The notes under the pieces were generated by a model that saw nothing but the letters and a program-made list of their open reading frames with translations, did not search any database and was not told the origin of the DNA. 64,000 nt of DNA from NCBI GenBank assembly GCA_005883625.1, contig VBDU01000071.1, forward strand, positions 89,439 to 153,438. The letters run 5' to 3'. A program made the translations under genes and the position numbers. How positions within the stretch are numbered: the first letter of the stretch is position 1; every line of letters begins with the position of its first letter. Shown here one piece after another: positions 1-64,000 of this stretch. This stretch comes from Chloroflexota bacterium. Its GTDB lineage: Bacteria > Chloroflexota > Limnocylindria > P2-11E.

Positions 1-1
1 C

Positions 2-298
2 GGCGGCGTCCTGAATCCGGGCGAGCGTCTCGAGGACGCGCTCGCTCGCGAGGTGCGGGAGGAGACGGCGCTCGAGATCGAGGTCGGCCCGCTCCTCGAG
101 GCGGCCGCGGGCTACCGCTGGCGCCATGTCGATCTCGTCTACGCGTACCGGGTGACGGTGGCCGGCACCCGACTTTCGGGCGAGCTTGCCGAGCTGCGCT
201 CGTTCGATCCGGCCGGCCTGCCCGAGATGCGCGCGGACCAGCGCGGCGTCGTGGAACGCCAGGTCTCGCGCGCCGTGGACTGGGCGCGAGGCCGCTAG
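2..298 (+). CDS. NUDIX hydrolase, 5' truncated at the window edge
   Basis: The translation starts with a Nudix box, GGVLNPGERLEDALAREVREETALEIE (GX5EX7REVXEEXGI pattern). Frame shared with track ORF 53..298. Confidence 0.7.
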   Translation, partial: GGVLNPGERLEDALAREVREETALEIEVGPLLEAAAGYRWRHVDLVYAYRVTVAGTRLSGELAELRSFDPAGLPEMRADQRGVVERQVSRAVDWARGR

Positions 299-678
299 TG
301 CGGATCCGCTCGCTGGATCACATCGTCCTGACGGTCGCCGACGTCGACCGGACCGCCGAGTGGTACGGCCGCGTGCTGGGCATGGACGCGGTGACCTTCG
401 GGACCGGCCGCCGCGCGCTGGCGTTCGGTTCGCAGAAGCTCAACCTTCATCAGGCCGGCCGCGAGTTCGAGCCCAAGGCCGCGCGCCCGACGCCGGGGTC
501 GGCGGACCTCTGTTTCATCACCGACGTGCCGCTGGACGACGCGATCGCGGCGCTCCAGCGGGCCGGGGTCGCGGTCGAGCTTGGCCCGGTGCCCAAGACC
601 GGCGCCCGGCGGCCGCTGCGCTCGGTGTACGTGCGCGATCCGGACGGGAACCTCATCGAGATCGCGAACGAGCTCTGA
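298..678 (+). CDS. VOC / glyoxalase-bleomycin resistance family protein
   Basis: 126 aa, MRIRSLDHIVLTVADVDRTAEWYGRVLGM...DPDGNLIEIA. Typical glyoxalase-fold N- and C-terminal motifs. Confidence 0.8.
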   Translation: MRIRSLDHIVLTVADVDRTAEWYGRVLGMDAVTFGTGRRALAFGSQKLNLHQAGREFEPKAARPTPGSADLCFITDVPLDDAIAALQRAGVAVELGPVPKTGARRPLRSVYVRDPDGNLIEIANEL

Positions 679-1556
679 GCATCGGTCGCGCCGCGCGGAA
701 CGCGCTCGTTCTCCTCGCGGTCGCCGCGATCGGCGCGTGGCTCGCGGCGCCGGTCGTGCGCGCGTGGCTTCTCGTCGCCGCGCACCCGAGCGTCCCGGTG
801 CCGCCGGCCGACCTCGCGGTCGAGGACCTCACGTTCCCGGGACCCGACGGCGCTCTCAGCGGCTGGCTCGTAAGAGGCCGGCCGGGCGCCCCGGCGGTGG
901 TCCTCGTGCACGGGTTCAAGAGCTCGCGCGAAGAGATGGTGGGCTACGCGCGCTTCTTGAACGCCGGCGGCTACGGCGTCCTCCTCTTCGACACGCATGG
1001 CTGCGGCCGCAGCGACGGCGCGACGATCGGGCTCGGAGCGACGGAGCCGCGGGACATCTCGGCCGCGGTCGCGGCGGTCGCGACGCGCACGGGGGCCGCC
1101 AAGGTCGCGGTCCTCGGGATCTCCCTCGGCGCCGGCGCGGCGATCCTCGCGGCCGCCGGCGATCGCGCCATCGGCGCGGTGATCGCCGACAGCGCGTGGA
1201 CCGACCAGGACCTGCAGCTCGATCGCCTGTCGACGGTGCAGCTCGGTGCGGCCGCCGTCCCGTTGCCGCCGTACGGGCCGGCCATGGTGAGCGCGTTCGT
1301 CGGGACCGACGTCCGCCAGGCGCGGCCGCTCGAGGCCGTCGCGCGCGTCGCACCGCGGCCGCTCCTGCTGATCCACTCGGCCGACGACGCGAACGCGACG
1401 ACACCGGTCGCGGGAGCCCGCGCGCTCTTCGCCGCCGCCGGGGAGCCGAAGGAGCTCTGGGTCGCGCCGCGCGGCGGACACGTCGGCGCCGCCAGCGCGT
1501 TCCCCGAGGAGTACCGCGCACGGGTGCTCGCGTTCCTCGATCGCGCGCTGCGGTGA
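678..1556 (+). CDS. alpha/beta-fold hydrolase, probably membrane-anchored or secreted; start uncertain
   Basis: HGFKSS...GISLGAGAA contains the nucleophile elbow GxSxG, followed by an N-terminal hydrophobic segment ALVLLAVAAIGAWLAAP. No canonical start lies just upstream of the TM segment; in-frame candidates are CTG 675, GTG 756 and GTG 798. The long 186..1556 ORF N-terminus is Arg-rich and likely an overlap artefact. Confidence 0.55.
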   Translation, partial: SIGRAARNALVLLAVAAIGAWLAAPVVRAWLLVAAHPSVPVPPADLAVEDLTFPGPDGALSGWLVRGRPGAPAVVLVHGFKSSREEMVGYARFLNAGGYGVLLFDTHGCGRSDGATIGLGATEPRDISAAVAAVATRTGAAKVAVLGISLGAGAAILAAAGDRAIGAVIADSAWTDQDLQLDRLSTVQLGAAAVPLPPYGPAMVSAFVGTDVRQARPLEAVARVAPRPLLLIHSADDANATTPVAGARALFAAAGEPKELWVAPRGGHVGAASAFPEEYRARVLAFLDRALR

Positions 1557-1600
1557 GCCGCGCCACTCGTGCGCGCGGTCAGCTCCGAGCGCGGACCGCG

Positions 1601-2266
1601 CTACTCCGGCGGTCGGTCCGCTCCGAGCGCGGCGACGATCTCCTTGATCTGTCCGTGGTGCTCGAACTCGTGCTCGAGGATGCGGCGCATGACCTTCCGC
1701 GTCGTCCACCGGCGCCCCATGACCGTGTGATCGAGCGCGGTCTCGGCGGGGTCCATCACGGTGAAGCGCTGGAACGCCATCCGGTGGACCGCCTGCAGGG
1801 TATTGAAAGGATCGTCCGGCCAGCGCTCGAGCTTCGCGAGGAATTCGGCCTCGCTCTCCATGATGTGCTCGAGCGCCTCTCGGACGCTCCACGTCGTCTC
1901 GGTCGGCTTGCGCTCGAGCTCGGCGGGTGAGAGGCCGCGGACGAGCGCGACCAGCGCGGATCGGCTCGCCTCCATCCGGTGGAGAAAGTCGCGCAGCTCG
2001 TGTTCCTCGATCGCGCCGACGTCCTCCGGCGCGACGCGATCGGCCGGGAGTGGCTTCACGGCGAACGTGTCCGGGTCGAGATCCTTCCAGTGCTCGACCG
2101 AGACGCCACGGGTCTCGAGCAGCTCGAGGTAGGCGCGGAACGCCCGGCGCGCGTTCGCGACCGCCTCGTCCTTCGTCGTTCCCGAGGCGACGCACCCGGG
2201 CAGGACCGGCACGTGCGCGAGCCAGTAGCTCTCGCCCCCCTGCCAGTAGATCGTCGGCGCGCTCAC
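1601..2266 (-). CDS. HicB-like (UPF0150) N-terminal domain fused to a DinB_2/YfiT-like metal-dependent hydrolase domain
   Basis: The GTG start overlaps the upstream regulator stop (GTGA, 2263-2266). N-terminus YWQGGESYWLAHVPVLPGCVASGTTKDEAVANARRAFRAYLE is HicB-like. C-terminus ...ILEHEFEHHGQIKEI is the DinB_2 His motif. The 343-aa track ORF includes an Arg-rich upstream extension that I exclude. Confidence 0.6.
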   Translation of the reverse strand: MSAPTIYWQGGESYWLAHVPVLPGCVASGTTKDEAVANARRAFRAYLELLETRGVSVEHWKDLDPDTFAVKPLPADRVAPEDVGAIEEHELRDFLHRMEASRSALVALVRGLSPAELERKPTETTWSVREALEHIMESEAEFLAKLERWPDDPFNTLQAVHRMAFQRFTVMDPAETALDHTVMGRRWTTRKVMRRILEHEFEHHGQIKEIVAALGADRPPE

Positions 2267-2907
2267 GCTCTGACCCAGACCTTCTGCGCGCAGTCCGGGC
2301 GTATCGCGCGCACGGTCCCGTCGACCTCGACCCGCAGGGTCGACCCCGCGGGCTCGACGACACGGACGCGGACGCCCGGCCGCAGGCCTTGCGAGTCCAG
2401 GTACTGGAGGAAGCCCGGCTCGTGCTCGAACTGGTCCGGAATGCGCTCGATCGTCGCGCTGCCCCCGCGCTCGACCTGCTCGAGTGGCTTCGTCGGCCGC
2501 CGCGCCGCTCCGGGCATGGGGTTGCCGTGCGGGCAGGTCTGGGGATCGCCGAGGACGCGCACGAGGCGCTCCTCCATCTCCGGCGACATCGCGTGCTCGA
2601 TGCGCTCCGCCTCCTCGTGGGTCTTCCACCACTCGTAGCCGAGAAGGTCGACGAGCATCCGCTCGGCGAGGCGGTGCCGGCGGATGATGGAGTCGGCCAG
2701 CCGCTGTCCGCTCTCGGTCAGATGCACTTCTTTACGTCCATCCAACGAAACGAGGCCATCTCGCTCTAGCCGGTGGACCATCTCGGAGACCGCGGCCGCC
2801 GAAACCCCCATGAAAGCGGCCAGACGAGCGCCGATCACGCTCGTTCCCTCATCGGCGAGCGTGTAGACAGCTTGGAGGTATTCCTCGATCGCGGGCGAGC
2901 TGGCCAT
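2263..2907 (-). CDS. DtxR/IdeR-family metal-dependent transcriptional repressor with C-terminal FeoA/SH3-like domain
   Basis: HRLAERMLVDLLGY...EHAMSPE matches the IdeR/DtxR metal-site region, with a helix-turn-helix (HTH) N-terminus and an SH3-like C-terminal domain. Residues equivalent to DtxR Met10 and Cys102 are Glu here, which may point to Mn rather than Fe selectivity (inference). Confidence 0.85.
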   Translation of the reverse strand: MASSPAIEEYLQAVYTLADEGTSVIGARLAAFMGVSAAAVSEMVHRLERDGLVSLDGRKEVHLTESGQRLADSIIRRHRLAERMLVDLLGYEWWKTHEEAERIEHAMSPEMEERLVRVLGDPQTCPHGNPMPGAARRPTKPLEQVERGGSATIERIPDQFEHEPGFLQYLDSQGLRPGVRVRVVEPAGSTLRVEVDGTVRAIRPDCAQKVWVRA

Positions 2908-2941
2908 GGCCTCGATTCTTGACCCAGCGGGTCGGAATTTA

Positions 2942-2960
2942 TTAGGCTCGCTTGATGTAA
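2942..2960. promoter_or_regulatory. candidate DtxR/IdeR-type operator in the divergent regulator / FTR1 intergenic region
   Basis: TTAGGCTCGCTTGATGTAA matches the DtxR consensus TTAGGTTAGCCTAACCTAA at 13 of 19 positions. It sits in a locally AT-rich 105-nt divergent intergenic region, and a TTGACC -35-like hexamer lies at 2919-2924. Confidence 0.35.
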
Positions 2961-3012
2961 GGGGCGCCTAAGGAGCCTCTCCCCGGGTGCCGAGTATCGC
3001 ACCGGAGGTCGC

Positions 3013-3849
3013 ATGTCGGCGGCGGACGTCTCAGCGCTGGTCATCGCACTTCGCGAGGGCGTCGAGATGACGCTCATCGTCGGGATCGTGCTCGCCTACC
3101 TAACGCGGATCGGCGCGCGGCGGGCGCATCGGTTCGTGTGGGCGGGCGTCGGCGCCGCCGCGATCGTGAGCCTCGCGTTCCTCGGCGTGCTGAACGCGCT
3201 CAACGCCGAGTTCAAGGGCACGACCGAGAAGATCTACGAGGGCGCGACGTTGCTGCTGGCCGCGGCATTCCTCACCTGGATGATCCTCTGGATGCTCGAG
3301 CGGTCGCGCTACCTCAAGACGGAGCTCCAGCGTGGCGTGCAGGAGGCGCTCGCGGCCGGCGGCGCGGTCTGGGGGCTCTTCCTGCTGGCCTTCTTCACCG
3401 TGGCGCGGGAGGGCGTGGAGACGGCGCTCCTGCTGTTCGCGGCTCCCGGGGAGGGGAAGCTCTTCGGCGCCGTCGTCGGCTTCGCGATCGCCATCGGGAT
3501 CGGCGTGCTCATCTACGTCTACGGCCGGCGGCTCGACCTGGCGACGTTCTTCCGGGTCACCGGGATCATGCTCATCGTCTTCGCCGCCGGGCTCGTGACG
3601 CACGGCGTGCACGAATTCGTCGAGGCTGGGCTCGCGGGCGGGCCGACGCTGTTCGATCTCGGCCAGGTGCTTCCCGACAGCGACGGCGTCGGCGCCGTGC
3701 TGCGGACACTGATCGGATACTCCGCCGACCCGACGCTCCTCGAAGGCGCGTCCTGGGGCGGTTACTTCGTGCTGGCCTGGGCGCTGGCGAAGGCGCGCGT
3801 GTTCGCGCGGCGCTTGGTACCGACGACGGAGGTCCGTCCCGCCCAATAG
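3013..3849 (+). CDS. FTR1-family high-affinity iron permease (EfeU-like)
   Basis: 278 aa polytopic protein with two REGxE motifs (REGVEM, REGVET) diagnostic for FTR1/EfeU. Confidence 0.85.
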
Positions 3850-3857
3850 ACTGACGA

Positions 3858-3900
3858 CTCGAGGGGTTCCGCCCCGAGTCGGGGGGCTCCGCCCCCCGGC
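3858..3900 (+). terminator. tandem GC-rich stem-loops immediately after the FTR1 stop
   Basis: GGGGTTCCGCCCC and GGGGGGCTCCGCCCCCC are two direct-repeat hairpins with G4-6 / C4-6 stems and 5-nt loops. No clear U-tract follows. Confidence 0.3.
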
Positions 3901-3919
3901 CCCCAAAGGAAGGACTGAT

Positions 3920-4939
3920 TTGTTCTCTCGTCAGATCGGCATCGACCTCGGCACGGCCAACGTCATCGTCTACGTCCGAGGAAAGGGCATCGTCCTCACG
4001 GAGCCGTCGGTCGTCGCCCTCGCGCACGAGAATGGCCAGAGCCGGCCGCGCATCGTCGCCGTCGGCGAGGAGGCGCGCCTGATGCTGGGGCGCACTCCTG
4101 GCAGCATCACGGCGCTACGTCCGATGCGCGACGGCGTCATCGCCGACTACGTGATCACCGAGTACATGCTGAAGTACTTCATCGACAAGACCTGCGGACG
4201 GATCCGCATCTTCCACCCCGAGCTCATGATCTGCGTGCCGTCCGGCGTGACGAGCGTCGAGCGCCGCGCGGTGAAGGACGCGGCGGTGCGGGCGGGGGCG
4301 CGGGACGCGCACCTCATCGAGGAGCCGCTCGCCGCGGCGATCGGAGCGAACATCCCGATCTCGGGTCCGTCGGGGAACCTGATCATCGACATCGGCGGCG
4401 GCACCGCGGAGATCGCGGTCATCTCGCTCGGCGGCATCGTCGTGTCGCGCAGCGTGCGCGCGGCGGGCAACAAGCTCGACGAGGCGATCGCGAGCTTCGT
4501 GCGCAAGCGCTACAACCTCATGATCGGCGAGCGCACGGCCGAGGACGTGAAGATCCAGATCGGCTCCGCGCTGCCGATGGACCCCGAGCTCACGATGGAG
4601 GTGCGCGGCCGGGATCTCATCGCCGGCCTCCCGCGCACGATCACGATCGGCAGCAACGAGATCACCGAGGCCATGGACCCCGTCCTCCAGCAGATCATCG
4701 CCTCGGTGAAGTCCGTGCTCGAGGAGACGCCGCCCGAGCTCGCATCGGACGTCATCGACAAAGGCATGGTCCTCTCCGGCGGAGGCGCGCTCCTGCGGAA
4801 CATGGACAAGCTCCTGACCCAGGTCACCGGGGTCGCCTGCTACGTGGCCGAGAACCCGCTCTACTGCGTCGCGAAAGGCACGGGTCTCGCGCTCGAGCAC
4901 CTCGACTTCTTCCGCAGAAGCCTCGTGGCGGTCCATTAG
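3920..4939 (+). CDS. mreB: rod-shape-determining protein MreB
   Basis: 339 aa with [13 protein letters not shown]...[15 protein letters not shown], the actin-like MreB signatures. RBS AAAGGAAGG lies upstream. Confidence 0.9.
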
Positions 4940-4942
4940 ACC

Positions 4943-4988
4943 GGGCGGGGAGCGAGGGCTCAGGGGAAGGGGCCGAGGGGCAGGGGAC
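4943..4988 (+). other. G-tract cluster (potential G-quadruplex) in the mreB / wecB intergenic region
   Basis: GGGCGGGGAGCGAGGGCTCAGGGGAAGGGGCCGAGGGGCAGGGGA contains seven G3-4 runs. Confidence 0.3.
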
Positions 4989-5022
4989 CCTCTCAGCGAA
5001 GCGTGCAGCGAGTGGAGCGAGC

Positions 5023-5835
5023 GTGCCGACCGAGCAGGGACGTGCCTCGAAACGAGCGGACGGCCCCACGAGCGAAGCGGCCGAAGGCAGCGGAGTGAGT
5101 AGGGATCGGAGAGTCGACGTGCTCGGCGTCGGCTTCGATCGGGTCGGCCTCCGCGGCGCCCTCGAGAGGGTCCTCGAGCGGCACGCGGCAGGGGAGCGGA
5201 CGTTCATCATCACCGCGAACCCGGAGTTCGTCATGCTCGCGCGCCACGATCGCGAGCTCGCGGGCGTCGCGCGCGAGGCCCATCTCGTCGTGGCGGACGG
5301 GGCCGGCATCCTCGTCGCCTCGCGTCTTCTCGGCGATCCGCTGCCCGCGCGGGTCCCTGGCCGTTTCCTCGTGCAGGCGATCCTCCCGCGTCTCGCCGCG
5401 CTCGGTGCACCGGTGTTCCTCCTCGGCGCCGGGCCCGGCGTCGCCGATCGCGCGGCCGAGACGCTCCGCCGTCGCGTCCCCGGCATCCGCATCGCGGGGA
5501 CGGACACGGGGTCGCCGGACGACGATGCGACTGTCGCGCGCGTGGCGGCAGCGCGTCCGCGCGTGCTCCTCGTCGCCTACGGCATGCCGCGCCAGGAGCG
5601 CTGGCTCGCGCGGAACCTTCCGCGGCTCGAGTCGGTCAAGGTCGCGATCGGCGTGGGCGGCGTGTTCGACCAGCTCGCCGGCCGCGTGCGCCTGCCTCCG
5701 CGCCTCGTGCACGCGCTCGGGTTCGAGTGGCTGTGGCGCCTCGCGTTCGAGCCGCGCCGCTGGCGCCGCCAGCGCGTTCTCCCACTCTTCGTCGCCCACG
5801 TCCTCCTCGAACGCGCGCGTCACGGCGCGCGATGA
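5023..5835 (+). CDS. WecB/TagA/CpsF-family glycosyltransferase (GT26; UDP-ManNAc / polyprenyl-PP-GlcNAc transferase type)
   Basis: VLGVGFDRV...FIITANPEFVM...VAYGMPRQERW...IGVGGVFD is the WecB/TagA family pattern. Start could be ATG 5023 or GTG near 5098. ATGA overlap with the next gene. Confidence 0.75.
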   Translation: MPTEQGRASKRADGPTSEAAEGSGVSRDRRVDVLGVGFDRVGLRGALERVLERHAAGERTFIITANPEFVMLARHDRELAGVAREAHLVVADGAGILVASRLLGDPLPARVPGRFLVQAILPRLAALGAPVFLLGAGPGVADRAAETLRRRVPGIRIAGTDTGSPDDDATVARVAAARPRVLLVAYGMPRQERWLARNLPRLESVKVAIGVGGVFDQLAGRVRLPPRLVHALGFEWLWRLAFEPRRWRRQRVLPLFVAHVLLERARHGAR

Positions 5836-6926
5836 AGCTCGCGCTCGCGCACGAGTACTTCAGCGCCCGCGGCGGCGCCGAGCGGGTCGTCGACGTGCTC
5901 CATGGGATGTGGCCCGAGGCGCCCGTCTACACGTTCTTCCACGACCGCCGCCGCTACGGCCGCCTCGACGGCTGGGATCTGCGGACGAGCTACCTGCAGC
6001 CCGTCGCGCTCGGTGGCGGCCTGCACCGGCTGCTGCTCCCGTTGTACCCGAACGCCGCTCGCTCGCTGCGCGTCGGAGCGGAGTTCGACGTGGCGCTCGT
6101 CTCGACGAGCGCGTTCATCAAGGGCCTCGCGCTCTCCGACCGCACCGTCGAGGTCGCGTACTGTCACTCGCCGACGCGGTACCTCTGGGACTGGGCGGAG
6201 CGCTATCTCGAGGAGGAGGTGCCGGCCCCGCTGCAGCCGGTCGTGCGCGAATTACAGGCCCGGCTGCGAGAGACCGATCTCGCGTTCGCGTCGCGCGTTG
6301 ACCGCTGGATCGCGAACTCGCGCGCGGTCGCGGAGCGCATCGCGCGGTACTACGGTCGCGAGAGCGAGATCGTGCATCCCGCCGTCGACGTCGACGCGTT
6401 CGCCGCGAGCGGCCAGCGCGGCGATTTCTGGCTCTTCGTCGGCCGGCTGTCGGCGTACAAACGGGCCGACCTCGCGGTGAGCGCGTTCAACGAGCTGGGC
6501 CTGCGCCTGCTCGTGGTCGGTGGGGGCCGCGAGCGCGACCGCCTCGAGCGCCTGGCCCACGAGAACGTGGTGTTCGCCGGCCGCGCCGACGACGCGACAC
6601 TCCGCGACCTCCTCGCGTCGGCGCGCGGCCTCGTCTTCCCGGCCGAGGACGACTTCGGGCTGGTGTGCGTCGAGGCGCTCGCCTCCGGTGCGCCCGTCGT
6701 CGCGCTCGCCGCGGGCGGCGCGCCGGACATCGTCCGCGACGGCGAGGACGGCGCGCTGTTCGCGCATCCCGAGGCCGGCGAGGTGGCGGACGCCGTCCTC
6801 CGTGTCGAACGCGGATCGTTCGATCCGCGCGCGTTGCGCGAGTCCGCGCGCAGGTTCGATGTGTCACGATTCCGCGACCGCGTGCGCGCGATCGTCGATG
6901 ACGCTTATCGCAAAGGAAGACCTTGA
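5832..6926 (+). CDS. GT4 (GT-B fold) glycosyltransferase
   Basis: EDDFGLVCVEALASGAPVVA is the GT1/GT4 EX7E-region motif. ATG overlaps the upstream stop (ATGA). Confidence 0.8.
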   Translation: MKLALAHEYFSARGGAERVVDVLHGMWPEAPVYTFFHDRRRYGRLDGWDLRTSYLQPVALGGGLHRLLLPLYPNAARSLRVGAEFDVALVSTSAFIKGLALSDRTVEVAYCHSPTRYLWDWAERYLEEEVPAPLQPVVRELQARLRETDLAFASRVDRWIANSRAVAERIARYYGRESEIVHPAVDVDAFAASGQRGDFWLFVGRLSAYKRADLAVSAFNELGLRLLVVGGGRERDRLERLAHENVVFAGRADDATLRDLLASARGLVFPAEDDFGLVCVEALASGAPVVALAAGGAPDIVRDGEDGALFAHPEAGEVADAVLRVERGSFDPRALRESARRFDVSRFRDRVRAIVDDAYRKGRP

Positions 6927-7618
6927 ACGAACACGACCGACGCATCCGCATCGACATGCACACGCATTCGGAGTACTCGCCCGACAGCCGCACGCCGCTC
7001 GCGGAACAGGCCCGGGCGGTCCGTGCGGCGGGCCTCGACGTCGTCTGCGCGACCGACCACAACGTCATCGCCGGCGCGCTCCGGCTGCGCGAGATGGCTG
7101 AGGGCTTCCGCGTCATCGTCGGCGAGGAGATCAGCACGCGCGACGGCGAGCTGATCGGGCTCTTCCTCGAGCGCGAGATCCCGCGCGACCTCACCGGCGA
7201 GGAGACGATCGCCCGGATACGCGAGCAGGGCGGCGTGGTCGTCGTGCCGCATCCGTTCAGCCGGAACCGCATGTATCACCTGCGGCGAGAGGCGCTGGAT
7301 CGGCTCTGGCCGAAGGTCGACGCGATCGAGGTGTTCAACGCGCGCGAGGCGTTCGCCGGCGACAACCGCCGCGCCGCCGTCTACGCGGCGGAGCGCGACC
7401 TCGCCGGCGCCGCCGGAAGCGACGCGCACCGGCCTGCCGAAGTGGGCCGGGCGTACGTCGAGATGGCCGACTTCGCCGGCCGCGACGATTTCGTCGCGGC
7501 CCTCCGCGCCGGCACCGCCCAGGGCACGCTCTCGGGAACGCGCGTACACGTCCTCACGCGCTACGACCGCATCCGCAAGTGGCTCGGACGACGGAAGACC
7601 GCGAGCGACGTCCGCTGA
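6923..7618 (+). CDS. PHP-domain metal-dependent phosphoesterase
   Basis: IDMHTHSEYSPD...VVCATDHN are PHP His motifs; 231 aa. TTG start overlaps the upstream stop (TTGA). Confidence 0.7.
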   Translation: MNEHDRRIRIDMHTHSEYSPDSRTPLAEQARAVRAAGLDVVCATDHNVIAGALRLREMAEGFRVIVGEEISTRDGELIGLFLEREIPRDLTGEETIARIREQGGVVVVPHPFSRNRMYHLRREALDRLWPKVDAIEVFNAREAFAGDNRRAAVYAAERDLAGAAGSDAHRPAEVGRAYVEMADFAGRDDFVAALRAGTAQGTLSGTRVHVLTRYDRIRKWLGRRKTASDVR

Positions 7619-8655
7619 CCGCACCCGGGCGGGCGCACGTCGAGGACCCGAGCATCGAGGCGCTCGCATCCGCCGCCGGACGCACCGACGAGCTCGCCGT
7701 CCGTCGCCAGCTCTTCGGCTGGCGTGAGGTCATATCGACCGTCATCCCCGTCCTCCTCATCGTGTACTTCGCGCGGAACGTCGACTTCGGCCAGGCGCTC
7801 GCGACGATCCGCGGCTCGAATCCCCTCTGGGTGCTCACGGCGCTCGTCGTCTACTACATGTCGTTCCCGGTGCGGGCGATCCGCTGGGCGCGACTGCTCC
7901 GCGAAGGCGGCACGCGGATCGGCGGTGGCGATCTCCTCGAGATCCTCCTCCTCGGCTGGTTCGTCAACTGTCTCGTGCCCGCCAAGCTCGGCGACCTCTA
8001 CCGCAGCTACCTCGTGAAGCGGCGTTTCGGCGTGTCGCTCTCGCGGACCGTGGGCGTCGTGGTCGCGGAGCGACTCCTCGACCTGTTCGCGGTCTTCGGC
8101 CTTCTCATCGTGGTCGGCTACATCGCGTTCGGTCGCACGGTCCTTCCCGATCTCACCCTCATGTACGTCTCGGCCGTCGCGCTCGGCGTCCTCATCGTCG
8201 TCGGGTTCATCGCGCTCTACGCGGTCGCGCCGCGCATCGCCCATCTCTTCCCCGGCGAGGTGCGCCGCATCGGCCGTCTCTTCCGCGAGGGCGTCGTGCA
8301 CAGCTTCCGCGCGCTACCGGTCGCCGGTCCGCTGACGCTCCTCGTGTGGTTCTTCGAAGCGGGACGCCTCATGTGCGTGCTCGCCGCCCTCGGGCTCACC
8401 CTTCCACCGTCGCAGGTCGTGTTCGTCGCCGTCGCGTCATCGCTCCTCACGACCGTCCCGCTCACGCCCGCGGGCTTCGGCTTCGTAGAGATCGCGATGG
8501 TGTACGTCCTCAGCGAGGCGTTCGGGCTTCCGCAGCACGATGCCGTCGCGGTCGCGGTCCTCGACCGCACGGTGAGCGTGTTCTCGCTCGTCGCCGTCGG
8601 CGGCGTGCTCTATCTGCGCACGCAGCGCACGGAGCGGATCGGCGCGGGCCGGTGA
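7579..8655 (+). CDS. flippase-like / lysylphosphatidylglycerol-synthase-TM (UPF0104) family membrane protein
   Basis: Polytopic membrane protein with the family pattern, often linked to glycosyltransferase loci. Start ambiguous: GTG 7579 gives a 40-nt overlap, while CTG 7615 would make a CTGA overlap. Confidence 0.6.
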   Translation: MARTTEDRERRPLTAPGRAHVEDPSIEALASAAGRTDELAVRRQLFGWREVISTVIPVLLIVYFARNVDFGQALATIRGSNPLWVLTALVVYYMSFPVRAIRWARLLREGGTRIGGGDLLEILLLGWFVNCLVPAKLGDLYRSYLVKRRFGVSLSRTVGVVVAERLLDLFAVFGLLIVVGYIAFGRTVLPDLTLMYVSAVALGVLIVVGFIALYAVAPRIAHLFPGEVRRIGRLFREGVVHSFRALPVAGPLTLLVWFFEAGRLMCVLAALGLTLPPSQVVFVAVASSLLTTVPLTPAGFGFVEIAMVYVLSEAFGLPQHDAVAVAVLDRTVSVFSLVAVGGVLYLRTQRTERIGAGR

Positions 8656-10154
8656 GCGGCGCGCGGGCGCTCGTCCTGCTCTCGCTCGCGCTCGTGGCCT
8701 TCCGCCTCGCGTCCGCCGCGCTCGTCGTGGTCCAGCCTGGGTTCACCGACGCGTTCTATTACGCGAGCGTCGCGCGGCGTCTCGCGCACGGCGACGGCCT
8801 GACCGCCGATTTTGTCTGGAACTTCATCGAGGCCCCGAATTTCGCGCCGCTTCCCGTGCCCAGCCATCGCTTCTGGATGCCGCTCACCTCGGTCGTGCAG
8901 GCCGTGGGGATCGTCGCGCTCGAGCCGGCGCTCGGGACGTTCCGCGCGGCGCAGGCCGCGATCGTCGCGGTCGGCGCGTTCGTGCCGGCCGCGGCGTACC
9001 TCGCCGCACGCGCGATCGGCGGATCGTCGCGCGCGGCGCTGGTCGCGGCGGCGCTCACCGGCATCGGCGGCGGCGCGTTCGCGCCGGCCTGGGTGACGCT
9101 CGATTCGTTCGCGATCGCGGCGCTCGTGGGCACCCTCTTCTTCGTCGCCTTCGCGCGCGCCGCGGTCGGCGACGTCCGCGCGGGTGCGCTCGGCGGTCTG
9201 TGCGTGGGCCTCCTGTTCCTCGCGCGCGCGGAGGGCGCGCTCTTCGGCGTCGCCCTGCTCTGGCTCGCCGCGCGGGCCGGCTCGCGGCGCGCCGGCCTGG
9301 CGGGGAGCCTCGTCGCGCTCGCGATCGGCGGCGCCTGGCTCGCGCGGGGCGTTTCGCTCGGCGCGTCGCCGGACCTCATGGGGCGGACGGCGCTGCTCGC
9401 GCGCTACGAAGACTTCTTCGCGATCCGGCCGACCGGCACCGCGGATCTCGCGACCGCCGTCGGCGTGCGGGTCGCGGCACTGGCGTCCGACCTCGGCCTC
9501 GTCGTCATCAGCCTCGTGCTGTTCCTCGTCGTCCCGCTCGCGCTCGCGCTTCGCGCGCGGTGGCGGCTCCCGGCCGTCCGCGCCTTCGCCGGCCTCGCGC
9601 TCCTTCTCTACCTCGTCGAGAGCCTCGTCTGGACCCTGCACGCGACACGCGGGTCGTACTTCCACTCGCTCGCCGCGCTGTTCCCGTTTGCCATGGCGCT
9701 CGCCGCCGTGGGCGGGGAGATCTTCTTCGCGGCACGGGCGCCGGGGCTGGCGCGCGTGGCTGTCGCCGGGACGCTCGGCGCGTCGTCGATCCTCGCGCTG
9801 TTCGCGCTCGCGCTGTGGGGAAGCACGTACAACGCGTCGTACAAGGCCCGCTCGGCGGCGCTCGACGCGATCCCGCCGGGGCCGTTCCTCGCGATCGACG
9901 CCGCCGCCTGGCGCTGGATCGCGGATCGGCCCGTGGTGGTGACGCCCGCGGACGGGCCCGACGTGGCGTCCTGTGCCGCGGCGCGCTACGGGGTGCGCAG
10001 CGTGGTCCTCGAGCCCGCGCATTTCTCGAGCTACGACGACCTCTACCGCGGGGGGTCCCTCCCCTGGCTCGGACCGCCGACCGACCGCGACGGCATCCGC
10101 GTCTATCCGATCCGCGGCCAGCTGGGCTGCTCGATCCTGGAGGGCCGCGGTTGA
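8652..10154 (+). CDS. ArnT/PMT-family GT-C glycosyltransferase (GT39/GT83-like)
   Basis: GTGA overlap start. First-loop acidic motif QPGFTDAFYYASVARRL resembles the DE..Y motif of the family. About 12 TM helices with a C-terminal periplasmic domain. Confidence 0.65.
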   Translation: MSGARALVLLSLALVAFRLASAALVVVQPGFTDAFYYASVARRLAHGDGLTADFVWNFIEAPNFAPLPVPSHRFWMPLTSVVQAVGIVALEPALGTFRAAQAAIVAVGAFVPAAAYLAARAIGGSSRAALVAAALTGIGGGAFAPAWVTLDSFAIAALVGTLFFVAFARAAVGDVRAGALGGLCVGLLFLARAEGALFGVALLWLAARAGSRRAGLAGSLVALAIGGAWLARGVSLGASPDLMGRTALLARYEDFFAIRPTGTADLATAVGVRVAALASDLGLVVISLVLFLVVPLALALRARWRLPAVRAFAGLALLLYLVESLVWTLHATRGSYFHSLAALFPFAMALAAVGGEIFFAARAPGLARVAVAGTLGASSILALFALALWGSTYNASYKARSAALDAIPPGPFLAIDAAAWRWIADRPVVVTPADGPDVASCAAARYGVRSVVLEPAHFSSYDDLYRGGSLPWLGPPTDRDGIRVYPIRGQLGCSILEGRG

Positions 10155-11461
10155 CCGCGACGCGGCCCGCGCGCTCGTACCTGCCCATCGCCGCGCTCGC
10201 GCTCCTCGCGATCGCCCTCACCGCGGCGTACGCCGCCGCGCTCGGCCCCGACCCGGAGCCACGGCGCGACGACCAGGTCCAGTACCTCGCGCTCGCGCGG
10301 GGCCTGATCGAACGCGGCGAATTCACGCGGGCGGGAGCGGGCGAGCCGTTCGTGCCCGAGCCGCTGCGCTTTCCGGGCTATCCGCTGCTCCTTGCCGCCG
10401 TCTGCCGCACCGTCGGGTGCGAGCGCATCGTGGCCGTGCAGGCGGTGCTGCTCGCGCTCGCGGTGGTGCTGACCGTCCGCTTCGGCGCGCCGGCCCTGGG
10501 GGGGCGTCGCGCGCTCGTGGCCGGCGCTCTCGTCGCCGCCTATCCGACCTTCGCGTACTTCGCGGCGCTCACGCTCTCGGAGATCGCCGCGACCGTGCTC
10601 CTCGCCGGTGCCTGCGTCGCCTTCGTCGCGATGGCCGAACGCCCGTCGGCGCCCCGTGCGCTCGTCGCCGGCGCGCTGCTCGGCGCGCTCGCGCTCACGA
10701 GGCCGTTCTTCCTTCCGCTGCCGCTGCTGCTCGCGGCGCTCGCGCTCGGTTCGCGGCGTCGTTCCGCTCGTTCGCTCGCGCCGGCGCTCCTGCTGGCGAT
10801 CGCGGCCTTCGGCGCGGTCCTCGCGCCACAGGTCGCGTATTCCCTGACGAGCTTCGGCCGTCCGCTCGTCGGCAGTCTCGGAACGCAGCTCTGGCTGGGG
10901 TATTTCCAGGGCCTCGCGCCGGCGGACCTCGACGACTTCCAGCGCGCGGAGGCCGACGCCGGGCGCGCGGCCATCGCGCGCCTCGAGAACGCCGCCGACC
11001 GGCGGACGCAGGCCTACGCGTTCGTCGCGCTCGACGACGAACTGCGCGCCCGGGCGCTCGTGCTCATGGCGCACGATCCCCTCGGGTATCTCGCGCGCGG
11101 CGCGGTGCGTTCGGTCGTGCTGTGGGCCGGCGAGGTGCCGGCGCGTGACGCCGGTGCGACGCTCCCCGACGCGGTGCGGTCCGCGTGGCTCGCCCTCGAG
11201 CTCTCGTTCCTCGGCGTCGGCCTCGTGGGCTCGGTGCGGCTCGCGCGGCGCGGCGATCTTCGGGCGCTCGTGCCGCTCGCGCTCGTCCTCTTCGTGTGGG
11301 CGCTCTCGTTCCCGCTCTGGGCGGAGGGCCGCTTCTCGCTGCCGGCGAAACCGCTCCTCGCGATCGGCGTGGTCGCCGCGCTCAGCGCGCCGCGGCCCGG
11401 CGGACCTTCCGAAGCTCGTCCGGGCGGACGAGCGGCGCGAGGCGGAGCATCTCGCCCATAG
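10151..11461 (+). CDS. second ArnT/PMT-family GT-C glycosyltransferase
   Basis: TTGA overlap start. RRDDQVQYLALARGL is the first-loop motif. Polytopic. Confidence 0.6.
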   Translation: MTATRPARSYLPIAALALLAIALTAAYAAALGPDPEPRRDDQVQYLALARGLIERGEFTRAGAGEPFVPEPLRFPGYPLLLAAVCRTVGCERIVAVQAVLLALAVVLTVRFGAPALGGRRALVAGALVAAYPTFAYFAALTLSEIAATVLLAGACVAFVAMAERPSAPRALVAGALLGALALTRPFFLPLPLLLAALALGSRRRSARSLAPALLLAIAAFGAVLAPQVAYSLTSFGRPLVGSLGTQLWLGYFQGLAPADLDDFQRAEADAGRAAIARLENAADRRTQAYAFVALDDELRARALVLMAHDPLGYLARGAVRSVVLWAGEVPARDAGATLPDAVRSAWLALELSFLGVGLVGSVRLARRGDLRALVPLALVLFVWALSFPLWAEGRFSLPAKPLLAIGVVAALSAPRPGGPSEARPGGRAARGGASRP

Positions 11462-11476
11462 ACTCCTGCGCGGGAC

Positions 11477-12877
11477 GTGAGGACGATCACCGCGGCGTTC
11501 TTCGCGTCGCTGGCCGCCGCGGCCGCGGCGAGCGCGCCGGCATCGGATCCGGACCTCTTCTGGCATCTCGCGAGCGGCGCGTGGATGCTCGACCACGGAC
11601 GCCTCCTCGACCAGGACGTCTTCTCGTTCACGAGGACGGGCGCGACCTACCAGACCGGTCAGTGGCTCGGCGAGGTGGTGCTCGCGTTCGTCTACCGGCA
11701 GGCGAGCTGGCTGGGCGTCGACGTGCTGCGTGCGGTCCTCGTCGGTGCGGCGGCGTTCTTCGTGGCGCGCGCCACCGCCCGCGTGCAACCGCACATCGGC
11801 TGGGCGGCGGTCCCGATCCTCGCGACGATCCTCGTCTCGCGCACGATCTGGGGCGACCGGCCGCAGCTCTTCACGCTCGCGCTCGTCCCGGCGGTCTTCG
11901 ATCTTCTTCTCGCCGTCCGACTCGAGCGTCGTCCGCGGCTCCTCTGGATCCTGCCGCCGCTCTTCGTGCTCTGGGGAAACTTGCACGGCGCGTTCGCGAT
12001 CGGGCTCGTGCTGGTGACGGTGTTCGCGATCGAGGCGGTGCTCGTGCGCGAGAGCGCGCTGCGCCGGCCGCTCGTCCTCGCGCTCGCCGCCTCCGTCGTG
12101 GCGAGCGCGCTCAACCCGGCGGGAGTCCGCGCGCTCGCGGCCGCCTCCGCCTACGCGTCGACGTCAGGCGCCTACATCGTCGAGGAAGGACCGCTCGACG
12201 TGCTTACCGGTCCCGGCGTCGTGTTTGCCGCGATGCTCCTCGTAGCCCTGGGCATCGCGCTCACGCTTGGCCGCGAGGCCATCGCCCGGCGGATCGGCGC
12301 GCCGGTCCTCTGGCCCGGCCTGGTGATCGCGTTCGCGCTCCTCGGGCTCGCGATCCAACGCCAGGTCACGTTCGCGTGCGTCGTGATGACGCCGTTCCTC
12401 GCCGCGGGGATCCCGGCCGTCCTCGGCCGGCGCCCGCTCGCCCCCGTGGCGCTGCCTCGGGCGATGGTGGTCGCCGCGTGCGCGCTCTTCGCGCTCGCCG
12501 TCGCGACGGTCGCGGCGGTCGCGGCCCCGCGCGCTCCGGATCTCGCGGCATACCCCGCGGACGCGCTCGACGCCCTCGCGACCGCTCACGGAAACCTGCT
12601 GAACGAATATGACTGGGGCGGCTACCTCATCTTCGCGAGCCCGTCGCACCCCGTGTTCATCGACGGCCGCGGCGCGACGCTCTTCGTGCCCGGCGTCCTC
12701 GACGATTTCGAGGAGGCCGTGCGCCTGCGCCCCGCCTACCACGACGTCCTCGCGAAACACGGCATCGCGCTCGTGCTGCTGCGGCCGGATCGTCCCCTCA
12801 CGGTGGCGCTCCGTGAGGACGGCTGGCGCGCGCTCGCCGAGCGATCGGGGCGTTGGGTCCTCCTCGCGCGACCGTGA
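11477..12877 (+). CDS. polytopic membrane protein, GT-C-like; tandem paralog A
   Basis: 466 aa with DLFWHLASG, WGNLHGAF, EYDWGGYLIF and VFIDGRGATLFVP motifs shared with the next gene. Confidence 0.6.
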   Translation: MRTITAAFFASLAAAAAASAPASDPDLFWHLASGAWMLDHGRLLDQDVFSFTRTGATYQTGQWLGEVVLAFVYRQASWLGVDVLRAVLVGAAAFFVARATARVQPHIGWAAVPILATILVSRTIWGDRPQLFTLALVPAVFDLLLAVRLERRPRLLWILPPLFVLWGNLHGAFAIGLVLVTVFAIEAVLVRESALRRPLVLALAASVVASALNPAGVRALAAASAYASTSGAYIVEEGPLDVLTGPGVVFAAMLLVALGIALTLGREAIARRIGAPVLWPGLVIAFALLGLAIQRQVTFACVVMTPFLAAGIPAVLGRRPLAPVALPRAMVVAACALFALAVATVAAVAAPRAPDLAAYPADALDALATAHGNLLNEYDWGGYLIFASPSHPVFIDGRGATLFVPGVLDDFEEAVRLRPAYHDVLAKHGIALVLLRPDRPLTVALREDGWRALAERSGRWVLLARP

Positions 12878-14271
12878 GGCCTTCGCTCGTCGTCCCGCTG
12901 GCCGCCGGTGCCGTCTTCGGCGCGCTCGCGACGATCCAGGCCGTGAGCGACACCGACCTCTGGTGGCATCTCGCGACGGGACAGCAGACGCTCGCCCACG
13001 GCCTCGCCCGCACCGACGCGTTCGCCTGGACCATCGTGGGCCGTCCGGTCCTGCTCGACCAATGGCTCGGCGACGTCCTCATCGCGCTCGCGTACGCCGC
13101 GGGGTCGTGGCACGGGGTGATCGCGCTCCGCGCGCTCGCGGTCGCCCTGCTCGTGACGCTCGTCGTCGGCGCGGCGCTCGCGGAGCGTCCGGGCCGTCCC
13201 CTCGTGGCGCTCCTCGCGGCGCTGCCGGCGATCATGCTCTCGCGCTCCGCGTACGGCGACCGTCCGCAGCTCGAGGGGTACGTCCTCTTCGCCGCGCTGA
13301 TCTGGCTGCTCCGGGCCGGACAGAAGGGATCGTTGCCGGCGCTCGTCGCGACCGCCCCGCTCCTCGCCCTGTGGTCGAACCTCCACGGATCGAGCGCGCT
13401 CGGACTCGGCCTGATCCTCGTCGTGCTCGCGGAGCGCGCGCTGCGCGACGGCGCCTTCCGCCGCACCGCCGCGGTGCTCGCGGTGGCCGCGCTCCTCGCG
13501 ACGCTCCTCACGCCTGCGGGCTTCGGATCGTGGGCCTCGTCGGGCGGTCACTTCCTCGCGCCGCCGCGCTACATCGAGGAGGAGGGCGTGCCGAACCTGC
13601 GCAGCGTGCCGGGCCTGATCTTCGCCCTTGTCCTCGCGCTCGTCCTGGGGACCGCGTTCCTCGGTCGCGGCGCGCGCCGCGCGGAGGCGGCGCTCCTGCT
13701 GCCGGTCGTGTTCGTCTCGCTCACCGCGGCGCGCCACATGCCGTTCTTCGCGATCGCGGCGGCCCCGTATCTCGCGGCGGAGGGGCCGGCGGCCCTCGCG
13801 TGGCTCGCGCGGCTCGCCGGCATCTCGGCCCGCGTCCCCGACGCGTCGCCGGCGCGGTCGTCGTGGCAGGTCGACGTCGCGGCCGCCGCGCTCGCGGCGC
13901 TCGTGCTCTCGGTCGCCGCCGCCGCGGCGCCGGGCGATCCGGATGAGTCCTTCTATCCGCGTGGCGCTCTCGCGGCCCTGCCGCGCGGTCCGGGGTTGCT
14001 GAACGCCTACGACTGGGGCGGCTGGCTCATTTGGAACGCACCCGATACTCCCGTCTTCATCGACGGCCGGCTCTTCCCGTTCGTGCCGGACGGGCTCGCG
14101 GACTACCGGAGCATCGTCGGCCTGCATTCGGACTGGCGCGCGGTCCTCGACCGGCGCGGCGTGCGGGCGCTCCTGCTCCGTCCGACCGATGCCGCTGCGG
14201 TGCGCGCGCGCGAGACGGGGTGGACCGTGGTCGCGAGCGGACCGGATTTCGTGCTGCTCGCGCGACCTTAA
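12853..14271 (+). CDS. polytopic membrane protein, GT-C-like; tandem paralog B
   Basis: DLWWHLATG, WSNLHGSS, AYDWGGWLIW and VFIDGRLFPFVP motifs. Alternative start GTG 12874 gives a GTGA overlap. Confidence 0.6.
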   Translation: MGPPRATVRPSLVVPLAAGAVFGALATIQAVSDTDLWWHLATGQQTLAHGLARTDAFAWTIVGRPVLLDQWLGDVLIALAYAAGSWHGVIALRALAVALLVTLVVGAALAERPGRPLVALLAALPAIMLSRSAYGDRPQLEGYVLFAALIWLLRAGQKGSLPALVATAPLLALWSNLHGSSALGLGLILVVLAERALRDGAFRRTAAVLAVAALLATLLTPAGFGSWASSGGHFLAPPRYIEEEGVPNLRSVPGLIFALVLALVLGTAFLGRGARRAEAALLLPVVFVSLTAARHMPFFAIAAAPYLAAEGPAALAWLARLAGISARVPDASPARSSWQVDVAAAALAALVLSVAAAAAPGDPDESFYPRGALAALPRGPGLLNAYDWGGWLIWNAPDTPVFIDGRLFPFVPDGLADYRSIVGLHSDWRAVLDRRGVRALLLRPTDAAAVRARETGWTVVASGPDFVLLARP

Positions 14272-14380
14272 TTCATATACTCCGCGCACGAAGGAGCCGA
14301 CCCGCCTACCACGAGACAGCGACGATCTCGACACGCAGTTCGACGCCATCGTCGACACGCTGCGTCGTGACGTCCGCCGT

Positions 14381-15283
14381 TTGCGCCAGCAGGTCGAACG
14401 CTTCGGGAAGGCCTACCACAAGCAGGCGGAGGCGCTGACCCGCCGTGCCGACACCGAGCTCGACGAGACGACCGCGCGTGCGAACCGCCGCCTCAAGCAG
14501 CTCCGGCTGGTCGTCCAGCACATCGAATCGACCGCGGCCTACCTCCTCGGCACCGGGATCGGTCCGGCGGAGCAGGTCGACGACGAGCAGATCGAGATGG
14601 CGCAGCGCGTCCTCGAGAGCCTCGAGGCCGAGCGCGAGCGGCTGTATCGCGACGTCCACGACGGGCCCGCGCAGGTCCTCGCGAACGCGATCTTCGAGGT
14701 CGAGTACCTCGAGCGCGTCGCCGAGCGGGCGTCGTCGGAGGTGCGGCAGACGCTCCGCTCCGAGCTGTCCGGCCTCAAGGGGCAGTTCCGCTCGTCGCTC
14801 GACTCGGTGCGCGCGATGATCTACGACCTTCGTCCCCCCGAGCTCAGCGAGCTCCCGCTCGCGGAGGCGATGCGCAACTACGGGAGCGAGTGGGAATCCC
14901 GCTGCGGTATCAAGGTCGCGAGCACGCTCGACACGGCCGAGACCGGCCTCACGCCTACGGCGGAGCTCGCGATATATCGCGTCATGCAGGAGGCCCTGCA
15001 GAACGTCCACAAGCACGCACGCGCGACGAGCGTCGGCGTCAACTGGTCGCGCTCGAACCGGACCTGGGTGCTCCACGTCACCGACGACGGCGCCGGCTTC
15101 GACATCGTGAAGGCGGCGCGACGTCAGAAGTCGGTGGGGCTCCTCTCCATGCGCGAGCGCGCCGAGCTCATCGGCGGCACGCTGCAGATCCAGTCGACGC
15201 CCGGGAAGGGGACCGCGGTGACGCTGCTCCTTCCGACCGAACAGACGATGGAACGACTCCGGAAGGTGGAGGCCGATACGTGA
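14381..15283 (+). CDS. cytoplasmic HisKA_3 sensor histidine kinase (DegS-like, no TM); start uncertain
   Basis: H-box RDVHDGPAQ, N-box QEALQNVHKHA, G1 DDGAGFD and G2 GLLSMRERAELIGG are all present. Coiled-coil N-terminus. An AAGGAG site at 14291 has no canonical start within 80 nt; the first in-frame canonical start is TTG 14381. Confidence 0.6.
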   Translation: MRQQVERFGKAYHKQAEALTRRADTELDETTARANRRLKQLRLVVQHIESTAAYLLGTGIGPAEQVDDEQIEMAQRVLESLEAERERLYRDVHDGPAQVLANAIFEVEYLERVAERASSEVRQTLRSELSGLKGQFRSSLDSVRAMIYDLRPPELSELPLAEAMRNYGSEWESRCGIKVASTLDTAETGLTPTAELAIYRVMQEALQNVHKHARATSVGVNWSRSNRTWVLHVTDDGAGFDIVKAARRQKSVGLLSMRERAELIGGTLQIQSTPGKGTAVTLLLPTEQTMERLRKVEADT

Positions 15284-15984
15284 GCGAAAAGAGCGAGCGG
15301 GCGATCCGGATCCTGATCGCCGACGCCAGTCGGATCACGACCATGGGGATCCGTCAGGTGCTGGAGAAGGAACAGGACTTCGAGATCGTCGGTATCGCCG
15401 GCGACGGCGAGGAGGCCGTGGCGAAGACGAACGAGCTCGAGCCGGACGTCCTCGTCATCGAGGTCGACCTGCCCCGGCTGTCGGGCATCAAAGCGACCCA
15501 GCGCGTGCGGCGCGAGCTGCCCGCCGTCGGCGTCATCATCCTCACCGCCCAGGACCAGGAGCAGATCCTGTTCGAGGCCATCCGCGCGGGCGCGGCAGCG
15601 TATCTTCACAAGGACTGCGAGCCGACCGAGCTCGTCGACGCCATCCGCAAAGTGCGCAGCGGGCAGTTCATCATCAACGAGAAGATCTTCAGCCGGCCCG
15701 CCGTCGCGTCGAAGGTGCTCGCCGAGTTCCGCGAGCTCTCGGTGTACGGGCCGGGCTCGACGCACGTCTTCGCGCCGCTCTCCCCGCGCGAGGTGCAGAT
15801 CCTGGACAACATCGCCCAGGGCATGACGAACAAGGAGGTGGCGTACGCACTGGCCATCTCCGAGCAGACGGTGAAGAATCACATGTCGAGCATCCTGCGG
15901 AAGCTGTCGGTGAACGACCGCACGCAGGCCGTCGTCTACGCCATCCGGCAAGGGTGGATCAAGGGTCCGGAGATAGGCAATTGA
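15280..15984 (+). CDS. NarL/FixJ-family response regulator (REC + LuxR HTH)
   Basis: GTGA overlap start. Receiver motifs LIADAS..., VIEVDLP and T/K residues, with C-terminal LuxR HTH EVQILDNIAQGMTNKEVAYALAISEQTVKNHM. Confidence 0.85.
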   Translation: MSEKSERAIRILIADASRITTMGIRQVLEKEQDFEIVGIAGDGEEAVAKTNELEPDVLVIEVDLPRLSGIKATQRVRRELPAVGVIILTAQDQEQILFEAIRAGAAAYLHKDCEPTELVDAIRKVRSGQFIINEKIFSRPAVASKVLAEFRELSVYGPGSTHVFAPLSPREVQILDNIAQGMTNKEVAYALAISEQTVKNHMSSILRKLSVNDRTQAVVYAIRQGWIKGPEIGN

Positions 15985-17015
15985 GCACGGACGCGCCGAG
16001 CGTCATCGCCGAAGTCACGTCCGAACGGCAGAAGATGACCGCGGAGATACGCGAGCTCGACCTGCTCGTCGAATCGACACAGACCGAGGTGAGCCGCCTC
16101 AAGGCCCGCGAGGACCAGACGAAGGCGAAGGTCGACGAGGTGCGCACCAGCGCCGCGGACGCGAAGCGCGAGGAGATCTTCGGCGCGTCCGACGAGTACA
16201 CGGTCGCTCTCGGCCGGCGCATGACGATGGAGGGACAGCTCGCGACGCTCCAGGGGAAGCGCAAGCTCCTCGATCGGAGCGCGCAGCTCCTCGCCATGGC
16301 CGCACGGCAGCTGGAGGAATATTCGGTGCCGCCCCTCCCGGCGGATGCGAGCCCCGTGATCGACGAGGGCAAGCTCCTGCAGGCGGTCGTCGACACGCAG
16401 GAGGCCGAGCGCAAGCGCATCGCCAGACAGGTCCACGACGGACCGGCGCAGGCCATGGCGAACGTCGTCCTGCAGTCGGAGATCAGCGAGCGTCTCTTCG
16501 AGGTCGACCAGCAGCGCTCTCGTACCGAGCTCGCCTCGCTCCGTCAGATGGTGAACAAGACCTTGCAGGAGCTGCGCGGCTTCATCTTCGAGCTGCGGCC
16601 GATGATCCTCGACGATCTCGGGCTCGTGCCGACGCTCCGCCGGTACGTCCAGACGCTCATCGACAAGCATGGCGTGCGCATCGACTTCTCGAGCACCGGG
16701 CGCGACCGCCGTCTCCCGTCCGACGACGAGGTCGCGATCTTCCGGCTCATCCAGGACTCGCTCGTCGAGCGCATCGAGAAGGCGCAGGCGAAGGACCTCG
16801 TTCTCGGGATGGCCTGGAAGGAGGACACCCTCGACATCCTCCTGCAGAGCGACGGCAAGGAGCTCCCACCCGATGGCGAGCTGCAGTCGGGGCTGCGCCG
16901 GAGCGAGCGGCTCGAGCTCCTGCGCGGCGAGTCCACGCACGAGACGCGCGCTGACGGTACCGTCCTGCTGACCGTGAAGGTCCCCGTCCGCTCCGCCCCG
17001 CAAGTCGTCACGTGA
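15981..17015 (+). CDS. second cytoplasmic HisKA_3 kinase-like protein with degenerate ATP-binding domain
   Basis: TTGA overlap start. The H-box ARQVHDGPAQ is retained, but the N-box Asn/His are lost (SLVERIEKAQA), the G1 box is lost (SDGKELPPDG) and the G2 box is lost. Confidence 0.7.
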   Translation: MSTDAPSVIAEVTSERQKMTAEIRELDLLVESTQTEVSRLKAREDQTKAKVDEVRTSAADAKREEIFGASDEYTVALGRRMTMEGQLATLQGKRKLLDRSAQLLAMAARQLEEYSVPPLPADASPVIDEGKLLQAVVDTQEAERKRIARQVHDGPAQAMANVVLQSEISERLFEVDQQRSRTELASLRQMVNKTLQELRGFIFELRPMILDDLGLVPTLRRYVQTLIDKHGVRIDFSSTGRDRRLPSDDEVAIFRLIQDSLVERIEKAQAKDLVLGMAWKEDTLDILLQSDGKELPPDGELQSGLRRSERLELLRGESTHETRADGTVLLTVKVPVRSAPQVVT

Positions 17016-17584
17016 GGTCTCAGGGCGCTCCGCCCCCCGAGACCCCCCTCGCGTCGCCCCCCGAGACCCCCCGAACTCGCGAGCTCACGACGGACCAGGT
17101 CGCGGAATACCTCGAGGCCACCTGCGCGCTGGTCGAGGCCGAGCTGCGCGCGCTCGGCGACGACGCCTCCTGGCACTTCGATCCGCGGGAGTGGTGCGCG
17201 AATCAGGTGGTCGGTCACGTGGTGGAGGCCGAGAAGCGCGGCTTCGCCGGCCGGATCCGCGAGATCCTCGAGGGCAAGCGACGGACGGCCGCGTGGGACC
17301 AGGCCGCGGTCGCGAAGGAGCGCGACGATTGCGCGCGGATCGCGCAGAGCCTCTGGATGGAGTTCATGGGCGTACGCAACGGCTCACTCCAGCTCGTGCG
17401 CTCGCTGGGGCCCGGCGACCTCGGGAAGGGCATCGAGCACCCGAAGGCCGGGCGCCTGACCGTGCGCGATCTGCTCCACGAGTGGGTGCACCACGACCGC
17501 AACCACACCAAGCAGCTCCTCGCGCTCGCGCAGGAGCGCGTGTGGCCGCACATGGGGAACGCGCAGAGCTTCAAGGGCGAATAG
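17012..17584 (+). CDS. DinB/YfiT-family (DinB_2) putative metal-dependent enzyme
   Basis: GTGA overlap start. HEWVHHDRNHTKQL is the DinB_2 His triad. Confidence 0.65.
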   Translation: MRSQGAPPPETPLASPPETPRTRELTTDQVAEYLEATCALVEAELRALGDDASWHFDPREWCANQVVGHVVEAEKRGFAGRIREILEGKRRTAAWDQAAVAKERDDCARIAQSLWMEFMGVRNGSLQLVRSLGPGDLGKGIEHPKAGRLTVRDLLHEWVHHDRNHTKQLLALAQERVWPHMGNAQSFKGE

Positions 17585-18620
17585 CCCGCCGCGGTCCCAG
17601 GGCGAGCGCCAGCAGCCAGAGCGGCGCGAGCGGCACCCCCGCCTGCTGGACGAGGGCGACGACGACGCCGGATCCGACCCAGAGCGCCGTCGCGCGCGTG
17701 CCAGTCGCCGCCGCCGCGATCGCGGGATAGGCGACGACGCCGTCGTGCAGCAGCGCGTGCGGCGCGGTGAGGAGCGACCAGGGCGAAGCGTCGACCGTCC
17801 GGCTCCTCACGTCGCGAGAGCGGCGGACGATCACGACGGCCGCGATCGCGGCCGCCGCGAGCGTGAGGGCGGCGTTCAATACGGCGTCCGGGCCGAGCCC
17901 GCGCCGCGCGAGCGCGGGAAGCCCGAGCTCGCCGGGGCGGAGCTGCTCGGCGGCGAGCGAGACGAGGAGCGGATAGCGGGCCAGCCCGTCGACGCCCGCC
18001 ACCGCGAGCGAGAGCGTCGCGACGGCGACGAGCGCCGCGGCGAAGCCGGCCGCCGTCCCCCGACGGGTCAGCGCGACGATCGCGAAGAGGGGGAGGAGCT
18101 GCGGCCGGAGGGCCGTCGCGCCGAGGAGCGCGCCGGACCAGAACGGCGGCGCGCGCAGGGCTGCGGCGAGCGCGAGGAGGACGAACGGGGTCGTCTGACC
18201 CTCGACGAGGGCGATGAGCGAGGGCGGGGCGAGGAGCGCGAAGGGGAGCAGGCGGGCACGCTGCTCGGCGGCGGCCAGCGGCGCGAGGAGCGCGGCGGCG
18301 CCCAGGAGCGCGGCGACGCCGAGGGTGAGCATCGCCGCGTACGCAGGCGTGTACGGGAGCGCGCCGAGCGGCGCCATGAGCAGGGCGAGCGCGGGAACGT
18401 TCGGATCGAAGAGGAAGACCGTCCGCTCGGAAAGAATCGCGTGCTCCATGGCGAACTGCGCCGCGGGATCCGTCACCTCACCGCCGTGTCCGGTCGCGAC
18501 GAGGCGCGCGGTGGCGTAGAGCGCGATGAAGTCGTAGCCCGCTGGCTCGGCCGTGTGGACGGCGAACGCGACGAGCCACGCGGCGAGCGCGAGGACGAGC
18601 CCCCTCGCGACGCGCGTCAC
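17571..18620 (-). CDS. polytopic membrane protein, possible GT87/DUF2029-like glycosyltransferase
   Basis: About 349 aa with 9-10 TM helices. The GTG start overlaps the upstream SpoIID stop (GTGA on the minus strand). The family call is tentative. Confidence 0.45.
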   Translation of the reverse strand: MTRVARGLVLALAAWLVAFAVHTAEPAGYDFIALYATARLVATGHGGEVTDPAAQFAMEHAILSERTVFLFDPNVPALALLMAPLGALPYTPAYAAMLTLGVAALLGAAALLAPLAAAEQRARLLPFALLAPPSLIALVEGQTTPFVLLALAAALRAPPFWSGALLGATALRPQLLPLFAIVALTRRGTAAGFAAALVAVATLSLAVAGVDGLARYPLLVSLAAEQLRPGELGLPALARRGLGPDAVLNAALTLAAAAIAAVVIVRRSRDVRSRTVDASPWSLLTAPHALLHDGVVAYPAIAAAATGTRATALWVGSGVVVALVQQAGVPLAPLWLLALALGPRRAIRP

Positions 18621-20122
18621 GCGCCGCCGATGTTCGTGAGCGCGATGCCCAGGTAGTAGTGGGTGAGGATCTCGCTCGCCGAGCGGCCCTGGAGCGCCAT
18701 CCCCTGCGCACCCCATTGCGACATCCCGACGCCGTGGCCGTAGCCCTTGCCCGTGAACACGAACCGCGCCGGGAGGCGGTAGATCCAGCCGACGACGCGG
18801 ATCTCCGACGTCTCCCGATCGGGGTCGATGAGGCGCGTGTAGGCCGGCGCGTCGATCGTGGCGCCGAGCAGCTCCAGCGTGCGGAGCCGCTCGGCGTTCG
18901 TGTACGAGACGAACTCGGTCTCGTCGGCGGGACGGACCGCGACGGTGAAAAGCGTGCTGCGAAGCCCGAAGTAACGCCGCGAGGCATCCTTCCCGATGTC
19001 CCGCGATCCCCCGCTACCGACGATGCGCGCGCCTATGACGCGGCCGGTCTTGGACACGGACGTGATCTCGATCCGCTGCACGTCGCCGACGTTGAGTCCG
19101 CGGACCGCGAGGTAGTCGCGCAGCTGCGGCGCCGTGAGCTCGGTCGTCCACTCCCAGCTCGTGCGACCCCAGGACGATGTCTTCGCGACGTCGTCGGCGG
19201 GCGACGGGACGCTCCGGAGATACGGCAGCGCGCTCGCGTAGACGTTCTCCGAATCCTCCGTGATCCCGCCGGCGTTCGCCGAGTAAAGCGCCTCGATCGC
19301 GCGGCCCTGATACGTGGCGATCACGCCGGCCGTGCGCGCCACGGCCTTCACGGTCGAGGCCGCCTCGCCGCCGACGCCGTCGTACTCCTGGTCGCGCGTG
19401 TCGCCCTCGAGGTCGTACGCGCGGTGCCGCGCGAGGTGGGTGACGAGGTACGTTCGCGCGGCGATCGCCTGCGCCGCGAGCGCCTCCGGCTCCCAGGACG
19501 ACGGCTCCTCGGAGCCGACGACGGACGCGAGGTACTCGGACGTCGGGACCTCGTTCACGACGATCATGTCGCCTTCGTCGTCGAGCGCCAGGTCGAACGT
19601 GCCCCGGAACGCGCGGCCGTCGAAGGTGAGGAAGCCGTCGTCCGTGGCGAAGTGAAGGCCGACGACGCGGTCCGAGGCGATGAGCGGCGTGCCGACGTCG
19701 TCGCGGTCGTTCCGCAGTACCGCGAATTGGAAGGGCACGTTCACGAGCGCGCTCGGCTCTTCGCGCACCGCCTGCCGCGCCTCGCGGAAGAGCCGCGCGC
19801 GGCTCTGCCGCTCCTCAGGCGACAGATCGGTCACGTTCGTGTTCGTCGGCGGCAGATCGATGCCGCCGCCCTCGGCGAGGCGGCGGACGTTCGTTCTCGC
19901 GAGCGTCCGCAGGCCGCCCTGGTACACGACCTCGCCGCTCGCGCGGGTGACGGCGACCGTGCCGGTGGACGAGAGGATCGCGTAGCTCGTCCCGAGCCCC
20001 GCGATGTTCACGCGGACGGCTGCCGGCACCGCGTACCGCGGAGCGGCCGCCGCCTCTCGGGCGAGCGGGAGTCCGGCGATGAGGAGCAGGCCGGAGAGGA
20101 GGACGGGCAGCCGCCGCGTCAT
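18617..20122 (-). CDS. SpoIID/LytB-domain protein (peptidoglycan lytic transglycosylase / amidase enhancer)
   Basis: Signal peptide followed by the SpoIID domain (...YSANAGGITEDSENVY...GHGVGMSQWGAQGMA). Confidence 0.85.
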   Translation of the reverse strand: MTRRLPVLLSGLLLIAGLPLAREAAAAPRYAVPAAVRVNIAGLGTSYAILSSTGTVAVTRASGEVVYQGGLRTLARTNVRRLAEGGGIDLPPTNTNVTDLSPEERQSRARLFREARQAVREEPSALVNVPFQFAVLRNDRDDVGTPLIASDRVVGLHFATDDGFLTFDGRAFRGTFDLALDDEGDMIVVNEVPTSEYLASVVGSEEPSSWEPEALAAQAIAARTYLVTHLARHRAYDLEGDTRDQEYDGVGGEAASTVKAVARTAGVIATYQGRAIEALYSANAGGITEDSENVYASALPYLRSVPSPADDVAKTSSWGRTSWEWTTELTAPQLRDYLAVRGLNVGDVQRIEITSVSKTGRVIGARIVGSGGSRDIGKDASRRYFGLRSTLFTVAVRPADETEFVSYTNAERLRTLELLGATIDAPAYTRLIDPDRETSEIRVVGWIYRLPARFVFTGKGYGHGVGMSQWGAQGMALQGRSASEILTHYYLGIALTNIGGA

Positions 20123-20688
20123 GGCGCCCTCCCGTAGACCTCCGGCTTGAGGACGCCGACGAACGGCAGGTTCCGGTACCGCTCCGCGTAGTCGAGCCCG
20201 TAGCCCACGACGAACTTGTCCGGGATCGCGAATCCGCGATAGTCGATCCGCGCGGGGATCACCCGGCGGGCCGGCTTGTCAAGGAGCACGCAGAGCCGCA
20301 CCGACGCGGGCCGCTGCGCGTGCAGATGCTCGATGACGTACGCGAGCGTGTGCCCGGTGTCGAGGATGTCCTCGACGACGAGCACGTCGCGTCCCTCGAT
20401 CGGGTTCGCGAGGTCCTTCAGGATCCGCACGGCGCCGCTCGTTTCGGTCGAGCTTCCGTACGAGCTGACCTCGAGGAAATCGAGCGCGAGCGGGATCGGC
20501 GTGGCGCGCATGAGGTCCGCGAGGAAGGGAAGCGCGCCTTTGAGGATGCTGACGAAGACCACATCTTTGCCCCGGTAGTCCCGTGCGATCTCCGTGCCGA
20601 GCTCCTTGACCTTCGCCGCGATCTCCTCGGCCGTGAGGAGGATCTCGGCCACGTCGTCGGCGGGGGTGGTGGCGCTCAGCGCGTGCAT
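20119..20688 (-). CDS. hpt: hypoxanthine-guanine phosphoribosyltransferase
   Basis: 189 aa; VLVVEDILDTGHTL is the PRPP-binding motif. ATGA overlap with the downstream gene. Confidence 0.9.
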   Translation of the reverse strand: MHALSATTPADDVAEILLTAEEIAAKVKELGTEIARDYRGKDVVFVSILKGALPFLADLMRATPIPLALDFLEVSSYGSSTETSGAVRILKDLANPIEGRDVLVVEDILDTGHTLAYVIEHLHAQRPASVRLCVLLDKPARRVIPARIDYRGFAIPDKFVVGYGLDYAERYRNLPFVGVLKPEVYGRAP

Positions 20689-20718
20689 CGCGACCCAATT
20701 GTCGCAGCGGCGTGGGGG

Positions 20719-21441
20719 TTACGAAGGGGGCGAAGCCCCCTTCGACCGGATCCACCAGGCGAGCCCACCCGCGGCGAGGACCACGATCGCGACCGCGCCG
20801 CCGACGAGCGGGGCGCCGTCCGTGGGCGCGGGAGGGGACGACGCGCTCGCGCTCGGAGCTGCCGCCGCGACGGCGCTCGCCGAGGGCGTTGCCGTCGCCT
20901 CGGCGCTCGGCGAGGGCGTTGGGCTCGCCGCTGGCGTCCCGGCGACCGAGGGCGCGGCGGTCGTCGGTGCGGCGGTCGCCGTGGGCGCGGGCGTCGCCGG
21001 CGGTGCGGTGCGCGGCGCGGGCGTCGGGGGCGCGGTCGTGGGCGGCGGCGGAGGGGCAGTTGGCGGAGGCGGCGGGGTCGGCGCGGGCGTCGCGGGTCCG
21101 ACGACCGTCACGCTGCCGCGCATCGAGGGGTGTACCGCGCAGTGGTACGCGAACGTCCCCGCGACGGTGAACGTGAACGAGAAGCTCTGGCCGTTCGCGA
21201 GCACCTTGCTGTCCCATGTGCCGTTGTCGGCTGTCGAGGTGTGGAAGATCGCGCTGCCTTCGTTGTTCGTCCAGCGGACCGTGTCGCCGACGTTGATCGT
21301 GATCCCCGCCGGGGCGAACGCGAAGCCGGCGATGGAGACGGCCGAGGTCGCGGCGTCGACGGCGAGCGGCGCCGCGAGGAGGAGGAGCGAGAGCGCGCCG
21401 GCCGCGATCCACGCGACGACGACGGCGGGCCTCACGCGCAT
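20719..21441 (-). CDS. cupredoxin-like (plastocyanin/azurin-type) copper protein with Pro/Thr/Ala-rich linker and C-terminal TM anchor
   Basis: Signal peptide, then FAYHCAVHPSMRG (Cu ligands C, H, M), about 100 aa of PT/PA-rich low complexity, and a C-terminal hydrophobic helix. The longer 406-aa track ORF extension is excluded. Confidence 0.7.
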   Translation of the reverse strand: MRVRPAVVVAWIAAGALSLLLLAAPLAVDAATSAVSIAGFAFAPAGITINVGDTVRWTNNEGSAIFHTSTADNGTWDSKVLANGQSFSFTFTVAGTFAYHCAVHPSMRGSVTVVGPATPAPTPPPPPTAPPPPPTTAPPTPAPRTAPPATPAPTATAAPTTAAPSVAGTPAASPTPSPSAEATATPSASAVAAAAPSASASSPPAPTDGAPLVGGAVAIVVLAAGGLAWWIRSKGASPPS

Positions 21442-21453
21442 ACGATACGGACC

Positions 21454-22167
21454 GTGCCGTTCGCAGCGCTCGGTCGCGAGGCCGAGCGCATCGGGGTGCG
21501 GCTCACGCAGTCGCAGCTCGCGGACTGCGAGCGTTTCGCCGGTCTGCTCATCGAACGCAATACGACGGTGAACCTCACGGCGATCACCGAGCCGCTCGAC
21601 ATCGCTCGGAAACATTTCCTCGACTCCCTCACCGCGCTCGCCGTCCGCCGCTGGACCGGGCGCGAGTGGGTCGTCGACGTGGGCAGCGGCGCGGGCTTCC
21701 CCGGGCTCGCGCTGCGCATCGCGCGACCCGAGCTGCGCTTCACGCTCGTCGAATCGGTCGGCAAGAAGGCACGCTTCCTCGAAGAGGTCGTCGCGACGCT
21801 GGGGCTCACGAATGTCGAGCTGCGCAACGAGCGCGCGGAATCGCTCGCGCGGGAGCGGCGCGAGAGCTACGACGTGGGCACCGCGCGCGCGGTCGGTGCG
21901 CTCGCGGCCGTCGCCGAATATCTCCTGCCGTTCCTCCACGTCGGCGGCGACGCGATCGTCTGGAAGGGCCGCGTCGATGCGGAGCTTCCGGCCGCCCGCC
22001 GCGCGCTCGCCGCCCTCGGCGGCGAGCTCGTCTCCATCACGGCGACCGCGGCGCTCGGCCTCGAGACGGTGCTACCGGGGCGCGCGCTCGTCGTCATGCG
22101 AAAGGTGCGACCGACGCCGCGACGGTACCCGCGCGGTCCCGCCGAGGCGAAGCGCAAGCCGTGGTGA
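21454..22167 (+). CDS. rsmG: 16S rRNA (guanine527-N7)-methyltransferase RsmG
   Basis: LIERNTTVNLTAI...VVDVGSGAGFPGL are GidB-family motifs. GTG 21454 start. Confidence 0.85.
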   Translation: MPFAALGREAERIGVRLTQSQLADCERFAGLLIERNTTVNLTAITEPLDIARKHFLDSLTALAVRRWTGREWVVDVGSGAGFPGLALRIARPELRFTLVESVGKKARFLEEVVATLGLTNVELRNERAESLARERRESYDVGTARAVGALAAVAEYLLPFLHVGGDAIVWKGRVDAELPAARRALAALGGELVSITATAALGLETVLPGRALVVMRKVRPTPRRYPRGPAEAKRKPW

Positions 22168-22865
22168 TCGTCCCCTCGGTCGACGTGCGCGCGCGTCGCG
22201 TGGTCGGACCCCGCGAGACCGCCGACCCGCTCGTGCTCGCGCGGGCGCTCGTCGAGGACGGCGCCGAGGAGCTGCACCTGGTCGATCTCGACGGCGCCGA
22301 GGCCGGCGTCTTCGCGAACGCGACGCTCCTCGCCTCGGTCGCGCGCGCCTGCGGCGTGCCCTGCCGGCTCGCCGGCGGACTGTCCTCGGTGGACGAGGCG
22401 CGCGAGGCGATCGCGAACGGCTTCGCGGGCGTCCTCTTCTCGAGCGCCGTCCTCGGGGACGACGATCTCCTCCGCGATATCGCGCGTCTCGGCGCGGGCG
22501 CGGTCGTCGAGATCGAGTCGCGCGACGGCTTCCTCGCGCCGCGCGGCGGCGACCGCACGCTCGTCGAGGTCGCGACGGGGCGCGGAGTGCTCGCCGCGGC
22601 CCGCGCCGCGGTCCTGGCCGGCGTGCGCGCGCTCTACCTCATCGACCTCTCCGCGGAGGGCGGCCTCGCCGGTCCGCCGCTCGCGCTCGTGGACGCCGTG
22701 CGCGCGGTGGTCGGTCCGGGCATCGCGCTCCACGCGGGCGGCGGGATCCGCGATCTCGACGACGTACGCGCGCTCGCGCGGCGCGGCGTGGCGTCGGCGG
22801 TGATCGGCCGCGCGCTGGCGGAGGGGAAGTTCACGATCCGTCAGGCCAAGACCGTGGCGGCGTGA
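22161..22865 (+). CDS. HisA/HisF-family TIM-barrel protein
   Basis: GTG overlaps the rsmG stop (GTGA). HLVDLDGA...GGGIRDLDDV are HisA/HisF phosphate-binding motifs. Confidence 0.65.
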   Translation: MVIVPSVDVRARRVVGPRETADPLVLARALVEDGAEELHLVDLDGAEAGVFANATLLASVARACGVPCRLAGGLSSVDEAREAIANGFAGVLFSSAVLGDDDLLRDIARLGAGAVVEIESRDGFLAPRGGDRTLVEVATGRGVLAAARAAVLAGVRALYLIDLSAEGGLAGPPLALVDAVRAVVGPGIALHAGGGIRDLDDVRALARRGVASAVIGRALAEGKFTIRQAKTVAA

Positions 22866-23581
22866 AAGTAGCCCTGCTGTCGGACATCCACGCGAACCTC
22901 GTCGCGCTCGAGGCTGTCCTCGCCGCGATGGGTCCGGTCGACGCGCTGTGGGTGACGGGCGACTCCGTCGGCTACGGGCCCGATCCATCCGACGTCCTCG
23001 CGCTCCTTGGCGAGCGGCGGGCGACGCTGGTCGCCGGGAACCACGACCGGGCGGTCGCGACCGGACAGGGCCTCGAGCTGTTCAACCCCATCGCGGCGGC
23101 CGCGGTCCTGGTCCATCGCGAGTGGCTCAAGCCGGAGGAGTGCGACCTGCTCGCGGCGCTACCTGAGACGCTCGAGACCTCCGAGTTCACGCTCTGCCAT
23201 GGCAGCCTGCGCGATCCGCTGTGGGAGTACGTCTTCACGCCGCAGGCCGCGGCGGCGTCCTTCGCGCTCGCGAAGACGGCGCATTGCTGCGCCGGCCACA
23301 CCCACGTGCCCGGGCTGTACCGGCGCACCGCGACCGGCGTCGAGCCCCTGCGCGTCCGCGCCGAGACGCCCTATTCCCTCCTGGATCGGGCGTTCCTGAA
23401 CCCGGGGAGCGTCGGCCAGCCCCGGGACACCGACCCGCGGGCGTCGTACGCCGTGTTGGACCTGGACGACGGCACCGTGACCTTTCATCGTGCGTCCTAT
23501 CAAGTGGGTGAGACGCAGCGCCGGATCCGCGAACGGGGCCTTCCCGCGATCCTCGCGGACCGCCTTGCGTTCGGCATGTGA
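22862..23581 (+). CDS. metallophosphoesterase (YfcE-like calcineurin-fold)
   Basis: GTGA overlap start. LSDIHAN...GDSVGYG...GNHD...GHTH are MPP motifs. Confidence 0.8.
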   Translation: MKVALLSDIHANLVALEAVLAAMGPVDALWVTGDSVGYGPDPSDVLALLGERRATLVAGNHDRAVATGQGLELFNPIAAAAVLVHREWLKPEECDLLAALPETLETSEFTLCHGSLRDPLWEYVFTPQAAAASFALAKTAHCCAGHTHVPGLYRRTATGVEPLRVRAETPYSLLDRAFLNPGSVGQPRDTDPRASYAVLDLDDGTVTFHRASYQVGETQRRIRERGLPAILADRLAFGM

Positions 23582-24053
23582 CTTCATCGCCGTCGCCGTC
23601 CTGCTCGCGGCGTGCGCGGGGAACTCGGCGGTGAGCCCGGCGACGGAGCGCGTCCCGTTCACCGACCACGGCACGACGCAGATGTCGGGCAACGACGCTG
23701 GGCCGCGCGTCGTGGTCGCGACGGATGCACAAAGCGGTGCCGCGCTCGCGTCGCTCCTACCGTCGGTGCCGTCCGCGCCGGACCGCGTCTACATCGGCGT
23801 CTTCGCCGGCTCGCAGCGCACGGGCGGCTACGCGCTAAAAGTCGACGCGATCGAGCGCACCGGCGATCGCCTGACGGTGCGGGCGACGTTCACCGCGCCG
23901 GCGCCGGGCGCGCTCACGATCCAGGTCCTCACCTCGCCGGCGCAGCTCGTGTCGATCCCGAGCGCGAGCGCCGCGAGCGTGCGCGAGGTCGTGCTCGTCG
24001 ATCAATCGGGCGCCGAGCGGGCGCGCGGGAGCGTGACACAATCGCGTCCCTGA
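23490..24053 (+). CDS. putative lipoprotein; start uncertain
   Basis: Hydrophobic segment plus the lipobox LLAAC-AG. The only canonical in-frame start is ATG 23490, which overlaps the upstream gene by 92 nt. Confidence 0.45.
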   Translation: MRPIKWVRRSAGSANGAFPRSSRTALRSACDFIAVAVLLAACAGNSAVSPATERVPFTDHGTTQMSGNDAGPRVVVATDAQSGAALASLLPSVPSAPDRVYIGVFAGSQRTGGYALKVDAIERTGDRLTVRATFTAPAPGALTIQVLTSPAQLVSIPSASAASVREVVLVDQSGAERARGSVTQSRP

Positions 24054-24054
24054 C

Positions 24055-26112
24055 GTGACCGACGAGAAGGGGGACGACGAAGCCCCGCGAATACCGTCCC
24101 TCGAAGAGCGCACCACAAAGTCGGGCCGGCTTCCCGGCAACCGGTACGTCAGGATCCACCACAGCAGCGGGTTCCGCCGGCGCGGCGGTCTCTACGTCGC
24201 CGAGGAGGAGGCGCTCCGCCCCGCGAACGCGGCGGGCCGCGTCTACGACGTGATCCGCCGCATCCTCTTCGGTCGACCCCTTTCGACCGAAGCGGAGGAG
24301 GGTGAGCGTCTCTCCGTCTTGACGGGCCTCGCGATCCTCGGCTCCGACAACATCTCCTCGAGCGCGTACGCGACGGAAGAGGCAATGCGCGTCCTCGCGC
24401 TCGCGGGGATCGGCGCGTTCGTTTTCACGACGCCCATCGCCGTGGCCGTCGTGGGGGTCCTCGCGATCGTCGTGCTCTCCCAGTCCCAGGTGATCCGCGC
24501 GTACCCGAACGGCGGCGGCAGCTACATCGTGACGAGCGACAACCTCGGGACGCTGCCCGGGCTCGTGGCGGCCGCCGCGCTCCTCATCGACTACGTCCTC
24601 ACGGTCGCGGTCTCGACGGCCGCCGGCGTCCAGGCGATCTCGAGCTTCTATCCCGAGCTGCACGCGTACGTCGTGCAGGTCGGGCTCGTGTTCATCGCGC
24701 TTCTCATGATCGGCAACCTCCGCGGCGTGCGCGAGGCCGGGATCATGTTCGCCGGCCCGACGTACGTCTACATCGCGTCGCTCGCGGCGCTCTTGCTCTA
24801 CGGGTTCTTCCGCGTCGCGACGGGCGACGTCCCGCCCGCCGCGCTGCCTCCGCTGCCGTTCGGCACCGAGGGCGAGGTGACGCTCGCGGGTCCGGTCGGC
24901 GCGCTTCTCATCCTGCGCGCGTTCGCCTCGGGATCCGTCGGCCTGACCGGGAGCGAGGCGATCGCGAACGGCGTGCCGAGCATGGAGAAGCCGGAGCCGC
25001 GGAACGCGACGATCACGCTCGTCATCATGGGCATCACGTTCGCCACGATCTTCCTCGGGCTCACGTTCCTCGCGCAGACCATCGGCACGATCCCAGATCG
25101 CTCCGAGGTCGAGACGCTCAACAGCCTGGTCACGCGGTCGCTCGTCGGGATCTCACCCTTCTACTACCTCGTCCAGGGATCGACCGCGATCCTGCTCGCC
25201 CTCGCCGCGAACACCGGGTTCACCGGGTTCCCGCGCCTCGCGTCGGTCCTCGCGAACGATCGCTTCATGCCGCGGCAGTTCGCCTACCGCGGCGAGCGCC
25301 TTGCCTTCTCGTTCGGGATCGTCGCCCTCGCGGTGGTGTCGGGCCTCGTCCTCGCCGCCCGCAACGGCAGCGTGACCGAGCTCATCCCCTTCTACACGAT
25401 CGGCGTGTTCCTCGCCTTCACGCTGTCGCAGAGCGGGCTTGTCCGCCGATGGCGGCGTCTGCGGGTCCACGGCTGGCAATGGCGCACGGGGGTCAACGCG
25501 CTTGGCGCGGTCGTCACCGGCGTCGTGCTCGTCGTCGTGCTGGTCGCGAAGTTCAAGGAGGGTGCCTGGCTCATCCTCGTCGCCGTCCCGCTCATCGTCG
25601 CGCTGCTCCTCGCGATCCACCGCCACTACCGGCAGATGCAGGACGCCCTCGTCATCGAGCGGCTCGACGACGAGGTGGCCGAGCCGAAGCCGCCCATCGT
25701 CATCGTGCCGGTGGGCCGCCTCGACCGCGCCGCCGCGCGGGCGATCGCGTTCGCCCGGTCGATCTCGCCGGCGGTGAAAGCGGTGCACGTCGCGACGAGC
25801 GAGGAGAGCGCCAACGAGTTCCGCGAGCGCTGGGAGCGCTGGAAGGGCAAGGTGCCCCTCGACATCATCGAGTCGCCGTACCGCTCGCTCGTGCCGCCGC
25901 TCCTGCGATACATCGACGACATCGACAAGCGCGACGCGCGTCCGATCACCGTCGTCCTCGCCTCGTTCGTCCCGCACAGCTGGTGGGAGTGGCTGCTACA
26001 CAGCCAGACCGCCCTCCGGCTGAAGGCGTCGCTCCTTTTCCGGCCGAACACGATCGTCGTCGACGTCCCCTACCACTTCGACCACGGGCACGTCCCGGAG
26101 CAGCCCCGATGA
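24055..26112 (+). CDS. APC-superfamily transporter, KimA-like (often annotated amino-acid permease), with USP-like C-terminal cytoplasmic domain
   Basis: 685 aa. GSDNISSSAYATEE...AYPNGGGSY...LIDYVLTVAVS...LAANTGFTGFPRLASVLANDRFMPR...C-terminal IVIVPVGRLDRAA...VHVATSEE...NTIVVDVPYHF. Confidence 0.7.
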   Translation: MTDEKGDDEAPRIPSLEERTTKSGRLPGNRYVRIHHSSGFRRRGGLYVAEEEALRPANAAGRVYDVIRRILFGRPLSTEAEEGERLSVLTGLAILGSDNISSSAYATEEAMRVLALAGIGAFVFTTPIAVAVVGVLAIVVLSQSQVIRAYPNGGGSYIVTSDNLGTLPGLVAAAALLIDYVLTVAVSTAAGVQAISSFYPELHAYVVQVGLVFIALLMIGNLRGVREAGIMFAGPTYVYIASLAALLLYGFFRVATGDVPPAALPPLPFGTEGEVTLAGPVGALLILRAFASGSVGLTGSEAIANGVPSMEKPEPRNATITLVIMGITFATIFLGLTFLAQTIGTIPDRSEVETLNSLVTRSLVGISPFYYLVQGSTAILLALAANTGFTGFPRLASVLANDRFMPRQFAYRGERLAFSFGIVALAVVSGLVLAARNGSVTELIPFYTIGVFLAFTLSQSGLVRRWRRLRVHGWQWRTGVNALGAVVTGVVLVVVLVAKFKEGAWLILVAVPLIVALLLAIHRHYRQMQDALVIERLDDEVAEPKPPIVIVPVGRLDRAAARAIAFARSISPAVKAVHVATSEESANEFRERWERWKGKVPLDIIESPYRSLVPPLLRYIDDIDKRDARPITVVLASFVPHSWWEWLLHSQTALRLKASLLFRPNTIVVDVPYHFDHGHVPEQPR

Positions 26113-28148
26113 CCGACGAAGAAAAGCCTGAGACCCCCTCGCTCGAAAAGCGCGTCACCAGCCACGGACGCCACGTCGGCGACCGCTACGTGCGGATCGT
26201 CCGCCCGGTCGGCAGCGGGCTCCGCGGGCACGGCGGTCGCTATCTCGCCACCGAGGAGACGATGGCGGCGCGGGGTCCGGTGGCACGCGCCCTCGAGCGC
26301 GTCGCGCAGCTCTTCATCGGCAAGCGGCTCGAATCCGAGGCCGAGGCCGAGGAGCGCGTCGGCGTCGCGACTGGGCTCCCCATCCTCGCCTCGGACAACG
26401 TCTCGTCATCCGCCTACGCGACCGAGGAGGCGATGCGGATCCTCGCCATCGCGGGCACGGCGGCGCTCGCGCTCACGATGCCCATCGCGCTCGCGGTCGT
26501 GTTCGTCCTGGCGATCGTGGTCCTGAGCGAGTCGCGGGTGATCCGGGCGTACCCGAACGGCGGTGGCAGCTACCTCGTCGCACGCGAGAACCACGGCGTC
26601 ATCGCCGGTCTCGTGGCAGCGTCAGCGCTGCTCATCGACTACGTGCTCACGGTGGCCGTTTCCACCGCCGCCGGCGTCGCCGCGATCTCGAGCTTCATGC
26701 CCGAGCTCCATTCACAGCGCGTCGAGATCGGGGTCGGCCTCATCGCGCTGCTGGCCATCGCGAACCTGCGCGGCGTGCGCGAGGCCGGAGTCCTCTTTGC
26801 GGCCCCGACCTACGCGTACATGGCCGCGATGTTCGCGCTCATCGCGTACGGCCTGTACCGGATCTCAACGGGCGATCTGCCCGCCGCGGTCACGCCGCCC
26901 GACCCGTTCGATCCCGCGGGCACCGCGCCCCTCGGGATCCTTCTCGTGCTCCGCGCGTTCGCATCCGGCTCCGTAGGCCTGACCGGCAGCGAAGCGATCG
27001 CGAACGGCGTGCCGAGCTTCCGCAGACCGGAGACACGGAACGCCGTGATCACCCTCGTGCTCATGGGGACGATCTTCGCCACGATCTTCATCGGCCTGAC
27101 CTTCCTGGTCACTCGCATCGGCATCCAGCCGGACCAGAGCGAGACCGAGACCCTGAACAGCATGCTCACGCGCTCGGTCGTGGGCGGCGGGACGCCGTTC
27201 TATCTCTTCGTTCAGCTTTCGACCGCCGTGATCCTCCTCCTCGCTGCGAACACCGGCTTCACCGGCTTCCCACGCCTCGCCTCTGTGCTCGCGAACGACC
27301 GGTTCATGCCGCGGCATTTCGCCGACGTCGGCTCGCGCCTCGCCTTCAGCACGGGGATCGCCTCTCTCGCGGCGCTTGCTGGCGTGATCCTCATTGCCTT
27401 CGACGGCAGCGTGAACAAGCTGGTGCCGCTCTACACGATCGGCGTGTTCCTCGCATTCACGCTCTCGCAATCCGGGCTGGTCCGGCGGTGGTGGCACCTC
27501 CGCAATCCCGGCTGGCGCGCGTCGATCGTGATCAACGGTTTTGGCACGGTCGTCACCGGCACGGTCTTGCTCGTGGTCGCGATCACGAAGTTCACGCTCG
27601 GGGCATGGATGGTCCTCATCCTCCTTCCCGTCCTCGTGGCGCTGCTTTACGCGGTCAACCGTCATTACCGAACGGTGCAGGACGCGCTCGTCCTCTCGGG
27701 CGGCGAGCAGCGCATCCCTGTGTTTGGCGCGCCGGTCGTCATCGTGCCCGTGGCGCGGCTCGACCGCGCAGCGATCCAAGCGCTGGCGTTCGCGCGCTCC
27801 GTCTCGCCGAACGTGAAAGCGGTCCACATCTCGACCTCGCGCGAGAGCGCTGACGAGTTCCGCGCGCGCTGGCGCCGGCTTGGGATCGAGATCCCCCTCG
27901 ACGTCGTCGAGTCGCCGTTCCGTTCGCTCGTCCCTCCGCTCCTCCGCTACATCGACGCGATCGACAAGTCGGACGACCGTCCCATTACCGTCGTCGTGAG
28001 CGAGTTCGTCCCGCGCCACTGGTGGGAGTGGCTCCTTCACAGCCAGACGGCGTTCCGCCTCAAGGCCGCGCTTCTCTTCCGGCCGAACACGATCGTGGTC
28101 GACGTGCCGTATCACTTTAGTGACACCGCCGACCTCACCCGGGGCTAG
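26109..28148 (+). CDS. second KimA-like APC-superfamily transporter (tandem paralog)
   Basis: ATGA overlap start; 679 aa; collinear with the upstream gene. Confidence 0.7.
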   Translation: MTDEEKPETPSLEKRVTSHGRHVGDRYVRIVRPVGSGLRGHGGRYLATEETMAARGPVARALERVAQLFIGKRLESEAEAEERVGVATGLPILASDNVSSSAYATEEAMRILAIAGTAALALTMPIALAVVFVLAIVVLSESRVIRAYPNGGGSYLVARENHGVIAGLVAASALLIDYVLTVAVSTAAGVAAISSFMPELHSQRVEIGVGLIALLAIANLRGVREAGVLFAAPTYAYMAAMFALIAYGLYRISTGDLPAAVTPPDPFDPAGTAPLGILLVLRAFASGSVGLTGSEAIANGVPSFRRPETRNAVITLVLMGTIFATIFIGLTFLVTRIGIQPDQSETETLNSMLTRSVVGGGTPFYLFVQLSTAVILLLAANTGFTGFPRLASVLANDRFMPRHFADVGSRLAFSTGIASLAALAGVILIAFDGSVNKLVPLYTIGVFLAFTLSQSGLVRRWWHLRNPGWRASIVINGFGTVVTGTVLLVVAITKFTLGAWMVLILLPVLVALLYAVNRHYRTVQDALVLSGGEQRIPVFGAPVVIVPVARLDRAAIQALAFARSVSPNVKAVHISTSRESADEFRARWRRLGIEIPLDVVESPFRSLVPPLLRYIDAIDKSDDRPITVVVSEFVPRHWWEWLLHSQTAFRLKAALLFRPNTIVVDVPYHFSDTADLTRG

Positions 28149-28160
28149 ACTCCCGCACTC

Positions 28161-28589
28161 ATGCACCCGAAGCGCATCCTCGTGGCGCTCGCCGGCTCGA
28201 GCGCCGACCCCGATGTGATCCGTCTCGTGGCCTCCATCGCCAAGCCGGGCCGGTCGCAGGCCATCGGCATCCACGTCATCGAGGTCCGCTGGAACCTGCC
28301 GCTCGACGCGGTCCTCGAGAACGAGCTCGACCGCGGCGAGGAGCTGCTCGACGGCGCGAAGAAGGTCGCCGAGCAAGCGGGGCTCGCGCTCGAGACCGAG
28401 ATGCTCCAGGCGCGCGAAGCGGCCGCGGCGATCATCGACACCGCGGTCGAGCGGCAATGCGACCTCATCGTCGTGGCGATGCCCTTCCGCAAGCGTTTAG
28501 GCAAGGTGTACATCGGCCGCACCGTGCAGAACGTGTACGTGAACGCGCCGTGCGCGGTCCTCGCGTATCGTCAGGAAGAGATCAAATGA
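28161..28589 (+). CDS. universal stress protein (UspA family)
   Basis: 142 aa; ILVALAGSSADPDVIRLVASIA...CDLIVVAMP. Confidence 0.85.
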   Translation: MHPKRILVALAGSSADPDVIRLVASIAKPGRSQAIGIHVIEVRWNLPLDAVLENELDRGEELLDGAKKVAEQAGLALETEMLQAREAAAAIIDTAVERQCDLIVVAMPFRKRLGKVYIGRTVQNVYVNAPCAVLAYRQEEIK

Positions 28590-29089
28590 ACGTCGTCATT
28601 GTCGGCTGCGGACGCGTCGGCGGCTTCCTCGCCGGGCTCCTCGACACCGAGGGTCACCACGTGAGCGTGGTGGACATCGCGTCCACGAGCCCGGCGCGCG
28701 CCGAGCGCGCCTGGTTCCAGCACCTGCCGTCGACGTTCAAAGGGGAGACGATCCTCGGCGACGGGACGGACCTCGAGATCCTCCGTCAGGCCGGCGTCGA
28801 GAAGGCCGACGCGCTCCTCGCCCTCACCGAGGGCGACAACCGCAACCTCATGGCGGCGCAGATCGCGCAGAAGATCTTCGGCGTGCGGCGAGTCGTTGCG
28901 AAGGTGAACGACCCCGTGCGCGCACAGATCTACCGCCGCCAGGGCATCGACACGTTCTCGCGCACGACGATCCTCGGTACCCTGCTCTTCGCGATGCTCA
29001 TGGAGGACCGCGAGGTCGGCGAGGTCCTCATCAAGAAGTCACTCGAGCACGAGAAGGAGCTCGCGCACGAGCCGGCGCCGGCGGGCTAG
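28586..29089 (+). CDS. TrkA-N (RCK N-terminal, NAD-binding) domain protein
   Basis: ATGA overlap start. MNVVIVGCGRVGGFLAGLL has the GxGxxG Rossmann motif. Confidence 0.8.
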   Translation: MNVVIVGCGRVGGFLAGLLDTEGHHVSVVDIASTSPARAERAWFQHLPSTFKGETILGDGTDLEILRQAGVEKADALLALTEGDNRNLMAAQIAQKIFGVRRVVAKVNDPVRAQIYRRQGIDTFSRTTILGTLLFAMLMEDREVGEVLIKKSLEHEKELAHEPAPAG

Positions 29090-29746
29090 ATGTACTTCAT
29101 CGTCGCCGGCGCCGGCGAGGTCGGATTCCACCTCGCGCAGGCTTTGCTCGAGGCGGGCCACGAGGTGACGGTCATCGAGGCGGATCGCCGGCGTGCGAGC
29201 TTCGTGCAGGAGAAGCTCGGCTCGATCGTGCTCAACGAAGCGGCGGACGAGGGCCGCGCGCAGATGGAGGCGGGCTGCTCCCGCGCCGACGCGCTCGTCG
29301 CGGTCACCGGCGACGACGCGAAGAACCTCGTCATCTGCCAGCTCGCGAAGCATCACTGCCACACGCCGCGCGTGATTGCTCGGGTGAACAACCCGAAGAA
29401 CGAGATCGTTTTCAAGACGCTCGGCATCGACGAGACGATCTCGTCCACGCGCGTGCTCATGAGCGTGATCGAGCAGGAGCTGCCCACCGGGGGCTTCCTG
29501 CCGCTCATGCCGCTCACCGGCTCGCAGCTCGAGCTCATCGAGGCCGAGATCGCGCCCGGCACGCCCGCCGCGGGGAGGACCGTGGGCGGTCTCAAATTGC
29601 CGAGCGGCGCGGTCGTGGGGGGCCTCGTCCGTCGCGGCAAGGTCGTGCATCCGCACGACGAGACGAAGCTCGAGGTCGGCGATCGCGTCATCGTCTTCGC
29701 GCCGACCGCCACCGAGGGCGAGGTCCGCAAAGCGCTCTTCGGCTAG
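29090..29746 (+). CDS. TrkA/KtrA-like K+ transport regulatory protein (RCK_N + RCK_C)
   Basis: MYFIVAGAGEVGFHLAQAL..., with C-terminal TrkA_C segment LIEAEIAPGTPAAGRTVGGLKLP...DRVIVFAP. Confidence 0.85.
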   Translation: MYFIVAGAGEVGFHLAQALLEAGHEVTVIEADRRRASFVQEKLGSIVLNEAADEGRAQMEAGCSRADALVAVTGDDAKNLVICQLAKHHCHTPRVIARVNNPKNEIVFKTLGIDETISSTRVLMSVIEQELPTGGFLPLMPLTGSQLELIEAEIAPGTPAAGRTVGGLKLPSGAVVGGLVRRGKVVHPHDETKLEVGDRVIVFAPTATEGEVRKALFG

Positions 29747-29784
29747 CGATTTGACTCGGCGCGAAAGCGCCCGAGCATCGCAGG

Positions 29785-30783
29785 GTGTTGCGCGCCGCCC
29801 GCCTTGCGCTCGTCGCGTCGGCGGCCGCCTCGCTCGGCGTCGTCGCGGTCATCCTCACGCGCGCGAGCGCTGCCTCCCCGTACCTCCTGCTCTTCGGCCT
29901 CGCGGCCGCCGACTTCGTGGCGTCGGCGCGGACCCTTGAGCGGGACCGGCGCCGCGGAGTCCTGTTCGCCTGGGGTGGCGCGCTGTCGCTCGCGGGGATG
30001 GGAACGCTTGCCGGCCTCGGCGCCGGCGACGTGACGTTCCCCGCCGCCGCGCTCGGGATCGTGGCCGCGGTCCTCGCGTCGCTGGTGCCACCGTCGCGTC
30101 GCGTGCTCGTCGCGGTCGCGGTCTACGTCCTCGTCGGCATCGCGGTCAGCGCGCCCCGCCTTCCCGGGCTCCTGGCGTTCCCCTTCCTCGTGCCGAGTCT
30201 CCTCCTCTGGCCCCTCATGCTGGCGCTGGGCCCCGGCGCGCTCGCGATCTTCGCCGTCATCGGCTTGGGGATCGGCCTGACGGTGGCCGCGCTCGCGCCG
30301 GCGCTACCGGCACCGCGGCCGCGCCGGCCGCTCGCGCTCGTGGCCGGGCTCGTCGCCGCGGTCGCAGCCGATGCGATCGAGATCGCGCTGGCCGTCGCGC
30401 AGCCGCACACGAGCGCGCGGGCCGAGCTCGGCGTCCTCCCGCTCGCGGTCCTCTTCGTCGCGGGTGCGCTCTTCGGTGCGGGGGCCGTCCTCGCGATGAG
30501 CCGCGCGGGCGGCGGGCTGGTCGCGACCACCCTCGGTGGCGCGGTGCTCGTCTACGCGCTCTTCTCGCGGCCGACCGTGGAATGCTTCGGCAACGGCGTC
30601 GCGACCTCCGGCGGACCGTGGTGGTTGCCCGCGCTCGGTGCGCTCAGCTCGTCCGGTGGCGGGTCCGGGTCGTCGTCCGGCGGTCCCGGCGGTGTGGCGG
30701 GCACGATCAATCGGAGCGACGGCGTGACGATCACATACCGCTGCGAGGGCGATCGGCTCGTGGAGTTCGAGATCCGCCGCTAG
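29785..30783 (+). CDS. hypothetical polytopic membrane protein with Gly/Ser-rich linker and small C-terminal domain
   Basis: 332 aa with 8 or more hydrophobic helices, then SSGGGSGSSSGGPGG and a 30-aa tail. GTG start. Confidence 0.5.
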   Translation: MLRAARLALVASAAASLGVVAVILTRASAASPYLLLFGLAAADFVASARTLERDRRRGVLFAWGGALSLAGMGTLAGLGAGDVTFPAAALGIVAAVLASLVPPSRRVLVAVAVYVLVGIAVSAPRLPGLLAFPFLVPSLLLWPLMLALGPGALAIFAVIGLGIGLTVAALAPALPAPRPRRPLALVAGLVAAVAADAIEIALAVAQPHTSARAELGVLPLAVLFVAGALFGAGAVLAMSRAGGGLVATTLGGAVLVYALFSRPTVECFGNGVATSGGPWWLPALGALSSSGGGSGSSSGGPGGVAGTINRSDGVTITYRCEGDRLVEFEIRR

Positions 30784-31229
30784 ACGTGATACGGCACGTC
30801 GATGACGATCGTGTTCGGACGCGACACAAGGCGAAGTTTGAGCCGCAGCGCCGCCCGGTTGTGCAGGAGGTAGCTCCACCGGGCGCGAGGCACGACGCCC
30901 GACAGGACGATCGCGAGCGGCCGCGCCGGATCGCCATCGGTGAGGGTGTCGAGATGGGTCTCGAGCGCCTTCGCGGCATCGCAGCGCGATCTCACCACCA
31001 CGAGGTCCATCGCCGGTCCTGGATCGAGCCTCGTCCAGGAGCGCCGGATGCGCTCGGCTCCCGCGTCGTCATTCGTGACGTGCACGACCGAGACGTGCGC
31101 CGCGATGGAGCGCGCGTAGCCGAGCGCACGGATGGTGGGTCGATCGAGCCTCGCGATTGGAACCACGACGCGCATTCCGACGCGCCCCCGACGCAGCGCG
31201 CATTGTGAGGCGGGCGCGAGTGCTCCCAT
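30780..31229 (-). CDS. stand-alone USP-like domain homologous to the C-terminal cytoplasmic domain of the KimA-like transporters
   Basis: VVVPIARLDRPTIRALGYARSIAAHVSVVHV...PNTIVIDVPYHV aligns with IVIVPVGRLDRAAARAIAFARSISPAVKAVHV...PNTIVVDVPYHF of the genes at 24055 and 26109. Alternative internal start near 31175. Confidence 0.6.
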   Translation of the reverse strand: MGALAPASQCALRRGRVGMRVVVPIARLDRPTIRALGYARSIAAHVSVVHVTNDDAGAERIRRSWTRLDPGPAMDLVVVRSRCDAAKALETHLDTLTDGDPARPLAIVLSGVVPRARWSYLLHNRAALRLKLRLVSRPNTIVIDVPYHV

Positions 31230-31310
31230 CGTCGATCGAGAGTCCCCGACGCGCGCTCAACGGTGTGTCAACGACATGCCTTCGCCCCTTAACGTTCGCT
31301 CAAAACGTCG

Positions 31311-32033
31311 CTAGAGGTCGTCGGAGCGGAAGCGGTAGCCCACGCCGGGCTCGGTCTCGAGATGCTTCGGCGCCTGCGGGTCGTCTTCGATCTTGCGCCG
31401 CAGGCGCGCGACGTACACGTGGAGGTAGTGCGACTCGTCGCCGTAATCGGGCCCCCACACCTGCTGCAGCAGCATCCGGTCGGTGAGGACTTTGTTCGGG
31501 TTCGTGATGAACACCTTGAGGAGGTCGTACTCGGTGGGCGTCAGGTGCACCACGCGGCCGGCGACCGAGACGTCGCGGCGCTCGAGGTCGATGACGAGAT
31601 CGCCGCTGCGGATCCGCGGCTCCGCGCCCGCGTTCGGGCGTGCGACGTGCCGCAGCGCGACGCGGATGCGGGCGAGGAGCTCGTCGATCCCGAACGGCTT
31701 CGTCATGTAGTCGTCCGCGCCGCTGTCGAGCGCCGTCACCTTGTCCTCTTCGCCGCCACGCGCCGAGAGCACGATGATCGGCGTTCCCGATCGCTCTCGG
31801 ATGTGCCGCACGACCTCGAAGCCGTCGCCGTCGGGAAGGTTGAGGTCGAGGACGACGAGGTCGGGCGGGCGCCGGTCGTACGTCGCCTTCGCGTCGGCGC
31901 CGGTCTCCGCGGTCTCGACCTGAAAGCCGTGGCCGCGGAGATTTGTCCGCAGCGTGCGCACCATCGCCGGCTCGTCGTCGACCACGAGGAGGCGCGCGCC
32001 GGCGGGCTCGGCGCGGGCAAGGTCGGGTCTCAC
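31311..32033 (-). CDS. OmpR-family response regulator (KdpE-like)
   Basis: GTG overlaps the kinase stop (GTGA on the minus strand). LLVVDDEPAMV...LVVLDLNLPDGDG...winged helix YVARLRRKIE. The long Arg-rich upstream extension of track ORF 31311..33347 is excluded. Confidence 0.85.
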   Translation of the reverse strand: MRPDLARAEPAGARLLVVDDEPAMVRTLRTNLRGHGFQVETAETGADAKATYDRRPPDLVVLDLNLPDGDGFEVVRHIRERSGTPIIVLSARGGEEDKVTALDSGADDYMTKPFGIDELLARIRVALRHVARPNAGAEPRIRSGDLVIDLERRDVSVAGRVVHLTPTEYDLLKVFITNPNKVLTDRMLLQQVWGPDYGDESHYLHVYVARLRRKIEDDPQAPKHLETEPGVGYRFRSDDL

Positions 32034-33556
32034 CTCGCGCTTACCGGCAGCGTGAACACGACCCGGGTCCCCTCCGGCACCTCCCGGTCGACCCAGATCG
32101 ATCCGCGGTGCGCCTCCACAAGGCGCTTCGCGATCGCCAGCCCGAGTCCGACGCCGCGCGTGCGCAGGCCCTGCCGGTCGAGGCGCACGAACGGCGCGAA
32201 GATGCGCTCCGCGTCCGCCTCCGGGATCCCGGGGCCGTGGTCGGTCACCGCGAAACGGACGTCGCCGTTCGCGGGAGAGACGCTGATCCCGATCGCGGAT
32301 CCGGGCGGCGAGAACTTCGCGGCATTCTCGACGAGATTGGCGAGGACCTGCTGGATCTCGACATAGTCGAGCTCGACAGGCGGCAGGTCGTCCGGCACTT
32401 CGAGGTCCACAGGATGTCCCGCGGTCACCGGCCGCAGCCGTCCCGCGACGTCCTCGACGAGGGCTCCCACGTCGTGCCAGGCCTTGTGCGGCACCAGGCT
32501 CCCGTTCTCGATGCGCGAAAGGTCGAGGAGATTGCCGACGACGCGGTCGAGACGCAGCGCCTCGTCCCGGATCGCCCCGACGAATTCGTCGCGCTCGCGT
32601 TCGGTCCAGGCGACGTCGCGCTGCAGCAGGCTGCCCGCCGAGGCGAGGATCGACGCGAGCGGCGTCCGGAGCTCGTGCGAGACCGCGTGGAGGAGCTCGG
32701 TCTTGAGGTCGTCGGCGCGGCGCAGCACCTCGGTCTCCAAGGCGTCCTTGCGGAACCGCGCGCGCTCCATCGTGACGCCGAGCTGCGCCGCACCGATCGC
32801 GAGGAGACGCTCGTCGGCCGGTCCGAGCTCGCGCGCGTCGGTGCGCGCGAGGAGGAGAAGCCGGCCGACGTGCTTTCCGGAGACCGTGATCGGCACGAGG
32901 TGCACCCGCCGCTCGCGGCCACGTCCCGGCAGCCGGGCGCCGACCAGGCGGATCCGGCGCGACGGTCCGCGGCGGGGATCCATGAGCCGCAGCTCCGTGC
33001 CGGTCGCGTGCAGGGCCTCGCGCGAGGGCTCGTCGCGCGCGGCGACGGCGGACCGCTCGAGCATCCCGGGATCGGACTCGATCGCGACCGCGTCGAGGTC
33101 CAGCGCCGCGCGGAAGTGCTCCGCGACCGCCGCGAGCGCCCGCTCGAGGTCGGGATCGGCCATGAGCAGCGCCGCCTCGTACAGGAGCGTCGCTTCGCGC
33201 TCGCGCGCCTTCGCCTCCTCGGCGCGCGCGCGCTCGCGCGCGGCCAGTGTCCCCGTCACGACCGCGGTCATGAGGAAGAGCGCGAGCGAGAACAGCTCTT
33301 CGGCGTCCGCCACGACGAGCTGGTGGGTCGGTGGCACGAAGAACCAATCAAAGGTGAGGAAGGCGAGCAGGCTCGCCGCGATCGCGGCGGCCCGCCCGAA
33401 CGCGACGGCCACGAGGAGCACCGCGACGAGATACAGCATGGAGATGTTCGCGAGCTGCGTCCTGCCGACGACGAGCCCGATGAACACGCTCGTGAGGGCG
33501 ACGCCCACGATCGCGGCGACGTACGGGATGAGACGTCGCATGGCTCGATCTCGCAT
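32030..33556 (-). CDS. KdpD-like sensor histidine kinase lacking the N-terminal KdpD/Usp sensor region (DUF4118 TM - GAF - HisKA - HATPase)
   Basis: LTFDWFFVPP is the KdpD TM-domain signature. H-box AVSHELRTPL with N, G1 and G2 boxes intact. Starts at ATG MRDRAM; the track ORF upstream extension is low complexity. Confidence 0.8.
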   Translation of the reverse strand: MRDRAMRRLIPYVAAIVGVALTSVFIGLVVGRTQLANISMLYLVAVLLVAVAFGRAAAIAASLLAFLTFDWFFVPPTHQLVVADAEELFSLALFLMTAVVTGTLAARERARAEEAKAREREATLLYEAALLMADPDLERALAAVAEHFRAALDLDAVAIESDPGMLERSAVAARDEPSREALHATGTELRLMDPRRGPSRRIRLVGARLPGRGRERRVHLVPITVSGKHVGRLLLLARTDARELGPADERLLAIGAAQLGVTMERARFRKDALETEVLRRADDLKTELLHAVSHELRTPLASILASAGSLLQRDVAWTERERDEFVGAIRDEALRLDRVVGNLLDLSRIENGSLVPHKAWHDVGALVEDVAGRLRPVTAGHPVDLEVPDDLPPVELDYVEIQQVLANLVENAAKFSPPGSAIGISVSPANGDVRFAVTDHGPGIPEADAERIFAPFVRLDRQGLRTRGVGLGLAIAKRLVEAHRGSIWVDREVPEGTRVVFTLPVSAR

Positions 33557-33557
33557 C

Positions 33558-34886
33558 TTAGACCGCGCTCGCTTGCTCGACGCCCGGCAGCGCGAGTCCC
33601 GCCGCCACGCTGGTGAACGCGGCGGCGTCGCGGGTGGACGCGTCGGGCAGGAGCGACCGCATGAGCGCGCGGAAGGCCGGGATCGCGCTCGAGCCGCCGG
33701 TATACACGATCTCCCCGATCCCGCCGGCCTCGAGCCCGGCGACATCGAGCACCTCATGGACGAGCGCGGCGGTCTCGTCGAGCAGCGGTGCGACGAGCCG
33801 CTCGAAGCGGCCGCGCACGATCCGGGCGTCCACGTCGACCGCGGCGTGGTGGTACGAGAGGATCGCGCTTGCCTGCGTCGAGAGCTCGCACTTGGTCGCG
33901 TCGGCGGCGCGGAAGATCTCATAGCCGAGCTGCAATTCGATCGCGCTGCGCAGTGCGGCAAGCTCGCGCTTCGGCGCGCCCGCGCGCACGAGGTCGTCGA
34001 GCGCGTCGAGGAGCGGCTTTTCGTTCAGCGCCGAGAGCGCGTGCCAGTCGCGGAGCGCGTTCACGATGTAGCGCGGCAGCGCGAGCCGCTTGGGACCCCA
34101 CCGCGCGCGCGAGCCGAGGAACGGCGCGATCGCATCGTCGATGACGAGCTCCGTCGCGCGGTCGCCGCCGATCGGGCCGCCCGCGGTCGCCAGGACGCGT
34201 AGCCCGCGCGCGTCGCGCCGCACGACGCAGAGGTCGAGCGTTCCGCCGCCGAAGTCGAACACCAGGCTCGTGCCCTCGGCCGTGGCCGCGGCGTGCGCGG
34301 CGGCGATGGGCTCCGGCACGAAGTGGACCTCAGAAAAGCCGGCGAGCTCCGCGGCCACCCGCAGACGCGCCGTCGCGCGGTCGTCGGCTCCAGGCGGTCC
34401 GCTGAAGCGCACAGGTCGACCGAGCGTGACCGCCTCAGGGGCGATGCCGACAAGCTCTCTTGCGCGGGCGCGCACGTGCGCAAGGACCAGGGCGATCAGA
34501 TCTTCAAGGCCTTTCGCATCCCCAAAGACGTTCGTCCGTGTGTCGAGCGGATCCCCGAGAAAGGTCTTGAGCGCCTGGAAGAGCCGGCCGGGGGCGCTCG
34601 TGTCCGTGAGGATGTAGGCCTCGAGGCTCTTGTGGGTCCAGTCCGTGGAGGGGAGGCGGATGCCGAGCATCTGCACTTGACGCCGAAGCGGTCCGCGGTC
34701 GCGGTTGTCCGACAGATACTCGTCGATGGCCCGTCGGCCGACGATCGGCGTGCCGTCTCGCCGGATGTACAGGACCGTCGGCAGCGTTTCACCCGCGATC
34801 GGGTCAAGCGGCAGCACGCGGACAGCGGCGCCGTCGAACGCGGCGAGCGACGTGTTGGACGTGCCGAAATCCAGACCGAAGCGCAC
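33558..34886 (-). CDS. Hsp70-family ATPase-domain-only protein (short DnaK-like)
   Basis: 442 aa with GLDFGTSNTSLA...VFDFGGGTLD...VYTGGSSAIPA, the actin-fold phosphate / adenosine motifs. No substrate-binding domain. Confidence 0.7.
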   Translation of the reverse strand: MRFGLDFGTSNTSLAAFDGAAVRVLPLDPIAGETLPTVLYIRRDGTPIVGRRAIDEYLSDNRDRGPLRRQVQMLGIRLPSTDWTHKSLEAYILTDTSAPGRLFQALKTFLGDPLDTRTNVFGDAKGLEDLIALVLAHVRARARELVGIAPEAVTLGRPVRFSGPPGADDRATARLRVAAELAGFSEVHFVPEPIAAAHAAATAEGTSLVFDFGGGTLDLCVVRRDARGLRVLATAGGPIGGDRATELVIDDAIAPFLGSRARWGPKRLALPRYIVNALRDWHALSALNEKPLLDALDDLVRAGAPKRELAALRSAIELQLGYEIFRAADATKCELSTQASAILSYHHAAVDVDARIVRGRFERLVAPLLDETAALVHEVLDVAGLEAGGIGEIVYTGGSSAIPAFRALMRSLLPDASTRDAAAFTSVAAGLALPGVEQASAV

Positions 34887-35057
34887 GGGCCGACCAGAGT
34901 ACGGCCCAGCTGCCGGCCAAGCAGGCCGCCGCCCGAAACCCTCTCTACGCGGCGGTATCCCCGTCCTCGGTCGGCCGGGGACCCCTCCGCCGCGCGGGGG
35001 CCCTCGGTCGGCGGCCTGCTCCGCCGCTCCCGGGCCTTCTGTCGAGGAGGAAGAGTC

Positions 35058-35086
35058 TTGACAACGGCATTGTTAGGTTTTATAGA
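35058..35086 (+). promoter_or_regulatory. sigma-A-type promoter for the hspR operon; the predicted TSS coincides with the GTG start (leaderless)
   Basis: TTGACA (35058-63), 17-nt spacer, TATAGA (35081-86). GTG start at 35093. Confidence 0.45.
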
Positions 35087-35092
35087 AAGAAG

Positions 35093-35491
35093 GTGGCCTT
35101 AGGACGTCGACCCGTCTACGTCATCTCGATCGCCGCGGGCCTGGCCGGCTGTCACCCGCGCACGCTCCGGATCTACGAGGAGGAAGGCCTGCTCGAGCCG
35201 GTGCGCACGCAGACCAACATACGGCTCTACTCCGACGACGACCTGGAGCGCGTTCGCGCCATCCGGTACCTCACGCAGATCCGGGGCGTGAACCTTGCGG
35301 GCGTCAAGCTCCTGCTCCAGCTCCGCGACGCGACCGAGCTCCTTCGCGAGATCGGCGAGGAGCTCGCGACGCAGGACGAGGCCCCGGCCGCGCAGGCGGC
35401 GGTCTATCAGGAACGGGGCGACGAGACGGCGAACGACGCGGGGCGCCCGCGGCCACGAAATCGCTCGCGCCGAAATGGCGTTGAGCTCTAA
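35093..35491 (+). CDS. hspR: MerR-family heat-shock repressor HspR
   Basis: VYVISIAAGLAGCHPRTLRIYEEEGLLEPVRTQTNIRLYSDDDLERVRAIRYLTQ resembles the HspR HTH. Confidence 0.75.
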   Translation: MALGRRPVYVISIAAGLAGCHPRTLRIYEEEGLLEPVRTQTNIRLYSDDDLERVRAIRYLTQIRGVNLAGVKLLLQLRDATELLREIGEELATQDEAPAAQAAVYQERGDETANDAGRPRPRNRSRRNGVEL

Positions 35492-35506
35492 AAGAGGAGG
35501 CAACCT

Positions 35507-36009
35507 ATGACGCTCGCTCTCTTCAGCCCCAGCACCGACGTCGTGTCTCTCCGCGAGGCCATGGATCGTCTCTTCGAGGACAGCTTCACCCGGCCGAACG
35601 GGTGGTCCGGTCTGGTTTCCGGCCAGGTCGGCGTGCCGGTGGACCTCTGGGAGACGAAGGACGCATACCACCTTCGCGCGGACCTGCCCGGTCTGACCGC
35701 GGAGGACATCGAGATCAACGCCACGAGCGACACGATCACGTTCGGCGGCGAGATCAAGGCGCAGGCGGACGCCACGGAGGACAGCTGGCTCCGTCAGGAG
35801 CGGCGCGCCGGGAAGTTCCAGCGCGCCTTCACCCTGCCGGTGCAGATCGACCCGAACAAGGTCGAGGCGAAGTTCACGAACGGCGTTCTGGAGCTCGTGG
35901 TCCCGAAGGCCGAGAGCACCAAGCCGCGGACGATCAAGATCAACGCGAATAGCACAACAAGTAGCCAAGTCACGCAAGCAGTCAAGTCGCTTAAGGAAAG
36001 AGAGCTCGA

Positions 36010-36013
<4 letters not shown>
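35507..36013 (+). CDS. Hsp20/alpha-crystallin-family small heat-shock protein
   Basis: 168 aa with an ACD domain (...AYHLRADLPGL...FTLP...NGVLELVVPK). RBS AAGAGGAGG. Confidence 0.9.
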
Positions 36014-38442
<2,429 letters not shown>

Positions 38443-38455
38443 CCGGAGGACCGCC

Positions 38456-39444
38456 ATGCCGGTCGAGTACAAGGACTACTACAAGATCCTCGGGGTGGGA
38501 AAGAACGCCACCACCGAGGACATCAAGAAGGCGTACCGCAAGCTCGCGCGCCAGCACCACCCGGACGTCAACAAGAAGCCGGAGGCGGAGCGCCGCTTCA
38601 AGGAGATCAACGAGGCCAACGAGGTCCTCAGCGATCCCTCCAAGCGCAAGCGCTACGACACCGTGGGTCCGGACTGGGAGCGCTACGCCTCGGGCATGGG
38701 CGGTCAGCCTGGTGGGGGGTCGGGATTCCATTGGGTGTACAACGGGCCGCCCGGCGCGAATCCCTTCGGCACCGACGCGGCCGGGTTCTCCGACTTCTTC
38801 CGGACGCTGTTCGGCGACGCCGGCAACGGCGGATTCGCCGACGCCGACGATCTGCTCGGCCGGACGCGGACGCGGACGCGCTCGCGAGCGCGCGCGCGAC
38901 CGGGCGAGGACGTGGAGGCCGAGGTCGAGGTCACGCTCGCCGAGGCGTACAAGGGGACCGAGCGCGTCGTCGAGATCGCGCGCGAGAACGGCGGCGGCCC
39001 GCGACGGCTCAGCGTCAAGATCCCGGTGGGCGTCCGCGACGGGCAGCGCATCCGGCTCGCGGGTCAGGGCCTTCCCGGTTCGGGCGGCGGCGCGTCGGGC
39101 GATCTCTACCTGCGCGTCCGCGTGAAGCCGCACCCCTTCTTCACGCGCGACGGGGACGACCTCCGCGCCGAGCTGCCGGTCGCGCTGCACGAGGCCCTGC
39201 TCGGTGGCGAGGTCACCGTCCCCACGCTGAAGGGGCGGGTCACGCTTCGCATCCCGCCCGAGACACAGAACGGGCGCGTCATCCGGCTCGCCGGCCAGGG
39301 GATGCCCCGCACGACCGGCGGCTTTGGCGACTTGTATCTGACGATCAAAGTAATCCTGCCGACGAAGCTGTCGGAAAAGGAGCGGGAGATGGCGAAGGAG
39401 CTCGCCGCCGCGCGCGGGAACGAGAACGTCAGGAGTCATCTTCT

Positions 39445-39448
<4 letters not shown>
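38456..39448 (+). CDS. J-domain chaperone CbpA/DnaJ-like (no zinc finger)
   Basis: YYKILGV...HPD (J-domain), a G/F-rich region and C-terminal DnaJ_C domains. RBS GGAGGA. Confidence 0.85.
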
Positions 39449-41991
<2,543 letters not shown>

Positions 41992-41994
41992 CCG

Positions 41995-43065
41995 GTGCGG
42001 GCCGCGCTGGCGGCGCTCGCCGCGCTGGCGATCGCCGCCGCCTCGTGCGCGGGCGGACGTAGCGCCGCGCCGAGCGCGACGGGGCTTGCCGTCGCGGCGT
42101 CGAGCGCGAGGCCGAGCGCGACGGCGTCAACGGCCCCGACCGCGACCTCGACCGTCGCGCCAGGTCACGCGATCGAGGACCTCATCGCGCAGATCGACGA
42201 GGCCAGGCTCGTCGCCCACATGACGGCGCTCGCCGCCGTCGGCTCGCGCGATCCGCGCCATCCCGGGCACGAGAAGGCGGCGCAGTACCTGCGCGACGAG
42301 CTCGCGAAGCTGCCGGGGCTGGCGATCGGGCAGCACCAGACCGTCCAACAGGGCGTCAAGCTCACGAACATCATCGTCACCGTGCCGCCGACCGGGCCGT
42401 CGGCGCAGACTTCGCTCAACGGGGCGATCCTGCTCTGCGCGCACTACGACTCGACCGCGGTGCGGACCCCCGGCTGGCGTCCCGCGGTCGATCCCGCGCC
42501 GGGAGCGGACGACAACGCGACCGGGACCGCCGCGCTGCTCGAGATGGCGCGGATCCTCGCCGGCGAACGAGGCTCGCTGCGCCGTCCGATGGTCCTGGCG
42601 TTCTTCGATGGCGAGGAGCTCTTCTTCAAGGGCAGCGCCGCGTACCAGCAATCGCTGGCGGGACTCTCGCAGCCGATCACGTTCGCGGACGTCATCGACA
42701 TCGACATGGTCGGGTTCAACCCGATCGCCGACCGGCTCGACCTCATCTGGTACACGAGCGCGTCCGCGCCGCTGCGCGATCGCGTCGTCGCGGCGAACGA
42801 CCGCTACAAGATCGGCGTCTCACCGCTGAAGGGGCAGCTCGCGACGGACGCAAGCACGATCCTCGACGCCGCGCCGTTCGGGCTCGCCGGCACCCCGTCG
42901 GTCGGTCTGGTGGAGCGCTACGGCGACCCCGACGACACGTATCCGGGCAACCCCGCCTTCCACACCACGAACGACACGCCTGAGAGGGTCGTGAACCACC
43001 GCCTGTGGCTCAAGGCGGCCAGATTGGCCTTCGCGACGGGCCTGGAGCTCGCCCGCGCCGGTTAG
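41995..43065 (+). CDS. M28-family metallopeptidase lipoprotein
   Basis: Lipobox AAASC, and HYDSTAV...DDNATGTAALLE...FFDGEE, the M28 Zn-ligand motifs. Confidence 0.8.
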   Translation: MRAALAALAALAIAAASCAGGRSAAPSATGLAVAASSARPSATASTAPTATSTVAPGHAIEDLIAQIDEARLVAHMTALAAVGSRDPRHPGHEKAAQYLRDELAKLPGLAIGQHQTVQQGVKLTNIIVTVPPTGPSAQTSLNGAILLCAHYDSTAVRTPGWRPAVDPAPGADDNATGTAALLEMARILAGERGSLRRPMVLAFFDGEELFFKGSAAYQQSLAGLSQPITFADVIDIDMVGFNPIADRLDLIWYTSASAPLRDRVVAANDRYKIGVSPLKGQLATDASTILDAAPFGLAGTPSVGLVERYGDPDDTYPGNPAFHTTNDTPERVVNHRLWLKAARLAFATGLELARAG

Positions 43066-43092
43066 GCGCCGGCGCGATCGACGAGCGAGCCG

Positions 43093-44319
43093 CTAACCGG
43101 CGAGGGCCTCCGCCGCCAGGACCGTGCCCTCGCGTTCGAGCGTCTCGACCTCGCCGTCGCTGACGCCGATCTCGCCGAGGATCTCGCGCGTGTGTTCGCC
43201 AAGGAGCGGGCCCGCGCGCTCGTGCCGCAGCGGCGTACGCGACATGCGGACGGGCGAACGCGTCGCGCGGACGCGGCCGAGCTTGCTGTGCGCGAGCTCA
43301 CCCACGAAGCCGCGCGCGCGGACATGCTCGTCCTCGAGCACCTGGTCGAGCGTGTAGAGGACCCCGCAAGGGACACCCGCGCGTTCGAGGAGCCGGTACC
43401 AGTGCTCGCTCGGCCTGCGGCTGGTGACCTCCTCGATGAGCGCGGCCAGCTCCCGGTAGTTCTTCCGCCGGAGCGGCCCGGTCGCAAAGCGCTCGTCCGT
43501 CGACAGGTGCTCGAGGCCGAGCGCCGCGGCGAACGACTGCCAGTTGGCGGGCGTCGTCGCGCCGATCGTGACGTAGCCGTCCGACGTCCGGACCGCCTGG
43601 TACGGCGCGTTGATGCGGTGGGCGGACCCGAGCGGCTTCGGTATCTCGCCCGTCGCGAAGTAGCCACTCGTCTCCCAGGCCTCGAGCGCGATCGCCGACT
43701 CGAGGAGGCTCACGTCGATGTGCTGGCCCGTGCCGTCGCGGTCCCGCACGCGCAGCGCGGCGAGGATCGCGTAGGCGGCGAAGAGCGCCGCCGAGAGGTC
43801 CGCGAGCGGGACCCCCACCTTCACCGGGGGGCGGCCTTCCTCGCCGGTGATCGACATGATCCCGCTCATGCCCTGGACGATGAGGTCGAGCGCGGCGCGA
43901 TCCTTGTACGGGCCCGTCTGACCGAACCCGGACGTCGAGCTCAGGATGACGCGCGGGTTCGCCTCGGCGAGGACGGAATAGCCGACGCCGAGGTCGTCCA
44001 ACGTCCCCGGCCGGAGGTTCTCGACGACGACGTCGGCGGTCTTCACGAGCCGCAGGAAGACCTCGCGGCCGGGCGCGGACTTCAGGTCGAGCGCGAGGCT
44101 GCGCTTGTTGCGGTTCACCGCCATGAAGCCCGCGGCGTGCCCGTCGACGAACGGTCCGGCCAGGCGCGTGAAGTCGCCGCCCTTCGGGTTCTCCACTTTG
44201 ATCACGTCGGCGCCCATGTCCGCGAGCAACATGCCGCAGTACGGACCGGCCATGAAGTTCGTGAGCTCGAGGACGCGAACGCCCGCGAGCGCGTAGTCGC
44301 CCGTCAGCGGCCCTTCCAC
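43093..44319 (-). CDS. CoA-transferase family III (CaiB/BaiF-type)
   Basis: GVRVLELTNFMAGPYCGMLLADMGADVIKVE is the family N-terminal motif. Confidence 0.8.
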   Translation of the reverse strand: MEGPLTGDYALAGVRVLELTNFMAGPYCGMLLADMGADVIKVENPKGGDFTRLAGPFVDGHAAGFMAVNRNKRSLALDLKSAPGREVFLRLVKTADVVVENLRPGTLDDLGVGYSVLAEANPRVILSSTSGFGQTGPYKDRAALDLIVQGMSGIMSITGEEGRPPVKVGVPLADLSAALFAAYAILAALRVRDRDGTGQHIDVSLLESAIALEAWETSGYFATGEIPKPLGSAHRINAPYQAVRTSDGYVTIGATTPANWQSFAAALGLEHLSTDERFATGPLRRKNYRELAALIEEVTSRRPSEHWYRLLERAGVPCGVLYTLDQVLEDEHVRARGFVGELAHSKLGRVRATRSPVRMSRTPLRHERAGPLLGEHTREILGEIGVSDGEVETLEREGTVLAAEALAG

Positions 44320-45107
44320 CGGGGGGCGCGCTTGGCGAGGAACGCGTCGACCCCTTCTCTGAAGTCCTCGCTCTGGTACGCCATCTGGATGAGGTCGTCG
44401 ACCTCTTCGGTGCGGGCGTGCACGAGGAGGCGACGCACCATCTCCTTGATCGACCGGATCGTGAGCGGCGCGTTCGCCGCGATCTGCTCGGCGACTTCGA
44501 GGGTCCGCGACTCGACGCGATCGGGTTCTACGACCTCGCTGAATACACCGGCGGCCTTGCCCTCTTCGGCGTCGATGAGCCGGCCCGTGAAGAGCAGATC
44601 CTTGGTCCGCGCCGGACCGATGTAGGCCATCATCCGCGCGACCGCGGCGATCGAGAGGGTGTTGCCGAGCGTGCGGGCGATCGGCACGCCCAGGCGTGCG
44701 TCCGTCGCCGCGATCCGCAGGTCACAGGCGAGGGCGATGTTCGCGCCGCCGCCCACGGCGAAGCCGCGGATCATCGCGATCGTGGGCTTGCGCACCGCCT
44801 CGACGCGGCCGACGTTGCGGTTCTGGCGCTCCTCGTATTCGAGCGCGTGTTGCGGCGTGGTGAATTCGCGGAACTGCGAGATGTCGGTCCCGGCGACGAA
44901 CGCCTTGTCGCCCGCGCCGCGGAGGACGAGCACGCGGACGCGGTCGTCCTGGTCCACGTGCTCGCAGGCGTCGTAGAGAGCCTGGTACATCGCCCAGGTC
45001 ATCGCGTTCCGCGCCTCGGGTCGGTTGAACGTGAGGATCGCGATCGCGCCGCGACGCTCGTACAGGAGCTCGTCCGTGAGCGGCGCGAAATCCGTCTCGA
45101 CAGTCAC
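44304..45107 (-). CDS. enoyl-CoA hydratase/isomerase (crotonase fold)
   Basis: AILTFNRPEARNAM...GAGDKAFVAGTDI...GFAVGGGANIALACD. I prefer the GTG 45107 start over ATG 45179, since it leaves a divergent intergenic region before tctC. Confidence 0.75.
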   Translation of the reverse strand: MTVETDFAPLTDELLYERRGAIAILTFNRPEARNAMTWAMYQALYDACEHVDQDDRVRVLVLRGAGDKAFVAGTDISQFREFTTPQHALEYEERQNRNVGRVEAVRKPTIAMIRGFAVGGGANIALACDLRIAATDARLGVPIARTLGNTLSIAAVARMMAYIGPARTKDLLFTGRLIDAEEGKAAGVFSEVVEPDRVESRTLEVAEQIAANAPLTIRSIKEMVRRLLVHARTEEVDDLIQMAYQSEDFREGVDAFLAKRAPRWKGR

Positions 45108-45166
45108 GTGGTCATGGTAGAGACTGGCGCAGCCTCGGCGCGGACCAGAGAGTGGGAGGAACTGAG

Positions 45167-46207
45167 ATGCGGCTTTCACCGTTCGCTCTGCTGTTAGCGA
45201 CGCTCGTGACGATCACCGCGTGCGGAGGTACGGCCGCGCCGAGCGGGAGCGCGCCGAGCGCCGCGGCGAGCGCGACGCCCACGTCGACCGAGCTCAAGAA
45301 GACCGCGTCGGGGTACCCGGCGCGCGCGATCAGCTTCGTGGTCCCGTACGCGGCCGGCGGTGGGAGCGACATCCTGATCCGGTCCCTCGACAAGATCTCG
45401 CAGGACCTCAAGGTCTTCCCGCAGCCGTTCACCATCTCGAACGTCGCCGGCGGCAGCGGGTTCACCGGGAAGCAGCAGGCCCTCAGCAAGCCGGCCGACG
45501 GCTACACGCTCACGATCGGGGACGATTCCAGCATCTTCGGCCAGCTGCTCGGACAGGCGCCGATGAAGTACACCGAGTTCACCTACGTCGCGCGGCTGGT
45601 CACCGACCCCAACATGGTCGTCGTGCGTACGGAGTCGTCCCTCAAGACGCTGAAGGACTGGCTCGACGCCGCCAGGGCCAAGCCAAAGGGCGTCAGCGTG
45701 GGAGGCACGGGCATCGGCAACGCCGACCACGTCCAGCTGGCGAACATCGAGAAGCAAGCGGGGGCGTCGTTCAACTACGTCCCGTTCGACTCCGGCGGTC
45801 AGGTCATGACGAACCTGCTCGGTGGCAAGGTGGACTCCGCGATGGCGAACCCCAGCGAGGCCTACGAGCAGATGCGCGCGGGCAAGGTCCGCGCGCTCGG
45901 CATCACCACCGACAAGCGCATCAGCGACCTGCCCGACGTGCCCACGCTGAAGGAGCAGGGCGTCGACTACGTCGTCGCGCAGTTCCGCGGCGTCGCGGGA
46001 CCGAAGGGCATTCCGGCGGACGTCGTCGCGTACCTCGAGGAGGCCTTCCGCCGCGTGGCGAAGAGCGAGACCTGGAAGACCGATTACCTCGCGAAGTACC
46101 AGCAGGTGGACGGGTACATGGGCTCGGCCGAGTTCACCGCGTTCATGGACGTCTTCTTCAAGGAGCAGGAGCAAGCCTTCAAGGATCTGCCTTCGCTGAA
46201 GCAATAA
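45167..46207 (+). CDS. tctC: tripartite tricarboxylate transporter substrate-binding protein TctC (Bug family) lipoprotein
   Basis: RBS GGAGGA 6 nt upstream, lipobox ITACGG and the Bug-family fold pattern. Confidence 0.85.
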   Translation: MRLSPFALLLATLVTITACGGTAAPSGSAPSAAASATPTSTELKKTASGYPARAISFVVPYAAGGGSDILIRSLDKISQDLKVFPQPFTISNVAGGSGFTGKQQALSKPADGYTLTIGDDSSIFGQLLGQAPMKYTEFTYVARLVTDPNMVVVRTESSLKTLKDWLDAARAKPKGVSVGGTGIGNADHVQLANIEKQAGASFNYVPFDSGGQVMTNLLGGKVDSAMANPSEAYEQMRAGKVRALGITTDKRISDLPDVPTLKEQGVDYVVAQFRGVAGPKGIPADVVAYLEEAFRRVAKSETWKTDYLAKYQQVDGYMGSAEFTAFMDVFFKEQEQAFKDLPSLKQ

Positions 46208-46627
46208 GTGGCGGTCGCGCTCGCGCTGCTGGGCGCGTTCGTGCTCGTCGAGGCGTCCCAGCTGAAGATGACGAGCCTCGGCGGAGGGCCTGGACCGGGC
46301 GTCTTCCCGGTCGCGCTCGGTGTGATGCTGCTTGGGATCGGCGCGCGTCTGGCGCCGGCCGCACTGCGGGAGCGCACCGAGTTCGGGCACCTCCGCCGGG
46401 TGGCCGTGCTCATCGGCGCGCTCGCGGCCTACGCCGCGCTGCTCGACCGGTTGGGCTTCGTCATCACGACGAGCGCGACGATCGTGTTCTTGCTCGTCGC
46501 CTTCAACCCGCGCCGGCGCCCCTGGCTCGCCGCGCTCGGGCTCGCCGGGTCGGTCGGCTCGTACGCGCTCTTCTCGTCGTTCCTCAAGGTGCAGCTGCCG
46601 CCCGACCCGTGGTTCCTCTGGCCGTAG
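46208..46627 (+). CDS. tctB: tripartite tricarboxylate transporter TctB small membrane subunit
   Basis: 139 aa, 4 TM helices, immediately after the tctC stop. Confidence 0.75.
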   Translation: MAVALALLGAFVLVEASQLKMTSLGGGPGPGVFPVALGVMLLGIGARLAPAALRERTEFGHLRRVAVLIGALAAYAALLDRLGFVITTSATIVFLLVAFNPRRRPWLAALGLAGSVGSYALFSSFLKVQLPPDPWFLWP

Positions 46628-48148
46628 ATGGACCCGGTCGCCGGGCTCGGCCTTGGCTTCCAGCTCGCGCTCACGCCGACGAACCTGCTGTTCGCGCTCG
46701 TCGGCTGCCTCGTCGGCACGGCGATCGGCGTCCTGCCCGGCATCGGGCCGGTCTCGGGTGTCGCGATCCTCCTGCCCGTCATCTTCGCCAGCCGCGTGGA
46801 TCCGACGAGCGGGATGATCATGCTCGCGGCCGTCTACTACGGGTCGCAGTACGGCGGCTCGACGACGTCGATCCTCATCAACACGCCCGGCGAGTCGTCG
46901 AGCGTGATGACCTGCCTTGACGGCTACGCGATGGCGAAGAAGGGCCGCGCCGGGCCCGCGCTCGCGATGGCGGCGATCGCGTCGTTCGTCGCGGGCACGC
47001 TCGCCGTGCTCGGGCTGATGCTGCTGGCCCCGCCGCTCACCGAGTTCGCGCTCGGCTTCGGCCCGCACGAGAACGCCGCGCTCATGGTGCTGGGGCTTAC
47101 GACGCTCACGCGGCTCGCCGGGAAGTCGGTGCTGAAGGCGTTGCTCATGGCCGCGTTCGGATTGCTCCTGGGCACCGTCGGCATCGACTCGATGAGCGGA
47201 ACGCCGCGGTTCACGTTCGGCTCCGGGGCGCTCCTGAACGGTTTCGACTTCGCCGTCGTCGCGATCGGCCTCTTCGCCTTCGCCGAGCTCCTTTCGAACG
47301 CGGAGGAGTCGCTCGACCGTCCCGTCATCAGGACGAAGCTGCGCGACCTGTGGCCGACGGCGGCCGATTGGCTCGCGGTGCGCTGGACCTTGCTACGCGC
47401 GACGGTCATCGGATTCCTCATCGGCACGCTGCCGGGCGCCGGCGCCACGGTCGCGTCGTTCATGGCCTACGCCATCGAGAAGCGCGTCTCGAAGCACCCC
47501 GAGCTGTTCGGCACGGGCGTCATCGAGGGGGTCGCCGCGCCGGAGGCCGCGAACAATTCCGCGACCGGCGGCGCGATGGTGCCGCTCCTCACGCTTGGCC
47601 TACCGTCCTCGGCGACCGCCGCGATCCTGCTCGGCGCGATCAACATCTTCGGCTACCGACCGGGCCCGCTCCTCGCGATCGAGCATCCCGACTTCTTCTG
47701 GGGCGTCGTCGCCTCGATGTACATCGGCAACGTGATGCTGCTCATCCTCAACCTGCCGCTCGTCGGGGTGTGGGCGAGCATCCTGAGGATCCCCTACGGC
47801 ATCCTGCTGCCGTTCATCGTCCTGTTCACTTTGATCGGGACGTACGCGATCAATAACGACATCTTCGACATCTGGGTGATGGTCGCGTTCGGCGTGCTCG
47901 GCTGGATCATGCGCAAGTTCGACTACCCCGCGGCGCCCGTCGTGCTCGCGCTCGTGCTCGGGCCACAGCTCGAGACCAACTTTCGCCGCGCGCTCACGAT
48001 CTCGCAGGGCGACTACACGTCGTTCCTGGTGCACCCGATCGCCGCGACGCTGCTCGTCCTCGCCGTCCTCTCGCTCGTCTGGCCGATTCTCGTTCGGCTC
48101 GTGCGCGGACGGCCCACGGAGGTCCCGATCGCGGTCGAAGAGGCCTAG
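46628..48148 (+). CDS. tctA: tripartite tricarboxylate transporter permease TctA
   Basis: 506 aa with TctA family motifs ([17 protein letters not shown]...). Confidence 0.9.
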
Positions 48149-48235
48149 CCTTGGGGCGATGAACGGACTCAAATTTGGCCCGCCCAGCGCCCGCGAGCCG
48201 GACCGATCCGGTTCGCCCGCTCGCGCGTTAGTCAG

Positions 48236-49378
48236 GTGATGCGCCTGGTGGGTGCGGTATTGGTACTCCTCTTCGTCGCGTCGGCCTGCGGTCGCCCGGC
48301 CGTCGTGCTCGAGGCGCCCTCGCCGGCGCCTGCCGGCAACGCACCGCCCGCCGGGTCGCCGAGCTCGACTCCGAGCTTCCCACCGGCCGCGTCGTCCGGT
48401 CCGGGCCCGTCGGTCGCGCCCGTGCCGAGCCTCACCCCTTGCCAGCGCGAGCTCGCGTGCAACACCGTCGCGAACGCCATCGCGGCGATCGACCCGGCGA
48501 AGATGAATGACCACCTCATCGCGCTCACCAGCGTAGGCTCGCGCGACCCGCGCCATCCCGGACACGCCAAGGCCGTCGCGTACATCAAGGAGCAGCTGGG
48601 CGCGCTCGCGTACTACGGCTGGACGATCGAGTCGCAGCGCACCGTCTACCAGGGGATCCCCCTCGAGAACATCTTCGCGAGCATCGAGGGCGCCAGCGCC
48701 GCGTCGAGCGGCTCGGCCATCCCGCCGCCACCGCCCGCGACGACCTGGGTGCTGGTCTCGGCGCACTACGACTCGACCGCGAACCGCACCCCCGGCTGGC
48801 GGCCCGCCGCAGATCCGGCGCCCGGCGCCGACGACAACGCGACCGGCACCGCCGCGCTCCTGGAATTCGCGCGGGTCGTCTCGATCACGAGCCGGGAGCA
48901 GCTGCGGAGCCGCCTGGTGCTCGCGTTCTTTGACGGCGAGGAGCTCTTCTTCAAAGGGAGCGCGGCCTACGTCGCCTCCCTGGCGAAGCCGTACAAGTAC
49001 AAGGCCGCGATCAATCTCGACATGGTCGGGTTCAATCCGCTCGCGGACCGGCTCGATCTGCTCTGGTACACGAGCGCGTCCGCCGAGCTGCGCGACCGCG
49101 TGCTGCGGGCGAACCAGACCTACGGGATCGGCGTGTCGCCGCTGAACGCGCAGTTCGCGGCCGACGGAAACACGATCATGGATGCGGCGCCCTTCGGGAT
49201 CGCCGGCATCCCCTCGATCGCGCTCTGCCAGCGCTACGGAGAGAACGACGCGACGTTCCCCGGCAATTACACCTTCCACACCATCGCGGACACGCCCGAC
49301 AAGATCACGAACAAGCGCCTGTGGCTCAAGGCCGCGAAGCTCACCCTCGCGACCGCCCTCGAGCTCGCGCGAAGCTAG
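48236..49378 (+). CDS. second M28-family metallopeptidase lipoprotein (paralog of 41995..43065)
   Basis: Lipobox VASAC and the same HYDST / DDNATGTAALLEFA / FFDGEELFFKGSAAY motifs. Confidence 0.8.
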   Translation: MMRLVGAVLVLLFVASACGRPAVVLEAPSPAPAGNAPPAGSPSSTPSFPPAASSGPGPSVAPVPSLTPCQRELACNTVANAIAAIDPAKMNDHLIALTSVGSRDPRHPGHAKAVAYIKEQLGALAYYGWTIESQRTVYQGIPLENIFASIEGASAASSGSAIPPPPPATTWVLVSAHYDSTANRTPGWRPAADPAPGADDNATGTAALLEFARVVSITSREQLRSRLVLAFFDGEELFFKGSAAYVASLAKPYKYKAAINLDMVGFNPLADRLDLLWYTSASAELRDRVLRANQTYGIGVSPLNAQFAADGNTIMDAAPFGIAGIPSIALCQRYGENDATFPGNYTFHTIADTPDKITNKRLWLKAAKLTLATALELARS

Positions 49379-49616
49379 CCCCGCCCGGCCGCGCCGGCCG
49401 TAGCCGCTGCGCGATCCAGATCACCGCGACGACCGTGAGGATCGTCCAGCCCACCGACGCGACGAGGATGCCGGCCGCGACGTCGGCACGGATGGAGAAC
49501 GACGTCTCGTCCTGCGTCACGCAGCAACCTATGGCCGCGGCGCAGTACGGCATCCCCGCGGCGAGCAGCAGCACGCCGATCGACGCCCACACGCGCAGCG
49601 TGAAAAGCGCGTGCAC
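49341..49616 (-). CDS. possible small two-TM membrane protein
   Basis: 91-aa ORF with two hydrophobic segments. Overlaps the 3' end of the M28 gene by 38 nt. Weak. Confidence 0.25.
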   Translation of the reverse strand: MHALFTLRVWASIGVLLLAAGMPYCAAAIGCCVTQDETSFSIRADVAAGILVASVGWTILTVVAVIWIAQRLRPARPGGASFARARGRSRG

Positions 49617-49640
49617 CCACGCAAGACTAGCCGCGTGGCC

Positions 49641-50174
49641 TCAGGCGGTGAGGCTCAAAGCGGAATAGATCCGGCCCAGGAATCGGCTGGGGACGGTGGC
49701 GAGCCGGCGGGTGTCGACGAAGCCCGCCTCGCTCGCCACCTGTGTCCAGGTCTCGAACGAGAGCGGGTAAGGAACCCAGTCGTTGCCGCGGTCGGAGTCG
49801 TACTCGACGAGCACGAAGCGTCCGCCCGGCCGGAGTATCGCGCGCACGCGCTTCAGGACGGGCGCCTTATCGGCGACGAAGTGAAGCGAGTTCGCCATGA
49901 CGACGCCGTCGAGGTCGTTCAGCTCGAGCGGCTTGGTGAAGTCGGCGACGTGGACGCGCAGCTGGGCCACGGGCACGGAGGACACGAACGACGCGCGAAG
50001 CTCAGCGAGCGCGCCACGGTCCCGGTCCACGGCGTGGATCGTCGCCGCCGGACCGAGGATGTCCGCGAGGGCGAGCGTGAAGGCGCCCGTGCCCGCACCC
50101 AGGTCGGCCCATGTGTCGCCGCTTCGTGGCGGCACGCCTCCTGCGAGAAGACGGACGTGATCGGCGTGGTCCAT
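49641..50174 (-). CDS. class I SAM-dependent methyltransferase
   Basis: DLGAGTGAFTLALA is SAM motif I, with a Rossmann-fold methyltransferase pattern. Confidence 0.8.
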   Translation of the reverse strand: MDHADHVRLLAGGVPPRSGDTWADLGAGTGAFTLALADILGPAATIHAVDRDRGALAELRASFVSSVPVAQLRVHVADFTKPLELNDLDGVVMANSLHFVADKAPVLKRVRAILRPGGRFVLVEYDSDRGNDWVPYPLSFETWTQVASEAGFVDTRRLATVPSRFLGRIYSALSLTA

Positions 50175-50632
50175 CAGGCCCTCCCGAGATCCGCTTGTGC
50201 CCAGCCGTCGGTCGACAGCACGAGCGTTACGGGTCCATCCGCCTCGAGCACGACACGCATGAGGGCACCGAATCGCCCTTGCTCGACCGCGAGGTCTTTG
50301 CCGCGCAGCACTCCGCAGAAGGCATCGTACAGACGTCGACCGACGTCTGGCGGTGCCGCCGCCGTGAAGTCGGGACGGCGACCGTGACGCGCATCGCCGT
50401 AGAGCGTGAACTGCGGGATGACGAGTATCGCGCCGCCGATGTCGGCGACCGCCCGCGCCATCTTCCCTCTTTCGTCATCGAAGACGCGGAGCCCGGCGAC
50501 CTTCGTCGCGAGACGCTCGCCGTCCTGCGCGCGATCGTCGGCGGCAACGCCCAGGAGCACGACGAGGCCGCGGTCGATCCGCGCGACACGCTCGTCGCCG
50601 ACGTGGACCGCGGCCGAGCGCACGCGCTGCAC
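50174..50632 (-). CDS. dtd: D-aminoacyl-tRNA deacylase
   Basis: 152 aa with Dtd motifs (...SNMPGP-like FTLYGD context ...GKMARAV). 1-nt TGATG overlap with the methyltransferase. Confidence 0.8.
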   Translation of the reverse strand: MQRVRSAAVHVGDERVARIDRGLVVLLGVAADDRAQDGERLATKVAGLRVFDDERGKMARAVADIGGAILVIPQFTLYGDARHGRRPDFTAAAPPDVGRRLYDAFCGVLRGKDLAVEQGRFGALMRVVLEADGPVTLVLSTDGWAQADLGRA

Positions 50633-50652
50633 GACGGCGCGCAGCTAGCCGA

Positions 50653-50859
50653 TCACTCCAGCATCCAGGGATTGTCGCCGCGGACGACCGCGGCGACCTC
50701 TTCCGCGCTCAGATGGCCCGGCGTAAAGACGGTCATGCTCTTTTCGATCGGCAGGCGCGTGATGTACGTGACTTTGCCAAAGCGGTAGCCGTGCTGGAAC
50801 AGGAACTTCTTCCCGTCGATCTCGACGAGCTGCTTGCGATCGGTCGACGTCGCGGGCAC
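50653..50859 (-). CDS. small hypothetical protein (68 aa)
   Basis: Coding-like codon usage and no overlap with other genes. No recognisable family. Confidence 0.35.
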   Translation of the reverse strand: MPATSTDRKQLVEIDGKKFLFQHGYRFGKVTYITRLPIEKSMTVFTPGHLSAEEVAAVVRGDNPWMLE

Positions 50860-50881
50860 GTTGCCCAGTATCGCCTGAGCG

Positions 50882-51085
50882 CTACGGCAGCCCTACGTGC
50901 TCCGGCTGCTCCGGGTCGTCCGGGAAGTCACTCGGCAACGCGCCCGTGAGGGGATCGACGAGCGGATCGACGATCGGTGTCGGCGGTGTGATGCCATCGT
51001 CAGCGAACGCGACGCGGCCCGAGAGCGAGAGGAGGAGCGCGACGGCGAGGACGGTGAGTGCGAGCCGGCTTCCAAAACGTCTCAT
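50882..51085 (-). CDS. small secreted hypothetical protein (67 aa)
   Basis: Signal peptide LALTVLAVALLLSLSGRVAFA, then a Pro/Asp-rich tail. Confidence 0.35.
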   Translation of the reverse strand: MRRFGSRLALTVLAVALLLSLSGRVAFADDGITPPTPIVDPLVDPLTGALPSDFPDDPEQPEHVGLP

Positions 51086-51208
51086 GTCTCCACCACCCCT
51101 ATTGTCTGCCCCGCGTGCGCTCAGTTACAGTCACGCCAGTCTACGGACGCTGATCTGACGCGGTCAACGTGGACGCCTGTCAGTTCGGTCTCCGATCGGG
51201 GAGCGTGC

Positions 51209-52516
51209 GTGGTAAGTAGTCCTGAGACCGTCCAGACGCCGACGACGTTGGGCGAGCGCGTGCGGGCCGCACGTCGCGAGCTCGGGATGAGCCAGGCGCA
51301 GCTCGCGGGCGAGGAGCTCACCAAGGGCTTCATCAGCCAGATCGAATCCGGGCTCGTTCGACCATCTGTTCGGTCCCTGCAGATCATCGCCACCCGTCTC
51401 GGACGTCCCCTCGATTACTTCGTCGGTGACGAGCCGCTCGCGGCGACCAAACGGGTCCGTTTCCACCGGCTCGCCGCGGAAGCCGCGGTCGAGCGTCGCG
51501 ACTGGCCGGTCGTCCGTAGCGAGGCCTCGGCCGCCCTCGCGTCCGCGGTGCCCGCTCGTGAGCGCGGGGCGCTGCTGCGGCTCGTCGCGCTCGCCGACCT
51601 CGCCGCCGGAGACGCGGAGGCCGTCTTCGAACGCGTCAGCGAAGCGCTCCGGATCATCGACGTCACCGTCGATGCGTCCGAGGTCGCGCGTCTCCTGCAC
51701 CTGCGGGGCCAGGCGTACCTGCGTCACGGACAGCTCGGCGCGGCGGTCGAATCCCTCGAGGCGTCCCGCGACACGCTCGATCGTCACGAGGTCGCCGACC
51801 CGCGTCTTCGCGCGCGCGTCCTCGTGACGCTCGCGACGGCGTATCGCCGTCTCAATCGCGCGGCGAAGGCCCTGTCGACGTACGAGTCCGCCCTTGCGCT
51901 CGCCGCGCGCACGTCGGAGATCCGCACGGCGGCGCAGGGCTACATGGGCATCGCGGTCTCGCTGTACGACTCCGGCGAGCTCGACGGCGCGATCAACAAC
52001 TACGCGCGCGCGCTCGAGCTGTTCGCGCGTCTGGGTGACACGTCCTTCGAGCTGTCCGTCCTGCAGTCGCTCGCGACGGTCCATGTCGAGCAGGGCGAGA
52101 TCGAGGCTGCGCGCCGCGCGGCGGAGCGCTGCCTCGAGCGCGCTGACGCCGTCGACGACCCGAACATGCGGGCGATCGCCGAGACGATCCTCGCCCGCGT
52201 CGCGCTCGCGGAGGGCGACCACGAGCAGGCGCTCCGCGTGGTGACGAAGGCCGAGTCGGCGCTCGCCGCGCTCGGCGACGAGCGGCAGCGGGCGGACGCC
52301 CTGCGCGTCATGGGCCTCGCGCATCACGCGGCTGGGGATCACGCGGCGTCGGACCGCGTCTTCCGGCAGGCCGTCGCGATCCTCACCGAGATCAAGGACC
52401 AGCCCGATCTCGCGGCCGTCGCCGGCGAGTACGCGCGGCTTCTGCGCGCGCGCGGCGACGCCGAGGCCGCCTTCGACATGCTCGAGCTGTCACGAGGTCC
52501 GAGCGCGAGGCACTAG
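51209..52516 (+). CDS. XRE-family HTH transcriptional regulator with TPR repeats
   Basis: LGERVRAARRELGMSQAQLAGEELTKGFISQIESG (HTH_XRE), then about 350 aa of TPR-like helical repeats. GTG start; the 539-aa track ORF upstream portion is excluded. Confidence 0.7.
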   Translation: MVSSPETVQTPTTLGERVRAARRELGMSQAQLAGEELTKGFISQIESGLVRPSVRSLQIIATRLGRPLDYFVGDEPLAATKRVRFHRLAAEAAVERRDWPVVRSEASAALASAVPARERGALLRLVALADLAAGDAEAVFERVSEALRIIDVTVDASEVARLLHLRGQAYLRHGQLGAAVESLEASRDTLDRHEVADPRLRARVLVTLATAYRRLNRAAKALSTYESALALAARTSEIRTAAQGYMGIAVSLYDSGELDGAINNYARALELFARLGDTSFELSVLQSLATVHVEQGEIEAARRAAERCLERADAVDDPNMRAIAETILARVALAEGDHEQALRVVTKAESALAALGDERQRADALRVMGLAHHAAGDHAASDRVFRQAVAILTEIKDQPDLAAVAGEYARLLRARGDAEAAFDMLELSRGPSARH

Positions 52517-52558
52517 GTCGGGTCCGAGGTGCGGAGCCCCTCGACGTAGCATCGAGCC

Positions 52559-54307
52559 GTGCCTCGCGAAGCCCTCCATCTCGACAACGACGCGGTCGCG
52601 CACGTCCTCGACGAGATCGCGGACCTCCTCGAGCTCAAGGGCGAGAACGTCTTCCGCGCCGTGACGTACCGGGCGGCGGCGCGCTCGATCCGCGATCTGC
52701 GAGAGCCGCTCGCCGAGCTCATCGAGCAGAAACGGCTCAAGGAGATCCCCAAAGTCGGCCCCTCGGTCGGCGAGGCGATCGAGCAGCTCGTCGCGACGGG
52801 GAGATCGATCCGCCACGAGGAGCTGCAGGCGGCCGTGCCGACCGGGCTCCTCACGCTCCTGGGCGTCCCGGGGGTGGGGCCGGCGACCGCGCGAGCGATC
52901 TACGACCACCTGCGCATCACGACGATCGACGAGCTCGAGCAGGCCGCGAAGGACGGCCGTCTCCGCCAGCTCCCGAAGATCCAGACGAAGACGGAGGAGA
53001 ACATCCTCAAGTCGATCGCCGCGCTCCGTCAGCGGACGGGACGCGCGCTGCTCAACGAGGCGCGCGCCGCGGCGAACACGATGCTCGCCTGGCTCCGCCA
53101 GGAGACCGGACTCGAGCTGCTCGCGATCGCGGGCAGCCTGCGGCGCTTCCGCGAGACGATCGGCGACGTCGACATCGTCGCCGGCAGCGACGACGCGCCG
53201 CCGATCATGGCCGCCTTCGTCCGCGCCCCGACGGTCGAACGCATCCTCGCGAACGGCGACACGAAGTCTTCGGTGCTGGTCGCGCGCGGGATGCAGATCG
53301 ACCTGCGCGTCGTGCCGCCCCGCTCGTGGGGCGCAGCGCTCCTCTACTTCACCGGCTCGAAGGAGCACAACGTCCGCCTGCGCGGGATCGCGCTCAAGCG
53401 CAAGCTCCTGCTGAACGAGTACGGGCTCTACCGCGTCGGCGCCGAGGCGCGCGGCCAGGAGCTCGCCTGCGCCAGCGAAGAGGAGATCTACGCCGCGCTC
53501 GAGATGGACTGGATCCCGCCGGAGCTGCGCGAGGACCGCGGCGAGGTCGACGCGGCGTCGCGGCATGCCCTTCCCGCGCTCGTCGCGGTCGGCGACATCA
53601 GGGGCGACCTTCACACGCACACGAACTGGACCGACGGCCGCGACCCGCTCGAGACGATGGCGCTGCGGGCGAAGGCGAAAGGCTACGGCTATCTCGCCGT
53701 CACCGACCACTCGCCCGGGCTTGGGATGACGAACGGGCTTTCGCTCGAACGGGTCCAGGCCCGCCTCGCCGAGGCCGCGGCGCTCAACGCGAAGCTCGCG
53801 CCGTTCCGCATCCTCGTGGGCACGGAGGTCGACATCCGCGCCAACGGCAAGCTCGACTATCCCGACGATGTCCTCGCGCGATTCGACATCGTGACCGCCT
53901 CGGTGCACTCCTCGTTCAGTCAGCCCCGCGATCAGATGACGGCTCGCATCGTCGGGGCCATCCGCCATCCGCTGGTGACGGCGCTCTCGCATCCCACGGG
54001 CCGGCTCCTCGAGCGGCGCGAGCCGTACGACGTAGACCTCGCCGCGGTCATCGCCGCCGCCGCCGAGACGGGGACGCGGATCGAGATCAACGGCGGCCCG
54101 GAGCGGCTCGACCTGCCCGATACCTGGATCCCCCGGGCCATCGCGAACGGGGCCACGCTGGTCGCGAGCTCGGACGCGCACGCGATCGAGGAGCTCGAAT
54201 GGATGGAGCTCGCCGTCGCGACGGCGCGCCGCGGCTGGGCGACCCCGGGCGCGATCGCGAACACGCGCGATCTGGACGCGATGCTCGCCTCTCGCAAGAA
54301 GGCCTGA
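52559..54307 (+). CDS. DNA polymerase X family protein with C-terminal PHP domain
   Basis: Pol-beta-like HhH and palm (GSLRRFRETIGDVDIV), then PHP (HTHTNWTDG...). 582 aa. Confidence 0.9.
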   Translation: MPREALHLDNDAVAHVLDEIADLLELKGENVFRAVTYRAAARSIRDLREPLAELIEQKRLKEIPKVGPSVGEAIEQLVATGRSIRHEELQAAVPTGLLTLLGVPGVGPATARAIYDHLRITTIDELEQAAKDGRLRQLPKIQTKTEENILKSIAALRQRTGRALLNEARAAANTMLAWLRQETGLELLAIAGSLRRFRETIGDVDIVAGSDDAPPIMAAFVRAPTVERILANGDTKSSVLVARGMQIDLRVVPPRSWGAALLYFTGSKEHNVRLRGIALKRKLLLNEYGLYRVGAEARGQELACASEEEIYAALEMDWIPPELREDRGEVDAASRHALPALVAVGDIRGDLHTHTNWTDGRDPLETMALRAKAKGYGYLAVTDHSPGLGMTNGLSLERVQARLAEAAALNAKLAPFRILVGTEVDIRANGKLDYPDDVLARFDIVTASVHSSFSQPRDQMTARIVGAIRHPLVTALSHPTGRLLERREPYDVDLAAVIAAAAETGTRIEINGGPERLDLPDTWIPRAIANGATLVASSDAHAIEELEWMELAVATARRGWATPGAIANTRDLDAMLASRKKA

Positions 54308-54594
54308 TGCGCGCGCGATTCGTCGTTCGCGGCGTCGTGCAGGGCGTGAATTTCCGTTCCGCGACGATGCGCGAGGCGCGGCGTTTCGGGCTGAGCGGGC
54401 GAGTGTGGAACCGCGACGACGGCGCGGTCGAGCTGATCGCGGAGGGCGACGCCGGCGCGCTCGCATCGCTCGAGCGCTGGCTCCACGAGGGACCGCGCGG
54501 CGCCGAGGTGAGCGACGTCGCGCGCGGCGACCTTGCGGGCGAGCCGCGCTACCGCGACTTCAACGTGACCTGGAGCGCGCCGCGGGACGGCTAG
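54307..54594 (+). CDS. acyP: acylphosphatase
   Basis: VRGVVQGVNFRSAT...GRVWNRDDGAVE are the acylphosphatase signatures. TGATG junction. Confidence 0.8.
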   Translation: MRARFVVRGVVQGVNFRSATMREARRFGLSGRVWNRDDGAVELIAEGDAGALASLERWLHEGPRGAEVSDVARGDLAGEPRYRDFNVTWSAPRDG

Positions 54595-54751
54595 CGCGGC
54601 CGCCGCGAATAGCCCTCCATCTGGACGGTCGAGGGGGCGATAGCGAGGTCGACCTTCGGTCCGGCGTGCGGCTGAGCGAAAGCTAAGCACACAGCCAGGC
54701 TGGCACGCCGCGTGCGGAATCGGCCGCGCACGACGAGGTGGGATTCACCGG

Positions 54752-55375
54752 ATGACAAGTCGATTTCCCTTCCGCGCCGCGCGCGGCCTCGCCCACGGCA
54801 TGGTCGGCGTCGTCGCGATCGTCCTCATCGTCGCGGGAGCCCGGATCGCGACCGCTTCCGTGTCGGCGATCAGCCCGACCGCGCAGGGCGCGGTCAGCGG
54901 TGGCGGCACGGTGACCAATCCATGCGGCGATGCGAGCTTCGGGCTGAACAGCGTGCGCCCGAACACCTTCCCCGGCGGGCAAGCGCTCGGACGGATCAAC
55001 TACGACCGGCTCGGGAGCTGCGCGAACGCGCACGTCAACGTCCCGGTGGTCTTGAAGTCGGTGACGGTCAGCTCCACGCCCACGCCGAACGGCACCGGCG
55101 GCGACGCGGCCATCATCGGCGACTGCACGACGGGGGACACGAATACCGCCTGTCCGACGGGGTCGCCGCCCGTCACGCACGTGCTCGTGTTCACGCGGGA
55201 CGTCGCCGATAGCGGAGCGGGCCAGGACCAATTCCAGATCCATTTCCTGAACTGCGTCGGCACGCCCACGCCGCCGACGTCGTTCGGCGCGACGCCCGAC
55301 AACTGCACCGAGCCGCTGCCGTTCGAGGGTGGGCTTCTGACCACCGGCAACATCCAGGTGCGCCTGCCACCGTGA
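54752..55375 (+). CDS. secreted Cys-containing Gly/Thr-rich hypothetical protein
   Basis: Signal peptide, 8 Cys, no family recognised. Confidence 0.5.
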   Translation: MTSRFPFRAARGLAHGMVGVVAIVLIVAGARIATASVSAISPTAQGAVSGGGTVTNPCGDASFGLNSVRPNTFPGGQALGRINYDRLGSCANAHVNVPVVLKSVTVSSTPTPNGTGGDAAIIGDCTTGDTNTACPTGSPPVTHVLVFTRDVADSGAGQDQFQIHFLNCVGTPTPPTSFGATPDNCTEPLPFEGGLLTTGNIQVRLPP

Positions 55376-55387
55376 CAAGGGAGTGAC

Positions 55388-55918
55388 GTGAGCCTGCTGA
55401 ACCAAAAGGCCCGGTCGCTCGGCGCGGCGCTCCTCGCCGTCGCCCTTCTCGTCGGCGCCCTGCCGACGACCGGTATCACGGCGGCCGCGCCGTCGCCGGC
55501 GGTCGGCACGACGCTGCTGGCGGGCACCACGCTGGTGACTGGCGCCGGCTCGGGCGTCTTCCCTGGCGGCGCCGTCTGGGGCGGCGTTGCGCTCAGCGGC
55601 GGGTCGTTCGGACAGGGTGTGGCGGTCTTCGGTGACGGCACCGCGAGGGGAGACTTCCAGATGATCCTCGCGGGGACGAACGTGCTCGGCGTCGCGACGA
55701 AGATCCTCGTGGTCGGCTGGGTGACGGCCGGGGCGGCGAACCCCGATGGGAGCGCGAGCATCAGTGGGACGTGCCGGGTGGACATGCAGGACGGCACGGT
55801 GCCGTCGACCGGTGTCCCCTTCACCGCGGCGATCACGACCGGCGGCCTCCAGCTGACCGTCGGGGCGACGGCCCTCCCGACCCTGGTGAAAAGCGCGGGC
55901 TGGATCTACCTCGAGTAG
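55388..55918 (+). CDS. secreted Gly/Thr/Ala-rich hypothetical protein
   Basis: Signal peptide LLAVALLVGALP, low-complexity G/T/A-rich mature region. Confidence 0.5.
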   Translation: MSLLNQKARSLGAALLAVALLVGALPTTGITAAAPSPAVGTTLLAGTTLVTGAGSGVFPGGAVWGGVALSGGSFGQGVAVFGDGTARGDFQMILAGTNVLGVATKILVVGWVTAGAANPDGSASISGTCRVDMQDGTVPSTGVPFTAAITTGGLQLTVGATALPTLVKSAGWIYLE

Positions 55919-55934
55919 CCGGCCGGGTCCGGCG

Positions 55935-58900
55935 TCACGGTGCGGTGGCGACGGACGAGCGTCGGCGTGACTTCCACACGCGGATCCCGAGCGGCAGCGT
56001 CGGCGCGAGGAGTAGCAGGCCCGCGACGCCTTCGGGGACGATCGTCGCGGTCATAAAGCGCGAGGGGAACGTCGAGGTGCCGGCGGAGAAGAACGAGTTG
56101 TTGCAGTTGTTTCCGGGGCTCGTGAAGGTGACGCTGAACTGAAGGCGGTCGTTCGTGACGAACGTCGCCGCCAGGCTCGCGAACGTGACCGCGATCGGCG
56201 TGACAGGGGTGTTCGGGGCGAGGCTGGTGGAGCCGGTCCCCAGCGACGTGGTCGTCGCGGTCGCGGCGTGATACCAGAGGAGCGCGAAGCTGACGTTGCA
56301 CGTCTTCGAGGTGCTGTTGTTCCACATGTAGACGCTGGTGCTCGTCGTGCCCGCTCCGAGGGCCATCCCGGTGGTGAACGTGTCGGAGCAGAAGGTGTCC
56401 TTGACGCCGGCCCCGCCGGGGAAGCTGAAGCTGCCCGCCGCCGTCGGCGCCGTCTGGTACATGTCGTACGCCCCGGCGCATGCGAACGTCGTCTTCGCAT
56501 CGGAGAGGTAGAAGGTGCTCGACGTGCCCGCGGACGCGTCGGCCGGAACCGCGTTCGCGAGGAACACGACGTTCACCGAGAGTCCGAGCGCGAACGCAAG
56601 GAGCGCCGCGGTGAGGCGCCGGCGGAGGCGTAGCCAGCCGAAGACGAGCAGCGCCAGCGGTACGGCGGTCCCGAGCACGGCGGGGACCGCGTAGTCGGTC
56701 GGCTCGCGTGCGCCCGACGCGCTCGCTGCCTGCACCGAGAGCGCGCCGACGGTGATGATGCCGGCCGCGAGGAGCACGAGGACCGACATGACGGCGATCC
56801 GGACGCCGAGCGAGCGCCTCGCGTGCGGCCGCCGGCGCGTCGGCAGCTCCCACGGCAGGAGGCGCGCCAACCGGAAGGGATCGAGCGCTTCCGTGACGCG
56901 CCCGGACTTCGGCGTCCTGACCCAGCCGCCCTCGTCTCGTTCGAAGAGCGCCTTGAGCGAGGCGTAGGCCTGGAAGGGCACGAGCAGCCAGGACAGGCCG
57001 ACGAACGACAGGATCCCCGCGGCGTCGCGGCGCAGCGAGCCCTCGAGCAGTCATGAGCGGCAGGGCCAGGGCGTTGGACACGATGAGCGACCAGCCGAAG
57101 ACTTCTCCCCACATGGGCAGCTTCTGGTGGAACACGAAGGTGCCGAGCAGCCAGGTGACCGTCCCGAAGCTAAAGAGCACCGACTGCAGGTAGTAGGGGG
57201 CGTAAAAGCAGAACTCGAGCTTCTCCTTGAAGCTCAGATTGGGCGAGCTGATCACCTGGAAGAAGTACTTCTTCACGTTGTAGGTGTGGCCCTCGGCCCA
57301 GCGCATGCGCTGCTTGATGAGCCGCCGGACCGTGCTCACGCACTCCGCGGGGGCCTGGATGTAGGGGGTGTAGAGCACCTTGTACCCCGCCAGGTAGAGG
57401 CGAATGGTCAGCTCCCAGTCCTCGGTGATGGACGTGCTCCAGCCGAGCTTGCGCAAGACGTCGGCGCGGATCATGTAGACCGAGCCCGAGATCATCTTCA
57501 TGGCGCCGAAGAGCTCCTGCCCGGTGCGCTCGAGCACGTAGCTGCCGGCGAACTCGGCACGCACGCCCTTGGTGATCCAGTTCTCGCTGGCGTTGAGCAT
57601 GTGCCACTGGTAGCCCTGCACTGCCGCCAGGCGGTCGCCGTTCTGCGGCACCCCGCTCGCGCTCGACGCGTGGCGCTCGGCGCCCTTTGGCCTTGCCGCC
57701 AGGCGGCCGAAGTAGTCGAGGAAATGCCAGATCGCGTCCGCCGGCGGCACGAAGTCCGCGTCGAAGATGAGCACGTACTCGGTCCGTGGGTTCATCCGCC
57801 CGAGCGCTTCCTGCAGCGCGCCGCCCTTGAAGCCCTTGCGGCTCTCGCGGTGGAGGACGCGGACGCGCGGGTGGTCATCCCAGCGCTTCAGGATCTCGAC
57901 CGTCTCGTCGGTCGAGTCGTCGGCGACGATGACCTCGTAGTTCTCGTAGTCGAACGAGGTGCAGGCCTCCAACAGCCTGTCGACGACGCGGGCCTCGTTG
58001 TAGAGCGCCACCTGCACGGAGATGAATGGCTGGCGTTCGGCCGGCAGGCGCAGCTCGCCGAGGCGCTGCCAGGGATCGGTCGCCATGACCGAGCCCCCCT
58101 CGTCGAGCTTGTCGCCACGCAGGGTGCGGTATCCCGAGCGGTGCTGGCTGCCTGAGTGCGCGCCCTTCGCTTCGCCGCTCGCCCTCAGTCCATACCCCGC
58201 CTCATCGCCGTCGGCATTCCCAGCGCGGTCCGCGCGCTGGCCCCGGTTCTTGCGCGGGAGGAGCCGCACCGAGTCGCCGAAGAGCGCGAGCAACAGCACG
58301 CTCGCGCTCGTGACGTAGTACTTCAGCGCGTACACGAAAAACAGGAAGCCGCAGACGAGCGCGAGCAGCGAGAGGCCAAAGCGCGGTTGGAGCGCGTCGC
58401 GGAACAGGAACGCGAAGCCGCCGAGCCAGACGATCCCGATGACCGCTATGAGCACGTTGGTCTCGAGGCGGCTCGGGATGTCTCCCAGCGCGACAACGGG
58501 CGCCGGCGCGCCCGAGCCCCAGGCGCGCGCAAGGGTCTCGTCCACCTCATCGGCAGTCGCGGTCACCACACTGAGCTTGAGTCGCGTCAGGCGCTGCGCC
58601 TCGGCGAGCGCCGCGAGGTCGAGCGGATCGGCCATCGCGAGGACGCCGTCACCGCCGGTCGCCGCTGTCACGACCACGCGCATGCCGCGTGCGATGTCCA
58701 CGGGCAGCAAGCGCGCGGCGTCGCGCTCGACCGGATCGACCAGGCGCGGGGAAGAGATGCGCGACTCGGTCGGGTCGATCGGCGCGGCGATCTCGGGGTA
58801 CGGGGCCAGCGACACGAGCGGCGTGCCGCTCGCGCGAGCGAGGACGTCGGCGAGCTCGGCCTGTGCGACGAGACCGAGGCGGGTCAGTGTGGCGCCGAGC

Positions 58901-59388
58901 GATTCGCCGGCGCCCGCTCTCGCCAGAGCGTCGTCGACCTGCGCCTCGGTCAGCGCGCGGCTGCCGAGCAGGAGCTCGATGACGCGGCGCCAGTCGGGCC
59001 GAAGTCCGCTCAGCCGCCGGCGAGTGACCAGGGCCGCACCGGTCGCATGGACCGCGCGCCGCAGCTCGTCAGCGGGCGCGTCCTTTTGCACGTAGGTGGT
59101 GGCGCCAGCCGCGAGCGCGAGATCGCGCGAACCGGGGTCGACGGTGAGGAACACGATCCCGATCTCGGGGAGCTCGCTCGCAAGGATGCGCGCGACGTCG
59201 AGGCCCGACAGCCCGGGCATGATGTTGTCGAGGAGGATGAGATCTGGTCGGAGCTTCCGGGCCAGTGCGAGCGCGCTCGGGCCATCGGTCGCTTCGCCGA
59301 CAACGCTGATCGCCGGGTCCGCATCGAGGATCTTGCGGACGCCTTCGCGGACCAGACGCTGATCGTCTGCGATGAGGACGCGCGTCAC
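55935..59388 (-). CDS. REC + MshEN-like (GspE-N-type) + GT2 processive synthase (BcsA/cellulose-synthase-like; D,D,D,QxxRW); apparent frameshift near 57020-57055 joining two reading frames (possible pseudogene or sequencing error)
   Basis: GTG 59388 with AAGGAG 11 nt upstream. Receiver LIADDQ...LILLDNIMPG...T...K. Tandem MshEN-like helices (LLGSRALTEAQVDDALARAG / LTRLGLVAQAELADVLARAS). GT2 motifs DDSTDET, FDADF and QRMRWAEG. A gating-loop-like WVRTPK and further TMs continue only in the other frame (track ORF 55935..56981). The original frame carries on as Arg-rich junk to 55906. Confidence 0.6.
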
Positions 59389-59553
59389 TGCCCGGCTCGC
59401 TCCTTGTATGTCGCCCGCTTGGCGGGCGTGCGAGCAGTGTTCGTTCTGTGCGCTTCCGGCAGGTCCCGCCATCGGGGGATTCCCGGGCCGAATTCCCACC
59501 GTCCTGACAGGGCGGTGCGCTATTGAGACGCGCCCGCTACCGGGCCCCGGCCG

Positions 59554-60534
59554 CTACGGCCGCATGCGCTCCCGCGGGACGACGACGCGCACCGTCGTAC
59601 CGGCGCCTGGCCGGCTCTGGACCTTGATGACGCCGCCCAGGAACGCGATCCGCTCGCGCATCACGAGGAGTCCGAATGCGCCCGCTCCTGGGCGCACCTC
59701 GCCCCACTGCTCGATCGCGAAGCCGCGGCCGTCATCCGCGACGACGATCTCGAGCATGTCCGGCGTCGTGAGGAGCGCGAGCCGGACCTCGTGCGCGGCG
59801 GCGTGGCGCCGCACGTTGCGGAGCGCCTCGAGCGCGACCGCGTAGAGCGAGGACTCCGCGTCGGGCACGAGCGGGCCCGGGTCGTCCATCGCCTCTTCCA
59901 GCGCCCACCCCGCCGTCGCCGCGATCTCGCGCGCCGCGACGGACAGCGCCGCGACGAGCCCGAGGTCATCGAGCGTCGCCGGGCGCACGGCGCCAAGGAT
60001 GTCGCGCGTCGCGCGGATCGCGCGACGCAGGAGCGCCACCGCCTGTGCGATCTGCTCGTTCTCGACCCCCGCGCTTTGCAGCTGGCCGTGCGCCGAGACG
60101 AGGATCGGCGCGAGCTCGTCGTGGAGGTCGCGCGCGAGCGTGCGTCGCAGCTCCTCCTCCTGTGTGAGGAGCTGACCGGCGAACCGCTTGAGGTCGCCGA
60201 AGAGCGTGAGGCGATCGATAGAGAATGCCGCCTGCTCCGCGAGGATGCGCAGGAAGGAGACGGCCTCGTCGCCCGGATGACCGGACTGGCGGTTCACGTT
60301 GAGCACGCCGATCGTCTTCGCCCCGACGAGGAGGGGAAGACAGATCGCGAACTCCACGTCCTTGGTGTACGGCGTGCGCAGCTCCGTGGCGGCGGGGCCC
60401 TCCAGGATGATCGGGGCCTTCCGCTCGAGCGCCTGCCACGAGATCGACGACCCCACCGGGACGCGCGTTCCCTCGAGGCGGTCGCCGCGGCCGGTGCGGA
60501 CCACGAGCGCGTCGCCGGGTGGATCGACGGTCAT
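59554..60534 (-). CDS. GAF-domain HisKA_3 sensor histidine kinase
   Basis: Short GAF (...ICLPLLVGAKTIGVLNV...), H-box ARDLHDELAP, N-box EALRNVRRHA and G1 DDGRGF. Confidence 0.8.
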   Translation of the reverse strand: MTVDPPGDALVVRTGRGDRLEGTRVPVGSSISWQALERKAPIILEGPAATELRTPYTKDVEFAICLPLLVGAKTIGVLNVNRQSGHPGDEAVSFLRILAEQAAFSIDRLTLFGDLKRFAGQLLTQEEELRRTLARDLHDELAPILVSAHGQLQSAGVENEQIAQAVALLRRAIRATRDILGAVRPATLDDLGLVAALSVAAREIAATAGWALEEAMDDPGPLVPDAESSLYAVALEALRNVRRHAAAHEVRLALLTTPDMLEIVVADDGRGFAIEQWGEVRPGAGAFGLLVMRERIAFLGGVIKVQSRPGAGTTVRVVVPRERMRP

Positions 60535-60676
60535 GAGCGAGGCGGAATCGAAGCCGACCGCGTCGTGCGCCGCGTCCAGGACGAGCTGGTGGAGCTCCGT
60601 CGCGTCCTTTGCGTAGCCGATCCGCAGGGTCGCCCGCTCGAGCGCGCGAAGGAGCGCGCCGCCCGAGGTCGCTAGC

Positions 60677-61324
60677 TCAGGCGGTGGCGGATTCGACGAG
60701 GCCGTTGCGGACCGCGTAGATCGCGGCCTGCGTGCGATCGGAGACGTTGAGCTTCTCGAGGATCGCGGCGACGTGGCTCTTCACCGTCTCCGGCGAGAGG
60801 ACGAGCCGCTCTGCGATCTCACGGTTCGAGAGACCCTCCGCGACGAGGGCGAGGATCTCGCGCTCGCGCTTGGTGAGGTTCTTCGCCGCCGGCGGCACGG
60901 GCCCCGTCGGCTTCATCTCGCTGAGCATGCCCTTGAGCATCTGCGATTCGATGAACGCGCCCCCGGAGGCGACCTGACGGATCGCATCCACGAGCTCGTC
61001 CTTCGACACGTCCTTCAAGAGATATCCGGCGGCGCCGGCGCGGACCGCTTCCTTGAGATACGCGGGGTTGTCGTGCATCGTGACCATGATCACGGCGGTG
61101 CGCGGCCGCTCCTCTTTTATCCGTTTCGTGGCCTCGAGCCCGTCCATGTCGGGCATCCGAACGTCCATGAGCACGACGTCGGGAAGCTCTTTGCGCGCGA
61201 TCTCGAGGGCCTCGCGCCCGGTGCGCGCTTCGCCCACGAGCGTGAGGTCGTCGTTCTTGGCGAGCATCGCGGCGATGCCCTGCCGCACGAGCTCGTGGTC
61301 GTCGACGAGCATGACCCGTGTCAT
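60677..61324 (-). CDS. NarL/FixJ-family response regulator
   Basis: MLVDDHELV...VVLMDVRMPDMDG, then a LuxR HTH. Confidence 0.9.
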   Translation of the reverse strand: MTRVMLVDDHELVRQGIAAMLAKNDDLTLVGEARTGREALEIARKELPDVVLMDVRMPDMDGLEATKRIKEERPRTAVIMVTMHDNPAYLKEAVRAGAAGYLLKDVSKDELVDAIRQVASGGAFIESQMLKGMLSEMKPTGPVPPAAKNLTKREREILALVAEGLSNREIAERLVLSPETVKSHVAAILEKLNVSDRTQAAIYAVRNGLVESATA

Positions 61325-61394
61325 CGCCTGCGGATTCTACGGTCGGATGTCGGGGGACTCCGTTCCCGGCTGCTGTCCCTCGCGAGATCGCGCA

Positions 61395-61919
61395 TCAATA
61401 CCGCGCGATATAGAGGATGTAGAGCAGCGCGATGACCACGATCGCGGCGGCTACGCGCACGGCGAGTCCGCCCGGCGCGCGCACGCCGCCGGTGACTTCG
61501 GGGACGTGCACCACGCCATCGATCGCCTTGGCGAGGTCGCCGCCGCTCGCGTCCTTGCGGACCCACCCCCGCATGTCGTCGAGCCGAGCGCTGAGCGCCC
61601 GCGCGGAAGCCTCGTCACCGGAGAGGACGAGGCTCGGCACGCCGAGGACGAAGCTCGAGCCGTCGGTGAGCAGCGTTCCATCGACGAGCGCCACGTCCGC
61701 GGACCAGGCGGGGCGGAGGGCGACGATCTCGCCGGGGCGCGAGAGCCGGCGCACGTCGTAGCGGCCCTCGAGGGCGAGCAGTGTCTCGAGACCGCTCGCG
61801 ATCGCGGGATGGGCGCTCACGAGGGCGACCTTTACCCTGCCGACCGCTCGATTATCCGCCTTGTCGCCGCTCGAGACCCATGTAGGGCTCGCCGACAGGC
61901 CCCTCCTACCAACCTCCAT
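61395..61919 (-). CDS. pseudo-receiver (NarL-type REC lacking the acidic pocket) with C-terminal TM anchor
   Basis: VKVALVSAHPAIASGLETLL (DD replaced by SA)...DVALVDGTL...WVRKD, and a C-terminal VAAAIVVIALLYILYIA. This is the C-terminal part of the 740-aa track ORF, whose upstream part is Arg/Asp-rich junk. Confidence 0.45.
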   Translation of the reverse strand: MEVGRRGLSASPTWVSSGDKADNRAVGRVKVALVSAHPAIASGLETLLALEGRYDVRRLSRPGEIVALRPAWSADVALVDGTLLTDGSSFVLGVPSLVLSGDEASARALSARLDDMRGWVRKDASGGDLAKAIDGVVHVPEVTGGVRAPGGLAVRVAAAIVVIALLYILYIARY

Positions 61920-61964
61920 CTGGAGACCGATGCCCCGTAACCCCCCAGAAACGACTGTTACCGC

Positions 61965-64000
61965 GTGCCGACGCGCATCTTGATCGCCGACGACCACCTC
62001 GCGGTCCGCGAGGGCCTGCGTTCGCTCCTCGAGCCGGAATCGGACTTCGAGATCATCGGCGAGGCCGCGGACGGGAACGAGGCCGCCCAGAAGGCTCTCG
62101 ACCTCAAGCCGGACCTCATCGTCCTCGACAACTCGATGCCCGGTATGACCGGCCTCGAGGTCGCACGGATCCTTCGCGCGAACCTTCCTCAGACCAAGAT
62201 CGTCTTCCTCACGCTCGATCCAGGCATCCGCGATCTCGCGCTCGCGACCGGCGCGGTCGCGCACGTCGCGAAGGACGTCCCGCCGCAGGAGATCATGCGC
62301 GTGGTCCGCGCGGCTGCGGGCCTGCGACCGCAGCGTGCGACGAGCGGCAACGGTCACGCCGTCCCGTCCCAGACGAAGCTCGCCGAGCTCGTCGTCGCGG
62401 AGCACCTCCTCACGACCCAGCAGGTGCAGGACGTCGAGGGCGCCCGCGAGAAGCGACAGACGCTCGCGAACGCGCTGCTTCGCTCCGGCCTCGTTCCCGA
62501 GGAGAAGCTCGCCGACGTCTTCGCCCGCGCGAGCGGCCAGCGGCTCATGTCCCTCCGTCCCGAAGCAGCGTCGAGCGAGGCACGCGGGCGCACTCACGCG
62601 AAGGACCCGATCGACCCGACGGTCGCGCGGCAGCTCCCGCGTCGCTTCTGCGAGCAACGCGCGATCGTGCTCGTCGAGCTGAAGCGCGCCCAGGCGACCC
62701 TCGCGATGGCGGATCCATTCGATGAGACCACGGCGAACGAGGTCCGCGACATGCTCGGCGGCGTCGAGCTCAGCGTCGTCACCGCGACGGTGAGCGACGT
62801 CCGCGACGCGATCCAGCGCTCGCAGGCCCCCGCCGTCGTGCCGCTGGTGGCGGTCGCACCGACGATGCACATCCGTCGCCACCGCGCCTTCCCGCTCGTC
62901 GCGGCGATCGCCGCCGCGTTCCTTCTCTTCGCGACGGGGATCGGCGTCGTCCTCACGCAGGGGACCGCGACCGACGCCCGCGCGAATCTCACGATCTTCC
63001 AGGGCGCGGTCGAGATCCGTCACGGCGCGGGGCCGTTCGTCGCGGCGTCCACGAACGATCTCCTCCGCCAGGGTGACACGGTCCGGACGTCGGCGAACGC
63101 GAACGCCGCGCTCGCGTTCTTCGAGAGCTCGATCGTCGTCCTTGAGCCGGGTACGGAGGTCGAGGTCGTCTCGCTGCGTCAGATCGCGAGCGGTCGCGAC
63201 ATCGACGTGGTCATGCGCCAGACGAGCGGCATGACCTGGCACGTGGTCTCGCATCCGCTCGGCGCGGGCGCGCGCTACGCCGTCCTCACGCCGTCGTCGA
63301 CGAGCACGGTCCAGGGCACTGCCTTCCAGGTCGCTGTCGATGCGCGCGGCATGACCACGGTCACGACGACGGACGGGGTCGTGCACACGCAGGGCGCGGA
63401 CGGCGCGAGCGCAGCGCCGGTCGCCGTGAACGCGCAGCAGACGACGACGGTCACCGGTGCCGGACCCGCCACGCCTCAAATGGCGAAGATGCGGACGGTG
63501 ACGTTCGTCCTCGATGCCGGCCGCGACGCGGTCGTCGTGAACGCGGCCGGTGAGTCCGCCGGCGTGAGGGATAACGAGATCGTCCGCTACATCCCGGGAT
63601 CGACCGTTGCCCGGCAAGGCGGCAAGGTCGTCGTGAACCTCCCAGGCAACGAGGACGGTGCCTTCGCGACGATCGTCGCGCCGGCAGGCAGCGCGACGCA
63701 GGTCCAGATCGCGGCCGACCTCAAGTCGCCGGACGGTGGTCCCGTGAGCGCGGTCACCGATCAGCGTTCGATCGATAACGGAGTCGCGCGCACCGGTGTC
63801 AGCGTGATCGGGAACACCGTGGTCCTCACCAGTGCCACGACGATCACCGCGCAGCCCCTCGCCGTGAATCCTCCGCCGGCGCCGACACCGTTCAACCCGC
63901 TCGGCGTGGTACAGAGCTCGCCCCTCGCGATCGGTCCTGCGGGTCCAGCCGGTGTCGCGGGCGTGCCTGGCGCGCCGGGTCCACAGGGTCCGCCTGGTCC
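61965..64000 (+). CDS. REC + MshEN-like + TM + FecR-like + beta-rich region + collagen-like Gly-X-Y repeat protein; 3' end beyond the window
   Basis: GTG 61965. N-terminal 260 aa paralogous to the GT2 fusion (ILIADDHLAVREGL...LIVLDNSMPGMTGLE...; LSVVTATVSDVRDAIQRS). TM AFPLVAAIAAAFLLFATGIGVVL. FecR-like TIFQGAVEIRHGAGPF...LRQGDTVRTSANANAALAFFESSIVVLEPGTEV. The sequence ends GPAGPAGVAGVPGAPGPQGPPG. Confidence 0.7.
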   Translation, partial: MPTRILIADDHLAVREGLRSLLEPESDFEIIGEAADGNEAAQKALDLKPDLIVLDNSMPGMTGLEVARILRANLPQTKIVFLTLDPGIRDLALATGAVAHVAKDVPPQEIMRVVRAAAGLRPQRATSGNGHAVPSQTKLAELVVAEHLLTTQQVQDVEGAREKRQTLANALLRSGLVPEEKLADVFARASGQRLMSLRPEAASSEARGRTHAKDPIDPTVARQLPRRFCEQRAIVLVELKRAQATLAMADPFDETTANEVRDMLGGVELSVVTATVSDVRDAIQRSQAPAVVPLVAVAPTMHIRRHRAFPLVAAIAAAFLLFATGIGVVLTQGTATDARANLTIFQGAVEIRHGAGPFVAASTNDLLRQGDTVRTSANANAALAFFESSIVVLEPGTEVEVVSLRQIASGRDIDVVMRQTSGMTWHVVSHPLGAGARYAVLTPSSTSTVQGTAFQVAVDARGMTTVTTTDGVVHTQGADGASAAPVAVNAQQTTTVTGAGPATPQMAKMRTVTFVLDAGRDAVVVNAAGESAGVRDNEIVRYIPGSTVARQGGKVVVNLPGNEDGAFATIVAPAGSATQVQIAADLKSPDGGPVSAVTDQRSIDNGVARTGVSVIGNTVVLTSATTITAQPLAVNPPPAPTPFNPLGVVQSSPLAIGPAGPAGVAGVPGAPGPQGPPG

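Follow-up and report, generated by a model that had tools for sequence, protein, structure and literature searches.

A conserved mreB-linked glycosyltransferase block in Ca. Limnocylindria that may assemble a lipid-linked cell-envelope glycoconjugate in two compartments

Results

Nine consecutive genes in the 64-kb stretch of DNA analysed here (the window) belong to an operon that, as we are inclined to read it, assembles a lipid-linked cell-envelope glycoconjugate in two compartments. The host is an uncultured soil bacterium of the Ca. Limnocylindria, which are monoderm Chloroflexota. This reading is favoured by the family and fold assignments, the gene overlaps from tagA to M4, synteny, topology and the recurrence of the gene families in distant lineages. 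The nine genes occupy 3920-14271 in the following order.

3920..4939, + strand: mreB, actin-like rod-shape protein, 339 aa (PF06723, 464 bits; TIGR00904, 492 bits)
5023..5835, + strand: tagA, GT26 WecG/TagA/CpsF-family transferase, 270 aa (PF03808, 177 bits)
5832..6926, + strand: GT4 glycosyltransferase, GT-B fold, 364 aa; its ATG start shares 4 nt with the end of tagA
6923..7618, + strand: PHP-domain metal-dependent hydrolase, small and soluble, 231 aa (PHP, 36 bits; PHP_C, 60 bits)
7579..8655, + strand: UPF0104/LPG_synthase_TM protein, 358 aa (PF03706, 176 bits), homologous to the MprF flippase domain
8652..10154, + strand: M1, 500 aa, GT-C fold with C-terminal alpha/beta domain; unannotated family; core gene
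10151..11461, + strand: M2, 436 aa, ArnT/PMT-like GT-C (PF13231 PMT_2, 28.6 bits, cut-off 26.1); accessory gene
11477..12877, + strand: M3, 466 aa, GT-C fold, about 11 TM helices and a C-terminal globular domain; core gene
12874..14271, + strand: M4, 465 aa, paralogue of M3; accessory gene, of which related genomes have 0 to 2 copies

A GC3 frame plot, together with inspection of start codons and junctions, gave the same coordinates as an earlier reading made from the sequence only, and bore out its description of a co-directional cluster with mostly 4-nt overlaps; public gene calls for an identical metagenome contig yield the same map. Such start/stop overlaps occur at five junctions (tagA/GT4, GT4/PHP, UPF0104/M1, M1/M2 and M3/M4), while PHP and UPF0104 overlap by 40 nt and M2 and M3 are separated by 15 nt. 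The genes of the proposed span were correct, but the co-directional run extends beyond 14271. HK1, RR, HK2 and DinB_2, once more with 4-nt overlaps, carry it on to 17584. The families named for MreB, WecG/TagA, GT4, PHP and the flippase-like protein also agree with the Pfam and NCBIfam models.

mreB and the cytoplasmic enzymes

As previously noted, mreB heads the cluster without mreCD, and all related loci that extend that far show the same arrangement. Neither the homologue search nor the gene lists revealed mreC, mreD, pbp2 or rodA homologues anywhere in the 64-kb window. The tagA gene lies directly 3' of mreB in every related locus that includes mreB. Its product scores 130 bits against TIGR00696 (cut-off 69); with the TarA equivalog model it scores 145 bits, short of the 350 required, and so is not a TarA equivalog. 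An alternative start at 5119 would shorten it to 238 aa, and conservation among 42 orthologues starts at residue 30. TagA is a cytoplasmic transferase, and its family acts on polyprenyl-diphosphate-linked sugars.

The GT4 protein matches Glyco_trans_1_4 (89 bits), Glycos_transf_1 (87 bits) and Glyco_transf_4 (33 bits), with the WbaZ-type mannosyltransferase 2f9f as closest solved relative (E 4e-17), and reaches the cut-off of no NCBIfam equivalog model. The PHP protein exceeds the cut-off of the CehA/McbA metallohydrolase domain NF038032 (87 bits versus 80) and has only weak matches to the TrpH/YciV-type phosphoesterases 3e0f and 2yb1. The expected metal-ligand positions H13, H15, E69, H110, D167 and H169 are conserved across 54 orthologues. 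No TM segment was detected in PHP, TagA or GT4; the maximal 19-residue hydropathy of PHP is 1.11, and we place it in the cytoplasm because it lacks a hydrophobic segment.

A candidate translocase

The UPF0104 protein scores 124 bits against the 'flippase-like domain' model TIGR00374 (cut-off 43) and has about 8-10 hydrophobic segments. It is very highly conserved across orthologues, including an N-terminal cytoplasmic extension that supports the start at 7579. It is the candidate translocase of the lipid-linked intermediate. Against the two-compartment reading, five related loci (L010, L058, L063, L064 and L066) lack its gene at the place between PHP and M1, and no stand-alone UPF0104 protein is known to have been shown to flip a lipid, GpgF itself being a predicted flippase (PMC12713373).

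The characterised operon gpgSDF of P. aeruginosa and its analogue hexSDF of C. difficile follow the same logic with a GT4 synthase, a soluble hydrolase and a UPF0104/COG0392 flippase-like protein, consecutive and co-directional as here, and the trio resembles glycolipid head-group operons as much as a polymer pathway (PMC12713373). A membrane-anchored lipoglycan or glycolipid would then be made, with a logic as for PIM/LM/LAM or gpgSDF/hexSDF: GT4 would glycosylate a glycerolipid or phosphoinositide-type anchor, PHP would remove a phosphate or another group, UPF0104 would flip the glycolipid, and M1, M2, M3, M4 and a neighbouring GT87 enzyme would extend it outside from polyprenyl-phosphate sugars. 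We regard this as quite unlikely. The contiguous, overlapping trio has the gpgSDF architecture, the top NCBIfam match of GT4 is the GlcNAc-PG synthase model, and GT4 is weakly similar to PimB'. GT87 (the PimE family) is clustered with several GT-Cs as in mycobacterial lipoglycan synthesis, a comparison that draws on established knowledge of the PimA/PimB'/PimE/Mpt enzymes. However, the block falls far below the NCBIfam GlcN-PG cut-offs (55 bits versus 480 for GT4; E 0.54 for GlcN_PG_flip), its middle enzyme is a PHP metallohydrolase rather than the COG3233 deacetylase type used by gpgD, and its trio has a GT26 gene on one side and four GT-C genes on the other. Moreover, GT26 WecG/TagA enzymes have no place in known glycerolipid-anchored pathways, the known members using polyprenyl-diphosphate-linked sugars, and the neighbourhood lacks genes for inositol, PI or PPM synthases.

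Four GT-C membrane proteins

M1-M4 all fall into the GT-C class of glycosyltransferases: Pfam assigns M2 to it, the predicted folds assign M1 and M3, and M4 follows as a paralogue of M3; none falls into a non-glycosyltransferase family. No Pfam or NCBIfam model matched M1, M3 or M4. Of the two ArnT/PMT-like enzymes proposed earlier, M2 stands (11 of its 12 orthologues match PMT_2, best E 1e-9), but M1 has no sequence-family match. Only about 12 of 78 related loci contain M2, which is displaced or inverted in some. Its D41 is invariant and lies in the first outer loop just after TM1, and M1 D33 likewise follows TM1. The conserved acidic motifs of the GT-C enzymes all face outward; for M3, the order of the modelled helices places D24/D26, D127, H170, E236, R295 and the C-terminal domain on the extracytoplasmic side.

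The 'two further polytopic paralogs' of the sequence-only reading, M3 and M4, are indeed paralogous (39% identity over 455 aa, E 1e-47 to 1e-55), but sequence comparison detects no kinship of either to M1 or M2. M4 shares its motifs with M3, retaining D26xD28, DRPQ, NLHG, YIEE, YDWGG and IDGR; about 14 related loci lack M4, and about 10 have it in duplicate. With 28,743 clusters, the unannotated M3/M4 family is a large one.

The best structural matches of the M3 model are the oligosaccharyltransferases (OSTs) STT3/AglB/PglB (GT66) and the related C-mannosyltransferase DPY19; these matches span the TM core as well as the C-terminal globular domain. As these nearest folds are protein-modifying GT-Cs, they open a protein-glycosylation reading that had not been considered earlier: TagA and GT4 would build a short undecaprenyl-diphosphate-linked oligosaccharide, UPF0104 would flip it, and M3/M4 would be divergent OSTs acting on S-layer, pilin or wall-associated proteins, with M1, M2 and GT87 adding single sugars. 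We consider it unlikely, even though M3 contains collinear look-alikes of the OST motifs (motif set from PMC8342417). Its DxD lies in the first outer loop as in OSTs, Y-I-V-E236 in a flexible outer loop resembles TIXE, R295 looks like PglB R375, YDWGG like WWDYG and IDGR like DGGK, with the 13-residue spacing from YDWGG to IDGR the same as in PglB. A low-stringency alignment with verified PglB places E236/E319, R295/R375, YDWGG/WWDYG and IDGR/IDGG in register, and when the halves were aligned separately the best local alignments fell on the same regions. In addition, 3 to 4 of 10 sampled contexts of distant M3-family genes have a Flp/Tad pilus locus next to the gene.

In contrast, no sequence or profile comparison was significant: Pfam STT3 gives no match, TIGR04154 gives one faint match among 60 members, and hhalign of M3 against PglB yields a probability of 0.3-0.7% (E 0.09-0.24). 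The M3 motifs are degenerate, no DK/MI motif was identified, and the protein is shorter than OSTs (466 versus 590-870 aa), with about 11 predicted TM helices versus 13. The Limnocylindria block contains no pilin or obvious acceptor gene, and the Flp pilins beside the distant homologues have no N-x-S/T sequon. Furthermore, one GT-C suffices for en bloc transfer, whereas two to five are found here, and M3/M4 are two paralogues beside other GT-Cs rather than part of a pgl/agl-type locus.

Conservation, regulators and flanks

About 75 Limnocylindria genomes share the block in synteny, with M3 orthologue identity down to about 40%, in the order MreB, TagA, GT4, PHP, UPF0104, M1, [M2], M3, [M4], HK1, RR, HK2. 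M1 and M3 form its core, while M2 and M4 vary, with copy-number changes inside the block. The downstream features are as follows.

14381..15283, + strand: HK1, HisKA_3 histidine kinase, 300 aa (HisKA_3, 44.5 bits; HATPase_c, 49.9 bits)
15280..15984, + strand: RR, NarL/LuxR-type response regulator, 234 aa (Response_reg, 84 bits; GerE, 79 bits)
15981..17015, + strand: HK2, second cytoplasmic HisKA_3 protein, 344 aa (HisKA_3, 54.7 bits)
17571..18716, - strand: GT87-family GT-C, 349-381 aa (PF09594, 46 bits), convergent with the block; a fifth GT-C nearby

HK1 has no TM segment and is cytoplasmic; an alternative start at 14189 would extend it to 364 aa. It is syntenic across nearly all related loci, and RR identity across the class is 72-95%. 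HisKA_3 was the sole domain found in HK2 (30% identical to HK1), HATPase_c being undetectable. The trio of kinase, regulator and kinase-like protein probably controls the envelope system or reports on it. About 14 related loci have GT87 at the same place.

Against the two-compartment reading, synteny across the class might by itself reflect inheritance of gene order. It nevertheless seems very unlikely to us that the block is just inherited gene order in a streamlined genome and that there is no single pathway, MreB serving shape, TagA and GT4 one polymer and the GT-Cs unrelated glycosylations. Such a reading would fit the FTR1, DinB_2 and SpoIID flanks, which have no obvious link to the block and equal it in synteny, the loss or movement of M2, M4 and UPF0104, and the fact that neither promoter nor terminator could be placed. 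Against it, the 4-nt overlaps couple consecutive genes within tagA to M4, and partial sets of these families are found together once more in very distant lineages of 49-53% GC (L091 and L092). L091 (49% GC) carries PMT_2, M3-like, GT87, PMT_2 and M1-like (E 4e-39) genes followed by a full-length HK2 homologue (33% identity, E 5e-51), and in L092 M3-like and GT87 genes lie directly upstream of mreB-mreC-pbp2-minCDE-rodA. GT87 also accompanies an M3-like gene in L077; there and in L084, Bac_transf, Wzx, Wzy_C, GT2 and GT4 are found together with M3-like genes. The Thermomicrobiales and Chloroflexia loci L082 and L086 have a kinase similar to HK1 (37% identity) close to M3-like genes, and in L082 a regulator 50% identical to RR also lies near an M3-like gene.

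Discussion

In the two-compartment pathway that we favour, the GT26 enzyme and GT4 would add sugars at the cytoplasmic face to a membrane-lipid-linked primer. This is most likely undecaprenyl-diphosphate-GlcNAc, supplied by an initiating enzyme whose gene lies elsewhere. PHP would trim a substituent, most likely a phosphate ester, off the intermediate; against this step, its nearest solved relatives act on nucleotides. UPF0104 would move the lipid-linked glycan to the outer leaflet, where M1, M2 and the neighbouring GT87 would add further sugars from polyprenyl-phosphate donors, and M3 (with M4 where present) would most likely transfer the glycan, OST- or ligase-like, to its final acceptor, which may be a wall polymer, a protein or a lipid. 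GT-C systems supplied by a flipped lipid donor exist (PMC11127046). The succession of cytoplasmic transferases, flippase-like protein and outer GT-Cs, as proposed in the sequence-only reading, remains the most economical logic, but its polyprenol carrier is something we infer; the carrier may not be polyprenol, because GT4 enzymes and UPF0104 proteins also serve glycolipid head groups.

The window holds no initiating phosphoglycosyltransferase, GT2 polyprenyl-phosphate-sugar synthase, LCP ligase or conventional exporter, so that half of the proposed pathway must be encoded elsewhere. The block shares a GT26 WecG/TagA-family transferase with the TagO/TagA wall teichoic acid pathway (Und-PP-GlcNAc-ManNAc linkage unit), and its proposed order of cytoplasmic, then extracytoplasmic GT-C steps with mycobacterial arabinogalactan synthesis (Emb/Aft GT-Cs). 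Unlike these pathways, however, the window is without TagO/WecA, TagB/F, a TagGH, Wzm/Wzt or other ABC/Wzx exporter, an LCP ligase, a UbiA/DprE-type donor pathway and other donor synthases, and the PHP hydrolase and UPF0104 protein have no counterpart in them. The absence of these genes from the window sets the locus apart from canonical teichoic-acid and arabinogalactan loci, and the label 'teichoic-acid-like or arabinogalactan-like' given earlier is not supported; of the two ArnT/PMT-like enzymes, one stands at sequence level. The families, the GT-C class, mreB without mreCD and the general logic stand. The same logic of a lipid donor made inside, a small flippase and an outer GT-C is found in GtrA/GtrB/GtrC and in the system of polyprenyl-phosphoribose synthase, MATE flippase and GT136, but the block has no GT2 or PRTase-type donor synthase, its flippase candidate comes from another family, and it has several GT-Cs instead of one.

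In Bacillus, wall-polymer synthesis is linked to MreB. Like wall-glycopolymer pathways, the block is linked to mreB, here physically, and the tightness of this link suggests that its product is deposited along the side wall as the cell grows.

Gene organization of the block

Since the window has a G+C content of ~71%, raw ORF lists were useless, and genes were called from a codon-position GC plot (GC3) together with inspection of start codons. This revealed an unbroken run of plus-strand genes from 3013 to 17584, with the following features in and around the block at 3920-14271:

1601-2266, minus strand, DinB_2-superfamily gene with a weak HicB-like N-terminal match
2263-2907, minus strand, DtxR/IdeR-type iron repressor, 5' of mreB
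3013-3849, plus strand, FTR1 iron permease, 5' of mreB and syntenic with it class-wide
3920-4939, plus strand, mreB (Pfam and NCBIfam)
5023-5835, plus strand, GT26 WecG/TagA-family transferase, tagA (Pfam and NCBIfam)
5832-6926, plus strand, GT4 (Pfam and NCBIfam)
6923-7618, plus strand, PHP hydrolase (Pfam and NCBIfam)
7579-8655, plus strand, LPG_synthase_TM/UPF0104 protein (Pfam and NCBIfam)
8652-10154, plus strand, polytopic protein M1
10151-11461, plus strand, polytopic protein M2 (Pfam PMT_2)
11477-12877, plus strand, polytopic protein M3
12874-14271, plus strand, polytopic protein M4, paralogue of M3
15981-17015, plus strand, HK2, a conserved cytoplasmic HisKA_3 protein with no HATPase_c by Pfam
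17012-17584, plus strand, DinB_2-superfamily gene

The junctions from tagA to M4 comprise five 4-nt start/stop overlaps, one 40-nt overlap and one 15-nt gap, and the public gene calls for the identical metagenome contig (ENA ERZ28573602, scaffold_98) give the same map. The co-directional set of nine genes described by the sequence-only reading is therefore confirmed, as the GC plot and start codons, the Pfam and NCBIfam matches, the junctions and the public calls all concur.

On the 3' side of M4 the run goes on with 4-nt overlaps through HK1 (a cytoplasmic HisKA_3 kinase), RR (a NarL-type regulator), HK2 and the DinB_2 protein. HK1, RR and HK2 form an unusual trio of kinase, regulator and kinase-like protein; all three lack transmembrane (TM) segments and have coiled-coil-like N-termini. 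The block is bracketed by the two DinB_2-superfamily genes. Convergent to the plus-strand run lie genes for GT87 and SpoIID. A promoter and terminator scan of the window gave no informative signal at 71% GC.

Outside the block region, the rest of the 64-kb window is housekeeping. Two gene groups there were also recorded:

24055-29746, plus strand, two tandem ~680-aa AA_permease_2 proteins, then a universal stress protein and two TrkA-type gating proteins
55906-59499, minus strand, 1197-aa ORF with receiver, MshEN (c-di-GMP-binding type) and processive-type GT2 domains, a long ORF only partly supported by the GC3-based caller
59554-60534, 60677-61324 and 61395-63617, minus strand, three genes 5' of the 1197-aa ORF

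The first group resembles a module for the transport of potassium or amino acids, with no relation to the glycan block. In the second, a GAF-HisKA_3 kinase, a NarL-type regulator and a 740-aa protein without a Pfam match are encoded 5' of the GT2 ORF, and the genes at 55906-63617 possibly constitute a second, separately regulated exopolysaccharide synthase.

Conservation of the block in Limnocylindria

Limnocylindria are uncultured, with genomes of ~2.4 Mb and 69% GC (PMC10608941). The M1 and M3 homologues are all "hypothetical proteins" from Chloroflexota or Ca. Limnocylindria metagenomes. Scanning species-representative genomes yielded 78 related loci, nearly all from Limnocylindria, and mapping by tblastn gave the conserved order FTR1, MreB, TagA, GT4, PHP, UPF0104, M1, [M2], M3, [M4], HK1, RR, HK2, DinB_2, (GT87), SpoIID. 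M1 and M3 are present in every one of these loci; M2 was found in ~12, at times displaced or inverted, and M4 is missing from ~14 and duplicated in ~10. Five loci (L010, L058, L063, L064 and L066) lack the UPF0104 gene at its place between PHP and M1, and there M1 starts ~50-130 nt after PHP; this sub-lineage thus either can do without the candidate flippase or encodes it at another site.

Wherever a related locus reaches mreB, the gene directly 3' of it is tagA, as in the window, and not mreC and mreD as in an mreBCD operon. No homologue of mreC, mreD, pbp2 or rodA occurs in the 64-kb window, in agreement with the initial description of an mreB unaccompanied by mreCD.

Classification of the four membrane proteins as GT-C enzymes

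M2 matched Pfam PMT_2 with 28.6 bits (cut-off 26.1), as did 11 of its 12 orthologues (best E 1e-9). M1, M3 and M4 had no Pfam match at E<=0.1 and none in NCBIfam, and PDB sequence searches with the family profiles (M1, M2, M3/M4 and a 109-sequence superfamily) returned chance matches only. M3 and M4 are paralogues with 39% identity. Sequence kinship among all four proteins was rejected, since BLAST found none except for this pair; nor did hhalign link the M1 family to the M3/M4 family.

The predicted model of M1 is of moderate quality (pLDDT 68.7), and its fold matches were ALG12 (21.9), AglB (20.9), Pmt4 (19.4), AftA (18.6) and ArnT (17.9). Moreover, all four proteins carry acidic residues just after TM1: D33 in M1, kept in 95% or more of the 60 sequences compared; D41 in M2, invariant in 12 of 12 sequences; D24xD26 in M3, with D26 invariant through 109 distant family members; and D26xD28 in M4. 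According to the helix order of the predicted model, the invariant polar residues of M3 are all extracytoplasmic.

These findings indicate that M1-M4 are GT-C fold glycosyltransferases, being polytopic, with structure or family matches and an acidic residue in the first extracytoplasmic loop. The proposal of four GT-C-type membrane proteins is upheld, M2 through PMT_2, M4 through its paralogy to M3, and M1 and M3 through their predicted folds. Given this evidence and the acidic motifs on the outer side, assignment to non-glycosyltransferase families, which would have spoken against the proposal, was checked and fails. The more specific claim of two ArnT/PMT-like enzymes stands for M2; M1, M3 and M4 have no such match by sequence. 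Two GT-C families, one of M1 and one of M3/M4, are therefore uncovered by any Pfam or NCBIfam model.

Comparison with known systems and proposed pathway

The locus had been proposed to be teichoic-acid-like or arabinogalactan-like. A canonical wall teichoic acid locus comprises the TagO initiator, TagA, the TagB primase, the TagF/TarL polymerase, the TagGH exporter and an LCP ligase, whereas of these the Pfam assignments of the 64-kb window include the TagA-family gene only. An initiating phosphoglycosyltransferase, a polyprenyl-phosphate-sugar synthase, an LCP ligase and an exporter are all absent from the window, and because of this a teichoic-acid or arabinogalactan locus in canonical form is ruled out and any claim of greater specificity is weakened. 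A membrane-anchored lipoglycan as the product was also considered and appears distinctly unlikely.

In architecture the block resembles gpgSDF, a characterised operon in which genes for a GT4 synthase and a deacetylase precede one for a UPF0104 protein predicted to be a flippase (PMC12713373). With GT4, PHP hydrolase and UPF0104 genes in succession, the block mirrors this order, but only the architecture is in common (PMC12713373): the middle gene here encodes a PHP hydrolase and not a COG3233-type deacetylase, and the block scored below the cut-offs of NCBIfam GlcN_PG_synth (55 bits, cut-off 480) and GlcN_PG_flip (E 0.54, cut-off 320 bits). There is firm precedent for GT-C systems that are supplied by a flippase of their own (PMC11127046).

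The most economical model would be a two-compartment pathway. GT26 and GT4, which are both predicted to be soluble, would extend a lipid-linked primer on the cytoplasmic side. GT26 enzymes are known to act on polyprenyl-diphosphate-linked sugars, so that this primer is most likely undecaprenyl-diphosphate-GlcNAc. The intermediate may then be modified by the small cytoplasmic PHP hydrolase, in which His, Asp and Glu are conserved at the expected PHP metal-ligand positions and whose closest solved relatives are phosphoesterases. A role of this protein as a CpsB/YwqE-type tyrosine phosphatase was rejected, with no BY-kinase nearby, matches to PHP_C and CehA/McbA domains and a weak TrpH-type similarity. 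The UPF0104 protein would translocate the intermediate, and the outward-facing GT-Cs would transfer or extend it once flipped. Overall, a generic lipid-linked pathway for an envelope glycoconjugate is the reading that we favour, by a little better than even chances.

M3/M4 compared with oligosaccharyltransferases

M3 carries look-alikes of several motifs of oligosaccharyltransferases (OSTs; STT3/AglB/PglB, GT66). [quoted passage not shown] In the AF2 model of M3, the C-terminal domain is preceded by ~11 membrane helices, versus 13 in OSTs. By the helix order of this model, D24-P-D26 sits in EL1, and the second outer loop carries WGD127RPQ with a single acidic residue. Y-I-V-E236 (family consensus I-x-E-W) falls in a low-confidence flexible outer loop, where pLDDT dips at 220-240, and is followed by the invariant R295. 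The C-terminal domain contains E-Y-D-W-G-G at 377-382, then I-D-G-R starting 13 residues past YDWGG; the DK/MI motif was not identified there. The counterparts in PglB are T-I-M-E319, R375 and W-W-D-Y-G, with I-D-G-G-K 13 residues later.

For the profile comparison, the C. lari PglB sequence was verified against 3rce and a Campylobacter PglB alignment was built for hhalign. The M3/M4 family profile gave a non-significant match to the PglB family (probability 0.7%, E 0.087), and the comparison with the single PglB sequence reached a probability of 0.3%. Whether the proteins were compared whole or as two separate halves, the motifs fell in line but no run was significant. Pfam STT3 (PF02516) matched neither M3, M4 nor 60 distant family members. 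M3/M4 are therefore not placed in GT66, given the lack of a significant profile match. Protein glycosylation carried out by OST-like M3/M4, to which the aligned motifs would point, is an unlikely function of the block.

The M3/M4 family beyond Limnocylindria

A search of the M3/M4 profile against 1.84 billion cluster representatives retrieved 28,743 clusters with E<=1e-3, of which 3,897 reached E<=1e-30. These ~28,700 clusters, at 50% identity, come from Chloroflexota, Acidobacteriota, Bacillota and other phyla. Sixty distant full-length M3-like proteins were assigned to no family in Pfam or NCBIfam scans. The distant members, from Chloroflexia, Thermomicrobiales, Anaerolineae and Pyrinomonadaceae, are named "hypothetical protein", with the exception of a single one labelled "MFS family permease". 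Motifs kept family-wide are DxDxWWHL, RPQ, LWxNLHGGF, IxEWxSPDFH, an invariant Arg, YxWGGYLIW and VFIDGRxDxYG.

The neighbourhoods of distant M3-like genes were read in ten distinct contexts, a small sample (L-numbers denote the loci compared):

L077, with Wzy_C, Wzx, Bac_transf and GT87
L084/L085, 10001-11641, with GT2, GT4, PMT_2, Wzy_C-TPR and Bac_transf, then a Flp/Tad locus
L083, 7410-8906, directly adjoining a Flp/Tad pilus operon
L089, 10001-11557, directly adjoining a Flp/Tad pilus operon
L078, 6764-8281, adjoining a TadB/C-like gene pair
L091, 8357-17875, PMT_2, M3-like, GT87, PMT_2, M1-like and HK2-like HisKA_3 kinase genes in one neighbourhood
L092, 10001-21326, M3-like and GT87 genes immediately 5' of a canonical mreB-mreC-(mreD)-pbp2-minCDE-rodA cluster
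L082/L086, near HK1-like and RR-like genes
L090 and L093, uninformative

In L091, the M1-like protein was recovered at E 4e-39 (hmmsearch) and the HK2-like kinase has 33% identity over its full length; this lineage (49% GC) has the family set of the window minus the TagA, GT4, PHP and UPF0104 genes. It is in L092, a distant lineage of 53% GC, that this canonical cluster is found, a second, independent tie of the M3-like GT-C family to MreB.

The families of the block thus re-associate in lineages spanning 45-69% GC, which argues, within the small sample of ten contexts, for the Limnocylindria block functioning as one unit and against a frozen gene order. That its genes have no common function is very improbable.

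Flp/Tad operons (Flp pilins, prepilin peptidase, RcpC, TadZ/A/B/C) adjoin M3-like genes in 3-4 of the 10 contexts, which are unrelated to one another. In L089, the M3-like gene begins 6 nt after the last tad gene; next come genes for a 495-aa membrane protein that has no annotation and for a GT2. The Flp pilins adjoining distant M3-like genes contain no N-x-S/T sequons; two of them have Ser as the last residue. Across the ten contexts, M3-like GT-Cs are tied to genes for envelope glycans, to the elongasome and also to Tad pili, the last of these being unexpected.

A bolder proposal would place M3/M4 in a huge unannotated bacterial branch of OST-like GT-Cs, distant kin of STT3/AglB/PglB, that glycosylate surface proteins. 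Their targets would be Flp/Tad pilins in many lineages and, in Limnocylindria, an envelope protein whose production keeps pace with MreB-guided wall growth, and tagA-GT4-PHP-UPF0104 would represent a new kind of protein-glycosylation pathway. We hold this proposal with low confidence.

Significance

In the searchable literature, we found neither the block nor any envelope genes of Limnocylindria described. The kinds of enzymes and the pathway logic are already known; what is new is the combination of GT26, GT4, PHP, a stand-alone UPF0104 protein and several unclassified GT-Cs, with both mreB and a cytoplasmic two-component trio attached.

Limnocylindria abound in soil and freshwater and, to our knowledge, nothing is known of their envelope. 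The stand-alone UPF0104 protein is a testable candidate flippase for lipid-linked glycans, for which we know of no identified flippase in many Gram-positive-type pathways. Chloroflexota are thought to be monoderm, yet a second electron-dense layer has been seen (PMC6169038). The operon, ~10 kb long, maintained class-wide in genomes of ~2.4 Mb and joined to mreB, makes a strong candidate for the synthesis of this outer layer.

If the block encodes a generic glycoconjugate pathway, it would be another variant of lipid-linked glycan assembly. The M3/M4 family is very large, has the most OST-like look and recurs beside Tad pilus or elongasome genes in other phyla; the upside of the block rests on this family and on the company it keeps with Tad pili and MreB. 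Were its members indeed OST-like, bacterial protein glycosylation would be far more widespread than annotated.

Follow-up and report, generated by a model that had tools for sequence, protein, structure and literature searches.

A probable two-module potassium-uptake locus with KimA-type transporters in a Candidatus Limnocylindria soil bacterium

In a 64-kb stretch of DNA (hereafter the window) from a soil bacterium of Candidatus Limnocylindria (Chloroflexota), positions 24055–33556 probably form a locus for potassium uptake in which two modules lie side by side. The interval encodes two KimA proteins, a universal stress protein (Usp), two TrkA proteins, and a regulator and kinase resembling KdpE and KdpD. 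We propose that a TrkA ring acts on KimA in the first module (module A) and that the KdpDE-like pair controls a third kimA gene in the second (module B), and we give this reading as a whole a probability of about 0.55. Gene calls are based on codon-position GC in a window of 70% GC. Pfam and NCBIfam matches bear out the gene set listed in an earlier note (Usp, TrkA-N, TrkA_N + TrkA_C, KdpE-like, and KdpD-like). The note took these genes for a single island; they do co-occur, but are better read as two modules, with the features below.

24055–26112, + strand: kimA1, 685 aa, APC/LeuT-fold membrane domain followed by a ~150-aa C-terminal cytosolic domain (PF13520)
26109–28148, + strand: kimA2, 679 aa, paralogue of the KimA-type K+/H+ symporter class, phmmer match to PDB 6s3k
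28161–28589, + strand: usp, 142 aa, UspA-like stand-alone universal stress protein (PF00582, 56.6 bits)
28586–29089, + strand: trkA1, 167 aa, short subunit with RCK_N (TrkA_N) only (PF02254, 84 bits)
29090–29746, + strand: trkA2, 218 aa, long subunit with RCK_N and RCK_C (PF02254, 96.9 bits; PF02080, 52.5 bits)
29785–30783, + strand: polytopic ORF, 332 aa, with coding-like codon-position GC and a gene call in same-genome contigs
30780–31229, − strand: kimA3 remnant, 149-aa ORF with the KimA C-terminal cytosolic domain only
31256–31304, − strand: four direct hexamer repeats (TTTGAG, GTTAAG, GTTGAC, GTTGAG), candidate operator
31311–32033, − strand: KdpE-like OmpR-family response regulator, 240 aa (PF00072 and PF00486)
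32030–33556, − strand: KdpD-like histidine kinase, 508 aa, with a DUF4118 membrane domain, linker, HisKA, and HATPase_c (PF13493, PF00512, PF02518)

Judged by sequence, KimA1 and KimA2 (64% identical to each other) are true full-length KimA homologues, as the earlier note had proposed, and not generic amino-acid permeases. KimA2 aligns with Bacillus subtilis KimA (PDB 6s3k) from residue 65 to 671 against 5 to 606 in a phmmer search of the PDB (E = 3.9e-133). All eight residues of the K+ site are kept in KimA1, KimA2, and the KimA3 of the related locus L003. If gaps in truncated sequences are disregarded, only T230 varies among 85 homologues, between Thr and Ser, and the other seven positions never change. 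B. subtilis KimA (YdaO; a K+/H+ symporter of the KUP family; PDB 6s3k and 8b70) is of the same length class and shares the architecture of a 12-helix LeuT-fold domain with a swapped cytosolic domain, ~40% identity over the whole protein, and identical K+-site residues. Within the KUP family, both transporters belong to the KimA branch and probably work as K+/H+ symporters. The window proteins differ from B. subtilis KimA in an N-terminal extension of 60 aa that contains the motif G-D-R-Y-V-R-I, and their genes differ from B. subtilis kimA in being tandem paralogues encoded with Usp and a TrkA pair. Their C-terminal domain, previously described as USP-like and ~190 aa long, measures ~150 aa, is not matched by Pfam Usp in either protein, and aligns to the cytosolic domain of KimA, which has been described as PPAT-like.

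The c-di-AMP theme raised in the earlier note does not extend to the accessory proteins; only the pocket of KimA itself is largely conserved. Most pocket residues of B. subtilis KimA are shared by the window proteins, and KimA2 keeps R337, Y118, N237, P479, H579, and Q581; the pocket and relay changes are N580S and S582T, both present in KimA2, together with F565V/L and W592F. The cytosolic domain may retain a nucleotide pocket of its own, of the c-di-AMP type. The published c-di-AMP signature is absent from the RCK_C domain of TrkA2, and a motif search of Usp detected neither the G-x2-G-x9-G-[ST] ATP motif nor the c-di-AMP motif of the KdpD USP domain. B. subtilis kimA carries a ydaO c-di-AMP riboswitch, and none was found in the window.

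Module A (24055–29746, + strand) forms a single operon with translational coupling, kimA1-kimA2-usp-trkA1-trkA2, as judged from genes that overlap by 4 bp or meet stop to start. Specifically, the first 4 bp of kimA2 (ATGA) include the stop of kimA1, the start of trkA1 and the stop of usp likewise share 4 bp, and the ATG of trkA2 immediately follows the trkA1 stop. TrkA1 has the nucleotide-binding motif GCGRVG and no TrkA_C match in Pfam; its best PDB match is Thermotoga maritima TM1088A, the short subunit of a two-subunit TrkA ring. TrkA2 has the motif GAGEVG and matches Vibrio TrkA (1e-37) and TM1088B, a protein of the same length (218 aa). TM1088A/TM1088B (PDB 3l4b) rank first or close to it among the structural relatives of the window pair and resemble it in gene order: coupled genes encode a short subunit with RCK_N only and then a 218-aa subunit with RCK_N and RCK_C. 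They assemble as a two-subunit octameric ring whose partner is the adjacent TrkH, TM1089, whereas the membrane protein neighboring the window pair is KimA, of APC/LeuT fold. We envisage that TrkA1 and TrkA2 form a similar octameric nucleotide-binding ring that, possibly together with Usp, would act on KimA dimers instead of a TrkH/KtrB channel, and so tune K+ uptake to the adenine- or nicotinamide-nucleotide state of the cell.

Neither kdpFABC nor trkH/ktrB was found in the 64-kb window by a Pfam scan and a phmmer search with E. coli TrkH, in agreement with the earlier note. The direct Pfam scan covered 39 window genes, including every called gene of at least 400 aa except 18617–20122, whose counterpart in same-genome contigs has a precomputed SpoIID match; the TrkH query gave zero matches against every window ORF of at least 80 aa.

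Beyond the lineage, 21 of 80 species-level loci have TrkA next to KimA, and they come from two phyla (Actinomycetota, 17/23; Chloroflexota, 4/18; others, 0/39). The median spacing of the genes is 93 bp, and they may be either divergent or co-directional. The TrkA-linked KimAs fall in neighboring clades of an NJ tree. Two TrkA paralogues adjoin KimA in L046 and L073 (Pfam), with RCK_C in both paralogues of L073 and in one only of L046. Unlike the window, the actinomycete loci lack Usp and for the most part have divergent genes instead of a single operon; the position of usp is kept in the Limnocylindria relatives and also in L024 and L031. In Mycobacterium tuberculosis, the two TrkA-type proteins CeoB and CeoC ("Trk") are encoded next to the large membrane-protein gene Rv2690c, a putative KimA homologue by annotation and position. 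Streptomyces venezuelae has two KimA-like genes, and its RCK_C protein Vnz_27460 adjoins, by locus tag, the KimA-like Vnz_27465. Both arrangements recall the window and match the divergent TrkA-TrkA/KimA layout of the 17 actinomycete loci. This recurrence across Actinomycetota suggests that TrkA rings may control KimA where TrkH is absent.

The strongest alternative, which we consider possible rather than probable, is that the TrkA1/TrkA2 ring serves a partner encoded elsewhere, such as a channel of the TrkH/KtrB type, a K+ channel of the CglK/MchK type, or a CPA2 antiporter. In that case, co-expression of K+-uptake functions would be the only reason for trkA to lie in the kimA operon, and KimA would be autonomous as in Bacillus. 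TM1088A/B, the closest solved relatives, do need TrkH TM1089; KimA of Bacillota works with no help from an RCK protein, and in none of the Bacillota loci does TrkA lie near KimA; and of ten long KimA homologues inspected, not one has a fused RCK domain. However, TrkH was detected neither within 10 kb of the KimA loci L001–L083 nor in the window, and the KimA–TrkA linkage has been kept in two phyla, in either orientation and at short distance. S. venezuelae, reported to lack TrkH, KtrB, and KtrD, nonetheless has its RCK_C gene beside a KimA-like gene. Genetic data from mycobacteria point both ways. Co-essentiality in M. tuberculosis groups ceoB and ceoC with the CglK/MchK-type channel gene Rv3200c, not with Rv2690c, and trkA and mchK mutants of M. 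smegmatis have similar phenotypes; yet CglK/MchK-type channels already contain an RCK domain of their own, and ceoB shares a rifampicin-survival phenotype in Tn-seq with the adjacent Rv2690c.

Control of KimA by RCK proteins, put forward in the earlier note, has thus gained support from synteny (operonic linkage here; 21/80 loci) and stands supported yet unproven. The case includes the TrkA linkage, the absence of TrkH within 10 kb, and the S. venezuelae and M. tuberculosis literature; the coupling itself, physical or functional, we infer. Clustering of K+ genes may also reflect co-regulation only, a point that counts against ring–KimA coupling.

Module B reads kinase, regulator, and kimA3 on the opposite strand. 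The regulator is nearest KdpE: among NCBIfam models KdpE scores best (251.5 bits, under the 325-bit equivalog cut-off) ahead of MtrA (208.5), and in the PDB E. coli KdpE leads with 234 bits, followed by the RegX3 family with 168. The kinase is best matched by NCBIfam KdpD (227 bits) over model positions 397–883 of 895, that is, by DUF4118 and the catalytic half, and no KdpD-N or Usp domain was found with Pfam or NCBIfam. The kinase corresponds to the C-terminal half of KdpD and the regulator is KdpE-like, as the earlier note had it. Of the TM-GAF-kinase layout claimed there, the membrane and kinase parts stand; GAF is not matched by Pfam, but the KdpD model aligns continuously across that region. 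Compared with the KdpD-KdpE systems of E. coli and Staphylococcus aureus, which control kdpFABC, the window pair lacks the N-terminal/Usp sensor region, has no kdpFABC nearby, and adjoins a kimA as its probable target; neither protein reaches the NCBIfam equivalog cut-off, of KdpD and KdpE respectively.

This kimA is represented in the window by a remnant, which the earlier note overlooked along with the 332-aa ORF. It is 42% identical to KimA2 over the C-terminal domain, occupies the same position and strand as the full-length kimA3 of L003 and L086, and has DNA-level homology to the 3′ end of L086 kimA3, while no remnant of the membrane domain is detectable. The public gene call on a same-genome contig covers just 76 aa of it. 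The KdpDE-like pair is better read as belonging with this third kimA, decayed here to its C-terminal domain.

Four hexamer repeats lie between the regulator stop codon and the start of the kimA3 remnant, with start-to-start spacings of 11, 21, and 11 bp. The exact pattern GTTGASN5GTTGAG has one match in 64 kb (31256–31272), and the same 64-kb search found no GTTGAG repeats upstream of module A. The repeats recur at the syntenic site of L001, L003, and L086. When up to one mismatch is allowed over the whole pattern, the pair of repeats occurs in nine further places, six at the kimA3 site and three elsewhere; in L072 and L082, analogous repeats follow a KdpE-like gene that lies upstream of KimA. 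By their placement and conservation, the GTTGAG repeats look like a kimA3 operator and a candidate site for the KdpE-like regulator. The E. coli KdpE site has the same layout of two directly repeated hexamers spaced 11 bp apart. Module B may be a K+-responsive two-component system, with a reduced KdpD kinase and a KdpE-like regulator that would switch on its native target, the third kimA directly downstream, via the four repeats. In this genome, the gene has lost its membrane domain, leaving the C-terminal-domain ORF. KimA has KdpE-like and KdpD-like neighbors in L017, L041, L072, and L082 as well, and one representative protein, P0166, is a fusion of KimA to DUF4118.

The two modules part company among Limnocylindria relatives. 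Module A, with one or two kimA genes, is intact in every relative (L001, L003, L085, and L086), and the TrkA pair is operonic with kimA in all of them as in the window; module B is intact, decayed, or absent. L086 has kimA1, kimA2, usp, trkA1, and trkA2 and then, on the opposite strand, kimA3, regulator, and kinase. L003 combines a single plus-strand kimA with a full kimA3, L001 has kimA3 reduced to the C-terminal domain as in the window, and L085 has lost kinase, regulator, and kimA3 while keeping module A.

It is very improbable that the genes are neighbors without a common function, with the kinase and regulator controlling unrelated genes and Usp and TrkA acting as general stress or redox proteins. 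The kinase gene, which overlaps the regulator gene, does begin 1 nt after the stop of a co-oriented Hsp70-like gene near a heat-shock cluster; the regulator does score under the KdpE equivalog cut-off; and the GTG start of kimA1 lies 1 nt past the stop of an unrelated PrcB_C gene. Against this stand the translational coupling inside module A and its integrity in every relative, the loss of module B as a block in L085, the independent occurrence of KimA–TrkA and KimA–KdpDE-like pairings in other phyla, and the conserved repeats placed exactly between the regulator gene and kimA3. That KimA1 and KimA2 are APC-superfamily amino-acid or polyamine permeases with no K+ role is scarcely credible: AA_permease_2 is their sole above-threshold Pfam match (85 bits for PF13520 in KimA1, with PF02705 sub-threshold) and public names read "APC family permease" and "amino acid transporter", but this general model is expected because KimA itself is an APC-superfamily member, and the KimA match extends through the cytosolic domain with the K+ site complete.

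Between the two modules, the 332-aa ORF has no Pfam match, is absent from this position in L001, L003, L085, and L086, and gave no tblastn match in any locus; it is lineage-specific and not a conserved part of the system.

Genes in the interval, within a window of 70% G+C, were called from the codon-position GC pattern, with start codons set by eye. They fall into two modules: kimA1, kimA2, usp, trkA1 and trkA2 on the plus strand (module A), and a KdpD-like histidine kinase (HK), a KdpE-like response regulator (RR) and a kimA3 gene, here reduced to a remnant, on the minus strand (module B).

Genes of the interval: window coordinates, strand, product length and Pfam families
24055-26112, plus, kimA1, 685 aa, AA_permease_2
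26109-28148, plus, kimA2, 679 aa, AA_permease_2
28161-28589, plus, usp, 142 aa, Usp
28586-29089, plus, trkA1, 167 aa, TrkA_N alone
29090-29746, plus, trkA2, 218 aa, TrkA_N and TrkA_C
29785-30783, plus, ORF of 332 aa, no Pfam family
30780-31229, minus, ORF of 149 aa, kimA C-terminal domain (kimA3 remnant)
31311-32033, minus, response regulator, 240 aa, Response_reg and Trans_reg_C
32030-33556, minus, histidine kinase, 508 aa, DUF4118, HisKA and HATPase_c

Within module A, the kimA2 ATG overlaps the kimA1 stop, trkA1 overlaps usp by 4 bp, and the trkA1 stop (29087-29089) is followed directly by the trkA2 ATG at 29090. The gene inventory of the earlier note is correct, because the Pfam and NCBIfam assignments match it; the 332-aa and 149-aa ORFs are additions to it. 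An Rfam scan of the whole window returned neither a ydaO (c-di-AMP) riboswitch nor any other RNA family, and a promoter and terminator consensus scan over 20-36 kb gave sites no commoner than in shuffled sequence. On the upstream side (window 21454-24055), the kimA1 GTG lies 1 nt past the stop of a PrcB_C-domain gene, itself preceded by overlapping GidB, HisA-like and metallophosphoesterase genes. This tight junction is kept in the Limnocylindria relatives' loci L001, L003 and L086, and module A may therefore belong to a longer transcript.

Sequence comparison identifies KimA1 and KimA2 (64% identical to each other), with very high probability, as K+ transporters; they belong to the KimA branch of the KUP family and are predicted K+/H+ symporters. 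Residues 65-671 of KimA2 align with residues 5-606 of Bacillus subtilis KimA, whose structure is solved, at E=3.9e-133 (448 bits), a match spanning the LeuT-fold membrane domain as well as the cytosolic one at the C-terminus. A published study assigns K+ coordination and transport to D36, Y43, D117, T121, S125, T230, E233 and Y377; KimA1, KimA2 and the KimA3 of L003 have the identical residue at each of these positions. Across 85 homologues, gaps of truncated sequences aside, seven of the eight residues never change and T230 is at times replaced by Ser. The KimA-type layout that the earlier note proposed thus holds over the full length of the protein. Its C-terminal domain is cytoplasmic as described there, but it measures ~150 aa, not ~190 aa, and gives no Pfam Usp match, corresponding instead to the KimA cytosolic domain, described in the literature as PPAT-like. 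In public annotation such proteins are called 'APC family permease' or 'amino acid transporter', generic labels that do not contradict the KimA assignment.

In the c-di-AMP pocket, R337, Y118, N237, P479, H579, Q581 and F568 are kept; the pocket and relay differ from KimA by N580S, S582T, F565V/L and W592F, and Staphylococcus aureus KimA is also reported to have Thr at 582. Pocket loss specific to TrkA-linked KimAs was rejected, the pocket being similarly conserved across all clades. KimAs of the Limnocylindria type also carry an N-terminal cytoplasmic extension of ~60 aa with the motif P-x-L-E...G-D-R-Y-V-R-I.

Occurrences of the N-terminal extension
24055-24240, plus strand of the window, KimA1
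26109-26300, plus strand of the window, KimA2
KimA loci L003, L004, L005, L018, L024 and L031

The extension is confined to Limnocylindria-type Chloroflexota and absent from Bacillota and actinomycete KimAs; as a marker of TrkA linkage it was discarded, since its presence does not follow linkage. One class of KimA homologues, P0123 and ~20 other representatives (750-800 aa), has two tandem C-terminal cytosolic domains; those of P0123 span residues 490-618 and 635-765, and either of them shares 40% identity with the KimA2 domain.

The best PDB match of TrkA1 is the 143-aa RCK_N-only subunit TM1088A of Thermotoga maritima; TrkA2 finds its matches in TrkA of Vibrio and in TM1088B, the latter equal to it in length (218 aa). 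Both retain the GxGxxG motif (GCGRVG in TrkA1, GAGEVG in TrkA2), and the two consecutive, coupled genes encode first an RCK_N-only and then an RCK_N plus RCK_C subunit, as in the TM1088A/B type. TM1088A/B forms an octameric two-subunit ring from coupled genes, with the adjacent TrkH TM1089 as partner; homologues in Actinobacteria, Dehalococcoides and Mycobacterium tuberculosis were noted in the paper describing this ring. The window pair has the same gene layout, but no TrkH/KtrB-type partner accompanies it in the window. A phmmer search with E. coli TrkH (E<0.01) against all ORFs of at least 80 aa in the window and in KimA loci L001-L083 gave no match, a single-sequence query that distant relatives may escape, and PF02386 was found neither in the window Pfam scans nor in the precomputed neighbour annotation of the relatives. 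These searches bear out the earlier claim that the window lacks trkH/ktrB. Neither TrkA1 nor TrkA2 has a strict or relaxed match to the published c-di-AMP signature of KtrA/KtrC/CpeA-type RCK_C domains, (I/L)(I/L)X2DX1RX5N(I/L)(I/L). For Usp proteins, published motifs comprise the KdpD-type c-di-AMP motif, (A/G/C)XSXSX2N(Y/F), and the Walker-like ATP-binding motif of UspFG, G-X2-G-X9-G-(S/T); the N-terminal loop of the window Usp (ALAGSSADPD) does not fit the former, and the protein has no G-x2-G-x9-G[ST] match.

At 77-87% identity, the closest homologues belong to soil metagenomes and to MAGs labelled Chloroflexota or Candidatus Limnocylindria, and several ENA soil metagenome assemblies hold contigs that encode exactly the window KimA2 in the same gene order. 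Four arrangements are seen in the window and the Limnocylindria relatives.

Gene orders in the window and the relatives' loci
L086: plus strand kimA1, kimA2, usp, trkA1, trkA2; minus strand kimA3 (682 aa), RR, HK, Hsp70-like gene
L003: plus strand one kimA, usp, trkA1, trkA2; minus strand full kimA3 (672 aa), RR, HK
L001 and window: plus strand kimA1, kimA2, usp, trkA1, trkA2; minus strand C-terminal-domain ORF (147-149 aa) replacing kimA3, RR, HK
L085: plus strand kimA1 remnant of 145 aa with an internal deletion, kimA2, usp, trkA1, trkA2; minus strand without HK, RR and kimA3

These gene orders indicate that module A (kimA-usp-trkA1-trkA2) is always retained and that module B (HK-RR-kimA3) behaves as a unit of its own. 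Remnants of KimA paralogues are found at five places.

KimA-paralogue remnants
30780-31229, minus strand, window
13668-14111, minus strand, L001
9567-10004, plus strand, L085
9180-9681, minus strand, L065
9386-9733, minus strand, L035

The window remnant shows DNA-level homology to the 3' end of L086 kimA3. It shares 52% identity with the KimA3 domain of L086 and only 33% with the L001 remnant, so the two truncations are apparently independent. In both the window and L001, a complete stand-alone C-terminal-domain ORF lies behind an intact kimA3 promoter and repeat region. With ORF and upstream repeats intact, the domain might act as a functional regulator, for example by pairing with the domains of KimA1 or KimA2. 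We do not adopt that reading, because remnants of KimA paralogues with internal deletions are frequent (that of L085 fuses KimA1 residues 1-76 to 606-679) and because the public gene call covers just part of the window ORF. The neighboring 332-aa ORF is polytopic and rich in Ala, Gly and Leu, with a strong coding-type codon bias. It occupies ~1 kb between trkA2 and the kimA3 remnant, is seen in the window genome only and is absent from L001, L003, L085 and L086. That it is a scrambled kimA3 was rejected, since no KimA membrane-domain remains lie under it, and it is thus an insertion.

The regulator of module B finds its best NCBIfam match in KdpE (251.5 bits, against an equivalog cut-off of 325) and its best PDB match in E. 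coli KdpE (234 bits, versus 168 bits for RegX3). The best NCBIfam match of the kinase is KdpD, aligning at model positions 397-883 of 895 only; by Pfam and by this alignment, it has neither the KdpD N-terminal sensor with its Walker motifs nor the Usp domain, in agreement with the earlier description of a kinase stripped of both. KdpA, KdpB and KdpC families are missing from the window Pfam scans, as the earlier note had said of kdpFABC, and from the relatives' neighbourhoods. Unlike the KdpD/KdpE of kdpFABC, the pair has kimA3 or its remnant as the downstream gene.

Between the regulator stop and the start of kimA3 (or its remnant) lie four hexamers, TTTGAG, GTTAAG, GTTGAC and GTTGAG, with start-to-start spacings of 11, 21 and 11 bp. 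Sites of OmpR-family regulators are usually laid out as hexamer direct repeats with 11-bp spacing. The exact pattern GTTGASN5GTTGAG has a single match in the window, at the regulator-kimA3 site, and the total of window matches with up to 2 mismatches is not above chance. In related loci, allowing at most 1 mismatch in total, the paired repeat recurs at 9 further places, 6 syntenic (in L001, L002, L003 and L086) and 3 elsewhere, and in two actinomycete loci similar repeats, GTCAAG-N5-GTTAAG and GCTAAG-N5-GTTAAC, stand after a KdpE-like gene and upstream of KimA. The weight of this evidence lies in the position of the repeats and not in their number. We infer that they form a candidate operator to which the regulator would bind; no copy of the GTTGAG repeat lies upstream of module A.

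A further input to module B is conceivable from its upstream flank (window 33558-41991), where an Hsp70-like gene (33558-34886, minus strand) ends 1 nt before the start of the kinase gene. This Hsp70-like gene is divergent from a heat-shock cluster encoding MerR/HspR-like, Hsp20, Lon, DnaJ and ClpB proteins. Their shared intergenic region (~35051-35100) is AT-rich, as nothing else in the vicinity is, and it holds TTGACA...TATAGA, so the KdpDE-like operon may receive read-through from a heat-shock promoter.

When one genome per GTDB species was scanned with a KimA alignment, 80 loci in many phyla were returned, and linkage at these was scored by tblastn with the window proteins. TrkA genes lie beside KimA in 21 of the 80 (median distance 93 bp): 17/23 in Actinomycetota, 4/18 in Chloroflexota and 0/39 elsewhere, 18 of these last being Bacillota. 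The usual actinomycete arrangement is a TrkA-TrkA pair divergent from KimA, and two TrkA paralogues were confirmed by Pfam in L046 and L073. A neighbor-joining tree places the TrkA-linked KimAs in an actinomycete clade, in a Limnocylindria clade next to it and in a small group from Anaerolineales. At L017, L041, L072 and L082 (Actinomycetota and Acidobacteriota), the genes flanking KimA are KdpE-like and KdpD-like. A separate observation is that P0166 (1041 aa) joins a KimA homologue at residues 11-611 to DUF4118 at 824-926. DUF4118 is the membrane domain of KdpD-type kinases, and the fusion may tie KimA to KdpD-like sensing as a Rosetta-stone link, or may be a gene-calling artefact. Rv2690c of M. 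tuberculosis is presumably a KimA-like protein.

The odds that the TrkA ring acts on KimA are roughly even. For coupling speak the operon structure of module A, a linkage kept in two phyla and in two arrangements of the genes, and the absence of TrkH from the window and within 10 kb of KimA loci L001-L083. According to a review, Streptomyces venezuelae possesses two KimA-like genes but lacks TrkH, KtrB and KtrD, and the locus tag of its RCK_C protein Vnz_27460 adjoins that of the KimA-like Vnz_27465; the review, citing unpublished data, states that Vnz_27460 does not bind c-di-AMP. In M. tuberculosis Tn-seq, a rifampicin-survival phenotype is common to ceoB and the adjacent Rv2690c. Against coupling, the characterised homologue TM1088A/B works with TrkH, Bacillota KimA needs no RCK partner, an M. 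tuberculosis co-essentiality study groups ceoB/ceoC with the channel gene Rv3200c, and M. smegmatis trkA and mchK mutants are alike. Nor did ten long representatives include a KimA-RCK fusion; they yielded one KimA-DUF4118 fusion and the class with two tandem C-terminal domains. The joint reading, in which two-subunit TrkA rings would be dedicated KimA regulators in Actinomycetota and part of the Chloroflexota while, in these same lineages, an N-terminally stripped KdpDE would control kimA and not kdpFABC, we place slightly below one half, at about 0.45.

KimA, two-subunit TrkA and KdpDE are known families, and every component belongs to one of them or is closely related to it. Our literature searches found no description of a TrkA ring encoded with KimA without TrkH, nor of a KdpDE pair without its Kdp-specific half wired to kimA. 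If the ring regulates KimA, a KUP-family carrier and not a TrkH channel would serve the actinobacterial 'Trk' system (CeoB/CeoC) as its membrane subunit, and if rings are dedicated to KimA, the membrane component still missing from mycobacterial 'Trk' (CeoBC) would be the presumably KimA-like Rv2690c. The identity of this partner becomes directly testable. M. tuberculosis CeoB/CeoC has been studied for drug tolerance and host adaptation; with a KimA-like membrane subunit, mutants and any inhibitors would need reinterpretation. This would also be the first RCK ring on a LeuT-fold transporter, adding APC-superfamily carriers to the channels and CPA antiporters under RCK control, and the truncated KdpDE wired to kimA would represent a K+ sensor re-used without the Kdp pump.

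Elsewhere in the window, four large polytopic membrane proteins (436-500 aa) are encoded in a row at 8652-14271 on the plus strand, three without a Pfam match and one with a weak PMT_2 match. Together with adjoining glycosyltransferase and LPG_synthase_TM genes, they probably constitute a glycan or lipid modification cluster.

Follow-up and report, generated by a model that had tools for sequence, protein, structure and literature searches.

A free-standing KimA-type cytoplasmic domain gene, apparently left by a third kimA paralogue, behind a KdpDE-like two-component system in an uncultured Chloroflexota lineage

Introduction

Can the cytoplasmic domain of a potassium importer persist as a gene of its own, and what would it do beside complete copies of that importer? 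The question is raised by a 149-codon open reading frame (ORF) lying next to a KdpDE-like two-component system in a 64-kb stretch of DNA (the whole stretch analysed, called the window below). The source organism belongs to an uncultured soil Chloroflexota lineage. KimA is a main c-di-AMP-controlled potassium importer of Gram-positive-type bacteria, and to our knowledge studies of its cytoplasmic domain have all treated it as a part of the transporter; a literature search for stand-alone KimA domains turned up nothing relevant.

The original prediction for this ORF described its product as a free-standing, USP-like copy of the C-terminal domain of two neighbouring transporters, made from the kinase/regulator operon, which would supply in trans a domain missing from the kinase or mediate cross-talk with the transporters.

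Results

Gene content of the locus

The following features were assigned in and around the ORF:

24055..26112, plus strand: KimA1, a full-length K+/H+ symporter of the KimA/KUP type (Pfam AA_permease_2, K_trans)
26109..28148, plus strand: KimA2, a full-length KimA orthologue (match to PDB 6S3K)
28161..28589, plus strand: a canonical universal stress protein (Pfam Usp, E 5e-15)
28586..29089, plus strand: a TrkA_N (RCK) protein of 167 aa (Pfam TrkA_N), with an ATGA overlap with the usp gene
29090..29746, plus strand: a TrkA/KtrA-like protein (Pfam TrkA_N and TrkA_C)
29785..30783, plus strand: an Ala/Leu-rich polytopic membrane protein with no assigned family (from the translation)
30780..31229, minus strand: the stand-alone KimA-type cytoplasmic domain gene (149 aa), putative remnant of a third kimA paralogue
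31245..31304, minus strand: direct repeats GTTGAS-N5-GTTGAS with an 11-bp period, in the spacer between the regulator gene and the stand-alone gene
31311..32033, minus strand: an OmpR-family, KdpE-like response regulator (Pfam Response_reg and Trans_reg_C)
32030..33541, minus strand: a histidine kinase of 503 aa that corresponds to the C-terminal half of KdpD (Pfam DUF4118, HisKA, HATPase)
33558..34886, minus strand: an Hsp70/YegD-like ATPase, encoded by the first gene of the kinase-regulator operon (Pfam HSP70)

KimA2 aligned over its full length with Bacillus subtilis KimA (PDB 6S3K; E 4e-133) and was 64% identical to KimA1, and the kimA2 ATG overlaps the stop codon of kimA1 (ATGA). The best NCBIfam model for the regulator was KdpE (E 5.9e-75, under the equivalog cut-off), and the Hsp70/YegD-like ATPase matched the NCBIfam PRK11678 molecular chaperone model with E 6e-36. 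The gene of this ATPase lay directly upstream of the kinase gene in all fetched loci of convergent layout with DNA reaching that far; no such hit adjoined the kinase in L016, L029 and L030. The gene of the Ala/Leu-rich membrane protein, which gave no Pfam hit, is convergent with the stand-alone gene, the stop codons of the two overlapping; among the loci first compared it was found only in the closest relatives (L003 and L004), with a 76-aa fragment in L031, and in the near-identical contigs L043 and L045-L048 it is called at 332 aa. No tRNA genes were found in the window.

The ORF and its relation to KimA

The ORF is intact over its 149 codons, and its GC content by codon position (0.73/0.52/0.82) resembles that of coding DNA, the window as a whole having about 71% GC; use of another in-frame ATG, at 31175, would shorten the product to 131 aa. 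The full 149-codon frame was unbroken in at least nine independent metagenome contigs. Gene callers give the gene as 76, 128, 131 or 149 aa, and the reading of the 76-aa "variants" in the 90% cluster as truncations was rejected, these being caller choices on intact ORFs.

In composition-corrected BLASTP, residues 21-149 of the product still aligned with both permeases, namely with residues 549-675 of KimA1 (685 aa; 42% identity, E 9e-25) and with KimA2 (43% identity, E 6e-30), and in phmmer the product alone matched residues 473-604 of B. subtilis KimA (PDB 6S3K, E 4.7e-9). Judged by these alignments, the likeness to the C-termini of the resident permeases is one of homology and not of shared composition, and the prediction of a free-standing KimA C-terminal cytoplasmic domain was borne out. 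The domain comprises a parallel five-stranded sheet with four flanking helices, that is, an alpha/beta HUP fold, preceded by a linker (residues 1-20) without counterpart. The LeuT-fold membrane domain with its 12 TM helices and K+ site is absent from the product of 149 codons in total, and tblastn found no membrane-domain remnant at the locus, where the gap between the regulator gene and the stand-alone gene is just 81 nt.

Scans of the 149-aa product against Pfam and NCBIfam gave no family match at E up to 0.01, and the KimA cytoplasmic domain is therefore without a model in those libraries. A word-indexed protein search returned 9 relatives and an exhaustive profile search 4057 hits; because many short hits of the latter are fragments beginning inside TM helix 12, short length is no proof of a stand-alone gene.

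Origin from a third kimA paralogue

In related Chloroflexota (Ca. Limnocylindria-like) genomes, tblastn over 35 loci revealed two continuations of the Hsp70-like/kinase/regulator order: a full-length third KimA gene, kimA3, in seven loci (L005, L008, L011, L014, L015, L016 and L028), and the cytoplasmic domain only in the window and seven others (L004, L012, L018, L021, L023, L031 and L032). In the contigs with P0007 and P0141, too, the order ended in the cytoplasmic domain alone. In a bootstrap tree built from distances with a numpy implementation, the deeper nodes of which were modest (42-69%), the stand-alone copies shared one group with the kimA3-type domains, apart from the co-resident KimA1/2 (bootstrap 42-48); this group also includes two non-K3 copies (L030_K1 and L013), and within it the L012 stand-alone copy was sister to the L028 kimA3 (bootstrap 89). 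The window's product is 54-56% identical to the kimA3 domains versus 42-43% to KimA1/2.

The L012 junction reads SPDLVQR followed by MAVPQVIVPVARLDR, and the L028 kimA3 used for comparison reads "SPDLVQRHVVRGR...[membrane domain]...PLPRMAVPHVIVPVARLDR"; the window's copy begins with M-G-A-L, resembling the kimA3 linker EDAL. Deletion junctions differ among P0007, P0006 and P0012, and at least four distinct in-frame junctions were found, each retaining the start codon and the domain. Since the junctions differ between lineages, several independent in-frame deletions are indicated.

By this comparative evidence, the stand-alone gene is evidently a remnant of kimA3, which in sister genomes occupies exactly this slot. 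An in-frame loss of ~540 codons took the kimA3 N-terminus and the entire membrane domain, fusing the kimA3 start codon to the linker ahead of the cytoplasmic domain. The domain accordingly descends from a transporter, the third KimA paralogue, and not from KdpD. We hold the kimA3 origin and the regulatory context of the gene with high confidence. Stand-alone and tandem KimA-domain proteins were also seen in other contexts (P0097, P0053 and P0010/P0014).

The upstream repeat array

The array in the spacer consists of a proximal perfect pair (31256-31272) and a degenerate distal pair (31288-31304). The former is the sole perfect GTTGAS-N5-GTTGAS match in the window and lies 26 nt upstream of the ATG, with weaker overlapping repeat matches at 31245 and 31288. 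The same array is found behind the regulator gene of 18 related loci; 29 of the 38 motif matches in ~1 Mb fell within 170 nt after the regulator gene, which makes up 0.3% of the sequence, the motif having been built from these very regions. In ten genes, five of them truncated and five full-length, the start codon stands 23-26 nt past the proximal repeat, and in most loci it is preceded by a GAGG/GGGGA Shine-Dalgarno-like element at 8-13 nt, so that a leaderless transcript was dropped as a candidate. A scan for consensus promoters and terminators over 30500-31600 found nothing, nor was a terminator-like site found in the spacer itself.

From its periodicity and position, the array is a putative site of the KdpE-like regulator together with the promoter region inherited from kimA3. 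Because this conserved regulator-type array lies directly upstream, the stand-alone gene is probably more than a last member of the operon; the earlier assignment to the kinase/regulator operon remains sound with respect to strand and distance (the same strand, 81 nt past the regulator gene), and would need amending where it implies a mere operon tail. With up to 2 mismatches allowed, the motif was absent from the sequences preceding kimA1 (about 23900-24055) and the Hsp70-like gene (34887-35092), and so nothing indicates that the regulator controls those operons in this genome.

Retained and lost residues

Of the 63 columns with at least 80% conservation among 52 full-length domains, the window's copy retains 41. 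Present are the beta1-alpha1 region (VVPIARLDR...ALGYARS), W100, the RLK helix and RPNT-V-DVPYH; missing are an otherwise invariant loop (SPYR-L--PLL), the EF in the beta4 loop (which includes the Phe568 equivalent) and, in the HxQT contact to c-di-AMP, the invariant Gln/Thr. The linker, which is the main dimer interface in KimA, was of low confidence in the model and shows poor conservation, with 8 of its 18 residues identical between the window and L004.

These residues bear on the possibility that the freed domain is a soluble nucleotide receptor, which still binds c-di-AMP or another adenine nucleotide and, once induced by the two-component system, buffers or relays the messenger, for example by lifting the inhibition that c-di-AMP exerts on KimA1/2 and on the TrkA/KtrA-type proteins. 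[quoted passage not shown] Equivalents of Pro479, Ala481, Val506, His579 and Asn580 and the ARLDR signature of beta1-alpha1 are retained in the window's copy, and relatives of the HUP fold, the KdpD-USP domain included, bind nucleotides. Moreover, KimA1 and KimA2 both keep Arg337 (in KimA1 within an FMPR motif) and HSQT, and c-di-AMP control is therefore plausible in this organism. However, the three replaced positions (Gln581 to Arg, Ser/Thr582 to Ala and Phe568 to Val) are 100%, 87% and 90% conserved, respectively, in the 52 full-length domains, the HxQT motif is degraded further in other stand-alone lineages (QNRA, YDQS, AGLG and VNLD), and the product has neither Arg337 nor the two stacking residues of TM helix 12 (Val457 and Leu461). 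In addition, no c-di-AMP cyclase was seen in the window, and an Rfam scan of the whole window gave no ydaO-type c-di-AMP riboswitch. A receptor function of this kind is, in our estimation, unlikely.

Selection, divergence and decay

Comparison of the stand-alone genes of the window and L004 gave a dN/dS of 0.166 (45.5 synonymous and 26.5 non-synonymous differences), and that of L021 and L018 gave 0.138, each with p about 1e-10 in a binomial test against neutrality; the two lineage pairs are independent, and in both the divergence (dS 0.6-0.7) built up after truncation. Down to 33-46% amino-acid identity, the lineages differed by at most 7 in-frame alignment gaps and by no frameshift.

These values argue against a non-functional relic, that is, a kimA3 leftover with its frame kept open by GC-rich DNA and heading for loss, as do the retention of the repeat array and start codon and the at least four junctions that all preserved the reading frame. 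Several observations nevertheless fit decay. The protein changed about 5 times faster than the KimA2 domain in the same genome pair (dN 0.40 vs 0.08), and its dN/dS was 2-3 times that of most transporter-attached domains (0.04-0.07 in five pairs; 0.12-0.22 in others), so that the constraint on the gene is relaxed; motifs invariant in the family are gone, the GC3 is below that of the neighbours (0.82 vs about 0.92), and the callers disagree on the extent of the gene. Truncation has been recurrent, and in close relatives, deletions of ~250-330 bp take the 3' half of the gene (P0004 and P0008), L034 holds a remnant with a frameshift, and the module is gone entirely from L026, which indicates that loss of the gene is tolerated; a further decay product, P0037, is a regulator-domain fusion. 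Neither a broken frame nor a neutral pattern was found for the window's gene, and a mere relic appears quite improbable. On the pattern of substitution, the ORF is likely to be a functional gene.

The kinase and the USP question

The kinase aligned to positions 402-883 of the 895 in the NCBIfam KdpD profile (E 7e-67; 226 bits, cut-off 1123) and opens with DUF4118 at residue 7; by Pfam and NCBIfam it lacks the KdpD N-terminal domain (PF02702) and, as was predicted, a USP domain. It is called at 503 aa in metagenome contigs as well. DUF4118, HisKA and HATPase_c are present together with the adjoining KdpE-like regulator, the adjacent targets are kimA-type genes, and the genes examined in the surroundings did not include kdpFABC.

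The name "USP-like" is apt for the stand-alone domain at the level of fold and not of sequence: the product gave no hit to Pfam Usp (PF00582), and an hhalign comparison between the domain profile and the Usp protein of the window gave a probability of 0.2%. The ATP-binding motif of the UspFG type is G-x2-G-x9-G(S/T) after beta4; the product has LSGVVPRARWSYLLHNRAAL there, with one Gly only, and on inspection does not match. Structurally, the KdpD-USP domain was no nearer to the stand-alone domain than generic USPs or PPAT.

The proposal that the domain stands in trans for the missing USP, docking on the kinase and tuning its activity, possibly in response to c-di-AMP, draws on the shared strand and close spacing of the genes, on the reduced kinase, and on two precedents, the c-di-AMP-binding USP domain of Staphylococcus aureus KdpD (PMC4686210, PMC8214093) and the action of free UspC on Escherichia coli KdpD (PMC2714519). 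UspC, however, works via KdpD's own USP domain, which this kinase lacks, and the domain here comes from a transporter. The identical USP-less kinase stands beside full-length KimA3 in seven related loci, and the kinase-regulator pair adjoins kimA1-kimA2 in L020, L029 and L030, in all cases with no free domain; the same kinase thus works in relatives that lack the free domain, and needs none in trans. In a pair of near-identical strains, the kinases share 99% identity and the stand-alone genes only 77-82%, which argues against a tightly co-adapted kinase partner, and the Hsp70/YegD-like ATPase upstream of the kinase in most fetched loci is a better candidate for a trans-sensor. Supply of the kinase domain in trans is consequently very improbable; the cross-talk with the transporters that had been proposed beside it is a plausible candidate role.

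Discussion

The stand-alone product would most likely be a soluble, regulator-induced modulator of potassium uptake. The repeats would serve as the operator of the KdpE-like regulator, and the soluble domain would be the local output gene of the two-component system, made upon its activation by a signal that is presumably potassium or osmotic. The protein may dimerise in the manner of KimA domains, through the conserved edge of beta5 and the C-terminus (NTIVIDVPYHV), and may contact the cytoplasmic domains of the resident KimA1 and KimA2, so that potassium uptake would be modulated; it could act as a decoy or as an accessory subunit altering KimA1/2 gating, and would be neither a classical c-di-AMP receptor nor a kinase module. 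Free domains would be poor competitors of the tethered, domain-swapped domains of KimA1/2. Overall, a kimA3-derived, regulator-induced soluble KimA domain that modulates KimA1/2 is the best explanation, to which we lean slightly; its specific mode of action, contact with KimA1/2, is put forward only tentatively.

Compared with KimA itself (B. subtilis YdaO; PDB 6S3K, 8B70 and 8B71), the product lacks the membrane domain and the domain-swap tether, the contributions of TM helix 12 and Arg337 to the c-di-AMP site, and the SPYRxL loop; its pocket is changed at Gln581 (Arg), Ser/Thr582 (Ala) and Phe568 (Val), and its gene sits behind a two-component system in a window where no c-di-AMP riboswitch was found. 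It has no detectable sequence relation to the S. aureus KdpD USP domain (PDB 7JI4), being transporter-derived, and differs from the UspC/E. coli KdpD pair in that the kinase here has no USP domain through which UspC could act and that, in relatives, the same kinase occurs without a free domain. TeaD, encoded with the TRAP transporter TeaABC (PDB 3HGM), is a USP of the canonical, ATP-binding kind (Pfam Usp) and did not arise from a domain of the transporter itself, and the C-terminal domains of the cation-chloride cotransporters (KCC/NKCC; PDB 6VW9 and 6NPL) are eukaryotic, always fused to the transporter and without sequence similarity. The soluble RCK domains (the internal-start products of MthK and Kch, and KtrA/TrkA) likewise place a free domain beside membrane proteins that bear or need the same domain, in a context of potassium uptake and with likely assembly via domain-domain contacts. 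The RCK and HUP folds are unrelated, and the soluble copy of MthK or Kch arises from an internal start in the same gene, whereas the KimA domain here is a separate gene produced by deletion in a paralogue.

The locus indicates that selection can maintain a KimA domain as a gene in its own right, and it points to a route, namely in-frame excision of the membrane domain of a paralogue, several independent times, with the freed domain retaining the control region of a KdpDE-like system. It also suggests the ideas that soluble KimA domains may be trans-acting regulators of potassium uptake, that systems of a KdpD C-terminal half and KdpE could control kimA-type genes, and not kdpFABC, via a GTTGAS-N5-GTTGAS operator, and that the SPYRxL loop and the HxQT/EF pocket may be needed only with the membrane domain attached. 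A broader view, that the KimA regulatory domain has been repeatedly "liberated" under selection as a new trans-acting regulator of the remaining KimA/TrkA machinery, is rather doubtful. If it were true, a KdpDE-like system that once induced KimA3 would now induce only its soluble domain in these soil Chloroflexota, regulation could proceed, for example, via mixed dimers with KimA domains or by sensing another nucleotide, and P0097, P0053 and P0010/P0014 would join the same unrecognised family of soluble regulators.

The locus also corrects the public annotation of the gene, which public data label "hypothetical protein" with lengths of 76 to 149 aa.

A free KimA-type domain in a potassium uptake locus

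The 149-aa product of the ORF at 30780-31229 had been predicted to be a free copy of the C-terminal domain of the KimA-like permeases, and this identity was confirmed by composition-corrected BLASTP, in which residues 21-149 aligned with the C-termini of both kimA1 (42% identity, E 9e-25) and kimA2 (43%, E 6e-30). The two permeases are 64% identical to each other; kimA2, the one searched against PDB, matched B. subtilis KimA (PDB 6S3K) over its full length (E 4e-133), and the ORF product by itself matched KimA residues 473-604 (E 4.7e-9). The description "USP-like" is true of the fold only, since the product is homologous to the KimA C-terminus and has no Pfam Usp match; comparison of its domain profile with the window's own Usp protein likewise gave a probability of 0.2%.

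As the GC content of the window (about 71%) makes long spurious ORFs frequent, genes were chosen by codon-position GC; the ORF gave 0.73/0.52/0.82, a pattern like that of coding DNA.

Genes of the locus (window coordinates)
24055-26112, +, kimA1
26109-28148, +, kimA2
28161-28589, +, usp
28586-29089, +, TrkA_N gene
29090-29746, +, trkA gene
29785-30783, +, Ala/Leu-rich polytopic membrane protein without family match; its stop codon overlaps that of the convergent ORF
30780-31229, -, stand-alone KimA-type domain, 149 aa, 81-nt spacer after the regulator gene
31311-32033, -, OmpR-family regulator, KdpE the nearest match
32030-33541, -, KdpD-like histidine kinase, 503 aa
33558-34886, -, Hsp70/YegD-like ATPase

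ATGA start/stop overlaps between kimA1 and kimA2 (26109-26112) and between usp and the first trkA gene (28586-28589) imply that translation of these gene pairs of the potassium uptake operon is coupled. A heat-shock cluster at 35093-41991 (+), encoding a MerR-family regulator, HSP20, Lon, DnaJ and ClpB, is divergent from the Hsp70-like/kinase/regulator operon. The membrane-protein gene sited between trkA and the stand-alone gene was called solely in the closest related loci (L003, L004 and the near-identical L043 and L045-L048), and a 76-aa fragment of its product was found in locus L031.

The ORF was intact in at least nine contigs from different samples. Its public gene calls (relative proteins P0001 and P0160-P0173) are 76, 85, 128, 131 or 149 aa long, the 76-aa version being the commonest (at least 39 contigs); the 76-, 128- and 131-aa "proteins" were rejected as distinct products, being gene-caller choices on one intact ORF.

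Descent from kimA3 by deletion of the membrane domain

Related DNA came from uncultured Chloroflexota, most of it labelled Candidatus Limnocylindria, and the window proteins were mapped by tblastn onto 35 fetched loci. The kimA-kimA-usp-trkA-trkA cluster and the Hsp70-like/kinase/regulator operon recur jointly there, and the gene after the regulator varies: it is a full-length third paralogue, kimA3, in L005, L008, L011, L014, L015, L016 and L028, and only a cytoplasmic domain in the window, L004, L012, L018, L021, L023, L031, L032 and the contigs of P0007 and P0141.

Neighbour-joining placed the stand-alone domains in one group (bootstrap 42-48) with the kimA3-type domains of L005, L008 and L028 and with L030_K1 and L013, away from the co-resident KimA1/2; outside this group, elsewhere in the tree, were the kimA3 domains of L011, L014, L015 and L016. 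The L012 stand-alone copy was sister to L028 kimA3 (bootstrap 89), and the identity of the stand-alone domains was 54-56% to kimA3 domains versus 42-43% to KimA1/2. The deletion scar itself could be read in L012, where SPDLVQR runs directly into MAVPQVIVPVARLDR, the intact counterpart in L028 kimA3 being SPDLVQRHVVRGR, the membrane domain and then PLPRMAVPHVIVPVARLDR; 526 codons were lost in frame. The N-terminus of the window product, M-G-A-L, is the counterpart of the kimA3 linker EDAL after TM helix 12, so that the start codon was fused to the linker. In P0007 the initial M is joined to LPRLAVPQVVVP, and P0006 and P0012 also differ in their junctions; as the junctions differ between lineages, several independent in-frame deletions took out the membrane domain and left the start codon and the cytoplasmic domain in place. 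The stand-alone gene thus descended from kimA3 by deletion.

Two further stages of kimA3 erosion are an N-terminally truncated KimA after trkA2 (L013 4031-5575; TM residues ~336-530 plus the cytoplasmic domain) and a frameshifted domain remnant in a locus that lacks the kinase and regulator (L034 7826-8123). In the 184-aa P0037, a KimA-type cytoplasmic domain directly follows the N-terminal 48 residues of a response-regulator receiver domain, which looks like a deletion from inside the regulator gene into kimA3.

The retained control region

A conserved array of two direct-repeat pairs, GTTGAS-N5-GTTGAS, with an 11-bp period and 32 bp between pairs, lies in the spacer that follows the regulator gene. 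Allowing at most one mismatch, 38 matches were found on both strands of ~1 Mb of loci, and 29 of them lay, on the strand of the regulator gene, in the 170 nt that follow it (0.3% of the sequence). As the motif was derived from post-regulator regions, this count is a measure of its specificity, not independent evidence. The sole perfect match in the window (31256-31272) lies 26 nt upstream of the start codon at 31229, with degenerate partners at 31245 and 31288. A distance of 23-26 nt from the proximal repeat to the start codon is common to five truncated genes (window, L004, L018, L021 and L023) and five full-length kimA genes (kimA3 in L011, L014, L015 and L016; kimA1 in L029), so the window ATG occupies the position of the ancestral kimA3 start, and the control region was retained. 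Binding sites of the OmpR/PhoB family typically show an 11-bp period. No terminator-like site was found between the regulator gene and the ORF, and we infer that the KdpE-like regulator controls the promoter of the stand-alone gene via this putative site.

In the window, neither kimA1 nor the Hsp70-like gene has the repeat upstream. A related repeat, GTTGAG-N5-GTTTAG, also absent from the window, occurs on the opposite strand at the kimA1 5' end in one set of genomes, L005 (9248), L027 (3088), L028 (12814) and L031 (7078), which suggests that some lineages also have the kimA1-kimA2-usp-trkA operon under the same regulator. Other layouts were also seen: L020 and L029 have kimA1-kimA2-usp-trkA-trkA after the kinase and regulator genes, in the same orientation, and the repeat array precedes kimA1; in L030, kimA1 and the two-component system diverge, and a perfect repeat lies at 6233.

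Residues kept and lost, and the proposed function

The window copy keeps beta1-alpha1 (VVPIARLDR...ALGYARS), His50, the RW of helix 2, Trp118, the RLKLRL helix and the beta5/C-terminal RPNTIVIDVPYHV. Lost or replaced are SPYRxLxxPLL, a segment that 83-100% of 52 full-length domains conserve (residues 534-538 are disordered in 6S3K), the EF preceding Pro114, and the Gln and Ser/Thr of HxQ(S/T), of which the Gln is invariant in the 52 domains; the motif position reads HNRA in the window and QNRA in L004. In KimA, Phe568, the equivalent of the Phe of this EF, delimits the c-di-AMP pocket and HxQ(S/T) contacts a c-di-AMP phosphate (PMC10284832). By construction, the stand-alone domain also lacks the TM helix 12 and Arg337 parts of the site; KimA1/2 of the window keep Arg337 and HSQT.

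The fold and sheet edge are thus preserved and the pocket is eroded, a pattern that favours a role in contacts between proteins over canonical c-di-AMP binding, and an altered ligand site would be compatible with the same residues. It is unlikely that the product is a soluble nucleotide receptor or buffer. In the preferred scheme, the KdpE-like regulator would drive expression of the gene, and the product would form a dimer by pairing of the conserved beta5 edges, on the pattern of KimA dimers with their 10-stranded sheet, and modulate KimA1/KimA2 or TrkA-type proteins in trans.

Selection and decay

By the Nei-Gojobori method, dN/dS of the stand-alone gene was 0.166 (dS 0.61) for the window versus L004, with 0.06-0.34 for neighbouring genes, and 0.138 (dS 0.72) for L021 versus L018, with 0.064 for the KimA2 cytoplasmic domain. 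Both values depart from neutrality (p ~1e-10), and the members of each pair share a deletion junction, so their divergence built up after truncation; the gene is under purifying selection.

At the same time, constraint is relaxed and change is rapid. Cytoplasmic domains of full-length paralogues gave dN/dS of 0.04-0.07 in five compared pairs and 0.12-0.22 in the rest; between the window and L008, dN was 0.40 for the stand-alone domain versus 0.08 for the KimA2 domain. Of 63 columns at least 80% conserved in the 52 full-length domains, 41 are kept by the window copy and 58 by the recently truncated L012 and P0007. Decay products include the frameshifted L034 remnant, total loss in L026, the P0037 regulator-domain fusion, and the close relatives P0004 and P0008 (89-94% identity; mapped to window 30555-31229), where ~250-330 bp deletions remove the 3' half of the gene and the frame enters the antisense of the membrane-protein gene 3' end. 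That the window ORF is itself a functionless relic is distinctly improbable.

Compared over 30620-31310, the window and L004 fall to 60-87% nucleotide identity solely at the stand-alone gene and spacer (30780-31310). The flanking genes show 97-100% protein and ~98-100% DNA identity, with dS of 0.03-0.1 versus 0.61 for the stand-alone gene; the diverged allele looks like an import by recombination.

Relation to the KdpD-like kinase

Two premises of the original prediction held: KdpE is the closest match of the regulator, and the kinase has no USP domain of its own, matching only KdpD positions 402-883, beginning with DUF4118 and lacking the KdpD N-terminal domain. The proposal that the free domain supplies the missing USP in trans was not supported and is now very improbable: the same USP-less kinase stands beside full-length kimA3 in seven loci and adjoins the kimA1-kimA2 operon in L020 and L029 (downstream of the regulator) and L030 (divergent from it), and in none of these ten loci did the tblastn maps show a free domain; the kinase is unchanged between the window and L004 and its supposed partner is exchanged for a diverged allele; and the domain's ancestry is that of a transporter.

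Should the kinase receive any module in trans, the more conserved candidate would be the co-transcribed Hsp70/YegD-like ATPase, which from its gene context could be an accessory or sensor partner of the truncated kinase. Its gene is directly upstream of the kinase in the window (16-nt gap), L001, L004, L008, L011, L012, L014, L015, L021, L023, L028 and L032, stands beside the kinase in every convergent-layout fetched locus with DNA reaching that far, and is retained in L026 and L034 despite loss of the kinase and regulator. No tblastn match was found beside the kinase in L016, L029 and L030, and in L031 it lies farther off.

Other free KimA-type domains

No description of a free KimA domain was found in a literature search, and such proteins are named "hypothetical protein" at NCBI. 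The gene is a variant of a known domain, not a novel type of system; what makes it notable is that excision of the membrane domain is recurrent and selected and that a KdpDE-like system has apparently been rewired to kimA-type genes. An exhaustive profile search returned 4057 relatives, among them stand-alone domains that look complete and sit in unrelated gene neighbourhoods: P0097 (L041 6001-6507), in the order HSP20, DUF308, KimA-type domain, ECF sigma factor, and P0053 (L038 2966-3388), beside IS1 transposase genes. No KimA gene or two-component system was found adjoining either. P0010, P0014 (L036), P0021 and P0023 (~280-330 aa) consist of two tandem KimA-type cytoplasmic domains without a detectable membrane domain and could be covalent pseudo-dimers.

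Follow-up and report, generated by a model that had tools for sequence, protein, structure and literature searches.

Genes and features of the locus

We examined a 64,000-nt stretch of DNA (hereafter the window), whose last part carries genes for a glycosyltransferase (GT2) synthase, a histidine kinase, a NarL regulator and a pseudo-receiver on the reverse strand, and one for a surface protein on the forward strand. The host is a soil bacterium of an uncultured lineage, and the closest relatives are soil MAGs named 'Chloroflexi bacterium' or 'Candidatus Dormibacteraeota'.

Pfam, intact homologs and a scan for TM helices and motifs identified the gene at 55935-59388 (reverse strand) as a REC-MshEN-like-GT2 synthase gene, which as assembled is split into two frames and is not the one intact ORF that the sequence-only reading had assumed. 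Frame A (57054-59388) encodes the receiver, the MshEN-like domain, two TM helices and the GT2 catalytic domain, and frame B (55935-57050) an RTPK motif, three TM helices, an extracellular domain and a VPEG-TM-RRR tail. The protein read from 59388 matches GT2 families in Pfam and carries the catalytic signature DDS490, DAD543, TED655 and QRMRW693 (D, DxD, TED and QxxRW), in agreement with the synthase output proposed earlier.

Upstream lies a gene for a soluble GAF-HisKA_3-HATPase_c histidine kinase (59554-60660, reverse strand; Pfam; MctS/UhpB/NarX-type in NCBIfam), in whose translation no TM helix was evident by eye. Its first canonical start, ATG 60534, is downstream of the region coding for the conserved GAF N-terminus, and start-codon analysis found no canonical start codon upstream of that encoded N-terminus. 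The adjacent NarL/FixJ-type response regulator (REC and GerE HTH in Pfam; 60677-61324, reverse strand) is better conserved than its neighbours, with 84-89% identity across loci where these reach only about 45-65%. Both domain assignments match what had been read from the letters.

The next gene (61395-61919, reverse strand; probable start ATG 61919) encodes a tail-anchored pseudo-receiver with a (beta-alpha)5 receiver fold and a C-terminal TM helix. The assignment draws on hhalign against REC (probability 82%, E 1e-5), an AF2 model (pLDDT 78) and Foldseek, in which receiver domains make up nearly all of the best 50 PDB matches. The family alignment (A2) has A/S-H in place of the acidic DD pair, with an invariant Asp at the acceptor position and invariant Ser and Lys. 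The earlier description of a TM-anchored receiver-like protein lacking the Asp pocket is thus right about the anchor and the acidic pair, and wrong about the acceptor Asp.

On the forward strand, a gene running from 61965 past the window end at 64000 encodes a REC-MshEN-like-TM-FecR-like-beta-rich-collagen-like surface protein, with REC at 61977-62306, the MshEN-like domain at about 62364-62831, a single TM helix at 62895-62951, the FecR-like domain at 63075-63383 and Gly-X-Y repeats from about 63933. The FecR match in the window protein is weak (20.4 bits, under the 24-bit Pfam cut-off); homologs carry FecR, and the domain is of the Lsa33/LipL45 type (NCBIfam). The homolog P0072 (94% identical) extends the Gly-X-Y repeats and carries Pfam Collagen, and another, P0082, has Scl-like collagen repeats, so that the single-pass FecR-like protein with a collagen-like tail described before is borne out. 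An extracytoplasmic FecR-like domain after a single TM helix is shared with FecR-type TM proteins such as Leptospira LipL45/Lsa33, and the collagen-like tail with streptococcal Scl adhesins. The window protein differs in its REC-MshEN-like cytoplasmic part, in having no anti-sigma domain at its N-terminus and in having no LPXTG anchor, and there is no ECF sigma factor among the called genes adjoining the FecR-type gene in the window, L003 and L004. A five-locus alignment revealed a palindromic TGT-N11-ACA element at 61879-61899 (no strand assigned), within a block of ~70 nt upstream of this gene that is conserved in the five loci. Only 4 such sites occur in the 64-kb window, and the conserved NarL regulator may use the palindrome as an operator.

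Paralogous receiver modules on two membrane proteins

The first 316 aa of the GT2 protein and the first 322 aa of the FecR-type protein are paralogs (43% identity over 307 aa, E 1e-60 in BLASTP), as had been claimed. Pfam finds Response_reg (7.6e-21 and 9e-22) and MshEN (1.1e-10 and 5.3e-11, both over the 23.1-bit cut-off) in the two modules, respectively, confirming the proposed domain pair; in the GT2 protein the receiver covers residues 4-113 (59050-59379, reverse strand) and the MshEN-like domain 58522-58998 on the same strand. Both receivers are NarL-type with intact phospho-acceptor residues, again as read earlier: D8, D9, D54 and K102 are invariant and T82 nearly so in alignment A1, with the DD pair present in 66 of 71 family members and the acceptor Asp in all 71. 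The GT2 receiver is of the NarL class and its module is the closest paralog of that of the FecR protein; the next-best genomic matches are melainabacterial REC-MshEN-ATPase genes. Since REC-FecR-collagen homologs without any MshEN domain (P0117-P0126) and GT2 homologs with other N-terminal modules both exist, the receiver is the constant input.

Degeneration of the c-di-GMP motif in the MshEN-like domain

The MshEN-like domain of the GT2 protein has two parts, a four-helix bundle resembling MshEN_N at residues 131-187 and, after it, an alpha/beta MshEN_C part that Pfam places at residues 219-289. AF2 predicts both the bundle and the alpha/beta subdomain (pLDDT 85). The domain is homologous to MshEN, matching PDB 5HTL, PilB and XpsE, and weakly the MshEN region of NfrB (NfrB model 18 bits, cut-off 1170). 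On this homology rests the proposal of the sequence-only reading that each module integrates two inputs, phosphorylation and c-di-GMP. GT2-MshEN enzymes are known c-di-GMP effectors (PMC8669469), an HD-GYP-type GAF-HD_5 gene lies two genes downstream of GT2 in one distant locus (L002), and REC-GAF proteins of related soil lineages (P0134-P0153) preserve a single relaxed motif, so such a motif does occur in the neighbourhood of the clade.

The binding residues themselves argue against this proposal. Relative to V. cholerae MshE (PDB 5HTL), the GT2 copy carries G11I, G18R, R38S and Q61A, and the FecR copy G11A, G18H, R38T, G40A and Q61A. G11 is I, V or L in 24 of 28 GT2-type members and Gly in none, it is Ala in 24 of 31 FecR-type members, and Arg at R38 and Gln at Q61 are both missing from every member of the two families. 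Among about 95 family members, including relatives at 30-33% identity, the relaxed form of the published 24-residue motif has no match, whereas the VcMshE control matches twice. Likewise, NCBIfam NF053729 (c-di-GMP motif) scores the window copies at 29.2 and 15.8 bits, under its cut-off of 38, against 86.1 bits for the V. cholerae control. The hydrophobic core (L14, L39, L54, L58) is kept, and motif II of the GT2 copy retains L39, G40, G47, L54 and L58. In VcMshEN, c-di-GMP binding is abolished by G11I/L and by G40I (PMC5013675), and in NfrB, a c-di-GMP-activated exopolysaccharide synthase, G491L is the strongest tested MshEN mutation and sharply lowers phage N4 plating (PMC8669469). The N-terminal domain of XpsE/GspE, with comparable substitutions (G11V, R38G, G40L and Q61V, versus G11I/A, R38S/T, G40A in the FecR copy and Q61A here), has the same fold, does not bind c-di-GMP and serves as a protein-interaction domain, although XpsE belongs to a secretion ATPase and the window domain joins a receiver to membrane proteins. 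Across the whole family, the c-di-GMP-binding motif is lost and the fold kept, and loss of the motif predicts, without proving, that neither c-di-GMP nor another nucleotide is bound. Absence of the conserved motif had been named beforehand as what would refute the idea, and we regard control by two inputs as improbable.

A remodelled pocket could instead bind a different small molecule, for instance another cyclic (di)nucleotide. In favour of this, the four-helix bundle is retained, Q150, R170, R185 and S187 are nearly invariant (alignment A3), and the MshE R9 position is Arg in 26 of 28 GT2-type members. However, the motif positions differ between the paralog families (K, A or T at R9 in the FecR type; I/V/L against A at G11), so one shared pocket does not fit, and the best-conserved block, the MshEN_C 'LAMADPLD' region, belongs to a subdomain that mediates protein interaction in T2SS ATPases. 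We judge another ligand to be very improbable.

Synthase frameshift and gene order across loci

DNA alignments to four homologous loci (L001, L005, L007 and the 98.8% identical L085), together with protein comparison, place a 14-nt deletion in the GT2 gene, shifting the frame at 57051-57054 (reverse strand). The homologs read ATGA[ACCTCGCCGGGGTG]CTGCTC at this site, encoding PLMNLAGVLLEGSL, and the frameshift falls within the TM region downstream of QxxRW. Because the gene is frameshifted, the window synthase may be inactive. Full-length, intact GT2 homologs of 1050-1560 aa exist, and the L085 gene is disrupted too, in a different way; the two disruptions reflect either decay of the synthase arm or faulty assemblies. 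Furthermore, the window gene is a mosaic relative to L001, with 96% identity in the C-terminal third and 48% in the N-terminal module.

The divergent arrangement of the FecR-collagen gene and the pseudo-receiver-NarL pair is conserved in L003, L004, L008 and L010, where NarL is 84-89% identical, and in these four loci GT2 is not near the FecR unit. The REC-MshEN-GT2 genes of L002 and L009 have their own GAF-HisKA_3 kinase and NarL gene directly upstream (NarL 46-48% identical to that of the window), and in L001 a methyltransferase precedes the GT2 gene. Judged by gene order, there are two separable units, the conserved one being FecR-collagen with pseudo-receiver-NarL(-kinase), and GT2 adjoins it only in the strain cluster of the window. 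Together with the mosaic and the two disruptions, this is what would be expected if two independent systems merely adjoined, with kinase, NarL regulator and pseudo-receiver serving the FecR-collagen protein only, and GT2 an unrelated neighbour brought in by rearrangement, its receiver served by another kinase or useless. We hold this to be possible but rather unlikely. Pseudo-receiver, NarL, kinase and GT2 follow one another on one strand with little space between them (165 nt from the kinase stop to the GT2 start), a layout repeated in at least four near-identical assemblies, among them the strains L085-L088, and the GT2 receiver has an intact active site besides its NarL class and its close paralogy to the FecR module.

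Discussion

Parts of these architectures are known. MshEN-Glyco_trans_2_3, Glyco_trans_2_3-MshEN (NfrB), REC-MshEN-T2SSE and REC-MshEN_N (Bd2402) are catalogued in Supplementary Table 4 of PMC5013675, whereas REC-MshEN-GT2 and REC-MshEN-FecR-collagen are absent from that table and were not found in literature searches. The suggestion that the system was undescribed thus stands for the triple fusion and the FecR-collagen version, and not for the MshEN-GT2 and REC-MshEN fusions. Rhodobacter sphaeroides Rsph17029_0522, an example of the catalogued MshEN-Glyco_trans_2_3 architecture, and E. coli NfrB resemble the window protein in combining a membrane GT2 that bears DxD, TED and QxxRW with a cytoplasmic MshEN-family domain. 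In NfrB this domain is C-terminal and binds c-di-GMP, whereas here a receiver stands ahead of a domain with a degenerate motif. A receiver followed by an MshEN-family domain is also found in Bdellovibrio Bd2402 and Geobacter Gmet_3473 (REC-MshEN-T2SSE). In such regulators the motif is preserved (Kd 0.4 uM for c-di-GMP in Bd2402) or the output is a secretion ATPase, whereas the window modules have lost the motif and carry a GT2 synthase or a FecR/collagen protein as output.

With BcsA the synthase shares a processive-type GT2 signature, flanking TM helices and a fused cytoplasmic regulatory domain. The similarity is weak (E 3e-6 over about 100 aa), there is no PilZ domain, and the regulatory module is of the phosphorylation type. 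It had been said to sit where BcsA has PilZ; the PilZ domain is C-terminal in BcsA and the module N-terminal, before the first TM helices, so the likeness holds only as a functional analogy.

The GAF-HisKA_3 kinase gene adjoins three NarL-type receivers with intact phospho-acceptor sites, one in the NarL transcription factor and two fused through an MshEN-like domain to membrane proteins, as well as a fourth, tail-anchored receiver-fold protein without the metal-binding acidic pair. HisKA_3 kinases usually pair with NarL-class receivers. Through its GAF domain, the kinase would sense a ligand in the cytoplasm, and it would phosphorylate the receivers, its pairing with the fused ones being suggested by adjacency. 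The MshEN-like domain may act as a rigid adaptor or a protein-protein interaction module, by analogy with the GspE N1 domain, which binds GspL. It would relay the phosphorylation state of the receiver to the membrane part and so switch polymer synthesis or surface-fibre behaviour, and the membrane-anchored pseudo-receiver might conceivably tether the soluble kinase to the membrane or be a competitor for it.

From the earlier picture of a surface module under phosphorylation and second-messenger control, the two-component context is supported and the second messenger is not. The GT2 and FecR units are not linked in other lineages, and synteny and the synthase frameshift weaken the idea of one integrated module. 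Overall, the most likely explanation is that phosphorylation controls envelope proteins and that the MshEN-like domain serves as an adaptor, either structural or protein-binding, and we lean towards a lineage-restricted two-component system that would act on envelope proteins directly as well as on transcription.

Gene organisation of the region

We found that the region, which has a G+C content of 70%, contains a series of genes on the '-' strand and one long gene divergent from it. The most upstream gene of the series is a small gene (61919-61395), identified below as a pseudo-receiver, followed by a NarL-type regulator (61324-60677), a GAF-HisKA_3-HATPase_c kinase (~60660-59554) and a long GT2 gene that starts at GTG 59388 and spans 55935-59388. 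The divergent REC-MshEN-like-FecR-collagen gene runs on the '+' strand from GTG 61965 past the window end. Convergent with the GT2 3' end are two small secreted-looking genes of 207 and 176 aa (54752-55918, '+' strand), whose products have no match in NCBIfam. They are ~90% conserved with locus L001 (contig MNEP01000042.1) and were not detected adjoining GT2 in the other loci; beyond them lie acylphosphatase and PolX genes, and this flank downstream of GT2 is syntenic with the L001 contig. The nearest database proteins come from MAGs labelled 'Chloroflexi bacterium' or 'Candidatus Dormibacteraeota'. This lineage, which has not been cultured, is abundant in soil, and to our knowledge almost nothing is known of its envelope regulation.

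Two paralogous receiver-MshEN modules

The N-terminal regions of the GT2-type and FecR-type proteins align with 43% identity over 307 residues (E 1e-60), and Pfam assigns Response_reg and MshEN to both, with MshEN above the gathering score, confirming the paralogy proposed in the sequence-only reading. Its claim of intact phospho-acceptor residues also holds, as the acidic pair, acceptor Asp, Thr and Lys of CheY-like receivers are all present in both fused receivers, as they are in NarL. Across the family, the acidic pair DD is found in 66 of 71 members and the acceptor Asp in all 71. The receiver of P0012, the GT2 protein of L001, reads AEGH where others have ADDH.

In a full HMMER search of 1.84 billion representative proteins, only 30 clusters were recovered at E <= 1e-30. 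All full-length-module matches with an output region that was present and checked were REC-MshEN-GT2 or REC-MshEN-FecR, and several matches were short REC-MshEN fragments. Matches from Melainabacteria were rejected as members of the same family, being REC-MshEN-T2SSE ATPases.

An MshEN fold with a degenerate c-di-GMP motif

Next, we examined the second domain of the module. Its homology to MshEN, which had been suggested earlier, is well founded, with Pfam MshEN (PF05157; cut-off 23.1 bits) giving 41.8 and 42.8 bits and phmmer matching V. cholerae MshE (VcMshE; PDB 5HTL), PilB and XpsE. The AF2 model (pLDDT 85) places helices at 131-142, 148-156, 164-171 and 176-187 and strands and helices at 238-290, predicting a four-helix bundle of the MshEN_N kind and, after it, an alpha/beta MshEN_C subdomain; in a fold search with this model the receiver domain dominated the matches. 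Conservation is highest in the 'LAMADPLD' stretch of MshEN_C.

MshEN domains that bind c-di-GMP are defined by two tandem 24-residue motifs, RLGxx(L/V/I)(L/V/I)xxG(L/V/I)(L/V/I)xxxxLxxxLxxQ (Wang et al. 2016, PMC5013675); substitutions at G11 and G40 abolish binding, and XpsE, which carries several such changes, does not bind (PMC5013675). Using VcMshE numbering, we observe R-V-I in place of R9-L10-G11 in the GT2 copy, together with the changes G18R, R38S and Q61A; the changes in the FecR copy are G11A, G18H, R38T, G40A and Q61A. Among the 84 family members, Gly at G11 occurs in no GT2-type protein (V/L/I in 24/28), Ala occupies this position in 24 of the 31 FecR-type proteins, and Arg at R38 and Gln at Q61 are found in none, with the core leucines kept. 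The relaxed version of the motif, given as [RKPN]hGxxhhxx[GAS]hhxxxxhxxxhxx[QNKRYWST] (PMC5013675), matched the VcMshE control twice, at residues 9 and 38, and matched neither window protein nor any of ~95 family members, including relatives at 30-33% identity. Similarly, with NCBIfam NF053729, a model of the 53-residue c-di-GMP motif with a cut-off of 38 bits, the GT2 and FecR copies reached 29.2 and 15.8 bits, compared to 86.1 bits in the control. Since the motif residues are replaced in both motifs, the relaxed motif finds no match and NF053729 remains below its cut-off, we predict that the domain belongs to the MshEN fold family and lies outside its c-di-GMP-binding subset, and the proposal that it is a c-di-GMP receptor was not borne out. 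A recent loss, with the motif surviving in distant REC-MshEN-GT2 relatives, was rejected because the motif is absent there too.

A regex scan of the 64-kb window yielded nothing credible for GGDEF, EAL, HD-GYP or PilZ, a result that speaks for this stretch and not for c-di-GMP use by the organism as a whole. Among the loci examined, cyclic-dinucleotide metabolism is hinted at nearby only in L002, of the REC-MshEN-GT2 loci the most distant, where a GAF-HD_5 (HD-GYP-type) protein is encoded at 14352-16739, two genes downstream from GT2. The relaxed motif search also matched a separate and unrelated REC-GAF_2 family of ~635 aa in related soil Chloroflexota-like MAGs (P0056, P0134-P0153), in which a single, well-preserved copy of the relaxed MshEN_N motif (PIGEILVELGFARREDIERAAARQ) directly follows the receiver, a possible single-motif site for c-di-GMP or a related ligand.

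The GT2 synthase and its disruption

The GT2 protein carries the processive GT2 signature of BcsA/PgaC/NodC/HAS-type membrane synthases (DDS490, DAD543, TED655 and QRMRW693), Pfam Glyco_tranf_2_3 and Glyco_trans_2_3 domains, and TM helices on both sides of the catalytic domain, two of them preceding it. The PgaC, CelA and NodC models matched only weakly, far under their equivalog cut-offs. NfrB has GT2 followed by a C-terminal MshEN with an intact motif, whereas here the order is reversed and the motif degenerate, and the NfrB equivalog model NF008411 gave the window GT2 18 bits against a cut-off of 1170. The module had also been said to sit where BcsA has its PilZ domain; the likeness is functional only, as PilZ is absent and the module is N-terminal, unlike the C-terminal PilZ domain of BcsA.

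The motifs of the proposed synthase thus stand, but a single intact gene does not. The frame switches after '...NALALPLM', with the continuation 'LLEGSLRRDAAGILSF...RTPKSG...' lying in another frame, and DNA alignment to L001, L005, L007 and L085 reveals a clean 14-nt deletion at 57051-57054 (ATGA[ACCTCGCCGGGGTG]CTGCTC). It sits in the TM region after QxxRW, which in BcsA-type enzymes is part of the translocation channel, and the window's GT2 has no intact reading frame through these C-terminal helices. The 14 nt are present in L085 (VBFA01000099.1), a 98.8%-identical strain, which has a separate frameshifting deletion of ~60 nt at ~5793-5806, flanked by a 14-nt repeat and equivalent to window 57747-57792, that removes the DAD region and with it a catalytic motif. 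The same GT2 gene is disrupted in two different ways in near-identical assemblies, which reflects either decay of the synthase gene in this population or errors at these places in both short-read assemblies.

Two further features of the gene were observed. When window 55935-59388 is compared with 2171-5608 of L001 (P0012), the C-terminal third and the downstream genes are 96% identical, the REC-MshEN module is only 48% identical and the upstream genes differ (a methyltransferase in place of the kinase), which points to a recombination breakpoint inside the GT2 gene. Additionally, all full-length GT2 homologs end in [TV]xT[IV]VPE[GA], a hydrophobic helix (GLxLLAPxxPL), W and RRRR (window 55935-56040, '-' strand; P0008, P0010, P0012, P0025, P0027, P0033-36, P0039, P0041, P0130, P0131, P0133; L007 1786-6474), a tail that is kept while the preceding extracellular domain varies from ~150 to ~550 aa. 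Its shape is that of a PEP-CTERM-type sorting signal, which would be odd on a polytopic synthase; the identity with a catalogued signal was rejected as resemblance only, PEP_CTERM reaching 14.8 bits against 16 in one homolog and scoring nothing on the window's own tail.

The FecR-collagen protein

In the FecR-type protein the module is followed by one TM helix, a weak FecR-like domain, a beta-rich region and Gly-X-Y repeats. The expected membrane protein with a FecR-like domain and a collagen-like tail is thus recovered, with FecR scoring a weak 20.4 bits here, under its 24-bit cut-off, and recorded in homologs. The window's Gly-X-Y stretch is GPAGPAGVAGVPGAPGPQGPPG before the window end; in P0072 (94% identical) and other homologs the repeats exceed 200 aa, reaching hundreds of residues, and are assigned to Pfam Collagen PF01391, as in bacterial collagen-like proteins. 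P0082 has Scl1/Scl2-like matches. The protein does not fit the class of FecR anti-sigma or iron-signalling regulators, the N-terminus being REC-MshEN-like with no anti-sigma domain, and no ECF sigma gene was found in the L003 and L004 gene lists or in window 59554-61965.

Kinase, pseudo-receiver and a candidate operator

The conserved GAF N-terminus of the kinase (LLRALERATLRIGYAKDATELHQLVLDAAHDAVGFDSASL) is encoded upstream of its first ATG at 60534 (window 60534-60783, '-' strand), and the frame contains no further ATG, GTG or TTG before the stop codon at 60783 is reached. At 60627 the window reads CTG, against GTG in the L010 ortholog, and the start may be non-canonical.

The small protein (61919-61395) has no Pfam match, but aligns end to end with the receiver profile in a profile-profile comparison (probability 82%, E 1e-5). 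Its AF2 model (pLDDT 78) predicts a (beta-alpha)5 fold and a C-terminal TM helix, and nearly all of the top 50 Foldseek matches in the PDB are receiver domains. Across 24 homologs, A/S-H stands in place of the acidic pair, and the acceptor-position Asp, Ser-Gly and Lys are invariant. Because the acidic pair is missing and Asp, Ser and Lys are kept, we classify it, from sequence and predicted structure, as a tail-anchored pseudo-receiver; the earlier description of a TM-anchored receiver-like protein without the Asp pocket was right about the acidic pair and wrong about the acceptor Asp.

Between the divergent genes, a block of ~70 nt is conserved in five loci (window, L003, L004, L008 and L010). 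All five contain a TGT-N11-ACA palindrome (61881-61897, within window 61879-61899), one of only four such sites in the 64-kb window. If the pseudo-receiver ORF starts at ATG 61919, the palindrome overlaps its 5' end in the window. We regard it as a candidate operator for NarL, the highly conserved regulator.

Two separable units

When comparing gene neighbourhoods, we find the FecR-collagen gene divergent from the pseudo-receiver and NarL genes in L003, L004, L008 and L010, with the kinase following NarL in L010, and no GT2 gene nearby in any of the four. NarL is 84-89% identical in these loci, compared to 44-65% for the neighbouring genes. Elsewhere, REC-MshEN-GT2 is directly preceded by a GAF-HisKA_3 kinase and a NarL of its own in L002 and L009, and by a methyltransferase in L001. 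The two units are joined only in the window and its near-identical relatives L085-L088, and we conclude from gene order that they are separable. The N-terminal region of the GT2 family is itself modular: it may be REC-MshEN, REC joined to a different domain, a fused methyltransferase, or absent altogether. Some REC-FecR-collagen proteins also lack MshEN, which leaves the receiver as the constant input, with the MshEN-like domain as an accessory.

Proposed mechanism and implications

A catalogue of MshEN architectures already lists GT2-MshEN (NfrB), MshEN-GT2, REC-MshEN-T2SSE and REC-MshEN_N (Bd2402) (PMC5013675). The triple REC-MshEN-GT2 fusion, REC-MshEN-FecR-collagen and the tail-anchored pseudo-receiver partner are absent from it and from the literature searched, and our searches on receiver-fused glycosyltransferases and on MshEN/FecR/collagen combinations returned no description of either architecture; papers on Dormibacteraeota and exopolysaccharide added nothing. 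The claim of novelty therefore applies to the triple fusion and the FecR-collagen version, and not to MshEN-GT2, GT2-MshEN or REC-MshEN. Likewise, the domain anatomy of the proposed phosphorylation and second-messenger controlled exopolysaccharide or surface module is upheld, while the second messenger is not supported, the motif being lost, and the picture of an integrated unit is weakened by the synteny and the frameshift. Overall, the system is real and rare, and recombines known signalling and envelope domains in a way specific to this lineage.

In the mechanism we propose, the soluble GAF kinase would sense a cytoplasmic cue and phosphorylate NarL, altering transcription possibly through the TGT-N11-ACA element, and would also phosphorylate the receivers fused to both membrane proteins. 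The MshEN-like domain, placed after the receiver and before the first TM helix, would relay the change to the membrane part or recruit a partner, and the pseudo-receiver, itself anchored in the membrane, could tether the kinase there or titrate it. We put forward tentatively, and consider on balance rather improbable, the full reading that the MshEN fold has been repurposed from c-di-GMP sensor to phospho-signal transducer, that the REC-MshEN-like cassette places the GT2 synthase and the collagen protein under direct two-component control, and that the pseudo-receiver recruits or buffers the kinase.

Because the cassette is so rare, its impact would be greater on mechanism and annotation than on general biology. 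If the proposed mechanism is right, a receiver would act directly on a processive polysaccharide synthase and a surface collagen-like protein, beyond transcription. The family would also show clearly how an MshEN domain can be retained for its fold once nucleotide binding is gone, a warning that PF05157 matches should not all be annotated as c-di-GMP receptors.
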